DNA of 64,000 bases from the NCBI GenBank assembly GCA_964016885.1, contig OZ024761.1, forward strand, positions 19,840,001 through 19,904,000, given 5' to 3'. Source of the DNA: Eledone cirrhosa (Eukaryota). Positions within the stretch are counted from its first letter, which is position 1; the number at the start of each line of letters is the position of its first letter. The notes below the pieces were generated by a model. It was not told the origin of the DNA. It searched no databases and worked only from the letters and a program-made list of their open reading frames with translations. Shown here piece after piece: positions 1-64,000 of this stretch. A program made the position numbers and the translations under genes.

Positions 1-161
1 GTTGTACTCTTCCCAGGCACAAAACCAAACTGCATCTCATCTAGTTTGACCCTTTCTCTAATTAGTTGTGCTAATATCCTTTCTGCCACTTTCATAACCT
101 GATCCATCAGTTTTATACCCCTATAATTGCTCCTCTCCAGAGCATCCCCTTTACCTTGGTA
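1..161 (-). mobile_element. RTE-clade non-LTR retrotransposon, reverse transcriptase fragment (runs off the window edge)
   Basis: Manual minus-strand translation YQGKGDALERSNYRGIKLMDQVMKVAERILAQLIRERVKLDEMQFGFVPGKST matches the KKGD..CSNYRGI and QFGF.PG.ST motifs at the start of non-LTR RT; no stops in this stretch. Confidence 0.9.
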
Positions 162-243
162 GAAATTTATGAGAATACTGCTGCACCAGTCTTTGGGTAT
201 GACACCACCATATATAGCCCGATTCGAATGGAAGGAGACGGGA

Positions 244-326
244 TGTGTATTGGTGTAATGGTAGCACAGTGGTCTGGATAACCAAAGATGTCGGTTCGAC
301 TCCCGTGTACGGCAACACTCATCTTT
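244..326 (+). pseudogene. tRNA-like Pol III unit (SINE head or tRNA pseudogene)
   Basis: A-box TGGTGTAATGG (251) with D-stem GTGT/GCAC, B-box GGTTCGACTCC (~293), T-run at ~322-326; acceptor and T stems pair poorly. Confidence 0.55.
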
Positions 327-628
327 TTCCATTTCTCCGAGGGTTATAAACCCCACTATCAGGCTAGAAAATTCTTTAGTCTAAAATACGGTGAAAGCTT
401 ATAATTTCTAATTTCTAATTTCAAACTCGCGCACCGTTTCAAAAACATACATGTTTACGTTTATAATATATATATATATATTACCGGCAGTACTGATACA
501 AAATCAAAATCATGTCAACTGTTGACTTTTCCCAGTGCAGTTCAGTTTTTATATAATAATAATTATTATTTGCTTTACGCTGGCAATGATGGTGGTGGTG
601 GTGGTGGTGGTGGTGATGGTGGTGAATG

Positions 629-828
629 NNNNNNNNNNNNNNNNNNNNNNNNNNNNNNNNNNNNNNNNNNNNNNNNNNNNNNNNNNNNNNNNNNNNNNNN
701 NNNNNNNNNNNNNNNNNNNNNNNNNNNNNNNNNNNNNNNNNNNNNNNNNNNNNNNNNNNNNNNNNNNNNNNNNNNNNNNNNNNNNNNNNNNNNNNNNNNN
801 NNNNNNNNNNNNNNNNNNNNNNNNNNNN
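629..828. other. assembly gap (200 N)
   Basis: Run of N between a (GGT)n tract and a (TA)n array. Confidence 1.
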
Positions 829-6116
<5,288 letters not shown>

Positions 6117-6477
6117 CTCTGAAATATATATAATGAAATAAATATGGTTTTATAAATATAGTTTCCATTTATTTAATATCGTATATATATATATATATAT
6201 ATATATACACTCATATTCACACATACATATATGTACATATGCACACACATATATATATATATACACTCATACTCACACACATACATATACACACATATCA
6301 TCATCATCATCATCATCATCGTTTAACGTCCGTGTTCCACGCTTGCATGGGTTTGGACGGGGGTAGTCCCACTTGAGGCAAGAGTGATTGTCTTGCTCGC
6401 ATAGGACTGTCTGGCATATATATATATATATATATATATATACACTCATATTCACACACACACATATCATCATCATG

Positions 6478-6515
<38 letters not shown>

Positions 6516-6849
6516 CGTTTATATATGAGCATTGTCTCCAGTTTATTTCCCCGGAGGACTTTGGCTGGTATTGGAGCCCACCAACAGAATCAAAGGTAAA
6601 AAGAAGGAGTCCGAGAGCCAAGATTTAGGGTAAAAAACTTCATTTGTCGATATGATTTATGTAACCACATGACTAGCTATCTGTTGGGTAAGTCAGTGTC
6701 AGTGTAAATTATTATTTAACCCTAGGTCAGGCCTGATCGAGCAGAGCTATGATCAAAGGAGAACCATTCCAGCAGGTGGCAGACCACCAGAGCTTTCAGT
6801 ATACAGGGTGGGGGTTTAGAAATACCCCCCAAAGCAACAACTGGGAAGG

Positions 6850-7240
6850 CTTATTGTTGATGCTAGAGCTGTGAAATCTTGCATGACAATGTTGAGTAAC
6901 ATATGACTTAGTTTAACTGGTTATGAAGGAGTGATGCTAGAGCTGTGAAATCTTGCATTACAATATTGAGTAACATATGATTTAGTTTAGCTGGTTATAA
7001 AAGAGTGATGCTAGAGCTGTGAAATCTTGCATTACAATATTGAGTAACATATGATTTAGTCTGGCTGTTATGAAGGAATGATGCTGGAGCTGTGAAATCT
7101 TGCATGACATTAATTTCAACTCTTCTTATTAATAATAACTGCATTGTTTCTTTCCAGGGACTATGTTGAAAAATAAACCTCATTTGGTCATTCTATGAGA
7201 GTATCTTGGTCAGCCTATGAACTTTTCAGCCGACCCTCGT
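6850..7240. mobile_element. mariner-type MITE remnant with internal ~61-bp tandem duplication (x4)
   Basis: Ends in CCTATGAACTTTTCAGCCGACCCTCG, the same TIR as 12341-12597 and 48323-48525; unit TGATGCTAGAGCTGTGAAATCTTGCAT repeated four times. Confidence 0.7.
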
Positions 7241-7889
7241 TTTCCTAAAAATTTGAATTGAGAAATTCAAAAGCACGTGGACCCCATGAACGACAGCTGG
7301 GTTATTTATATCTCAAATTATATCTAATGTTTTTGTTTTAAGTACCCTGTATATGTAAGGTCCCATCATTGTCGGGGGCGTGCCAAACGAGGGAGCCTTT
7401 ACGTGGTCTCATTCGACCTGCTAGAAATAGTAGCCAAATTTATTTCCTATCAGACCTTTGCCAATGAAAGTAATATTTGGAGAGGGAGTGTTTTGTGTCT
7501 AAATATAAGAAGAAAGATCATGGGATGGTCACAGCTGGAATGTCTTTGATCATCATGGTATGGCCTGGGCCACCTAGGGCTAAACAACAACAACTGTCAT
7601 GTATTTGCCACACCCACTTTGTTAAAAAATTATTCAATTTTATTTTATTTTAGTTCAATTTAATCGCATATTTTATTACAGATTTGTAGGTCGTGGTAGG
7701 AGGGAGCAGTGGCTGCTATTTCTAGCAAGAGAGTATCCACGTGACGACTGGATTGGAGTATAACATAAAAATATGAACGACAGCCAAGAAGAAGGAGGAG
7801 GAGGAGGAGGAGAAGACGAAGGAAAACGAAAGAAAAATGCCAGAAAAATCAATGAAAGAAAGAAGAGGAGTTACAAGACGAGTATTAGA

Positions 7890-8450
7890 TAATAGTTTCT
7901 GATTTAGGTACAAGGTCAGCAATTTATGAAAGGAAAAGGGAAAGATTAAATCGACCCCAGTATATTACTGGTACATCGTTGTATCAATACCATAAAGATG
8001 AAAGGCAAAGTTAACCTCGGTGAGATTTGAACTCAGAACGTAAAGGTGCGTAACTCTATGCCGCGAAGCATGTTGTCCGATGCTCTACTGATACTGCCTT
8101 ATAATAATGGTTTCTGATTTTGGCACATGGCCAGCAGATTTGGCACATAGCCATCAATTTATGAAGGGGAGGAGTAAAGTCGATTAAATCGATCGCCAGT
8201 GTATTACTGGTACTTTATTTTATCGACCTCTCTAACGATGAAAGGTAGAATTAACCTCGGCAGGATTTGAATTCAGATCAGAACGTAAAGAGTTCAAACT
8301 CCGCCAAGGTAAGCTTTGCCTTTCATCCTAATAAAAATAATAACAAAGCTTTCTTTATTAGCACACAGGGTTGACATTAAGGAAACATTAAAGACGGTAC
8401 AGGATGATAGTGTGTGCATTACTGGTACTTGATTTCATCGACCTCAATAA
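7890..8450 (-). mobile_element. cluster of old tRNA-derived SINE fragments
   Basis: Repeated GATGAAAGGCAAAGTTAACCTCGG..GATTTGAACTCAGA, the reverse of the family at 16500-16685. Confidence 0.65.
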
Positions 8451-9658
8451 ATATAATGATAATACTGGTTTCTTTATTCAACACAAGGGTTTATAAAGAG
8501 AGGACGATACAGGACAAGGCAAAGAGGAGATATTTTTGTGTTTAAATATATCAGTATGACTAAAAAAGAAAAATAAACACCAAAGAAATTCAATTAAAAC
8601 AAGGAAAATTCCCTCACAAATTATAAAAAGGTCAGTGCGTGGTGGTGGTGCGTGGGAGGGGATACTTCCGAGGGGGTCGTGAGGTGACAGATGTGGGCTG
8701 GGGGCAAGTGCAATGATCCATGAACTGTTATTTCAGTTCAACAACAGAAGCAATAATGTTTATGATGACAGATGTTTTAAAACGATTAACTGCCAACCTC
8801 CTCAAATTCGCGCGCGCACATATATATATACGCATGGTTGTATATATATATGCATGGTTGTGTGTATATATATCTATATATTGTTATTGTACGAGAAACA
8901 TCAGTTAAAAGTGCTGAACACACCGTCAGCCCATGGGAATGAGGCAATCTTTTTAACACTGGTGCAGACAAGAATGCATGCATATATATATATATATACA
9001 TATACACACAATATATATACATATATATACACATATACACACAATATATATACATATATATATATATATACATATACACACAATATATATACATATATAT
9101 ATATACACAGACATATATATATATATGAGCATGTACCCTTATATGGGGCAAGTACATGCTTTTGAATATGAGGTGATATATATGTGTGTGTGTGTGCATG
9201 CATACATACTATATATATATATACATACTATATATATATATACACAATGTATATATATCCAATATGCATGTCTATAAATATATATACAATATGTATATAC
9301 ACACATATATAATATGTATACACTCATATCTATATTAATTACCCAATATATATATATATATATATATATCCAATAAACGTGATCGTGTGTATATATTTAT
9401 GTTTGATATAAACACACGTGTAATTACAATGTGTATATGCCTGTATGTATATTTCAATGTATATATATATATATACATGTGTATAGGAACACGATAGAAC
9501 AACATTAAGATAAACTAACCTGGTGTATATAAATATAAACACCCACAGCAATTATAATAATAAACACGCATGTGTGAGGGTATATATATATATATATATA
9601 CACCCACTTGTATATACCTATGACTGTGTGTGTATATATATATATATAGAGATAGATG

Positions 9659-9709
9659 AGATTCTACAAGTCTAGAACTGTTTCATTCTTTAGAAATCAT
9701 CAGGAATCT
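9659..9709 (-). ncRNA. type I hammerhead ribozyme motif (family A), intact core
   Basis: Minus strand: AGATTC-CTGATGA-TTTC taaa GAAT-GAAA-CAG ttctagac TTG-TA-GAATCT. Stem I AGATTC/GAATCT 6 bp, stem II TTC/GAA closed by an atypical U.U, stem III CAG/TTG, GUA cleavage triplet. Confidence 0.65.
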
Positions 9710-9788
9710 GGGTATCAATACACACACACACATATATATACATATACCTATGACTGTGTGTATATGTGTGTGTGAGTCTCGGGTTCAG

Positions 9789-10038
9789 TCGGGGGTAACC
9801 ACAGTAAGTAAGGTACTCAATACATTAGTAGAGTGTAAACATCAAATTTAATATAGAAATATCTTCTCCAGGACTAGAACTGTTTCATTCGAAGGAAATA
9901 ACCAAGAAAGCTTTCCTTATGATTTCCTTCGAATGAAACAGTTCTAGTCCTGTAGAAGACATTTCTATATTAAATTTGTTGTATATATATATATATATAT
10001 ACACACACACATATATATACATGTTTGTGTATATATAT

Positions 10039-10084
<46 letters not shown>

Positions 10085-10089
10085 GTGTT

Positions 10090-10136
<47 letters not shown>

Positions 10137-10141
10137 GTGTT

Positions 10142-10189
<48 letters not shown>

Positions 10190-10578
10190 TATATATATAT
10201 ACATGTTTGTGTATATGTGTGGACAAACATATGTTGAAGGAGAGATTATTATCGGCCAAGTTGCCGAAATGAAAACAAAATATAGACATTCTTAGATTCT
10301 TGAAATGAAAATATTGGTATAAGATAAAATTGGTTGAAGTAGCAAAGATCGAAGTGTGGATAGTTCGATTATATATATATATATAGTGAGAGAGAGAAAG
10401 AGAATAGCTTCTACAGGACTAGAACTGTTTCTTTCGAAGGAAATCACCAGGAAAGCTTTTCTTACGATTTCTCTTCGAATGAAACAGTTCTAGTACTGTA
10501 GAAGACATTTCTATATTAAATTTGTTGTTTACACTCTACTGATGTATTGAGTACCTTACTTACTGTGGTTACCCCCCG
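9789..10578. repeat. nested inverted repeats carrying four degenerate family-A hammerhead copies (Penelope-like pLTR remnant)
   Basis: Palindromes centred on AAAGCTTT at ~9910 and ~10455; outer arms 9789-9860 and 10505-10578 are reverse complements; cores mutated (CTTATGA, TTGGTTA, CTGGTGA, CTTACGA). Confidence 0.75.
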
Positions 10579-10581
10579 AAT

Positions 10582-10644
<63 letters not shown>

Positions 10645-11026
10645 AAGTATTGAGTGCTCTCGTGCGTTATGCTCCACCTGGTTCCTTACCACACTTCCTT
10701 CGTTATATATATATATAGATAGGTAGGTAGACAGACAGATAGATATATAGATAAGTATATATATAGACAGATAGATATATAGCAGGGTGGTTAGAGTATA
10801 ATTAAATGTGACATACCTGAGGGGATATTTCGCTACTATTTCACATGCAATGTCACTTCCATGGCACCAGGAAGCAGTTTTTGGTAAAAGTTGCAGCTTA
10901 CTACTGCAGGAAACTCCACTGATGTTGAATTACAGGCTTTATTTCTTGTCGCCGCCTCATGTGTCTATATTTTGGTTGGGTCTCTCAGATGTACATTAAA
11001 TGTGTATATATAATAGATCAACTATG

Positions 11027-11081
<55 letters not shown>

Positions 11082-11369
11082 TTGTGTTTGTATTTGCTCA
11101 GCGAGCTCGTGTTTGTGTATATAAATATATAATATATCAAATATGTTTATCTATATATATATATCTATATGTGAGTATATCTGTGTATAAATATATATAT
11201 ATATATATATATATCTGTGTGTATATATATACGTCGGTGTTTGTATTTGCCCAGCGAGCTCGTGTTTGTGTATATAAATATATAATATCAACTACGTGTG
11301 TATATATATATATTTGCCAGCGAGCTCGTGTTGGTGTCTGTTCTTTCAACAGACATATTTCTACTATCT

Positions 11370-11940
11370 CTCTCTCTCTACAATCCTTTCACACCGTCTG
11401 TCTTTCTCTTTCGTCTTCCCCTCCTCCACCTTGGCTTTCTTAATTGAATGCACGCACCTTCTCTCTCTCTCTCCTAATCGTTTACCATTTCGTTTGTGTG
11501 CTCTACACGTTCTCTCTCCACTCTCTCGCATTTCTCTTTCTCTCCTATTCTAACTCTTTAATATCAATAATTACCCCAGTACTCTCCCTCGCTAGTTCGC
11601 TCTCTATACTCTACTTCTCCCTCCCCTCTCGTCCTGTCTACAGCTTCCTCTTCCTCTCTGCTGGATTAGTCTTTCTTTCTAACTGTTGTTTCACTTTACT
11701 CTTTCTCTCTCTGTTTCTTCCTCTCACTCTCTATCTATCTATAACTATCTGTCTTTCTTTCTCTCTCTCTCTTTCTCTATATCCCCCCTCTCTATTTATC
11801 TCTCCCTCTCCCCGTTGACATATCTTTCTTAATACTCCCTCTCGTCTAATCTTTCACTCCCTCTCTATCTATCTGTCTATCTGCCTCTCTACCTGTCAGT
11901 CTATCAGTCTGTCTGTCTATCAGTCTGTCAGTCTGTCCCT
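11370..11940. repeat. CT-rich low-complexity tract
   Basis: Degenerate (CT)n, (CTAT)n and (CTGT)n seen directly. Confidence 0.85.
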
Positions 11941-12340
11941 ATTTCTAGCAGGTTTTCGGCGCTAACTGTAATCCCTAATCTCTTTGCCATATGAGTAAAA
12001 AGAAAAAAAAATTTGCAGTTTAAAACATTGTCAGCCCCTTTAAACTAAAACATGTGAGAAGATTAGGTGATCGTTTAATCTGCTAAAAATAGCAGCCAAA
12101 TCCTCACTGAAATCGCACACTAACGTCTTTTAAAGACTAGAAAAAAACGTGAAGGCGATATTGTAGTCGTAGATTGAATGTTTCGAGAAAAAAAAAAAGT
12201 GGGACGACAGCTGGTGAATATTTCACGGCAGGTATACTTAATTAGGACTCACCTGGGAATATGTCTACGTGGAAAAGTCAATGAATTACAACGTGGCCGA
12301 TCGATTTGCTAGAAATAATAGCCAAGTCCTCTTTAAATTA

Positions 12341-12597
12341 CGAAGGTCGGCGGAAAAGTTCATAGTAGGCTGAAAAGTTCGTAGTAGGCGGAAAAGGTTC
12401 ATAGGCTGACTGACCAAGATACTCTCATGGAATGACCAAATGAGGTTTATTTATGTTTCAACATAGTCCCCCTGGAAAGAAACAAAGCAGTTATTATTAA
12501 GAAGAGTTGAAAATTAATGACATGCAAGATTTCACAGCTCTAGCATCAATCCTTCATATTCAGGTAGTTAACCTATGGACTTTTCAGCCGACCCTGG
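12341..12597. mobile_element. Tc1/mariner-type MITE
   Basis: TA|CGAAGGTCGGCGGAAAAGTTCATAG ... CTATGGACTTTTCAGCCGACCCTGG|TA: imperfect ~25-bp TIRs with TA target duplication. Confidence 0.8.
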
Positions 12598-12684
12598 TAT
12601 ATATATATATATATATATATATGATGTTTATATATATATATAATAGGGTACGTCAAAATTATTTATAAAACTGTTTATATATTG

Positions 12685-12749
12685 TATTTTGTCTGATGAA
12701 GGCATACCATATTTTAATTTGGTATCCCTGAAATATGTATAATGAAATA
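12685..12749 (+). ncRNA. type I hammerhead ribozyme motif (family B)
   Basis: TATTTTGT-CTGATGA-AGGCATACCA loop TGGTATCCCT-GAAA-TATGTA-TA-ATGAAATA; 8-bp stem I (two G.U), 10-bp stem II with one C.C mismatch; predicted cleavage after 12741. Confidence 0.75.
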
Positions 12750-13196
12750 AATATGGCATTCCTGAGATCATTAATCTCCAGCTGGCGATCCAGAGACATC
12801 TGATGTATGTAGGTGAACCTCAGTCATCCCACTTGGGTCTTACTATGTTTAGGTATCCACCACAGGAGCCAGCTCATCAGGTCATCCTACCCTCAGCAGC
12901 AATGTCCAGCATCTATTGACTTCCGCTCCCTAGTTATTGTGGTAATCTTCGATATCTGGGAATATATTTCTTCTGCTTAAGGGAGTAATAAATATATAGT
13001 TTTAAAAAAAACATATATATACACACACATATATATATGTTGTCATTTATAAGAGTTCTCTATCAAAAGCCTTCTCTATGTCCAAAGCTAAGTATAGTGG
13101 CTTATTTTGTAGTTGTCTCACTAAGAAGAGGGCATCTGTTGAACTTTTCAGCAGCACAAAAGCAAACTGCATCTCATACACATACATACATACATA

Positions 13197-13536
13197 CATC
13201 ATCATCATTTCGTTTTAAGTCCGCTTTTTCCCTGCTTGCAAGGGTGGGACGGGAACTGATTCTGGCTTGATTTCTACAGCTGGATGCCCTTCCTAACACC
13301 AACCTCATTTACAGTGAGTGCTGGGTGCTTTTTTGCCATGGCACCTCCACGACCACTTTGCAGTGGAATGATATGGACCCCAGTCCCTATCATCTCATTT
13401 CTACAGCTGAGTAAACTGGAGCAATGTGAAATAAAGTGTCTTGCTCAAGGAAACAACACATCACCCGGTCTGAGAATTGAACTCACAACCTTTCGATTGC
13501 CAGGCCAATGCTCTAACCACTAAGCCATGTGCCTCC
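13197..13536 (-). mobile_element. young tRNA-derived SINE (~340 bp), copy 1
   Basis: Head GGAGGCACATGGCTTAGTGGTTAGAGC (A-box) and GAGTTCAATTC (B-box), (TGA)n tail; near-identical to 14543, 42526 and 51260. Confidence 0.9.
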
Positions 13537-13582
13537 ATATACACATACATACATACATATATACACATACATACATACATAT

Positions 13583-14520
13583 ATGGCTTCTACAAGACTA
13601 AAACTCATTAATATGAGGGTTATATGCCATATTTAATACAGAAATTGGTTCTAAAGGACTAGAACTCTTTAATTCGAATCAAATAGTAGTATGTATGCGA
13701 TATTTAATACAGAAATGGCTTCTACAGGACAAAAACTCTATATAGAAATGGCTTCTAAAGGGCTAAAGCTCATTAATTTGAAGGAAATAGTACATTACAT
13801 GCCATATTTAACAATTCTATATTAAATATTGTGTATACTCTACTATTTCATTAAAATAAGACAGTTTCAGTCCTGTAGAAGCCATTTTTCTATTAAATAT
13901 TGTATATACAGTGCTATTACATTTGACAGACAGTTCTAGAACTGTAGATGTCACATCCATATCAAATATTGTACATACAGTACTATTTCTTTTGAATAAG
14001 ACATTTCTACTCCTGGAGAAGCCAATTCTAAACTATATATTGTATTTACAGTAGTATTTCTTTCGAATAAGACATTTCCAGACCTGCAGAAGCCAATACT
14101 ATATTAAATATTTTATATACTCTACTATTTCCTTCGAATCAGACAGTTCTATAGTTTTAGAAGCAATTTCTATATCAAATATTGTATATACTCTACTAAT
14201 TCACTTGAATGAGATAGTTCTAGTATTGCAGAAGCCAGTTCTATATTAAATACTGTATATACTCTACTATTTCCTTCGAATAAGACAGTTTTACATCTGT
14301 AGAAGCCATTTCTATATTACATATTGTATATATCCTACTATTTCCTTTGAATGAGACAGTGCTAGCCGTGTAGAAGCCATTTCTAAATTAAATATTGTAT
14401 ATACACTCCTATTTTTTCCAAATAAAACACTTTTAACCCTGTAGAAGCTAAGTCTAAATTAAATATTGTATATTCAGTACTATTTCTTTCAACTGAGACA
14501 TTTCTAGACCTGTAGAAGCC
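13583..14520. repeat. ~71-bp satellite (about 10 units on +, 3-4 inverted units at 13583-13810) derived from hammerhead family A
   Basis: Unit approx. ATACTCTACTATTTCCTTCGAATAAGACAGTTCTAGTCCTGTAGAAGCCATTTCTATATTAAATATTGTAT; GAAGCC recurs about every 70-71 bp from ~13878 to ~14515; homologous to 9915-9980. Confidence 0.85.
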
Positions 14521-14542
14521 AATAATGAATATATAATATCAT

Positions 14543-14872
14543 ATCATTTCATTTTACGCCCGCTTTTTCCCTGCTTGCAGGGGTGCGACGGGAACTGATT
14601 CTGGCTTGATTTCTACAGCTGGATGCCCTTCCTAACACCAACCTCATTTACAGTGAGTGCTGGGTGCTTTTTTGCCGTGGCACCTCCACGACCACTTTGC
14701 AGTGGAATGATAGGGACCCCAGTCCCTATCATCTCATTTCTACAGTTAAGTAAACTGGAGCAATGAGAAATAAAGTGTATTGCTCAAGGAAACAACACAT
14801 CACCTGGTCTGAGAATTGAACTCACGTTTCAATTGCAAGGCCAATGCTCTAACCACTAAGCCATGTGCCTCC
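14543..14872 (-). mobile_element. young tRNA-derived SINE, copy 2
   Basis: Near-identical to 13197-13536 with a small deletion just upstream of the B-box. Confidence 0.9.
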
Positions 14873-15225
14873 ATTTATATATATATATATATTAAATATA
14901 TATTATATATTATATCGTTTCTGAATTTATATAGCAAGGCTTTTATCTGGAAACGTGTGTTGAAACCAATATTGTTATGCTTTGGGAGGGTCATGTTGCC
15001 AATAAGAAACACACACACCAGTTGCTTTCAATTTATTATAAATTAAATTTATAAATTTCCGGTTGGTTCCATAACCGGACGGTTGTTCATATATTGTCAA
15101 AGTTCTTTCGTCACACATTGTGACCTCTTCAGTGACTAGGGATTCTTTTCTTTGTTTTGTGCCTCTCCTTTGTTCTGTCCTACGCCATCTTGTTTTTGTG
15201 TGTGTATATATATATATCTTATATG

Positions 15226-15260
<35 letters not shown>

Positions 15261-15359
15261 TTAGTTAAGCAGAACAAGACCACAAATTTCACAAGGAAGA
15301 CATTAAAAGATTGTCAACATATTTTAGTTTGATGTAAGGAATGTAGAGAATAATAATAA

Positions 15360-15484
15360 TGTCCGTTTACAATTGTTTCGCTACTCCATATATTTCTGGA
15401 TCAGATGACTATATATCATTATTGATCTGGTTCAGTTGAAAATAATTAACATATTTAAAAACAGAGCGGCTCATCGGAACTACA
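15360..15484 (-). ncRNA. hammerhead-like motif with long stem II and variant core (family C)
   Basis: Minus strand: TGTAGTT-CCGATGA-GCCGCTCTG...TGGAGTAGC-GAAA-CAATTG-TA-AACGGACA; palindromic stem III CAATTG, GUA site; core has U4C. Confidence 0.45.
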
Positions 15485-15739
15485 AAGGAATATAAATTAA
15501 AATGAGAGAATGTTACATAATGTAACGTTCCATATATTGGTATTTCACTATGGTGTCCTGGTTGTATCAGTTGTCAGCCATAATCAAGCAGTATTCATCT
15601 GTCGAGGCTGCATTGTGTGAGATCTGCCTATGGGTAATCAACATTGAGCACATGCCTTTACGCTTTGGCTTCTAACTAATTCACCAATCTCTCCTTTCAT
15701 ATCTCCATCTCTCTCTCTTTAAGATTGGTTACTCTTGAA

Positions 15740-17160
15740 CTGTGTATATATATACATGTATTATATATATATAACACATATATATAATACATATATATAT
15801 GTATTATATATATATAAATAATACATATAAGATATATATATATATATCTTATATGTATTATATATATCTTATAAGTATTATATATTATATTCAACACAAC
15901 TGAAATACAATTTACAGTTTTTATATATATATATATATATATATATAAATCTTATATGTATTATATATATAATACATATAAGATATATATATCTTATATG
16001 TATTATATATATATATCTTATATGTATTATTTATATAAGATATATGTATTATGTATATCTTATATGTATTATAACATATATATAATACATATATATATAT
16101 ATCATGTATTATATATATATATATATAAATAATACATAATGTATTATATATATATCTTATATGTATTATATATATATATAATACATATAAGATATATATA
16201 TGTATTATTTATATATATATATATATCTTATATGTATTATATATATATATAATACATATAAGATATATATATGTATTATTTATATATATATATATATATG
16301 TATTATTTATATATATATATATAATACATATATATATATATATAAATAATACATATATATATATATATAAATAATACATATATATATATACGTATTATAT
16401 ATATGTTATAAGTATTATATATTATATTCAACACAACTGAAATACAATTTAGTTTATACATATATATATAAATATCTCATATGTATTATATATATATCTT
16501 GGTGGATAGGCAGTATCGGTCGAGAGTCGGACACCATGCTTTGAAGCATAGTTACGTCCCTTTATGATCTGAGTTCAAATCCCGCCAAGGTTAACTTTGC
16601 CTTTCATCCTTACGGGGTCGATAAAATAAAGTACCATTAATGTACTGGATAATTGATGGCCTTGTGCCTAAAATAGAAACAATTATATATATATATAAAT
16701 ACATATATATATATTATATATATATATCTAAATAATACATATATCTTATAAGTATTATATTCAACAACTGAAATACAATTTACAGTTTATATATATATAT
16801 ATATCTTATATGTATTATATATATATATAATACATATATCTTATATATTATATGCAACACAACTGAAATACAATTTACAGTTTATATATATCTTATATGT
16901 ATTATATATATATATAATACATATCTTACATGTATTATATATATATACATCTTATATATATATATATAATACATACAAGATATATATATATATATTATAT
17001 AATACATATAAGATATAAACTGTAAATTGTATTTCAGTTGTGTTTAATATAATATATAATACTTATAAGATATATATAATACATATAAATATATATATTA
17101 TACATATGTGTATTATATATATAAGATATATATATAATACATATATATATTAACTACAGT
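15740..17160. repeat. AT-rich complex repeat with direct and inverted sub-repeats
   Basis: CAACTGAAATACAATTT(AC)AGTTT at ~15897, 16434, 16765 and 16860, inverted at ~17018-17040, within TATGTATTATATA/TAATACATATA motifs. Confidence 0.8.
16500..16685 (+). mobile_element. tRNA-derived SINE, second family (5'-truncated copies at ~45588-45690 and ~59593-59700)
   Basis: B-box GAGTTCAAATCC followed by GTTAACTTTGCCTTTCATCCTTACGGGGTCGATAAAATAAAGTACC and tail GGCCTTGTGCC..AGAAACAATTA, shared among copies. Confidence 0.8.
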
Positions 17161-17508
17161 TAAAAAATGTTCTCTGTATTTGTAATGAAATTTTCATCCC
17201 TTAAACCCACGCAATATACATTTAATATTGTCTTTTTAATCCATATAAGTAACTTTCGAAATAATTTTTGCACCAATTTTCGCAATTCCTCGGCAACGTG
17301 TTTGGTGTTTGATATAAGTAAATAAATAAAACAATTCCACCCCACACCTCCCTGTAATCTGAACAACAGATTACCATGGTGGTGGGAGGGGTTAATGTAA
17401 ACAAGGAGTAATATGTAATCGCTACACCGGTTTCATAATTATTATAGCACTAATATCGTTAATTGCTTTTGTTATGTATCTATCTATATATATATATATA
17501 TACATACA

Positions 17509-17854
17509 CAATGATATTAAATAAATGGAAACTATATTTATAAAACCACGTTTATTCTATTATATATATTTCAAGGGTACCAAAAAACTCTGTATTTTAT
17601 CTGATGAAAGCGTACCAGTGTTTTATAAATTTTGACATAGCCAAGGATAATCATACCTTATCAGTTGAATTTTCTTGGGTAGTCAAGAAAATTCAACTGA
17701 TAAGGTATGATTATCCTTGGCTATGTAAAAATTTATAAAACACTTTGTATTTTATCTGATGAAAGCGTACCAAAGTTTTTTGGTACCCTTGAAATATATA
17801 TAATAGAATAAATATGGTTTTATAAATATAGTTTCCATTTATTTAATATCATTG
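17509..17854. repeat. 346-bp near-perfect palindrome containing a family-B hammerhead
   Basis: Arms CAATGATATTAAATAAATGG.../...CCATTTATTTAATATCATTG; centre TTCTTG ggtagt CAAGAA at ~17672-17689. Confidence 0.9.
17748..17810 (+). ncRNA. type I hammerhead ribozyme motif (family B)
   Basis: TATTTTAT-CTGATGA-AAGCGTACCA loop TGGTACCCTT-GAAA-TATATA-TA-ATAGAATA; 8-bp stem I, palindromic TATATA stem III; predicted cleavage after 17802. Confidence 0.78.
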
Positions 17855-18504
17855 AATATTTACTCCAGAAAACTGTTGAGTTCTCTGAATCAGTTATAAA
17901 CATTTATATTTGTTGGATTTCCAACAAATTAAATATCCCTTCTACTTATATATGTTTGTGTTCGTAAGTGTGTGCTTGTTTGTGCATGTACGCACAATAT
18001 GTATACACATATATACGTATACAGCTGCTATTTCTAACATTTTACAGGATAAACAGGTCGTGTGGTTTAAGGGTTTTCGCTGCTATTTCTAGTATAAGGT
18101 AGCCATTTTGGTTGGGCGGCTGTTTGAACGTTCAACATGGTAGTGTCAGGTTAACGGTAGTACTGGCTGCGTGAGCTGGTTAGACGTTTGTTTTTTCAAA
18201 TAAGGGAAATAACTGCGTCGAGACCAATTTTTTCCTAGTTATTTGCCTTTCACCACAAAAATTATTAAACTTTAATATTTCCCTTAATAATGCACGTTTT
18301 TTAAATGAAATTTTGTAGCGATATGTATTAAAATGTGTAGATTGCAATTATTGAGATGAAATATATATTTATGGGAAATTTCTAAAACTGGAGTATATGT
18401 TTACAGGTAAATTTGGCTGCTACTTCTAGCATTTGCTAATAATTAAATATATGGTTGTGTGGAAATTGTTACTATTACTAGCATTTTCTAAGTCACCAAG
18501 ATAC

Positions 18505-18735
18505 GGTGTGTGCGTATAGCTCACCATAAAAGAACTGCCTCGGGATACGATGATCATCCATTCTTACATCTTAATGTTGAAATATGAGACTATACAGGTA
18601 GACTGACTCTGAAGTCCTTGAACGTAGTCAATCACCAGTGGATGTCGAAGACTGTTGGTGAAACTGCTCCAACCTTTTGAGATGCCTTCGGTAAGCGACA
18701 CTCCTCTCTGGCAAGTTGCATATAAGCTGCACCTC
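18505..18735 (-). mobile_element. decayed RTE LINE ORF fragment (downstream of RT)
   Basis: Manual translation gives YRRHLKRLEQFHQ and RMDDHRIPRQFFYGEL, typical RTE/BovB C-terminal motifs; frameshifted between them. Confidence 0.8.
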
Positions 18736-19229
18736 ATTTAGGCAAACACAGAAAGCCAGGCTTCTCCTACATCACCCACCACACATTTCATTGCAACTCC
18801 AGCACTATCACCTTGCAGGGTGAACTGGGTGTATTTTTATCTTGGCATCAACATTAGGGAGGTCATACCAACATGGAATAGGTGGTATCAGGTGCTGATG
18901 GTTGCCAAAAATCTATCATGACTTTATGGAAGAACCTTGGATAAGTCATGTGCTAAACACCAACTTACTAAAGAGCAACTTATCAAATCCTTCCAAAATC
19001 TAGATTATTCTAAATTATAGGCAGTATTTTCTTAAATGTTTGGTAACAAAATGGCTAATATATATAAACAGTTTGGCCTATATCCTTATCTTTCTTCCTA
19101 AACAGTTTGTGCCACAATAAAAGACCCCAACCAGTTCTGGTGCAACGATCAAAACCAAACACGACTGACAAGGAACTTTTTCCGGTTTTTTTTTGGGTTT
19201 TTATGTTTTTTTTTTTCAAAATTTTGGTT

Positions 19230-22653
<3,424 letters not shown>

Positions 22654-22817
22654 TCAATCTTCATCATCAGCTTCGTGTAACCAGTTAAAGAAGGCAGCAA
22701 CCTGTTTCAAAGCAACACCTTTGCCAGGTGAACCTTCACTTTTCTCCCACTGGAAGTAGGCCTCATCTAATATTACATCTTCATCATACAATGTTTCAAA
22801 CATCATCCTTAGAACAT
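22654..22817 (-). CDS. EIF4G: eIF4G terminal coding exon (W2 domain C-terminus)
   Basis: VLRMMFETLYDEDVILDEAYFQWEKSEGSPGKGVALKQVAAFFNWLHEADDED*; CAG acceptor, TGA stop. Confidence 0.95.
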
Positions 22818-24602
22818 CTGTGTTGAGAAAAATATTTAAAGACAAAAGGAATGTATTAGAAAAAATACCAACTTCCAGTTAAAAACAAAATATTAAGTTT
22901 ATTAATTTACAGTCTACAATGATATGTGAGTATATCTGGTTAAGTTGGACTGGTTCAGACTTCTGCCTGCTACTGGTATAATGTAACCCAGTACAATCTG
23001 GTCGGTGACTAAACCACATTCCCTACAAGACCAGAAAGTGGCAGAGGTTAACCAGGAAGGGGTTCTTCCAACAAGAGTGAGAAGGCCCTGGATTGGATCT
23101 GATTTAGAGTAGGTACACCGCTTCCCAGTGTTGTAAGAAGCCATTGAAAGGGTTTGCACTGGGAAAGGCATCTAGTCATAAAATGCTGCATTAACTTTTG
23201 ATAAAAATTTACCCAAAACTAGCTCTAGTTCTATAAAAGAAAACCACCCATATTAAAGGGTTCCTATTTAAATCAAAATCTTCCAACATAATTTTATATA
23301 AGGACCATATGCGAAGTTGCTATCTTAGCAGTAATGAGATCATTATCCTCATCTGCTTTCCCTGCCAGTTGTCACAGCAAATCTGTACTTAAATCAGAGC
23401 CACTGATCTTTTAGATGGGCTGAGATCTCATTTTCCTTACACACATTCCTACATTCTACAAAGTGTGTCATGCATTTTATCATGGCACCAACACTACCAC
23501 TTTAGAGAGTGTATTGTGTTTTATCATGGCACCAACACTACCACTTTAGAGTGTATTGTGTGTTTTATCATGGCACCAACACTACCACTTTAGAGACTGT
23601 ATTGTGTGTTTTATCATGGCACCAACACTACCACTTTAGAGAGTGTATTGTGTGTTTTATCATGGCACCAACGCTACCACTTTAGAGACTGTATTGTGTT
23701 TTATCATGGCACCAACACTACCACTTTAGAGTGTATTGTGTTTTATCATGGCACCAACACTACCACAACCCAGTTCAGGAATCAAACCCATGACATTATG
23801 ATCCCAAGTTCAACACCCTAACTACTAGGCCATATAACTTTACAAGTGAGACAGATCTTGGGGTGAGATTGAGAGAGCTGAGAACTAGATTGGAACTTAC
23901 TTTGTGGGTGCTCCAGTTTAAGGTCTAGAGCTTGCAGTGAAAAGAGAGCCTCTAACTGCAGGTTAGGCTTTTGGCAAAGATATTTTTGCAAGACTTCACA
24001 TCTTGTTTTTATTATAGACTGCGAAACTTTACGTTCTGAAATATTGAAGACAAAAAATATATCAACCATAAAAGTTCAAAAAACAAACATACACAGACAC
24101 AAAAGAGAAACCCACACACACATCAATGTTTAACGTCTATCTTCCACGCTAGCATGGGTTAGACGGGTTTGTCCTACTTGAAGCAAGTTGGGTCAGGTGA
24201 TCATGTATGTCTCGCTCGTATAGGACTGTTTCACACACAAACTCAAACATGCACACACTAGAGACAGACACACACACACACGTTTATTTAGTGACATAAA
24301 TCAGTAATATCTCTCCTTACCAACAATTGCACTTGAGCAAATTTCAGTCATAAGAATTCTAATGAATGCCTCCGTCTCTGTAAGAGATTGCTGAAGTTCC
24401 TGGACATGAAAATATATTAAAAAAAAAACGAGAATTAAAGAAGAGGGGAAATGTTAAATAAAACCAACTATAATATACATACATGGTCCCGTAACTCATG
24501 AGAGAATCGTAGGGTCACTGTATTGACAGTGTTTCTAGGGCATTTTAAAACCTAGTGGAGCACATCTCTCCAGGTCTGAATACAGCAGATTTCTTCCAGA
24601 GA

Positions 24603-24650
<48 letters not shown>

Positions 24651-27600
24651 GTGAGGAAGAATCGACCCCAGTACTTGAGGAATACTGAATTTATGTTAAA
24701 TACTCGACAACCTAATTGAAAAAAAAAAGGTGACATTTTCATTAGCACAGGTGTTCCTAAAAACAGGTGTGATTTATAGTTCTTAATATAACTCACCTCA
24801 ATAAGATCAAAAATAGGTTTGTTATTCAAATTGCAGGTTTTAAGCAATTCGTGCAACTTATTCTCAAAATCAATTAACAAGTAGTCAGGATTATCTTTGT
24901 CGAACATGAAATCCAATTTCTAAAATAAAAAGCAAAAATACATTATTTTACGATATATATATATATCTATATATATACATACTTACATACATACATACAT
25001 ACATACATAGTTTGTAAGGGTGGTTGGTGACAGTAAGGGCACCCTGCTGTAGAAACCACGCCTAAGAGCTGAGAAGACCCTTTAGTTGTGTCAAAGACAT
25101 GACAACCTCCCTAGTGTTGGTGATCTACATGATAAACACACCCAGTACACACTGTAAATTGGTTGGTGATAGGAAGGGCATCCATCTGTAGAAAACTTAC
25201 CAAAACAAGGGGTTGAGAAAACCCTTCAGTGTATATCAAAAGACATGACAACTTCTCTACACTCAATATGACCGTATGTTAAGCAGGGTACAGATCCTTC
25301 GGTCTGTCTGGGTGGACTGGGTACTTTTTATCATGGCACTAATACTACCACCTTACAAGGTAGACAGGATGCTTTTTGTTGTGGCACCAACCCCACCACC
25401 TGACAGAGTGGACTGGGTATTATTTTATTATGTCACTCACCACCACTACTACAAAATCTGTTGAAAGCTTACAGGAAAATGTTTTACTTACATGGTCTGA
25501 TATAAACTCAGACATTTTTTCAGTCTTGTAGAAATCAGAGAGCTTCAAGTCAAATGATTCCCAGAGTTCTCGCACTTTATTTTCACCCTAAAAACAATGA
25601 TTTAATAAAGTGTAATTAATACAAAGCATTGTGGGATATGTAGTAAAAGACTGCTAATGACTTAATACAAGTAATTAGATAGATTTCTTTATTAGCCACA
25701 AGGGCGCAACAAGAAAAGGGGACAATACAAAGACATGCCGGGGATTTTACATAGTCATGTAAAAAATATAAAAAACAATTTCAACAATCGAAATCCCCAA
25801 TAGGGGGGAGGCGCCACAAATGGGTTGTTTAATACCCCGTCGATAGAACAACCCTCAACTCCAGGAGCGTGTTGTGCAAGTGCTCCTTTCTTCCTTTTGC
25901 TCTCTTCCTCAAGTAATTAGATAAACACAGCAATATAAATTTGGCAATTACATAATCCAGCAGTTCAGATCTCTAAAAATTAAGATATTTTTATGTCCAT
26001 TTGCCTTCAGAATGATTTTTCTTTGAGCATCCGGCTTACAACAGGTATGCCACATCTCCCAGTGTCACAACAGGCATGCCACATCTCCCAGTGTCACAAC
26101 AGGCATGCCACATCTCCCAGAATCACAACAGGCATGCCACATCTCCCAGTGTCACAACAGGCATGCCATATCCCTCAGTGTCACAACAGGCATGCCATAT
26201 CCCCCAGTGTCACAACAGGTATGCCATATTCCCCAGTAGCACCAGGTAGAGCATCCTTCAAAAGGTATCCCATCATCACATGCTGTGTATGAAGCCTATG
26301 TGGGAGCAGGGCTTTCAAGTTTAGCCCTTGTTTCAGCAGGGGAAGGATTACATGATTATGAAGCCTATCATAGAGCCCACAGTGCTAACTCCTGCTTTAG
26401 AAACTAAAATTGGAGCAACGTGAAATAAAGTGTCTTATTCAAGGACACAACACACCACTAAGCCATGCGCCCTCACAATATACCAATTAATGAAATAGAT
26501 GGGATCTATATCATCAGAGGATCCTATTTTCACACACACAAACACTCACATAAATACAAACACATATTGGTTGGTTGTTACCATTTGAGTGACAAGTTCT
26601 TTGAGTATTTCAGCAATGAAAACACCTCCTTTATTCGTAGCCTTTAAGGCCTCAGCCATCTCTTTTAAAATTGTCCATTGTAGCCTTCCCTCGCCCAGCA
26701 AGGAAGAAATTAATTGAGCAAAATATGTCCAAATTCTTGGTACATCTATCTCCAAATCTTCAGCATATTCCAAAACATCATTCATGCTACAATGAGAAGG
26801 AAACCGTGAGAAGAAAAAAGAGGAACAAAAACAAAACAGAAAATTTGAAACTCTATTGTCAGTAGAGTGGCAACAGTAACAAAGGATCAATGTAGCGTAA
26901 CGTGTGTGTAAAAGGTAAATAGAAATAACACAATCAGTACAGTATATGGAAGGAATATATTAGTGTAATGCTTGAAATAGCAGGAAGAGGGTCTTAACGT
27001 TTCAGATGCAAATCCTTCATCGGTGTGTAAGGACCCCTGACTCATAGAACACTTGGCAAACAAAGGGTAAAGAGGATTGTACAGTTATGTGAAAGGTATG
27101 ATAACTTCTCTATTGCTGGTGCCATGATTGCCAAGTGCTTCTTGTAGAACACCGAACAAAAGGACAAAGCAACACACACACACACACAATAGTTACTTAC
27201 CCATTTAAGAAATCTGATTTAGAAATTGTTTTATTATCGACGAGATGATAAATTAGGGAGCCTGTCAGTGTTCTAGCTGGTTGTGTTAAATCAAGTACGT
27301 GACTGATAGCTGATGATATGAACACTTGGATATTTCTTGAGGATTTAAACTTAAAGAGAGATACCATCACTTCCTGAAATGGAAAAAATATACATAGTCA
27401 ATATTATAAAAATATTTCTAATGAAAGATATTATTTATGATTTTCAAATACTTTTGGAAATAAACAAGAATTTAGAAATATATAAATAACTTTCTCATTA
27501 TTAAACTAGTGTTTGGAATGTAACAACCATTTCAAATGAAAGACACTGCCAATGATTTCAAACCATTAAAAAAATAATCCAGAATTTGGAGGGATCTAGT

Positions 27601-28365
27601 AATATTACTGACGTTCTTGTTAGTAAATTGGTGTTTGGAACATAAAATTATGATAGATTTTTTTTTTTATAGATATATATAAACACCTTAAAACAAACAT
27701 AGAACCAGGGGTAGCTTCAGAATCTTGTGTATGTGTATATTTACATTGACATTGCTTAACCTGTGTCTGTTGAAGTCTCGTAAATTCACAGACAAATTGA
27801 TTGATATGAATCAACTAAAACTCTTGTGCCCCAGCAATGACCGCAATTAAATGGCTGAAACCAGCAACCAATACAAGAACATACACAGAACAAAATGAAG
27901 TGTTTACCTCAAGATCTTTGTTATTTAAGTAACCATCAACAATAAAGATTGTCTTCTTCTTCACTTCAGCCTCACTGATGGGTTTACACTGGGCTGCAGC
28001 CAATTCTATTTTCTCTTGCTTTGTGGGGTAGTCCGAAGTAGAATTGCTGGCGTCATAATTTAAAGGTTTGCTGTCTTGGAACATTCCATTTTCACAACTA
28101 GCCATCTTTGAATCCCGGGAGTTTTCCCTCGAATGAAGCACAGACTGACGATTCTGACTGCTCTCTCGACTTCCAATTGGAGTGTGCATACTGCGATTTC
28201 TGCTATTTTCTCGACTGCGGATCTTTCGAGACCGACTGTCCTCACGAGTCTGTCCTCTTAAAGGAGTGAGATTATCACTAGAAATATAAAATTTATATTT
28301 TGTATTGTACTATCAACGACAATATGCATTGTATGTTATTTTGTGTGTGTGTGTATATGTATGTG

Positions 28366-28399
<34 letters not shown>

Positions 28400-31300
28400 A
28401 TATAAGTATATTGTTATACTTTGGGAAGATCATGCTACCAATAAAAACACACACCTGTTGGTTATCACTTCAATCTATTATAAACTATTTCTACATATAA
28501 GCTGAACATTTATCTAATTATATACTAGAAATAAATTATTAAAATATCATTCTTATCTTTGATTACTTCCACATGTCAGTAATCAACATATTATAGGGTT
28601 TCTCATATGCAAGCCATATACACTCATTACATTTACCACACAGTATTATCCTACTACATATCCTTATTTACTAAGCTTGAGTGTCTAGTTTATAGTAGGT
28701 AGGCCATAACCCTGCAAGTTGTAAGAAGTGACTAAAAGGGTTGGTATCATTCAACGTAAAAACATTACCTCAAATACCATTCAACCCATGCCAGGCTGAG
28801 TTGGGTCCCTACATTTCACTTACATATGACCATGCATTCTATTGAGTATATTTTATCATAGCATCAGTACTAGAGAGGCTGTCATGTATTTGACACAGCT
28901 TATGAGTTCTCCCAACCCTTTGTTTAGCAAATTTTCTAAGGTTGGATGCCCTTCCTATCAGCAGACCACCACACCACCAATCCAAGACAAAGTACATAGC
29001 TACTTACTTTGAGCCACGTCTCTGAACATTCTTATCTTCTTGCGAAAATCTGCGATGCATTGCCTTTCCACGAAAACCACTTAACTGATTCCGACCAGAC
29101 TGAGCAGGAGAAGGTCCTGCACCAGAACGAGATCCACTTCGGCGATTACCCATGCCTGCACGTCCAAACATCTCTGGCCTGTTCTCCTGACCACTACTCC
29201 CCATCATATTAAACAAATCCTCCTCGTCACCACACAAAGCCGAGAACCTGAAACGACAGTTAAAAAACATAGAACATTTGTTAAATTTATCTTTCAAATA
29301 CTTAATCCAGAGTTTCTTTTATATCCCATGAAATCATCATGAAAATAAATCTCCAAGATGCATGACAGGGCAAGTATTTTGGGAGAAGACCAACAGTTGC
29401 TCATGCATGCAAGTCTCCCTTTTCGATGCCACCCGAGAGAGCTGGAAACAAATACCACAAATCATTCTATCTGACGTTCTAACGACTGCCAATTACCCGG
29501 CTAAATCAAAAGTAGCAATAATTACCTATTAGCTGGTGTTGAAAGTCTTTCATTCTGTTGATTACTTGAACCACGATTGCTGCTGCTGCCTCCTCCCGTA
29601 CTACCACGTGCCCACATACTGAATTTGTTAGAACCGACATTTGGACACAACTGTATATTGTCATCATTCTTGTTCTGTAACACACAAATAAAAAACAATA
29701 AATCATCATCCTCATCACCGTTTAATGTCTATTTATCATTCTTGTATGGGTTAGATAGGTTGTCACATTTTGAGGTTAGTCTAGGGAAAATATCTTGCTC
29801 ATATATTCCATATTGGGCTTCATTTCTACGGCTCGATGCCCTTCGCCAACCACATTGATAGCATGGACTGGGTGCTTTTTGTCATGTCATCAACACGACC
29901 ACCTTACAGGGTGGACTGGATGCTTTTTGTCGTGTCACAATATTTACATACACCCTCACTCACTCATCACCACCACCACCTCCACCTACCAAATAAATAA
30001 TTTCTAATATTGGCACAAGATGAAGAATGAGATGAACGGAGGAAAGGTGTGCTGAAAAACACCCATGGAAAAGTGGACATAAAATGATAAGGATAAAGAA
30101 AAAAGAAGAGAGGAAATAATTTGGTGTTACGAGATATATTTGTACCTTAGGTAACCACATTTTAGTATGGTCAATTGGCGCTCTAAGAGCTCGTCCTCCT
30201 CCAACTGTATTCCAGCCCTCACTGTCGTTAGCCTGTGGTGGTGTGGGAGGTCCCATAGAGCCAGCACGCCCACTTCGGTTACGTTGAGAAGGAAAGGACA
30301 GCTGTGTGGCAGCAGCTGCATCCATCTTCTGTCGGTGTTCAATTTCCTCGTTCTCTATGTCCTGGTGAAGTTCTTTCAAGGTCTTTGGGCCCTTCTCTGC
30401 ACGCCGTGGAACCCATTTGTTTTTGCGCAGATCAATAAGATCCAAGAGCATAAACCGAATGCGCGAGGATGTTTCCCGACCTCCAACAATTGCTTTAATG
30501 TCTTTGAAGTAACGATTCATTTCCTCATTCTGAAACGACAACCAAGAAAATAAAGACCAACATATATCACAATAATAGTTTAGAATTTAGGTACGCAGCC
30601 TAATGGTTAGAGTGTTGGGCTCATGCCTATCGCCGACTAATGTCTATTTTCCATGCATGGGTTTGATGTCATGTTTTGAGGTTAGACAGGTCAGATGATT
30701 GTGTCTTGTTCAGCTTGCGTTCCATTCTGCTATGGTTCCTACAGCTGGATACCATTCATAACATTAATCATCTTACAACATATTTAGTTGCTTTAACGGC
30801 TGTTCTAGTGTTCAAATACACTCACTTCGTCTCGATTTTAGACAACATTGTTTTAACCCTTTAGCATTCACATTGAATTGTCAAATGTCATGTTCATCTA
30901 TTCGCATTATTTTCACTTAATTATACTCAAGAGGGTTATCAATTTTATTTGTTTGTAATTACTTTAATTTTCTATGTGCAGACTTGAAATTTTGTCAGTT
31001 GATGTTTAAATAACTATAATTTACAATTATATATTTTTACCTGATTTTTTTTTGTTAAATTTGACTTTTATGGGCAGGTGAAATTAATTAACAGATGTAA
31101 AAGTAATAACTTTATGGATAAACACAGAAATTTAAACTTTATCTGCCTTATCTGTTAGATTTGTTGCAAAAAAATCCAATAATGACCTAGATGCTGATTT
31201 CCATCAATTCTAGCAGTTTTCCGAACAGGTGAATTAATTAAAAATGCAGGTGTAATCAGTACACGGTTTTAGTCTTTCTCTACATTCCAGGCAAATATTT

Positions 31301-33485
31301 TCATTGAAAAAAATGTATAAAACCTTTTCACCGGTCAAAATAATATTGGCAATGTACTCTGTAAATGTACGGTGTAAAATTACGTAACAGAAAGTTCCCA
31401 ATATATAAGTTTATACACACTTTTAAATTTTTCTGACAATATTTCAATTAATGGTCGTACTTTGTACAGTGGGTCGTAATTTGATTCATTTCTACCAGGG
31501 GCATTTGAAGTATCAACCAGATGCAAATACTGGTTTAATTTAATGAATCTCGTTTTTGCCATAATACTAGAAGATATATAAGGGTACCAAACCTTATATC
31601 AGTACTCCAATAATTCCACAGTCGTGGAAATTGTTTAATACCAAACATAATATTTAGGGTAAAAAACGCTTTCATTTCGGCAGAACCTGCCGGACGCCAT
31701 AACAGATCGGGTTTTCCGATATTAGAAATTTGTTGTTGTGCATAGCGATTTGCCACAACTTCGAAGAAAGATTGTGGTAAAAATAAAAAATAAAATCCAG
31801 TACTTTAGCATCGGGTGGTAATGTGTGTTGTGGTCCAATATTTTCAGTAAAATCCGAAACATGTATCGATGTTTCTTTCAACCACGTTGCTGTTTTTTCA
31901 ATGGTGTCAGTCAAATCTCTTTCAAAGTAACTATCATCATTATCAGATATATCAGAAATAAATATATCTGATTCGTTTGAAGATAAATCACTGATATTAT
32001 CTTCTGTTTCTTTTTGATCTCGAATGTCGTCGGACGTAAAACCTTCAAATTCGTTGTCGCTACTTTCGGAAGCCATGTTACACTTTCAACGTTAAAAACA
32101 CGTGTTATCGCAAGTTCTTTAACTATACTAAGAGTTAATTTTCGCGTGTAAGGGCTTTATCTCGCAGTAATCTCGAATTGACGAGATTTCGATGATGTCA
32201 ATGTTTATTTTTAGAAGGAAATCTCCGTGTGGTATTAAATGTCGGTTTTTGTCGCTTTGAATGCTAAAGGGTTAATTATATATATGAATACAAAAGATAG
32301 AAGATGAAGAAGACAAGTCTGTATATTTACCTTTGCTTTACTTTCTATCACTTTCCCAACCGTAGATATCAATTTACACATACATTCCAATTTCTCTTCA
32401 TCTGTAGAAGATGATAATCTTTCCAGACAACCGTGCATTATATCTAATTTTACCATGTTCATTTTAAACAATTCTCCAATAAACCTAAAAAGAAAGAAAA
32501 TATTATTATTGTACAGAATTTTAAATAAGAGGTAATATAAAATTTTATCTCCACCAAAAATGAAATCATCATCATTATCATCATAATTTAACATCTGTTT
32601 TCCCAACTAGCGAGAGTTTTAGATAAATATTATTTTGTATATATGGTAGTCATTCATGCTCAGTGTGAATCTTACCTAATATTTCCAACTGATTTACGTC
32701 TAGATATAAACATAATTGTGTCAAGTTCCTCTAATAAAATCTTCTTTTCCTCTTCCTGAAAAATGGAATAGATCAAATTTAAGACATGTTAACAAACAAA
32801 AGATACAGCTATAAAACTTCATATTTCAAAAATATATGACATTTATTGTAAGTATACAAAATGTAAGTTGACCTTAGAAAACATAATAGAGAGGTTATCT
32901 CAGTTCAGTGACAGAAATTTCATATTTGAAAAATAAGAGGACAAATTTGAGGAGTCAACATTAGAAAAGGGTGTTGATGAGGACAGCAAAGAAAAATCTT
33001 GATCCAGCTAAAGAAATTTTCTGACCTTACTAGAGCCAGTGTTGTGATCGTGTTAGATACAACATAATTACAGTATACGAGGGGATGCTGAAAAGTTCCT
33101 GGTTTTAAAGGTATTTAAGAAGCCTGGTTGGAGGCCAAACTTTCCGAGTTCTTTTTACAGGGATTAGAAAAACTGACGAAGTGCTGCAATAAGTGTGTAA
33201 AACAGAGGGGTATATGTTGAATAAAATCATAATTAACTGATCATCCTGTATTTTCTTTTACTCAAAGCGAGGAACTTTTCAGCACTGCCTCGTATAATCT
33301 AATATAAGCTGACACCCATTTACAAACCGAGGCAACTAATCAACACAGATTGTGTATATAAACCAATCTCCATTTTTACCAATGTTTTGGTCACATATTC
33401 CTTGGCTTATATTCCAGAATATACGGTATGTTTGCCTCAGTCCCATCCCAAATTCCCAAGGGATTAGCAGTAAATACAAGATAGA

Positions 33486-33517
<32 letters not shown>

Positions 33518-36060
33518 TCTCAACTTACATTTGCTGCTTCAATTTTTACTTTCAAATCTAGAATCTTCTGTTCACTTTCGTTATCCTTTTCAAATTCTTC
33601 CTTGCATTTATTTAATAGCAAGCTATGGAAGTTGACATTCTTGTCAGGATTATTTTTGGAAGGCACTTTCAACTGTAAGTCAAAGAAAAAAAACACAAAT
33701 GATAGCCAACAGCTCCAAAATGGAAATCTCAAAATCGGTTTGAACAGAAAGATGTGAGAGAGTTCTGGCCAGTTACAGCCAGTTTGAACAAAAAGAGGTG
33801 AGAAAATTCTAGCCGGTTACAGCTGGTTTGAACAGCAAGAGGTGAGAGAAGTCAGGTAGGTTTAAATGCTAAAGGGTTAAAGGAGATACTCACCAACATT
33901 AAAAATGTACAGAATTTGGCATAAGCTGAACTGTAATTTGGCTCCAAAACAGCCTGCAATTAGAAAACATTTTCAACAGTTATTAGGATCAATGCATTAC
34001 ATTTTCAAATGTATGTGGATAAATCATTCAAGTTTATCGGTAGAACATGGGGCCGTATGTAAGGGAGATGCAGACCCTAGGATTGTCTGGGAGGTCAGTA
34101 GCCTCATATGTAAGGGAGATGCAGACCCTAGGATTGTCTGGGAGGTCAGTAGGCCCATATATAAGGGAGATGCAGACCCTAGGATTGTCTGGGAGGTCAG
34201 TAGCCCCATATGTAAGGGATATGCAGACCTTAGGATTGTCTGGGAGGTCAGTAGCCCCATATGTAAGGGAGAGGCAGACCAATGTTTGTGTGTGTGTGCA
34301 TAAATTTTGAAGAGTTCCACATGAAGATATATAGAAATACAGAAACACATGTGGCACATTATTATTATGGTTGATAAGACAATATACACACCTTTTCAAA
34401 GACAAGGTCCGTTACTGCGACAAGTTTGTCTTCGGTGTCAATAAGAATTAACTCCATCTGGTCTACTAATGTGTCAAAATTCTGTGGAGTGAGTTTATTT
34501 AATATACTTCGAACCCGTTTCACCACAGCATCAACACCAGTATCATCGGGTGGAGCATGTGGCTTCTTCGCGGAAGGTAACCAGGCATTCTCGCACGTCT
34601 TTAACTTCCCCTCTTTTGGAATCTGAATTATAATATTTTTCACATCTTTCTTCCCCTGTTGACTCCCTCTTTTCGTAACACCCACAGACTGAAATAAACA
34701 ATATTTTTCCTTTTAATATTTTTTTTTAAATCAGTAAACAGACAAACAAACAAATGAAAATGTCAAATAAGAACTACGGGGATAGGCTGACTATGAAGGA
34801 ATGATGCTAGAAGGATGAAGTAAAGTAGGCCTCGGTGGAATTTGGAAGAAGGATTTCTACATTAAGGAATGAGGCCAGCAATCTAGTTGATTAAATTAAC
34901 CACAGGTGACAGGTACTTTATTTTATCTCAAATGTTTCAATAATGCAAAGAGAAAAAAAAAACAAAAAAACAACTGCTACTTACCGAACGTGTAGTCTTG
35001 ACGTAGAATGGAATAAAGGGGTCATTACCATTCCTCCAATCTGCATTGATACCTTTGTCACCTGGCAGACCCCCAATAGTCATAGCACTGCTTGGTAGAC
35101 CAATTCCAGGGGCATTAGAAGTCAGGGGCTAAGAAATCATAACAGATAAAACAAATTTTACATTACTCTATATTTACTATTGCATTTTCATGGTAAAGGC
35201 TTTACCTCGCATAATAAATTTACAAGATTTTGATGTTATTTATTTTGAAAACAATACCTTAATGTAGATATGAGCGGCCAGTTATGGCTGGTTTGAACAG
35301 AAAGAGGGTGAAAGTTCTGGCCAGTTATGGCTGGTAAAGGGTTAAAATGTAAAACAAATCATATCAAGAACAATGAAGATAGTTGAAAATGTGAGAGTCC
35401 CAAGTGTAGAAAATAACTATCTGAGCTGATCTCTGCTTCAACCAGAAATGATTTGAGTTGATCCTTAAAGTGTTACTTAGATGCAGCACAAGAATAGGTG
35501 TGTCGTAAAAAGCAACTAAAAGGGTTGGTGTCGAAAAACTTGCATTCAACTGTAAAACTTCCTTGAATCAAATGAGATGGTTGGGTCATGTGTGGATGAA
35601 GGATGAAAGTGACTGGGTGAGAAGAATGGAGCCAGTGGTGAATGTCGTGAAGAGAAATGGAATGAGATGGTTGGGTCATGTGTTGAAGGAAAAGACAAAA
35701 AAAAAGACATGACTAAAGATGGAGGAGGAAATGAAAGCCAGTTTGGAGAGGATGGGATGGGGTGGGGGCTATTTTGCAGATAATAGGAGCCTGTCATGGG
35801 GTAAGGATACCCCTTCTTACTGCTGGTGTAGTGTAGTTGTTATCAAAGTATTTCTAGCAGTCTCCCACATTTTCAAAATTGCCAAATTTTCAGCCAAACT
35901 TCAATAAAAAAGGGAGTTATACTTACTGCAGACAAAATAACATCAGGTAAATCTGGAAGGTTTTCAGGTCTGCTCAGGGAGGCAGAAACATTTTGCAATC
36001 CCAAGAGCGTATCTCTGTCATATTGCTTTAAGTCTTGAGGGTTTGTGTTGTTCCATTGCT
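22654..36060 (-). CDS. EIF4G: eukaryotic translation initiation factor 4 gamma (eIF4G1/3-like), 18 coding exons, 5'-incomplete, ~1,040 aa
   Basis: Exons 5'->3': 36060-35927, 35128-34985, 34688-34392, 33953-33894, 33672-33529, 32755-32676, 32484-32331, 30529-30146, 29674-29526, 29247-29008, 28277-27908, 27373-27201, 26786-26582, 25587-25492, 24919-24797, 24399-24321, 24035-23901, 22817-22654. All GT-AG, phases agree, no internal stops. Motifs: YDRDTLL, VRSILNKLTPQNF, GNIRFIGELFK, SSRIRFMLLDLIDLR..WVPRR, GKGVALKQVAAFFNWL. Confidence 0.95.
23470..23765. repeat. ~40-43-bp minisatellite x7 from a SINE internal segment
   Basis: Unit TGTATTGTGTTTTATCATGGCACCAACACTACCACTTTAGAG. Confidence 0.9.
23901..24035 (-). 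CDS. EIF4G: eIF4G exon (W2)
   Basis: RKVSQSIIKTRCEVLQKYLCQKPNLQLEALFSLQALDLKLEHPQ; CAG/GTAAGT; phase 1-1. Confidence 0.93.
24321..24399 (-). CDS. EIF4G: eIF4G exon (W2)
   Basis: ELQQSLTETEAFIRILMTEICSSAIV; CAG/GTAAGG; phase 0-1; a second in-frame CAG lies 9 nt downstream. Confidence 0.88.
24797..24919 (-). CDS. EIF4G: eIF4G exon (linker/start of W2)
   Basis: KLDFMFDKDNPDYLLIDFENKLHELLKTCNLNNKPIFDLIE; TAG/GTGAGT; phase 0-0. Confidence 0.88.
25492..25587 (-). CDS. EIF4G: eIF4G exon (end of MA3 region)
   Basis: GENKVRELWESFDLKLSDFYKTEKMSEFISDH; TAG/GTAAGT; phase 0-0. Confidence 0.9.
26038..26236. repeat. 29-bp minisatellite x7
   Basis: Unit ACAACAGGCATGCCACATCTCCCAGTGTC. Confidence 0.92.
26582..26786 (-). 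CDS. EIF4G: eIF4G exon (MA3)
   Basis: MNDVLEYAEDLEIDVPRIWTYFAQLISSLL...EILKELVTQM; TAG/GTAACA; phase 2-0. Confidence 0.93.
26988..27037 (-). ncRNA. minimal hammerhead-like motif, variant core (family D), sense within an eIF4G intron
   Basis: Minus strand GGGGTCCTTACACA-CCGATGA-AGGA tttgca TCT-GAAA-CGT-TA-AGACCC; bulged stem I GGGTC/GACCC; AACGTT palindrome; U4C. Confidence 0.4.
27201..27373 (-). CDS. EIF4G: eIF4G exon (MA3)
   Basis: EVMVSLFKFKSSRNIQVFISSAISHVLDLTQPARTLTGSLIYHLVDNKTISKSDFLNG; CAG/GTAAGT; phase 0-2. Confidence 0.9.
27908..28277 (-). CDS. EIF4G: eIF4G exon (RS-rich linker and start of MA3)
   Basis: DNLTPLRGQTREDSRSRKIRSRENSR...SEAEVKKKTIFIVDGYLNNKDLE; TAG/GTAAAC; phase 2-0. 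Confidence 0.9.
29008..29247 (-). CDS. EIF4G: eIF4G exon (linker, NRFSAL motif)
   Basis: FSALCGDEEDLFNMMGSSGQENRPEMFGR...VQRRGS; CAG/GTAAGT; phase 2-2. Confidence 0.9.
29526..29674 (-). CDS. EIF4G: eIF4G exon (linker)
   Basis: NKNDDNIQLCPNVGSNKFSMWARGSTGGGSSSNRGSSNQQNERLSTPANR (QL.P and W..GS.GG motifs); CAG/GTAATA; phase 0-2. Confidence 0.9.
30146..30529 (-). CDS. EIF4G: eIF4G exon (end of MIF4G)
   Basis: NEEMNRYFKDIKAIVGGRETSSRIRFMLLDLIDLRKNKWVPRRAEKGPKTLKELH...EGWNTV...MWLPK; CAG acceptor, weaker AAG/GTACAA donor; phase 0-0. Confidence 0.92.
30857..32271 (-). mobile_element. internally deleted piggyBac DNA transposon (1,415 bp) in an eIF4G intron
   Basis: TTAA|CCCTTTAGCATTCA ... TGAATGCTAAAGGG|TTAA: perfect 14-bp TIR with TTAA on both sides; transposase remnant inside. 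Confidence 0.93.
31380..32076 (-). pseudogene. piggyBac (PGBD4-like) transposase N-terminal remnant, frameshifted and truncated
   Basis: Three overlapping ORFs: acidic N-terminus + FTENIGPQHTLPPDAKVLDF; NRYAQQ..EMKAFF.LNIMFGI...YWSTD; M.KTRF....YLHL.D...YDPLYKVRPLIE.L...F..VY; breaks off at ELSV, just before the first catalytic Asp. Confidence 0.88.
32331..32484 (-). CDS. EIF4G: eIF4G exon (MIF4G)
   Basis: FIGELFKMNMVKLDIMHGCLERLSSSTDEEKLECMCKLISTVGKVIESKAK; TAG/GTAAAT; phase 2-0. Confidence 0.95.
32676..32755 (-). CDS. EIF4G: eIF4G exon (MIF4G)
   Basis: EEEKKILLEELDTIMFISRRKSVGNIR; CAG/GTAAGA; phase 0-2. Confidence 0.92.
33078..33292. mobile_element. mariner-type MITE
   Basis: TA|CGAGGGGATGCTGAAAAGTTCCT ... 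AGGAACTTTTCAGCACTGCCTCG|TA. Confidence 0.82.
33529..33672 (-). CDS. EIF4G: eIF4G exon (MIF4G)
   Basis: LKVPSKNNPDKNVNFHSLLLNKCKEEFEKDNESEQKILDLKVKIEAAN; CAG/GTAAGT; phase 0-0. Confidence 0.93.
33894..33953 (-). CDS. EIF4G: eIF4G exon (MIF4G)
   Basis: AVLEPNYSSAYAKFCTFLML; CAG/GTGAGT; phase 0-0. Confidence 0.93.
34050..34280. repeat. 51-bp minisatellite x~4.4
   Basis: Unit ATGTAAGGGAGATGCAGACCCTAGGATTGTCTGGGAGGTCAGTAGCCCCAT. Confidence 0.95.
34392..34688 (-). CDS. EIF4G: eIF4G exon (start of MIF4G)
   Basis: SVGVTKRGSQQGKK...KLKTCENAWLP...VKRVRSILNKLTPQNFDTLVDQM...DLVFEK; CAG/GTGTGT; phase 0-0. Confidence 0.95.
34985..35128 (-). CDS. EIF4G: eIF4G exon (linker)
   Basis: PLTSNAPGIGLPSSAMTIGGLPGDKGINADWRNGNDPFIPFYVKTTRS; TAG/GTAAGT; 144 nt, phase 0-0. 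Confidence 0.85.
35927..36060 (-). CDS. EIF4G: eIF4G exon with the eIF4E-binding motif
   Basis: QWNNTNPQDLKQYDRDTLLGLQNVSASLSRPENLPDLPDVILSA, aligning with the vertebrate QWKP...YDREFLLGFQ...KPEGLP.I.DVVL segment; CAG/GTAAGT; phase 1-0. Confidence 0.93.
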
Positions 36061-38214
36061 CTGTTTTAAAAAAAAAAGAAGCAAACTTTAGCCTAGTTTA
36101 TATGAAGCATGGTGAAACATCATTCAATAAATAAGGGAGAGTGTTGGCAAAGCCAATACAATGGAAATATAAACATGAAACTAGGATCAGATAAAAAACA
36201 AACCCAAAAGCTTTGTTTATAGTCTCTATATTTTGTAATATTTCCAGGTTAAGACCTTTTTTTTTTTCTGATGACAAACAGAAGAATGAAGTATCCCGTT
36301 CCCAATCACAACAATGGAAAAGTGCCAACTGGATGCTTCGTTTTTCTTTATTTCATCACCATCGTTTTAACATCCTCTTTCCCTGCTAGCAAGGGTTGGA
36401 TGGGTCTACATAGACGAAGTCATTACTGAAGGGGTGGCTACTGATCTCCCAGACTGGCTTACAATTTGCTCAACAAATCCATTTGGAACGCATATATAGG
36501 ATCAATTGTAAGGCAACATTCCCAGTCGAATGAAATCAGAGTGGAATTATTGTTTCAACAGCTTAACATATATATACATACACACACAAAATTTCTAAAA
36601 TAACCAATTTCAATTTTCATGCATGACTGACCATATCAGATATAAACAAAACATCTTTCTAGAATGAACATTCATCAAGACACAGAAAAGGAAACTAGGC
36701 CAAACACGAAAACAACAAAACAAGCTAAATATATAAGTCATCCTATCAGCAACTCTAAATTAGGTTAATCTATGAGAAGGTTAGATTAATCTAATTTACT
36801 GGATGTCTGACTTTAAAAGACAACTTTTATCTAGATCATCTTTGTTAGACCCTTTCCCTGCCGATTTCTGATGAAATATGCTGTATTTGGGTTAGTAATT
36901 GAAGAATTTGAAGAAGAGATTAACTAAAATTATCATGTGACGAATTGGCAGAGTTGGATAGAATGCTTTTGGAGGGAGAATAGCCTTAACCTTTTCATGG
37001 CCATATTTCTAATCTAAATAGGAAAGAACCCTTTAACCCTTTTGTGCCTGTATTTCTTTGGAAATACACTCTACTTTAATTAATTAAGAATTTAGAGGAA
37101 TTTACTAAACTTAATTATTTCATTAAGATGGCATTTGTAATACAACATTTTTTGTATGAAGTTATGTTGGAAGGTGTTAAAATAGGTGCTTTTATTTCAG
37201 TCAGTTGCAGTTTTGGGAAGGGTTGGTGTAAACCCAAAAGAGTTAATATGCTTGTTGTTTCGATAAACAACACCATGTGTATCCCAGTTTTTAGAATAGG
37301 TACACAGTATCCCTGCATGACGTAAGAGATTAACTAAAACAGATTTAGGAAGGGCACCTAACTGTAAAACATTGTCCTAAAACATCTTGTCTAGCCCATG
37401 CCAGCATGGACAAGTGGGAGTAAAAACATTGAAGATGATACACAGTATCCCTGTGTTGTAAAAGAATAATCAAAAGGGTTGGAGTCGGGAAGGGCTAAGG
37501 AGTGTAAAACATTGTCTCAAAACATCTCATCCAGCACATGCCAGCATGTAAAACTGGACAAAAACTGATGATGATGATGATGATGATGAACATTAACAAC
37601 AAAAAAGGGGAGTAGTAATAGTAATAGTAGGAGTGAAGCAACAAATTGATAATATACCACTCATTGTAAGCACAGGTAAAATTAACTGCCAAGTAAGTTT
37701 GCCTAAAAGTATAGACAAAAGATATGCAGCTTTCTAGAGAAATCCAAAGAATGTTGTGGAGAACCACTGAGTTAGTCACAAACATCTAGGCAGCCTTGAC
37801 TTAAGAGAAGCTGACAAAAATTATTATATGGAACAAAGTTAAGCTGTTTAACAGCAACAATTCTCTAAGAAAGCACTGGAGTGGAGTTTTGCCAACAAGT
37901 GGTTCACAAATTGTCAGGCACCAGCTGTTATAATCTAACTAAAAGAACATTAACACCATATTCTATTGCTCAGGAAATGTATGATAAATATTGGTATAAA
38001 AGATGTTGGTGATGATGGTGGCAGGGTATGTGTGGATGTATGTAAACTAATGACAATACATACAAATGATAAACAGTACAAATGGATAATTAGATAGTGG
38101 CAGGTTTTCTGTTCCAATTTACCAGGAATCAGATATAAATACATTCTCTGCTGCATATTTACAAATCATTAAGATTAATTCAAGCAACCTGATTAAGCTG
38201 CACGGTACAGCGAG

Positions 38215-38410
38215 ACCTAGGAAGATCAAGGAAGACCTAAATGGAGGTTGAGAAAGCTGGTGTCAAATGACTGAAGCTCACAGTAGAGGGAGATCTAGGA
38301 AGACCTGGGTGGAGGTTGAGAAAGCTGGTGTCAAATGACTGAAGCTCACAGTAGAGGGAGATCTAGGAAGACCTGGGTGGAGGTTGAGAGAGCTGATGTC
38401 AAATGACAAA
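38215..38410. repeat. ~63-bp tandem repeat x~2.7
   Basis: GGAAGACCT..TGGAGGTTGAGAAAGCTGGTGTCAAATGACTGAAGCTCACAGTAGAGGGAGATCTA repeated; resembles a LINE 3' end. Confidence 0.8.
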
Positions 38411-41400
38411 CACAATGAGGAGGTGACGAAGGAACACATGTGGAAGGAGTGCTATGCTGGAAAAGACACAACCAACCTATGCAGGCAATGGAAGAGCAGT
38501 GTAAAATGATGCTGATGATTGGTATTTAATCTAACACAACTTAGTCAAAAATATTTGGAACACCTCTTAAAAACCAGATTAAAAGTATTAGCATTCAAAC
38601 TGGCAGCCATAAAGAAAGTATAATTCAGTTCAAAACACTCACATGATCCAAGATACCATGCACTGGGATTGAAAACAGGACCTAATGTTTGTGAAGAGTC
38701 TATTCACCACTAATATAGATTTGTTATCATTGATAGCAAGAAAGCTTTTGTATCTATTTACGGACTTGTAACTCCCATTTGTGAAAATAGTAAAAAAAAT
38801 AATCAGTTGATTTTTTTTTATGCACCTTGTGTGTGTGTGTATTAGATTGCAACAATGTTTTACTGAATATTTAATTTGTGATGATTATGGAGAAAATATA
38901 CAAATCAGCGAAGGAAATTATATTACGACAATTGAACATAAGACTGCCTCTTGCTGTTGTTTTTATCAGTTTATTTATATTGACACAGCAGAATCAAATT
39001 ACCCATTCATCACTCCTACTTGGAAACATTAAGTCAGATTTGGAATAAATACAGACCAAAATCTGTGATCTGATTATCTCAGAAATATATACGTATGACT
39101 GACACACACACACACACATACATACACGTTGACATTCATACATATACATACACAAGTTGACACTACAATCAGATGTGTATATATATATATATAATGGTAA
39201 AAAAAAAAAAACACAGAAACACCCTAGTAATGAATGTTAAACGTAAAGAATACAACAAACAAGTAGAAATATCTCAAATTTGTCAGCTGAGATTTCTCTG
39301 ATACTAAAAGTATTAACCATTTTGACAGCAAACTGCCTTAAACTACCTTTGGTTCTATAATACAAAACTGGTAATTTTAAAGTATATATACATGTGTATG
39401 TGTGTGTGTGTACATATATATATATATGTATATATATATGTGAACGTGGTTGGGGTTAGGAAGGGCATCCAACTGTAAAAACCCAGCCAAAATACAGTTC
39501 CATTTGAACAGGGTACAGAGCAGTCAACTAGCCAGACTCCTCTAACCCTTGCACGCATGAAAAAATAGACATTAAAGATGATATATATATATCCCCAAAA
39601 CCTTCCATCATAAGTTTATGCAAGAACCAGCTTCATAGACAAAATTAGTTATATTACTAAATCTCTCCAAATTTTTTATTATTTTCGAAATTACTTGAAA
39701 ATCATAGATAGTGTGTCTTTCATCAGAAATATAATAATGAAAGGTTTAAATCATTTTTACATGGCAACCTTTCTTTAAATTTTTTCTGTATTATCTCGTA
39801 TCCTCAAAGAAATTTTGGAAAAATTATCCTAAACATACTAATTCTTTGTGTTGTCTAAATATTATAAACCTGAAATAACTGGAGCTGTTTTCTTAATTGC
39901 ACTTCACCCAGTGGTGTGTAGTTGTGTTGCTCTACCACCTCACTCTTTTGTTATGACCAGATCGCAAACCAAGTAGACAGCAGCTAACACTTCCCTTTGC
40001 ATTCAGTAGGCAAAACAACAGGCGCATCACTTCTCGGAGTTAGCATTAAAATCTAGCTTATGATATTTTGTGTCTCTGACATAGAAATTTATTTTTGATA
40101 TCCATTCTGATATGGTTTAATTACTAACATCCTGTACCACATCAAACCACATTAGCAAGACGTTCTTAAAAAGTACAAAACAACACTATGGCTGCATCAT
40201 ACGTTAAAAGTTAATGTCCTTACTCTAATACTGGTAGTTGTTTTTTGTTTTTTGTACATCAATCTGTCCATTACTAAAGATACTATAAACAAAGTTGTTT
40301 TTAAATACTTTCTGCTAGATTATTACAGAATGTTAAGAACCTGACTGTGAAACAAAACAACTCGTTTCAAGGGTTTTTGTTTAGATTAAAATCATTTGAA
40401 ATGTGGTCATAAAAAAGGTTCTCACTTGAAATTTTAAATCTTCCAACATAATTTTATATAAGAACCATAGGCAAAGTTATCTTAATACACTGGGATAATT
40501 GCTGGCCTTGTGCCAAAAGTAGAAACAATTATCTTAGTAATGAAATAATAATTTTAGTAAAATCCCTCAAAATGTTTTATAAATTAATTAAAATACAGTG
40601 TATGTCCTTAGAAATATGACCCTGAAAGTGTTAACAGGTTCCTATTTAAATTATAATTGAAATAGGGGGTATTTTCATTAGAAATATGGTCATGAAAGGG
40701 TTAGTGTATTTATGCCTGACACTTTAACATCTCAATTACAAAAAGAAAGAAGTAACATTACTAAATTATTACTATTGTTTACTTGGATTAGCTGAGAGTA
40801 GAGTAATAAGACACTATTTATAAATAAACCATGTAAGCTGGTCATGCTGGTGTCACAAGAAAAAGCACCCAGTTCACCCTGTAAGGTGGTCATTCTGGTG
40901 TCACGAGAAAAAGCATCCAGCTCACCCTCTAGTGCCATAATGTAATGTGCTTGGCGTTAAGAAGGGCATCCAACCATAGAATAGCAAACCAAAAACAGAT
41001 CATACGAGCAAGACATGGTCACCTGACTAGCCTAGCATCATAATGTGACAACCCATTTAATGAATGCAAGTGTGGAAATAGACATTAAACAGTGATGATG
41101 AGATTTCAGCACTAATCATGTTGTAAATTCAAATCCACATCTGTCTGTGCTACGTAGCAGGGTACTCCACTCTACATTACTTTAGTTTATCTAGCCAAAA
41201 TAAGTAGCTACGAGGACAAAACTTTTCTGCAAAAGTTATCTGCTAAGTGCACTAGAATCCTACTCAGGGGCTGGTTTGTCTCATTCACTAAACTCTACAA
41301 AAAGTGAAAATCAAGAACCAGCTTGACGGATTCTAGCAATTAATGAAAAGATTAATTAAGATTTCAATTTACTACAAGAAAGTTAGGGGCCATAGCAGTG

Positions 41401-41482
41401 TCTGTATGTGGTGTTGATGCATTCTGTCTTAATATTTAGATATAAATCATGTGAAGTGCTGGGGAGACCAATTTGAAGCAGG

Positions 41483-41530
41483 ATATCTTATTCTGATGAA
41501 GGGATTTTATCCCGAAATATTAAGGACTAT
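41483..41530 (+). ncRNA. minimal hammerhead-like motif (family D), antisense to eIF4G
   Basis: CTGATGA-A-GGGAT ttt ATCCC-GAAA-TAT-TA-AGG; canonical core, 5-bp stem II, AATATT palindrome; stem I weak. Confidence 0.5.
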
Positions 41531-42384
41531 TTAAACACCAAGGTAACATTCCAACAAGTTTGTTATCATTTTTACCGTTTAATGTCCTGTTTTCAATGCA
41601 GTCGCCATTAAAAGCTATTTGCTACACCTTACTTCAAACAAACTACAAAACTCATTAAAAGAATATAACTTAAAAACAAAAGAATAAACAAGAATAAAAC
41701 CTTTGAATTTGTTCCCTCTATTAGGGTCCCACAATATCTATGAAAGATCATGATTCTTCAGAGATAGCAGTCATGCCAATTTATCAACTACCTTTGAGGC
41801 GCACACAAATAAAACGAAAACATTTTTTTTTTTTAAATCTCTTTTGCTGCAAACAAACTTTCCACCCCTACCAACTAAAACTCATCATTAACCTACTTGA
41901 TATCAACCCAGCCAAAACCGGTTCTGGTTCTATGAAACAAAATCTCCAATTTTAAAGAGTTCTTTTTAAAATGAAATCTTCTGACATAAGTTAATATTAA
42001 AAAAAAAGTTAAATTACAAATACCATAATAATAGTGAAATAATTTTAATAAACCCTTCCAAATTCCTCAATTAATTGAAAGAGAATGTGTCCAACCCTTG
42101 CTAACGGAGAACAGACATTAAATGATGATGGGTTTTTAGAAATATTGTATTGAAAGGGTTAACTCTTTAGTATTTAAACCAGCTATATCTAGTTAGAATT
42201 CTTTCACCTCTTTCTGTTGAAACCAGCCATAAGCAGCTGCTCATATTTATGTTAAGGTATTGTTCTCATATATTACTAGAAACTTAATATTTTTCAGACC
42301 GATTTCAATGAACCTTGGCATGCTGCAGGTCTGGTTAAGTTCCATTGGGGTCTTTTCCTTTCATATTTTATCCTATCAGAGGTT

Positions 42385-42525
42385 TAGACCCCAAGCAAGA
42401 TGGTTGGATAACATCCACGAGCTCGGCTGGTCTCAATCGGGGATACAGCCAGATCAGTTGGAGACAGTTGCTTCTGACACGACCCACTGGAAGGAGTTTT
42501 GAAATTCTGCTCTCATGACTATGAC
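42385..42525 (+). mobile_element. RTE-like LINE 3'-end remnant interrupted by a SINE
   Basis: RPQARWLDNIHELGWSQSGIQPDQLETVASDTTHWK resembles the RP..RW.D.I...A.DR..W C-terminus of RTE ORFs. Confidence 0.6.
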
Positions 42526-42869
42526 GGCACATGGCTTAGTGGTTAGAGCATTGGCCTTGCAATCGAAAGGTTGTGAGTTCAACTCTCAGACCGGGTGATG
42601 TGTTGTTTCCTTGAGCAAGACGCTTTATTTCACATTGCTCCAGTTTACTCAGCTGTAGAAATGAGATGATAGGGACTGGGGTCCCTATCATTCCACTGCA
42701 AAGTGGTCGTGGAGGTGCCACGGCAAAAAAGCACCCAGCACTCACTGTAAATGAGGTTGGTGTTAGGAAGGGCATCCAGCTGTAGAAATCAAGCCAGCAT
42801 CAGTTCCCGTCCCACCCTTGCAAGCAGGGAAAAGCGGACGTAAAATGAAATGATGATGAATGATGATGA
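42526..42869 (+). mobile_element. young tRNA-derived SINE, copy 3
   Basis: GGCACATGGCTTAGTGGTTAGAGC head, GAGTTCAACTC B-box, (TGA)n tail; ATGAC on both flanks. Confidence 0.9.
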
Positions 42870-43499
42870 CCCTTCTCAGGAATAAGTGGGCAAAGAAGAA
42901 GAGGTTTAATCAGTCACATACCACCAAGCAAGTATATAAAAGTGTACTGATTATATCTTGACTAGGTAAAAATTTGATCTGTATAGGTGTAGTACAGTTA
43001 ATTACAATCAGCCCAAACATACAACTGGTATCTAAGAACGAGAGATGAACTCCAAATCAAACTCCCTCAAATACCAACAATCATTCTGACCAAAAATATT
43101 TTATTTTATCTTTTTCAGTGATGAGCAGTTTCTTCACCACTAAACAACAACCACAGCAACAATATTGCCCTTCGACTTGTCACATAAAATATGCATACAC
43201 TTCAAAATATCAGTTAAATCAATGCCACGCTGAGCCCCCAAGTGTTTCTGTGGGTTGGTAACCTCCACCATTCTTAAGACTATCACATAACAATCTAGTC
43301 TGTTATTACTATTAGAGCATTTGCTAATATATATAAGACATAACAGCAGCTTTTGACAATCTCATGACAACCTACATATAACTGTACATTGAGGCCCCAG
43401 AACACTTCCAACCATGTATCTAATATATATATATATATATACACACACACTAACTGGTATCTGGGAGGTATAGAGTTTGGTTCCTCACACTATTATATA

Positions 43500-43780
43500 T
43501 GTAAAGTGGTCGTGTTGGTGTCACAACAAAAAGCACCCAGTTCACTTTGTAAAGTGGTCGTGTTGGTGTCACAACAAAAAGCACCCAGTTCACTCTGTAA
43601 AGTGGTCGTGTTGGTGTCACAACAAAAAGCACCCAGTTCACTCTGTAAAGTAGTCGTGTTGGTGTCACAACAAAAAGCACCCAGTTCACTCTGTAAAGTG
43701 GTCGTGTTAGTGTCACAACAAAAAGCACCCAGTTCACTCTGTAAAGTGATTGTGATGGTGTCACAACAAAAAGAACCCAG
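43500..43780. repeat. 48-bp minisatellite x6 inside an older SINE copy
   Basis: Unit GTAAAGTGGTCGTGTTGGTGTCACAACAAAAAGCACCCAGTTCACTCT, followed by the SINE 3' part and (TGA)n tail to ~43926. Confidence 0.93.
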
Positions 43781-45085
43781 GAAGAGCATCCAAATGTAGA
43801 AACCAAGCCAGAATCAGTTCTGTATGAGCAAGACATGGTCCCCTGACCTGGCATTGCTCACACAACAACTCATCTAGCCCATGTTAGCATAGAAAAATGG
43901 ACGTTAAACAGTGATAATGATGATGATATATATATATAAAGTTTAACATGACAAAATTCCACGTAAATGTTTTATTAGTTAGCAATTGTTATGTACGCAA
44001 TGATCAAAAATAAAAACATTTTAGTAAAACTTTGTCATGTTAAACTTAATATATACACTCTGCTTTAGCAAAGAGTATACACTGGTGCCACCTCCAATAA
44101 TCCATTTCATTACTGAATAATCTAAACTTGCATTACCATATTTCTAATAAAAGACACAGCTTATGATGTTCAAATAATTAAAGATTTGAAGTCATTTAGT
44201 AATATAACTTTCTCATTAGCCAGAGTTTGGAACATAACTTAATAATGGTTCTAAAAAAATATGATGGAAGGTTTTTTTGATAAACAGGAACACTTTAAAA
44301 CAGTTTTGTATCATAGAACCAGGGGCAGTTTTAGGTAGTTTGGTATCGAGTTAAGCCAGTGTTTGAAACAACTTGATAAAAGTTCTTACATAAAATTATG
44401 ATGGAAGGTTTTCACATAAATATGAACACTAAAATAGCTTTATATCATAAAACCAGGGGCAGTTTGAGGCAGTTTAAGCATTCAATTTTACTCCTCTATT
44501 TTTCCATCTTCATGGCCATCTCCTTTGCAAATTCGATAGATAGGCAGGAGAGATGGACAAATGTTATATCCAAATTATTTATATATCAATTAAAATTAGA
44601 TACACAGAGAAATTTACCTGATGAAACAAATTTTCTGGGATGCATCTTAATATTTTCTTAGATTCTCATCGTTGGCAACATAAATATTTCCATCCCTTAC
44701 ACTGAATATCAAGAGAAACCTACACAACACAAATACAAATAATAAAATAAGGATTTTCTTGGTGATTTTTTTAAAAGAAGTATTATCTATTAAGATTCAC
44801 GAGGGGATGGAGTTAAAATGTTTTAAGTTTCCTATGGGGCTAAGTGAATGAGACAACCGAAGAATATTAAGAATGTAGTGAAACAATTCTGAGAGAAAAT
44901 ATAAACTAGATTCAACAGCAGAGTTAATCAGAGCAGATGTCCCAAAGGAAAGCTAGTTTTAGTAAACATTACTATCAGCTGTTACAATAGTTAAGGAATG
45001 AGAACAGATGTCCCACTAGAAAGCTAAGATAGTAATGTTAGATCAGACATGTCCCCATGAAAAGCTAGTGTAGTAAGGTTATAGT

Positions 45086-45196
45086 TAGCTGTTACCATAG
45101 ACAAGGGATCAGAACAGATGTCAGCTGTTACCATTGACAAGGGATCAGAACAGATGTCGGCTGTTACAGTTGACAAGGGATCAGAACAGATGTCAG
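45086..45196. repeat. ~36-bp tandem repeat x3
   Basis: AGCTGTTACCATTGACAAGGGATCAGAACAGATGTC. Confidence 0.85.
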
Positions 45197-48100
45197 TACC
45201 TTCAATAGCATGAGGGCCAAGGAACAAGCAATGTCAACTGAAGAAGCCATGTATTAAAGGCATTTAAAAAAAATAAGGGTCTGAATCAACAGTTGAGTCA
45301 GTAAAGAATCTAGTATATTGTAATTAAACAGGAGACTGAAAACTAAATGTACTGGACACACTAGAGTAACCACAACCGACAGTATTAACAGCTCTCTATG
45401 GGAGATCGTAATCTGCTTGGAAAACTTTTTAAAGTAAGCTCTGCTGCTGAAGTGACATGATTCAGTGCTGTAGGTGGAGGGGAAAATGACGGGCCAAGAA
45501 AGTGTTACTTTTCTTATGGAACAAAAATACTCTGATATTTTCAAAAAGGTAGACCATATGTAGCATGTTTAAAGTATATTATTATCTGGTCAACTTTGCC
45601 TTTCATCCTTACGGGGTCGATAAAATAAAGCACCAGTAATGTACTGGGTAATTGCTGGCCTTGTGCCAAAAGTAGAAACAATTATTATCTGGTAATGAAC
45701 ACAACATGGCCAAATATTTCAGAGGTATCATTAGACCCCAGAGTCAATCCACTGCATGGCCAAATATTTCAAAGGTGTCATTAGATCCCGGAGTTGATCC
45801 ACTGCAGGGTATCACGTGCAGGGGTCACTGCAGCGTCAGGTTGACCCATGCCTAGTGAGTGTAACTGGAGAGATGGAAAGAAACTGTTTAAAGACCCGTC
45901 AAATAGATTGTACCTGTAATTCAAAAGGATAGCCTTGTCGCACCATGTAGAATCTCCCTGAGAATTATATTACAGGTGCACATGTCTATGGAATATTCAA
46001 CCACTTACATGTTAATTTCATGGACAATATTGTCCCATTGATGGAACACCAGGAAGAATTCATCGTGGAAAGCAACAGAGGTCCATTCCATTAAGTGGTG
46101 AGGAAATAGTGTAGAGAGGCTGCAGGGTTAGGGTTAAAGTACCACCAGCAAACTGAATGAGTAACATTAGCTAACAAGAAGGGCTGAGTACAAGTTAAGT
46201 AGCTGAGCATCAAAAGTCTAGGACCCATACACTACGCTGGTATCGACATGTAATCAAAACAACTGATGGTGAGTTGGTGTTGGACAAGTGCCACCAATGA
46301 ATGTTGACCGAGAAAGAACATTAAACCTTACATTAAATAAGATTAGAAAGTGTGCTATTGTATTGAAAACCCATCAAACCCACCCTCGACTGCATGAGGA
46401 GGAAAAAAAAAGGCTGAAAAAACAAAAAAAAATAATTTATATATATTTAAGATAATTAAAATTGGGCAAACAGCTTATTTGGGTAAATTAACTTCTAAAA
46501 CAAAGATAATGTAACAATATCAAAATAACTGATCCATTCTTACCATAAACTGGTAGAATTTAGAAATATAAAGACATAAATGGTAAGGCAGAAGGAATAC
46601 TCCTTCCTCACAGTAATTGAGGAATATCTGGTAGAATCAATAAAGACAAAATCTCATTACATATAATAAAAGGCATAACTACAAAACTTAGCATCTCCCT
46701 TACCAGCCGACAATAATAGACTGAACTTGAAGTAAATAGTTAAAAAAAAAAAACAGTTATATGTTGTCTCAAGTTAACAATTTTGATTTTGGCCATTGGA
46801 AATGTACTTTATTGCAAACCTATGTACATCTATGTTAACTTAAAGTCCTGTACCACATAAAACCACAGAAGCAAGACATTCTTCAAAGGCACACAAATAG
46901 CAACCATGACTGCATCACATAAAAAATTTTTTTTTTAAATCAAAAACTTTGCAATTTTTTTTTTTTTCACAACAATTTGTCCACTAGTATATAAGCATTT
47001 AAATTAACAAACACACATTGCAATATTATCTGCAAAAATGATTACAGGATGTTAAGAGTCAGACAATTTTTATAGATTTTACAGAGAAATAATAAAAATG
47101 ACAACGTCATTTGAAGCAAACTAGAGACAAGTCACATACACACATCGAAAGGTTTGAATTTAAATACAGAAACAATGAAAGAGAAGCTCTCTCTATATAT
47201 AAAACCAGAAAGCAACATAAGCAGAGAGTATAGTTTGAGAGACTTCATTCAACCAGGAGAGAAATCCCAGGCATTCTTTTAGTCACTACAGCAAAATTTA
47301 AAATTATATTTTAATAAGCAAAGTGTTTTTTTATTCTTTTTTTTTTTATATTTTATTACATGCACAAACAAGAGTTAGTTGGGAAAAAAAAAAAAAAAAA
47401 GTGTTTTAAATTCATGAAAATACAATTAAAAGAAAGCCTGGAAGGATATAACTAAATTTATCGACTATTTTTAGTTTTGTTCCTAGGCAGAGTTATTTGA
47501 AACTGAATAAATATATATATATATATATATATGTAAAAGTTCTATTTAAATTGTTGGGATACAACAAGCAAATATTTTTTTTTTATAACCTGTAACCCTT
47601 CACAGAATTGTAAGGGGTGTTATAGTAACATACAGCAGGTTTGGGGAATTTTAAACTTGGCAGAGCCCATTCCTTCTCCAGGTCTGAACAGAGATGTTTT
47701 TTTCCAGAGGAAGAAGAGAAAGAGTGATAGAGAAGTGGAGAAGAATCAACTCCATTGCTGGACTGGTACTTTTTGTTTTATCGGTCTCAAAAAGATGAAT
47801 GGTGGAGTTGATCTGCAGAAAGCTGGAACAAATAACCCCCAAACATTCTAATAACTCTTCCAATTCGCCACCACATATTACTATTTACAATCGAATACCT
47901 TTAACCCTTTCCTTTCATGACCATATTTCTAATGAAATACACAGCCTAGGTTTCTATTAACCTTGAAAATAATAAAGAACAACATTTACATTTATGTCTA
48001 AACCAGGCTGAAATATAACTTAGGTAAAATTCTAACAGAAAGTTTAACTTCAATATATTGATATAAATATTTTAAAAAGGGAAGCTTTTGTATCATAGAA

Positions 48101-48322
48101 CCAGAGACAGTATCACAAGGGTTGTATTGAAAGTGTGAAGGGTAACTTTAGGGTAGAAAAACACCAAATGTCAGTCTTTTATCAAAAGGTATGTTGTGGT
48201 TAAACTTTGAAATACCTGACGACACAAAATATCTCAACATTTTAATAAAGGCATCCGATAAAACTAGATTGCTTCATGAAACAAAACTTGTTAAAATTAA
48301 AAGTTATGCAGCTAATGAAATA

Positions 48323-48525
48323 CAAGAGTCAGCTGAAAAGTTCATAGGTTGACTATGAAGGAGTGATGCTAGAGCTGTGAAATCTTGCATGGCATTAATT
48401 TCAACACTTCTTAATGTTAATAACTGCATTGTTTTTTTTCCAGGGACTAAGTAGAAAAATAAACTACATTTAGTCATTCCATGAGGGTATATTGGCCAGC
48501 CTATGAACTTTTCAGCCGACCCTTG
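48323..48525. mobile_element. mariner-type MITE (same family as 12341-12597)
   Basis: TA|CAAGAGTCAGCTGAAAAGTTCATAGG ... CCTATGAACTTTTCAGCCGACCCTTG|TA. Confidence 0.85.
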
Positions 48526-49624
48526 TAGCACCATAATTATTATCATCATCATTTTCGTCATCACACTGCCTATATAATGGCAGCCAGTGACCTACCCACA
48601 ATCCTACAATTCTAATTTAAGAATAGTCAGAGTAACCTAATACCTATAACACATAGTACAGAGGAAGACATCAAATTTTACTTTATTTCTTGCTTTGTCA
48701 GACATTAATACCAAATGTTTCTAGTCAATGGCTCTGATCTACTTCGGTAAATTAAATTTAACAAATCCCAATTGTAATAAAATTTATGTCTCACGAGTGA
48801 AATTCAACAACCTAAGATGTCTTCATTTAAGCTGATACATCAAAAACTATCCTACATTCCTTTTTTTATACCTAAAAGCAAAAATTCTTCAAAATTACTG
48901 GTATTTACAGAAGAGAACTGATATCTTGAGTTTGCTATATAATATTTAGCTGGCTTGTATGAGTCATGCTGTATATGTAATAGTAAAAAAAAAAAAAAAC
49001 ATATATACACATATATTACTATACTGGAAATGTAAACACACCACTATCTTAAACATATATTTTCCTGAACATGATGTAAAGAGAAAACACACAGACATAC
49101 AGATGGCTATAAAACTCATACAAGCGTAGAAAGGGGAAAGATAAAATATTAAAGGTGGGTAAAGTGTTGTTTTCCAACATAATTAACTGTGAAATGAGAT
49201 AAAATGATTATTAAATGTTTCTAATATTAATGATAAAAAGTAAAAAATAAAAGGGTAGGACAAAAAAAAAATCTATGCATGGTTTAAGATCTAAAGAGAG
49301 ATATTTCATCATTTTAAACTCATTTTTTCTTCTTTTTTTTTACCCTTCCATACTGGCATGCGTTGGACAGGTCGTTATAGACCAAGGAGTTACTTAATTT
49401 GAGCTACTGACCTCATACAGGCCACACTGGGCCACCTTTTATTCCACTATATATATATATTAACTAGTCAACAATTAACTACATAACATAACATTATAAT
49501 ACGAAGCTTAAACATTTTTTTTTCAATTAAATAGCTATACGGAATTATTAAAATATGTTGTTTTTAAATGACTAGGTTGATTATATTTAATGAAAAATAG
49601 TTTTGTTTTATAAAGCAGACTTAC

Positions 49625-49645
49625 CCATCTGACAGGCAGAACAGA
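49625..49645 (-). CDS. candidate 21-nt eIF4G microexon / start-codon exon
   Basis: CTCCATTTATATTTTAG|TCTGTTCTGCCTGTCAGATGG|GTAAGT; splicing to 36060 gives ATG G|AG CAA TGG (MEQW...) in frame. Confidence 0.4.
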
Positions 49646-50251
49646 CTAAAATATAAATGGAGTTTTTTTTCTGGCTACTACAATAGTGCTCAAGGCCAGT
49701 GTCCACCCGACTGGTCAATGAGATGTCTAAAGACAATAATGTACCGGACGACTTAAACAATTAGTTAGCAGACACCTTACTAATCAGATAGTTGCACACC
49801 ACATATAACAATCTCCAATAGTGTCAAACTAGATGTTTTTTAAAAACCTCCTGTCCACCACCTCAACCACAACCATTACTACTACCATCACCACAACTAT
49901 TACTACCACTACACCACTGGATAGCAACTATCTAAGCACCTTGCAACACCAAAACTTGCTAACTGCCAACCTTAACACATAACAGAAGAGAATGGTGGAT
50001 AACTGGACAACTGAAATCACATCAAAATTTAAAACAATTATAGACTAAACAGAGTTTACACAAAAGAAATGATTCCGAGATAAATGGGTGCAGGCATAGC
50101 CTCGTGGTTAACAAGTTTGTTTAACAATATTCTCGTTCGGAGTTCAATTCTAATGAATGGTATTTTGAGTGTCGATTCAACCTTTGCCTTGGGTGAATCC
50201 AAGCTTTGTAAATAAAACAGGATAGATAGAAATTGTATGATAGGCTTTTAA

Positions 50252-50452
50252 CCCTTTTGTTACCATATTTCTAAAGAAATACACAGCCATTATATTTCAA
50301 TTCATTTCGAAAAGTAATGAAAATTGGAAAAATTTACTAATATAACTAACTTATTAATTATATAAAATTACGAGGGAAAGTTTTTAGATAAATATAAACA
50401 CCTTCATATCATAGAACCAGAAGTGGTTTCAGGTAGTTTGCTATGAAAAGGG
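50252..50452. mobile_element. piggyBac-type MITE (~200 bp), with many decayed relatives across the window
   Basis: TTAA|CCCTTTTGTTACCA ... TGCTATGAAAAGGG|TTAA; related internal sequence (ATCATAGAACCAG, GATGGAAGGTTTT) near 27700, 39310-39750, 41890-42160, 44250-44470, 47900-48140, 58400, 58620-58810 and 61470. Confidence 0.75.
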
Positions 50453-51259
50453 TTAACATTAGTTTAACTTCATGTGGCTCTTGGGTCCTTTTAACAGGGA
50501 CCATTGTTATAAACAAGTTAGACCATGTGGTTTCTTCCTCTCCAACACAGCACCAGATAAATAACAAGAAAGTTATATTATTAAATCCCACCAAATTCTC
50601 TAGTTTCAAAACTATTTAAAAATCATAAACAGCAAATTTTCATGAAGACTAATCAGGAATTTTTAAACAAGAATTATATGTAAAGTCCATCAAGATACTG
50701 CTGCGATCTTTACAGCTTCTAATGGCCTAAACAGATTTGTAAAATATACAAATAAAATACTTGAAGCTGAAGATCTTTCAGTGAAGCATTTGAATGACAG
50801 AAACTAAAAGGAAACTTAATTACGATTGTACATAACTTTAGCAGAAGGAATGTCAACGAGACTGTTTAGTTTGTTATGACTGACAGGAAATTGAGCTTTA
50901 AAATAGATTCGACTCCTTCGTTAGCATAGTTCTAATGAAGAAACACTGATTATTATTTTCAAATCGTTTTAAAAATAATCAATAATCTGGAATTTGTAAA
51001 CTATATTTTGTAATTATTAAGCCCCCGTTTGGAACATAATAAAGGTTATGTAGAGCATTGCCACAAGCTTGTGAAAGTGAACTGTTGACAGAAGGGACTG
51101 CACACTGACTATTGAACTGTAAAAGGACTTCCGGTTAGGCAGCTAACAAGAGCTGGACTTTAGGGACAGATTGTTCCTCCTTACACTTTTTAAATGTTTG
51201 TCACACAATAAACAGACCAACAAATCACCAATTGTTAAGTATAGCTTAACTAAAGCTAT

Positions 51260-51590
51260 ATCATCATCATCATCATTTTACGTCCGCTTTTCTTTGCTTG
51301 CAAGGGTGGGACGGGAACTGATTCTAGCTTGATTTCTACAGCTGGATGCCCTTCCTAACACCAACCTCATTTACAGTGAGTGCTGGGTGCTTTTTTGCCG
51401 TGGCACCTCCACGACCACTTTGCAGTGGAATGATAGGGACCCTAGTCCCTATCATCTCATTTCTACAGCTGAGTAAACTGGAGCAATGTGAAATAAAGTG
51501 TCTTGCTCAAGGAAACAACACATCACCCGGTCTGAGAATTGAACTCACAACCTTTCGATTGCAAGGCCAATGCTCTAACCACTAAGCCAT
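51260..51590 (-). mobile_element. young tRNA-derived SINE, copy 4
   Basis: Near-identical to the other three copies; TATATCA near both ends as a possible target duplication. Confidence 0.9.
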
Positions 51591-52540
51591 AAATATATCA
51601 GAATATCACGGAGCTGTTTCACCTGCTTTCATATCAACAGTTCAAGAATGTTTAACTCCAGTTTATAACTAATTAAAACCTCTAGTTAATCTTTTAATAC
51701 CTGAAATATCTGAAGACATTCTTGTATAGAGCAAAGAGAGAAGACAACTAGCTTCAAAGTTTCAAACCACTCTCTCTCCCTCCCTACAAAAGCAAACAAA
51801 AAAAAAAAGGTACCAAATTTTGATACAAAAGCAAACAAAAAAAAAAGGTACCAAATTTTGATTGAAGGTAATGAAGTGTCTTCTACTGCTCTTTAGAACA
51901 GTATACACCAAATTGGCTGACCATTATTCTATAACACCATTATAATCACTAGAGAGAGAAGATTCGACCCCCATTACAGGGTATTAAGAGATAATACCGT
52001 AAATGTTCACAATGATCCGTTCACTATAAACATTTGAATTAAACATTTTTAAATATTCTCTTTTAAATCATTACAGGATGTTAGAAGTTAAATAAAACTG
52101 AGGGCTATAAATCTTTCTTCTTTCATATCAGGGGTTTCTTCTTACAAATGATAGACAGCATTTTATTACTAAAAGTGAGAAAACTAAAATTCACCACCAT
52201 ATGTCTACATGAAATAATATTAAATAAACACCTGCCACTGAGAAGAGTAGGTCATGCCATTCATACATTCACTGAGATAACAAAATATAACAACCAAATA
52301 GAATTTCTATTGACATAAAACACTGTAGGATCGATATGTTAAAATAGAGTTCCCCTGACGTCAAAAATGTTAGCACTTTAAGTAGGTGGATCATGGGGTT
52401 CATAAGTCGGGGAAGGAAGAGAAGGAAGCCCCTCTAGGACAGCAGTCACTCCAAATAAGATTGTATGGGCTCTATAAGCCACAGGAGAAGGCAGCCCCTC
52501 TGAATAAATAAGACTGCGTGTGGTGGTTATACACGGGCTC

Positions 52541-53458
52541 CATAAGCCACAGAGAAGGCAGCCTGTCTAGGGCAGCAGTCACTCCAAATAAACACACTTG
52601 TACAAGGTAGACGTGGGCTCCATAAGCCACAGAGAAGGCAGCCTGTCTAGGGCAGCAGTCACTCCAAATAGACACACTTGTACAAGGTAGACGTGGGCTC
52701 TGTAAGCCACAGAGAAAGCAGCCTGTCTAGGGCAGCAGTCACTCCAAATAAACACACTTGTACAAGGTAGACGTGGGCTCCATAAGCCACAGAGAAGGCA
52801 GCCTGTCTAGGGCAGCAGTCACTCCAAATAAACACACTTGTACAAGGTAGACGTGGGCTCCATAAGCCACAGAGAAGGCAGCCTGTCTAGGGCAGCAGTC
52901 ACTCCAAATAAACACACTTGTACAAGGTAGACGTGGGCTCCATAAGCCACAGAGAAGGCAGCCTGTCTAGGGCAGCAGTCACTCCAAATAAACACACTTG
53001 TACAAGGTAGACGTGGGCTCTGTAAGCCACAGAGAAGGCAGCCTGTCTAGAGCAGCAGTCACTCCAAATAAACACACTTGTACAAGGTAGACGTGGGCTC
53101 TGTAAGCCACAGAGAAGGCAGCCTGTCTAGGGCAGCAGTCACTCCAAATAAACACACTTGTACAAGGTAGACGTGGGCTCTGTAAGCCACAGAGAAGGCA
53201 GCCTGTCTAGGGCAGCAGTCACTCCAAATAAACACACTTGTACAAGGTAGACGTGGGCTCTGTAAGCCACAGAGAAGGCAGCCTGTCTAGGGCAGCAGTC
53301 ACTCCAAATAAACACACTTGTACAAGGTAGACGTGGGCTCCATAAGCCACAGAGAAGGCAGCCTGTCTAGGGCAGCAGTCACTCCAAATAAACACACTTG
53401 TACAAGGTAGACGTGGGCTCTGTAAGCCACAGAGAAAGCAGCCTGTCTAGAGCAGCAA
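52541..53458. repeat. 80-bp minisatellite x~11.5, highly homogeneous
   Basis: Unit CATAAGCCACAGAGAAGGCAGCCTGTCTAGGGCAGCAGTCACTCCAAATAAACACACTTGTACAAGGTAGACGTGGGCTC at exact 80-bp spacing; a related dispersed copy lies inverted at ~62790-62950. Confidence 0.97.
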
Positions 53459-54657
53459 TCGTTTTGAATAAAATGTGATACAGAGAAGGGAGGACCCTTA
53501 AGCCCAGTGAGATAACCTCACTAATGCTGCTGGCCCAATAACATGCACCCAGTCCATGTTGTAAAGTAGTTTGTGATAGGAAAGGTATCCAACCTGGGAA
53601 AAAAAATCCTGCTAAAAATTATGGGACAAAAAAAGAAAGAAAAAAAAAAAAAGCTACATCCATTTAAAACAGCTGAAGCCATTGATAAATCTCTCGAGAC
53701 TTTGTACTTTATATTTAAGAGTAAAATATTAGCAATAATTTACAATTGTGATAATGTTGGCCACTTGTTAGAAATTGTGTATCAAAAGTTGTCACCTGTT
53801 CTATGAAACATCACAGCTTTTCCTACTTCTAAAATATTTTACTGGTCCACTGAACGGTTTAATAACTTACTGTAGTGGTTTAACAGATAATGTCTAAAAA
53901 CAGGGTTTAATTTAAATGTTTATAGCATCTTTACTAGTGTACAGGTCATTGTGAAAATTTACAGTAAATGAAAGTGAAGGCTTTAATTCTTAATGTTATG
54001 CAGACATAGTTCTGTTTCATATTTATCGAGATTGTCTTGATAATGTGGTTTTGTGTGGTGTAGGATGTTGAGAGAGTTAACTAGTGCTATAAAAGCATTT
54101 ACTAAGCATAAATTTACATAAAAACAATAAAGAATTTAATATTTAGTGAAACATACAGAGAAAGAAAGCAGCATTAGAAAGAACTATAAATGCCATAAAT
54201 GAGAGAGCAAGGACTATTAAGCGACAGGAGAAGGAGAGAGGCTGTCAACAAATTCTAAGCAAACTGGTTAAACTGCCAACCAAAATAAAAAGAGGAACTT
54301 ATAACAGAACAATGCTTTACAGTGTTTTATAAAGCATTGTAAACACAAGTTGGAAGTTCATTGATAGAGACTACACAAGATAATTATTTCATTCTCTCTC
54401 AACTTAAAGAATCAACCTACAGGAAATAAGGTCTATGAAAATGTAGACCCTCCACCACCACCTTATAATGAAAAGTTTAGTCAAATTCTTCAAACATCCA
54501 TTACAATTTTCTGTTCACTTTAACTTCCATGGACTAGAAATGGTGAAAAGTGCTTTAAATGGTTAGTTTAGTCATTCTGTGTTCAAATAACCCACATTTG
54601 GTGAAGATTGCCAAATTGTATTGCATTCATTGTATATTTATTTATTCTTCTCTTTAA

Positions 54658-55260
54658 TGTTTAGCATATGCAAGACTAACTGTGTATGTGTGAATGGGAA
54701 CAGACCCTTGTTTAGCATATATGCAAGACTAACTGTGTATGTGTGAATAGGAACAGACCCTTGTTTAGCATATACAAGGCTAACTGTGTATGTGTGAATA
54801 GGAACAGACCCTTGTTTAGCATATGCAAGGCTAACTGTGTATGTGTGAATAGGAACAGACCCTTGTTTAGCATATACAAGGCTAACTGTGTATGTGTGAA
54901 TAGGAACAGACCCTTGTTTAGCATATACAAGGCTAACTGTGTATGTGTGAATGAGAACAGACCCTTGTTTAGCATATACAAGACTAACTGTGTATGTGTG
55001 AATGGGAACAGACCCTTGTTTAGCATATACAAGGCTAACTGTGTATGTGTGAATGAGAACAGACCCTTGTTTAGTATATACAAGACTAACTGTGTATGTG
55101 TGAATGAGAACAGACCCTTGTTTAGTATATACAAGACTGTGTATGTGTGAATGGGAACAGACCCTTGTTTAGCATATGCAAGGCTAACTGTGTATGTGTG
55201 AATAGGAACAGACCCTTCTTTAGCATATACAAGGCTAACTGTGTATGTATGAATGAGAAC
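54658..55260. repeat. 51-bp minisatellite x~12
   Basis: Unit TGTTTAGCATATACAAGGCTAACTGTGTATGTGTGAATAGGAACAGACCCT. Confidence 0.97.
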
Positions 55261-56964
55261 GGAGCCATAATTTCTGAGGGACTCAGGAGCGGCAAAAAGA
55301 CATATGCTGTGTCTTAGGCATTTTTTTAAAAACCTAGCAGAGCCCATTCTTCTCCAGGTTTGAACACAGCTGATTTCTTCCAAGGGAGATATATATAGAG
55401 AGAAAGAGGAAGAATTAACCGTAGTACAGGACTGGACTGGTATTTTTTATTATTTTATTAATCGAACCTCTGAAAGGATGAAAGGCAAAGTTGACCTTGG
55501 CAGACTTTGACCCTCAGAGTGCAGAAAGCTGGAATGAATACTGCAAAGCATACATATTCAAAACTGTGACCCCAACAGTAAATGCTGCACTGATTGACAA
55601 GTTAAACATTTACATTAATTCATTTGAAACCAACTTCTATAATATCTTATTCATAACTCATTTAGTGCAACAAGGCAATACACTTATAAGGATTAGAAAA
55701 GAGATTGTTTAGTGTTCACATACTTCAAGAGTATTGGAGACTGAAAGAGAACTTACACACTAGTAATAGTACACATACACCATTTAATCTCTTGAACACA
55801 ATATTGCAATTCAGACCATTTGAGGCAATATATAGATATCTCATCATATCCAAAGTTAACTGCAAGATGTGAGTATGGGAAAACAGGGCCAAATATTTCT
55901 TAAACAACCCTGCTCACTCATTCTTTCTGTGTATGTAAGCGGGACACAGATCTCTGGCATGTCTGGGAGATTTATAACTATTTCATTACTGACTTGGTCT
56001 ATGTAGACCCAACCAACCTTTGCTAGCAGGGAAAGTAGATGTTAAAACAACAACAATGATATATATATATATACACACACTATATATATACTTGTGTATA
56101 AGTCACACCATTTTTACATACATTCACACACAATATACCATAGATTTTGAATCGAGGATTTATAGTCCCACTAGATAAGTTGCATGTTGGTTTTTCACAA
56201 GTATTATCATAGAGAAATGTAACTTATGTAAGTAGGTACGTATGTATATAAATATATATATATATGAGAAGCTTTTCAATTATAATGCACTCACATTAGA
56301 AAAAGATTTCTAAAAATAAAATAAAAGCCACATAAAGACCAAATAAAAACAAAAACTACTTAAGACCAATTTATATTTTCTTTAAATAGCATGTTATTAT
56401 CCAATGTGGCACAAATTTAGGTTTAATCAAACTAACAGTGGGTTTTTTTAAAAACTTAGGTACCAGGTAAATTTCAGGATAGAGTGAGCAGCAATAGTAG
56501 TGTATTACTGGTACTTTAGTCCTTAGAAAGAGATGTAAAGCATATATATATAAGTATGGACATATAACTCCTGGTGGTGTTGTAAGGGTGTTATTACATG
56601 CACCATTTCTTGGGTATATTTTAAAACCTGGTGGAACCCATCTCTTCTCCAGTTAATAGATGCCTTTCTTGATGTCAACCCTTTTAGTTGCTTCTTATGA
56701 CATGCAGAGATACAGTGTACCTATACCAAAAGCTGGCATGTTTGATTTCTATATATATATATAGAGAGAGAGGAGAGAGAGAGAGAGAGAGAGAGAGATG
56801 TGTGTACATACACAGGGATAACATACTAAGAAGGTAAAATCTTTGAGGAACTGCAGAAGATGCAACAAGTTAAGGCATTACATCCCAGAGTACGTCAGCT
56901 TTTAGAATAGAGACAGGGGACATGGTAGAAATAAAAGACTGGCAACCACCGATACTGCATACAG

Positions 56965-56996
<32 letters not shown>

Positions 56997-58463
56997 TATA
57001 TCATCATCGTTTTTACGGCTGCTTTTCCATGCTTATATATATAAAGCACACACAGTAATTTTCTATCAGCATTTTCAGAAAACGAAAACTAAATTCAATA
57101 TGATAGCAAAGAGGAAGGAATTCCTCAAGTCTGTGACTACCAACAGAATATTTTCTAAGAGATAAAGACTCCTTTGTTTCAGAAATAATATTATTCTTAA
57201 ATTCGGCGCAGCATTCATAGAAAACAATAGATATTCCTATATTATTGACAAGAGCAGTGGGTGGAAGATACAGGGAGGGGTGTTCAAGTAAACATCTACA
57301 TAAGAAAGATTGTGATGATACTACACAATGGTAATATTGGGGTTACTGCTGCATTAGTAGCTGTGCCGTCAATAATGATGGCAATAGTGTAGGGTGTATT
57401 TAGTTTGGGGAGTCCAGGATTTGTGTGTCGTACATATATATATAAAAGAGAGAGTTTGCTCTGCTGAGACCACTAATCATGGGAATACTCAATGCATGGG
57501 GAGATGCACAGTAGGTATACACAACCATTTCAAAATATATACACTGTAAATGTTGTATGTAAAATGGAGGTGTAACTTAGCTACTGGATCTACAAAACCT
57601 CAATTCAAAATACATGGTACACAGTAAATTCTGTTGTAATTCAAATGCTTATAATATCTTTACTAGTGGACAGATCATTGTGAAAATTTGCAGAGTAAAG
57701 ATTTAAGATTTTGTTCCCAACAACTTGATAAGTTAGTCAAATAACTAAATCCATTCAATTCTTCATTATTTTCAAAACACAATGACACAAGGGCAGTATA
57801 TTTAAACTCGTCGTCATTTTATATAAGAATTAAATTTTTCATAATTTTCAAAATTAACTGGAAATCACACGTTTCCATTAAAAATACGGTAACGAAAGTG
57901 TTAAATATAGAAACAGAACAGTTTCAAGATGTCTAAATTGGGTTGTGGGATTGATTCACCATTAATTCCCCCATTAATAACTGGCCTACCTGTCTTTAAA
58001 TGGGACCTGATGGTCTATGCACCTTATATTGTCTCGAGCAATGGCGGTGCCCCAACATGGCCTCACCCTGTTGGCTGGAACACACAATAGAGTAAATAGG
58101 ATGGCTTTTGTGAAATCTTGGCTATATATTGTTCAAGAAAGTGTTTTGACATCTGGATATAATTTCTACTAACAGTTTAACCAAAGTGGAATCAACACCC
58201 ATCTAAACTCATCCCCATCAGTTTTACTAAGCTGCAGAAATCAGATGTACCCAAAATACACTGTAAACATAGAAATAATTTTACTCCTTGTTACAATATT
58301 TTTTTTTATGAAAGAAACCCCTATAATTTTTAGATAATCAAATTTAAAGAGATTTAGTAATATAATTGTCTCTTTATTTGGTGTAAAGGTTCTTACATAA
58401 AATTATGATGGAAGGTTTTTAGATAAATATAAACACTTTATAACAATTTCTTATATTAAAAGC

Positions 58464-58548
58464 AGGGGTTAATAAGAGACATATATGCAAATGAATATCT
58501 GTGCTCAGGGGTTAATAAGAGACATATATGCAAATGAATATCTGTGCT
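58464..58548. repeat. ~42-bp perfect tandem duplication
   Basis: CAGGGGTTAATAAGAGACATATATGCAAATGAATATCTGTGCT twice. Confidence 0.9.
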
Positions 58549-59892
58549 AAAGGCTTACACACACACTACCTTTCATCACCAGCATGATTACAGGGCTATT
58601 GGATTAAAGATGGTTTAACCCTTTCATTAATCAAATACTTTGCATCTTAATTAATTAATTAATGAAGAACTTGAGAAGTTGGTATCTGTAACACGACAAA
58701 ATGTTCTTATATAAAATCATGTTGGAAAGTCTTAAATAGGAACCCTTTAAAATGGGTGGTTTTGTTTTATAGAAACATGGGACGGTTTGGGGCAAGGTTA
58801 GTATCAAAATGGATAAAATACTTGTTTAAAGGATCTGAATAAATATAGCTGAGGTAATGATTGCAATGTTAATAAACTGAGCTGAGATATAGCTGTCTCA
58901 ATAAACCTACTTATGTCATAAGATGGTATAATCATTATGTAGTCAAGTGAACCGTAATTAACTTTAACTGCAAAAACCTACCATTTCTAATTAATTAATC
59001 TTACTAAATACAAACTGAAACTGCGACTACTGTACATCATGCTCGCCATCTCTATTGCCACATAACATACAGTGAAACATGGAGTCTCAAAAAAAAAAGA
59101 TGAAAATAGATTACACTGTGTCAAGATGCAATGTCTGGAGCAGGAGCAATGCTATGAGACAGAAAAACAATTAATGCTGCAGAGACAAGCTGAGAACCAA
59201 TTATAATGATTATACAAGTCATCTAGAAGCACAAACTCCAATAGTTTGGCCTTGTTCACGAGTATTCAAAAGAGATTTCCAAGGCCTGAGACAAACGTTT
59301 ATGTACTCTACCAAGTGCACCAGCATTAGGGAGGTTGTCATGTCTTTGACACAGCTGAAGGGTCCTCCTACAGCTGGATGCCCTTCCTTCCTATCACTAA
59401 ATATTCTACAGAGTGTACCGGGTACATTTACCATGTAGATCCCAACACTAGGAAGGTTGTCAGGCCTTTGAAACAACCAAAGAATCCTTCCAAAAGGTCA
59501 AGAATTTCAATACTACTCCAGCCACTTCATGTCCTTGATAAAGGTACATAACTCTATTGACCTCAATATGCCTGACTGCCAATAAGTTCCATCCCGCCAA
59601 GGTTAACTTTGCCTTTCATCCTTATGGGGTTGATAAAATAAAGTACCAGTAATGTACTGGGTGATTGCTGGCCTTGTGCCAAAAGTAGAAACAATTATTA
59701 TAACTGTTTCTTAAATTAGTATTCAAAAGTGTTATAGCTCCAGGAATTTTTAATCAATCAACCTGATAGTAAACTGTCTTAAGAACACATTGAATAATGA
59801 AGTCTAGGGTACACTATGCCAAGAAAAAGAAAAGATGGTCACACTGGAACTCGTATGTCAATCATCACAAGAAACATTATCACATGTTCTTC

Positions 59893-60037
59893 CTCTTAGA
59901 CCGTCCACTGTCCAGTCACCTGACACGATAGCCTCTGATCTCTTAGACCGTCCACTGTCCAGTCACCCGACACTATAGCCTCTGGTCTCTTAGACCGTCC
60001 ACTGTCCAGTCACCCAACACTATAGCCTCTGGTCTCT
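59893..60037. repeat. 47-bp tandem repeat x3
   Basis: CTCTTAGACCGTCCACTGTCCAGTCACCCGACACTATAGCCTCTGGT. Confidence 0.92.
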
Positions 60038-63000
60038 CACCACTTTTAATGTCACAGGACTTGTGGAGAGGTCCTTAGGTCTTTTGTATCATGTAGTTAA
60101 CAATAAAAAGAGGATCGTTTAAGAAAACCAAATGGTCAAATTTGCCAAGTCACATCACATTGGCAGTGCCAATATGTAGGAAGAGATGTAAAACAGAAAA
60201 TTTAAAAAAATTCATCGATTAAAAACGCCAGTTAATACAGGGGTCAGTTGGAGAAGTTCAGAGGCTGACTCTGAAGCAGTGATCCTAGAACTGTGAAATC
60301 TTACAAGTATTAATTTCAGCTCTTATTAATAACGGCATTGTTTCTTTCCAGGAACTGTATCGGTAAAGTGTGGGAATGTGTGCAAGACATAACCACCTAC
60401 AAAATTAATCCACAAGGTATTGGTTGGCCAAACTCTACAATAGAAGATACTTGCCCAAGGTGCCGCCAAGTATTGGGCTGGAACCTGCGTTTATGAAGTG
60501 AACCTCTTAACAGACAAGTCTGTGTCTAAACACTCATTCGAAACAGACACACATACTTTTAATCAACACTAATTTCTATACAGAGTTAATTAGTAACTAA
60601 TTAAAATGGAGGTGGGTTGATGTGAATTACGTTGTGTAACAAACGAGCAAATAGAGTGGTCATGTGAAAATTTGACAAGTCTATCTTTTCACTAGAGAAC
60701 AGTAGCTTGAGAATGACATTGCTTCATCTTCAAAGTGTATTTCATCATAACTATTCAGAGTTGAAAGGTATCCAGCTGTAAGACATTTCTTAAAACTCCT
60801 CACCTAATATAGCAACAAGAATGTTGGATAGAAAGCAACGCGGTATTCGTTCCAGCTCTCTTTGCTCTGAGTTCAAAACCTGCCATGGTCAACTTTGCCT
60901 TCTTTTCAAGGCCAATAATAATAATTAAAAAAATACCAGCCAACTCTTCATCTACATCTCTTTCTCCTTTTCTGGAAGAAACTGACTGACCGTGCTCAAA
61001 CGTGGAGAGATGGGAGCTGCCAGGTTGTAAAAATGCTGTGTGCCACTATGACACACCTACAATCCCATTAGAAGTTACAGGTCTATACCCACACACAGTA
61101 TAACAACCATTTTAAGGCTATTTTCCCCCGCCTAAAGCTTCTCCATTTTGCCTCACCATCTGCATTTCCCCACCCCTCACCAATCATCGTTAACCATGTC
61201 TTCCACATCCAACAACTTAATAATGAAAAAGTTAGCCATTTCAATAAATACTTTCAAATCAATTAAAACATATTGGTAGAATATTCCATTAGTAATATGT
61301 TAAAAGGGTTTGCTATGATTAGTAACATTTAATCCTGTCATTATATAATCTAATGAAAGACACTGCTTGTGATTTTCAAATAATCGAGTATTTAGGGCGG
61401 GATTTGGTAAAATAACTTTCTATCCAATAAGCTGGTGTTAGGACATAACTTAATATTCTTACCTAAAATTATGATGGAAGGTTTTTAGATAAATATAAGC
61501 ACTTTAAACCAATCTTGTACCGTAGAAACAACCAAGGTCAGTTCATAGAAGATAGGGTTTACCACCTTGAAAGCTTACTTCTAACCCACACAGACCAACA
61601 AGGACTGAAGTGTTTCTAAAAAGTTGCTCAACATGCTAGAAAGAGTAGCCAAATCTTTCTTAAATTAGAATTTACCAATATATTGGACAATGTAGTCAGC
61701 GACAGTATACCCAGACCAGAAGGTCAAGTCGTGGATGGAATGCTTTTGATTCATGTCTGCTCAATAAGGGCAAACCTGGGACTAAACTACAGCAACACTC
61801 CAATCACCTTAGCTTGACTTTACACAATTTTCTATATAAAACTCAGCTAATATAAAGAAACATCATGTTAACAGTTAATTAGAGAGAGAAACATTTTTGA
61901 ACATCTTCCAGCTCACACACACAAACCACACACTTTACATGCTATTAGATATGATTAGATTACCTATAACATGTATGAGGAGGCAAACAGAATTTACAGC
62001 CTGGCAATTTTACTCATGTTTGAAATGCATGAGACTCCCACAATCACACATCCATCGCCACTCCTGTTCCCTAAAAAAATAAAGAAAATCTACTCCTGGC
62101 AAAATGAAAATGGTATATTGTGCTCGTGTGATCAAACATTCAGCTCTTCAGAAGCAGATTTTATACCGATTCTAAGTAAAAAGTGAAGGCACAGGACCTA
62201 AGGGGTTATGGTGTTGGGCTCACTATTTTATTATGTCATGGCTTCGATTCCCAGATCAGGTGATGTGTTGTGTCCTTGAGCAAAGTATTACATTTCAAGT
62301 TGCTCCAATAACAACAGTGTCTGCATGAGGATCCTTGCAATGGACTAACCTCCTGTCCAGAAAGGAACCTTGTACTCCCAGTTGCTTAACACCCAAGAAA
62401 CCGGGATAAATAGCAAAGCTCTAAAAAGGGGGAATATCAAAAATGAAATAAATATATGTGATTTAACATCTGCTTTCCTTGCTAACAGGGGTATATATAT
62501 ATACAGGATATAACACAAGGCGGAAGAGACAGTTTTTTTTTTAAGTTCTAATTTTAGACACAAGGCCAGGAAACGTGACCCTTTTGACACCAAACCACCT
62601 AAAACAACTTACTTTTGTGATAGAAATTGTTTATATTTATCTGAAAAAAAAAATTTTCTAGCTGCATGCCCTTCTTATCCCCAACCACTTTACAAGATGG
62701 ACTGGGTGCCACCAGCACCAGAAAGGTCGTCTGTCAGGACTTAATTGTCCACTCTACCCTCTCTATCCGTTTTATATTCTTGTTTTCAAGGTGACTGCTC
62801 TCCTAGACAGATGACCTTCCCTTTGACTTACAGAGTCCACAACTGCCCGGCACTGCCTCTTGCAGTCTTATCTTATTTAGAGTAACTACTCTCCCCAGAC
62901 AGACAGACAACTTGCCTGGGGCTTATGGAGCCGTCTACCCACACAGTCTCAAATTATTCAATATTGTATTCTATCTTACATCCAGCTAGCAGGACAGAGC

Positions 63001-64000
63001 CGATGACACGTACTAGTCAGTAGCAATGAGAATATAAACAACAGGTATTTCAGCTGGAAGTCAGGCACAGATTTCACTATAAACCAACAGTAAAGCCATA
63101 AAGTCAGTTAGAAAGAAATCTGGACCACAAGTTTGTTATTTATTATCTTCTTCCAGGTCTTGTTGAACATCTTGACTGTCTCACATGAAAATCTCACAGA
63201 TTTTATTTGTTTTTCTTTCATATATTGATTTCTTTTCATCAACTACAATCAACCCATGCTAGCATGGAAAATGGACGTTTAAACGATGATGTTCATATAG
63301 CATTTTATAGGTAATTTTGTTTCTTCTTCACTGTTGACCACCTTTTGAACTTCATTGGATAAAATTTTAAATTCATAAACTATGAGATGAACAGAAATAC
63401 ATTAAAAACAATTACCATATATACTCAAATATAAGCTAAACCCCTATTTTATGTCTGAGAAATAGGAAAAAAATCCAAACCCTGTTTATAAACCGAGGCA
63501 GCTAATCAACCCATTATGTTTAGAAGGTGTGTATAAGCCACTCATCCCCCATTTTACCATCAATATTGGGGAGGGGGGTCCACATATTCCTCAACTTATA
63601 ATTTAGAATAGTGCAACACTTTTAAACTTAGTCAACATAATGAGAAAGCAACAACACCCCAACATGTACAACAACCCCGACACTAATGACTACCTCCTGG
63701 AACTTAACAACATAGTTAAAGATACCATTTACTAATGTTTTAGTTCCTACTAACAACAATTCTAAAGCATGTCAGCTTGACCTCAATCCCATTTAAATCG
63801 AGTTTCTATTTGTAGACAGATTCCTTTAGAAACCTTAACAGAAGCAAACAACTTTGACCATTAAAAGAAAATTGAATACTATATCACCTCAACACTTCTG
63901 TGACAACATTTCGAAGGAATGAGACACTGCCTATGGTTTTTCAAACAATCTCAAAAATAATTACTGAGATTGGCAGAGGAGATGATGAGGGAACGCGATG

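Follow-up and report, generated by a model that had tools for sequence, protein, structure and literature searches.

Hammerhead folds in the truncated ends of a Hydra-motif Penelope-like element family of Eledone cirrhosa

The two hammerhead motifs found in a 64,000-nt stretch of Eledone cirrhosa DNA (contig OZ024761.1, positions 19,840,001 to 19,904,000; hereafter the window, whose own numbering is used throughout) very probably belong to the terminal pseudo-LTR (pLTR) of a 5'-truncated Penelope-like element (PLE) carrying Hydra-clade motifs, in which they would be weak and conditional self-cutters of the element RNA rather than ribozymes serving the host. Each has the fold of a type I hammerhead and is the 3' end of a 5'-truncated PLE copy; the copies come from two sister lineages.

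Hammerheads and PLE remnants in the window

The features of the window are the following.

6114..6189, + strand: lineage-1 fragment, truncated inside stem II and embedded in (TA)n (sequence)
12638..12760, + strand: copy 1, a 5'-truncated lineage-1 PLE remnant preceded by (TA)n, 98.4% identical over 123 nt to L067
12685..12749, + strand: hammerhead 1, predicted cut after 12741 (sequence, descriptor match, alignment A1)
12685-12692/12742-12749, + strand: stem I of hammerhead 1, 8 pairs, two of them G·U
12693-12699, + strand: CTGATGA core of hammerhead 1, with GAA at 12730-12732, + strand
12700-12709/12720-12729, + strand: stem II of hammerhead 1
12733-12740, + strand: ATATGTAT of hammerhead 1, predicted cut after A12741
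17509..17673, - strand: inverted arm of copy 2, terminating at a short 3' end (~+50 from the cut; inverted repeat I9)
17590..17617, + strand: 28-nt micro-inversion within the inverted arm of copy 2
17674..17947, + strand: direct arm of copy 2, a 5'-truncated lineage-2 PLE end with a long 3' end (~+140 from the cut), then TA-rich DNA
17748..17810, + strand: hammerhead 2, predicted cut after 17802 (sequence, descriptor match, alignment A1)
17748-17755/17803-17810, + strand: stem I of hammerhead 2, with its core at 17756-17762
17763-17772/17781-17790, + strand: stem II of hammerhead 2
17794-17801, + strand: ATATATAT of hammerhead 2, predicted cut after A17802

The motifs are not chance products: a hammerhead descriptor matches the window three times, and no match with stems of this length arose in 100 dinucleotide shuffles of positions 6101-64000. 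CTGANGA by itself is not enriched in the window (26 against 18.75 ± 4.2). Reading the sequence bears out, base for base, the cores, 8-bp stem I, palindromic stem III and cut sites that a preliminary description had assigned to both motifs, together with the double substitutions and retained C·C mismatch of stem II and the presence of a 3' half at ~6118-6180. This last fragment retains only GAAA, stem III, the cut site and the short 3' end, and it is not a ribozyme on its own because it lacks CTGANGA.

The normal 3' end of copy 1 (~35 nt more) is absent and unrelated DNA stands in its place; the relatives of this copy run on past the point where it stops. The direct arm of copy 2 matches the ORF-bearing copy L031 at its 3' end (95% identity over 269 nt), and it forms one half of a 440-bp inverted insertion (17509-17947), overlooked in the preliminary description, whose opposite arm holds a third, broken hammerhead. 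The micro-inversion disrupts this minus-strand hammerhead and appears as an additional CTGATGA at 17601. We rejected a reading of this locus as a palindromic MITE inserted into a hammerhead and flanked by a target duplication of 29 bp, since related loci display a normal inverted PLE copy in which a micro-inversion has occurred. Rfam also matches MIR169_2 at 17625-17736, where it picks up the palindromic junction within copy 2 and no microRNA.

A copy on a different contig matches copy 1 with 100% identity over 98 nt. For copy 2, 46 genomic matches were listed, of which 19 (the window's own and 18 others) show 100% identity along the full 109 nt; both copies are therefore young. As they belong to different lineages and are separate insertions 5 kb apart, there is no sign of a dimer with each other. 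We infer that the fold was under selection in master copies that transposed, and that the window copies are passengers.

Conservation and energetics of the fold

Both motifs have the core of a type I hammerhead, namely CUGANGA, GAAA and UH at the cut. Inspection by eye found CTGANGA kept in 96 of the 100 first-listed matches in which the 5' core had been left free, the four changes being all different, and GAAA intact in 95 of 100 listed matches in which the 3' core had been left free. N7 accepts all four bases (T 46, A 8, C 6 and G 3 in 63 loci, a sample of 70 minus seven inverted partners).

Covariation in stem II is real and involves three pairs, at columns 21:49, 24:46 and 25:45 of alignment A1, from which L158 (deleted arm) and L176 (truncated) were excluded; the covarying sites are G-C and A-U in hammerhead 1, and A-U and G-C in hammerhead 2. 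Changes on both sides of stem II fill 48 cells, against 17.3 ± 6.8 in shuffles, a value reached in 0 of 500, and pairing stands at 94.6% versus 37-56% in slid controls. Genome-wide, one stem II pair is G-C in 3,318 copies, G·U in 1,687, A-U in 606 and A·C in only 34, where 380 A·C haplotypes would be expected under independence. A tree built from the flanks alone places G-C to G·U to A-U nested within lineage 1, which is a second origin of A-U. The covariation across copies anticipated by the preliminary description thus holds for these three pairs, but not for event-like measures, which do not exceed the shuffles (pairs, 3 vs 3.8, 456/500; pair types, 13 vs 15.6, 500/500); no more than about five independent double changes can be made out. 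Changes in stem I preserve pairing as well; 7 of the 100 listed matches carry a G-C variant. Taken as a description of a structure-selected type I hammerhead of the PLE kind, with palindromic stem III, in a cephalopod-like genome, the preliminary account is supported.

Its suggestion of a search with the Rfam hammerhead models led nowhere: targeted scans returned no match to either copy at E up to 10, and a whole-window Rfam scan gave, among the 150 of 269 matches listed, weak matches to repeats and hairpins only. The predicted minimum-energy structures of both monomers differ from the hammerhead. Stem III, closed by a 2-nt loop, is not stable within one molecule, as is usual for metazoan and PLE hammerheads; being a self-complementary 8-mer, it is predicted to form an intermolecular duplex of -3.2 or -2.2 kcal/mol. 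The pair next to a hammerhead core is usually G10.1-C11.1. Here, among 49 distinct rows, that position is A-U in 37, G·U in 6 and unpaired in 6. In the youngest subfamily A·C stands beside the core, together with a G·A mismatch, although a shifted register of this subfamily could give G-C beside the core. RNAalifold favours a competing helix, in which the 5' strand is paired over GAAA, and this helix is the minimum-energy fold of the youngest subfamily (-8.7 vs -4.2 kcal/mol). Several Hydra-clade hammerheads likewise lack G-C beside the core (PMC8557442, supplement S2). The predicted activity of the hammerheads on their own RNA is a weak self-cleavage, such as is known for the PLE class.

The parent element and its insertions

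The preliminary description reported no coding partner in the window. This is correct for the window, where no element ORF occurs and tblastn with the parent protein is empty, but not for the genome, since parent elements found elsewhere have a single 737-aa ORF for a reverse transcriptase (RT) and a GIY-YIG endonuclease (EN). A full-length parent consists, in order, of a hammerhead, a 5' leader, the RT plus GIY-YIG ORF, a 1.1-1.6 kb 3' UTR and a second hammerhead, with the predicted cut 187-199 nt upstream of the ATG. In L031 the RT-EN lies ~1.1 kb upstream of a type-2 hammerhead, in L065 a 64%-identical ORF lies upstream of a type-1 hammerhead, and in L100, L113, L114, L115 and L117 the ORF is flanked by a hammerhead at either end. 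L112, L113 and L115 share one ORF sequence over all 2,211 nt, from which L114 departs at 1 position and L117 at 13; three ORFs identical at the DNA level suggest current activity, and the family is likely still active.

A single ORF with RT and C-terminal GIY-YIG, pLTRs with a hammerhead, 5' truncation and an inverted 5' copy are characters of EN+ PLEs, and the Eledone family has them all. The proteins P0001 and P0002 contain YRDD and VVY...YVG, in agreement by eye with the rows of figure S7, and P0002 has the Hydra-clade motifs (as defined in PMC8557442) RWR, DKT, YRDD, CxCx5C, CxxC..E and N..CxH, with RWR where the clade has RWK; the same motifs are present in 67-119 of 120 homologs. Pfam gave no match for the parent protein, and a PDB sequence search was likewise empty. 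Both window copies are truncated 3' ends of a PLE with these Hydra-clade motifs, and not a separate RNA family, as the preliminary description had it, or a retrozyme.

Hydra-clade PLEs have already been reported with canonical hammerheads, including one from Octopus (PMC8557442). The Eledone family shares with them the C-terminal GIY-YIG, DKT, RW[K/R], the CxCx5C linker, CxxC and CxH around a conserved E and N, (TA)n insertion, and a hammerhead near the 3' end with palindromic stem III (Craig et al. 2021, PMC8557442). Its hammerhead-to-hammerhead distance of 3.4-4.0 kb exceeds the 'generally <3 kb' of Hydra elements, a descriptive and not a diagnostic figure. It appears distinct from the Octopus bimaculoides element Hydra-1_Obim, whose hammerhead and protein rows (PMC8557442 supplement, compared by eye) are unlike it throughout; Hydra-1_Obim is 2.5 kb long with 'no pLTR', whereas the Eledone element has pLTRs, measures 3.4-4.0 kb and numbers tens of thousands of copies, with 10 bp in stem II and 8 bp in stem I of its hammerhead. 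Genome-wide, the motif has 34,304 matches (control, 0), or 11.5 per Mb, compared with ~9,000 in Xenopus and 4,000 in Latimeria (PMC4209133). Like the minimal PLE hammerheads (Cervera and de la Peña 2014, PMC4209133), those of Eledone are type I with a long stem II and an unstable palindromic stem III, and occur mainly as single motifs on truncated PLEs, with inverted neighbours; they differ in a longer stem I and in the lack of a conserved G10.1-C11.1 in the register supported by covariation.

Among 63 sampled 3' ends, 34 are short (~50 nt past the predicted cut), 25 long (~140 nt past it) and four other; insertions end in (TA)n, and none of the 63 ends is at the cut itself, so the copied RNA was presumably uncut or re-ligated there. 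TATA lies within 10 nt after 32 of the 34 short ends, as in the (TA)n insertion of the Hydra clade. Inverted pairs combine one long and one short end in 30 of 35 cases (5 of 40 were dropped for an unclassed end). These ends recall Poseidon of Anolis carolinensis (PAc), where RT starts at two internal sites, protein assists the hammerhead and the template is uncut RNA (PMC11167929). In both systems 3' ends fall at two defined positions downstream of the hammerhead, insertion is into AT-rich DNA and the hammerhead is still present in the template (Frangieh et al. 2024, PMC11167929). In PAc, however, the cut lies 26 nt inside the ORF, RT starts 111-118 nt into the ORF and the tail is 30-40 nt (PMC11167929), whereas in Eledone the predicted cut and both ends are upstream of the ATG and the tail is ~90 nt.

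Proposed mechanism and alternatives

Based on the above data, we propose that reverse transcription would begin at two internal sites (+~50 and +~140) on RNA uncut or re-ligated at that hammerhead, and would mostly halt early, leaving short ends like the window copies. Inverted insertions would form if the two ends of a nicked target were both resolved at these sites, through twin priming or cDNA fold-back. Because stem III cannot close in one molecule and is self-complementary, cutting would need a second partner. The chances that a second hammerhead provides it may be evenly balanced, and the element's own protein is a somewhat less probable helper. Such cutting would release an RNA with the entire ORF from an upstream co-transcript.

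It is doubtful, if compatible with the anatomy, that the element is an autonomous retrotransposon whose replication passes through a 4-kb RNA circle made by its ribozymes. In that case, both hammerheads of a full-length element would pair by palindromic stem III and excise the whole-ORF unit; since both RT starts lie just downstream of the cut, this unit would be copied only once closed into a circle. Copying round the circle would produce the pseudo-LTR, and the helix over GAAA would hold the circle off. An uncut read-through template accounts for the anatomy equally well, and in our comparison of 5' and 3' pLTRs the young copies are mutually identical, so that circle and template-jump models are not separable by it.

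The fold might instead be retained as a protein-binding or RT-positioning structure that rarely or never cleaves in vivo, which we consider unlikely on balance. Insertions that never terminate at the cut, the non-canonical closing pair and the competing inactive helix all agree with such a role, as do the Anolis Poseidon core mutants, which had no effect on insertion in vitro, the lack of reads ending at the cut in that system (PMC11167929) and the poor cleavage of metazoan PLE hammerheads in vitro (PMC4209133). Conservation nevertheless tracks the catalytic consensus, with six core bases fixed across subfamilies, N7 free, and GAAA and UH kept. That the short copies form a non-autonomous family of the retrozyme type, spread as small circular RNAs from short tandem repeats, is very improbable. 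In 12 of 23 sampled copies the match to a full-length element extends 80 nt or less upstream of the hammerhead, two of the 23 loci have a same-strand copy 305-355 nt upstream (just 84-88% identical), and a preprint traces animal retrozymes to PLE pLTRs (10.64898/2026.07.22.740005). Against this, neighbours within 5 kb of the first 100 listed matches are mostly inverted (19 divergent pairs, versus four same-strand pairs at distances of at least 881 bp), with no short tandem array of the retrozyme type among these matches, and 5' ends vary from 28 to >1,300 nt upstream, continuing into the coding element. Metazoan non-LTR retrozymes also have type I hammerheads in high copy (~5,000 in mussel, up to 120,000 in axolotl), but they are non-coding tandem repeats of 150-450 bp (PMC7229834), whereas the Eledone parents encode RT-EN and their copies are dispersed, mostly single or inverted.

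Host co-option of both copies to process or regulate the transcript of a neighbouring eIF4G-like gene is scarcely credible. This gene lies nearby on the minus strand, and copy 2 would make a long hairpin in any RNA reading through it; the intact hammerheads, however, are on the opposite strand, the minus-strand hammerhead is broken, both copies are young, and at 11.5 matches per Mb some are expected near a gene. No RNA record was listed as carrying the full element. Separately, a contig from run X4 (kind unrecorded) is spliced over the eIF4G introns, and X4 cover is low below ~19.2 kb, a weak hint that the eIF4G mRNA ends ~1.3 kb before copy 2.

A weak, conditional hammerhead in the PLE pLTR leaves the known picture unchanged, as hammerheads are expected in PLE ends. 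The intact, apparently active elements with both ribozymes are a resource for asking what the hammerhead does in PLEs. Their predicted cut site spares the ORF, unlike that of the only PLE assayed in vitro, the stems come in naturally occurring G-C, G·U and A-U versions, and there are insertion ends to map by the tens of thousands. Many insertions in this cephalopod genome form perfect hairpins, and the Hydra clade, initially known from few families outside cnidarians, can attain very high copy number in a cephalopod.

Hammerheads and neighbouring features of the window

Read directly, the sequence bears out the preliminary description of two hammerheads: coordinates and stems agree, as do both double substitutions, the C·C mismatch kept in stem II and the positions of the predicted cuts. 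A descriptor scan of the window detects three sites that resemble hammerheads; stems as long as those of copies 1 and 2 came up in 0/100 shuffles. The Rfam hammerhead models suggested as a check match neither copy, even at E 10. The hammerhead is also not the predicted minimum-energy fold of either monomer, stem-I-containing folds lying within 0.1 and 1.1 kcal/mol of that fold in the two monomers.

About 630-6110: 200-N gap, then ~5 kb of (TA)n-type microsatellite
9854-9967: long near-perfect hairpin
12685-12749, plus strand: copy 1, lineage-1 (type-1) hammerhead
13857-14566: 71-bp tandem array
15090-15141, minus strand: hammerhead of an unrelated family, core at 15132, 6-bp stem II and 4-bp stem I, between copies 1 and 2
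17748-17810, plus strand: copy 2, lineage-2 (type-2) hammerhead
~19200-34700 and beyond, minus strand, opposite the hammerheads: eIF4G-like gene (MIF4G and MA3 exon matches)
47525-47577, minus strand: lineage-1 tail-only fragment (long 3' end), then (TA)n

The pattern of the unrelated hammerhead has 19,456 matches genome-wide (control 0). A contig of run X4 is spliced across CT..AC gaps that fall between 22817 and 26581 within the eIF4G-like gene. The long open frames at ~630-6110 are artefacts. Sequence related to the hairpin occurs at two other loci (L006, L010), which makes it probable that the hairpin, too, belongs to a mobile element.

Genomic copies and the parent element

An exact pattern across both core halves matches the 3.0-Gb genome 34,304 times (11.5 per Mb; reversed control 0). 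In the first 100 matches, 19 pairs of neighbours are inverted and divergent and four lie on the same strand, so insertions are about a fifth fewer than matches. The same-strand pairs are spaced by at least 881 bp; within this sample the family does not have the layout of a short tandem retrozyme array. Queries with copies 2 and 1 gave at least 46 (40 of 436 candidates scored) and at least 43 (40 of 195) genomic matches, whose flanks show 5' truncation of varying extent, inverted 5' copies and ends with (TA)n.

The proposed search for an RT/GIY-YIG ORF succeeded at other loci. Tracing long copies upstream revealed, at L031, an RT plus GIY-YIG ORF ~1.1 kb upstream of a type-2 hammerhead; at L065, an ORF with 64% identity to it precedes a type-1 hammerhead. 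Around the best protein matches, five of 20 loci carry a clean hammerhead flanking the ORF on each side (L100, L113, L114, L115, L117). The 737-aa ORF is complete at five of the 20, and at three of them, located on two contigs, it is identical over 2,211 nt, which suggests recent activity of the element. The parent protein, whose nearest named relative is from Argonauta (39%), contains the RWR, DKT, YRDD, CxCx5C, CxxC and CxH motifs. That relative and an AT-rich composition suggest an octopod source. The motifs are those by which Craig et al. 2021 (PMC8557442) define the Hydra clade, to which the protein is provisionally assigned by its motifs.

At L105 (about 720-3200) the ORF is of lineage 2 but the hammerhead upstream of it is of lineage 1, which points to a chimera of the two lineages or to one element nested in another. 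Next to Hydra-type ORFs at L118:400 and L119:116 (oriented coordinates) lies yet another, third family of hammerheads, whose stem II is short and whose stem III is palindromic. Other PLE ORFs lie close to insertions at L068, L016, L019 and L032; the last is presumably Neptune-like, and more distant Hydra-type ORFs are among the first three (L068, 46% to the parent protein P0001).

Conservation, insertion ends and proposed role of the hammerhead

By-eye counts of first matches show CTGANGA kept in 96/100 with the 5' core unconstrained and GAAA in 95/100 with the 3' core unconstrained; every departure is a singleton, and all four bases occur at N7, the variable core base. The covariation expected in stem II was recovered in alignment A1 (61 sampled and two window copies, 49 distinct rows), where three pairs are altered on both sides, with 48 such cells versus 17.3 in shuffles (0/500 as high). 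Because the numbers of covarying pairs and pair types in A1 do not exceed shuffles, few independent events underlie this signal. Two further checks bear on this point. Within one sequence background, the second stem II pair is G-C in 3,318 copies, G·U in 1,687, A-U in 606 and A·C in 34 (380 expected under independence), these being counts of copies, not events. In a tree built from the flanks only, which has few columns and leaves many forks open, copies with G·U branch from inside the G-C lineage and those with A-U from inside the G·U copies; by this tree A-U originated a second time. Stem I and III invariance in A1 is no evidence, as the sampling pattern fixed most of both stems.

Of 63 copies, 34 end ~50 nt past the predicted cut (short ends), 25 end ~140 nt past it (long ends), four have unclassed ends and none ends at the cut itself, so the copied RNA would have carried an uncut or re-ligated hammerhead. 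One long and one short end are combined in 30/35 inverted pairs (p about 1e-5), or 29/33 once two cross-insertion pairs are removed, and copy 2 belongs to such a pair. The tail separating the two ends is ~90 nt here; PMC3846280 and PMC8557442 already describe inverted pLTRs (pseudo-LTRs) of which just one carries a tail. In three intact 5' ends the ATG follows 187-199 nt after the predicted cut; cutting would therefore spare the whole ORF.

We propose that the hammerhead is a weak, conditional ribozyme. Cutting, triggered by a second hammerhead or the element's own protein, would release element RNA from upstream transcripts. Strong catalysis is disfavoured by the pair adjoining the core, which is not G-C, by stem II mismatches in the youngest subfamily and by a predicted alternative helix that masks GAAA. 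Such motifs have low, dimer-dependent activity according to PMC4209133, and PMC11167929 reports for Anolis Poseidon, in vitro, two internal RT starts and a protein-assisted, dispensable hammerhead.

Relation to known elements

Hydra-1_Obim of O. bimaculoides is listed in PMC8557442; compared by eye, its hammerhead and protein are unlike those of the Eledone cirrhosa family. Axolotl hammerhead counts among metazoan retrozymes, as reported in PMC7229834, are larger in absolute terms than the 34,304 here. Our literature search found no description of this hammerhead-bearing PLE family. For O. vulgaris, 31 recently active Penelope-like families are reported (PMC13282606), in a main text where, in the passages covered, the words Hydra, hammerhead and ribozyme are absent, and whose supplement may hold a relative. 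The hammerhead-bearing PLE family is new, well supported, very abundant and of a known kind, and it is probably active.
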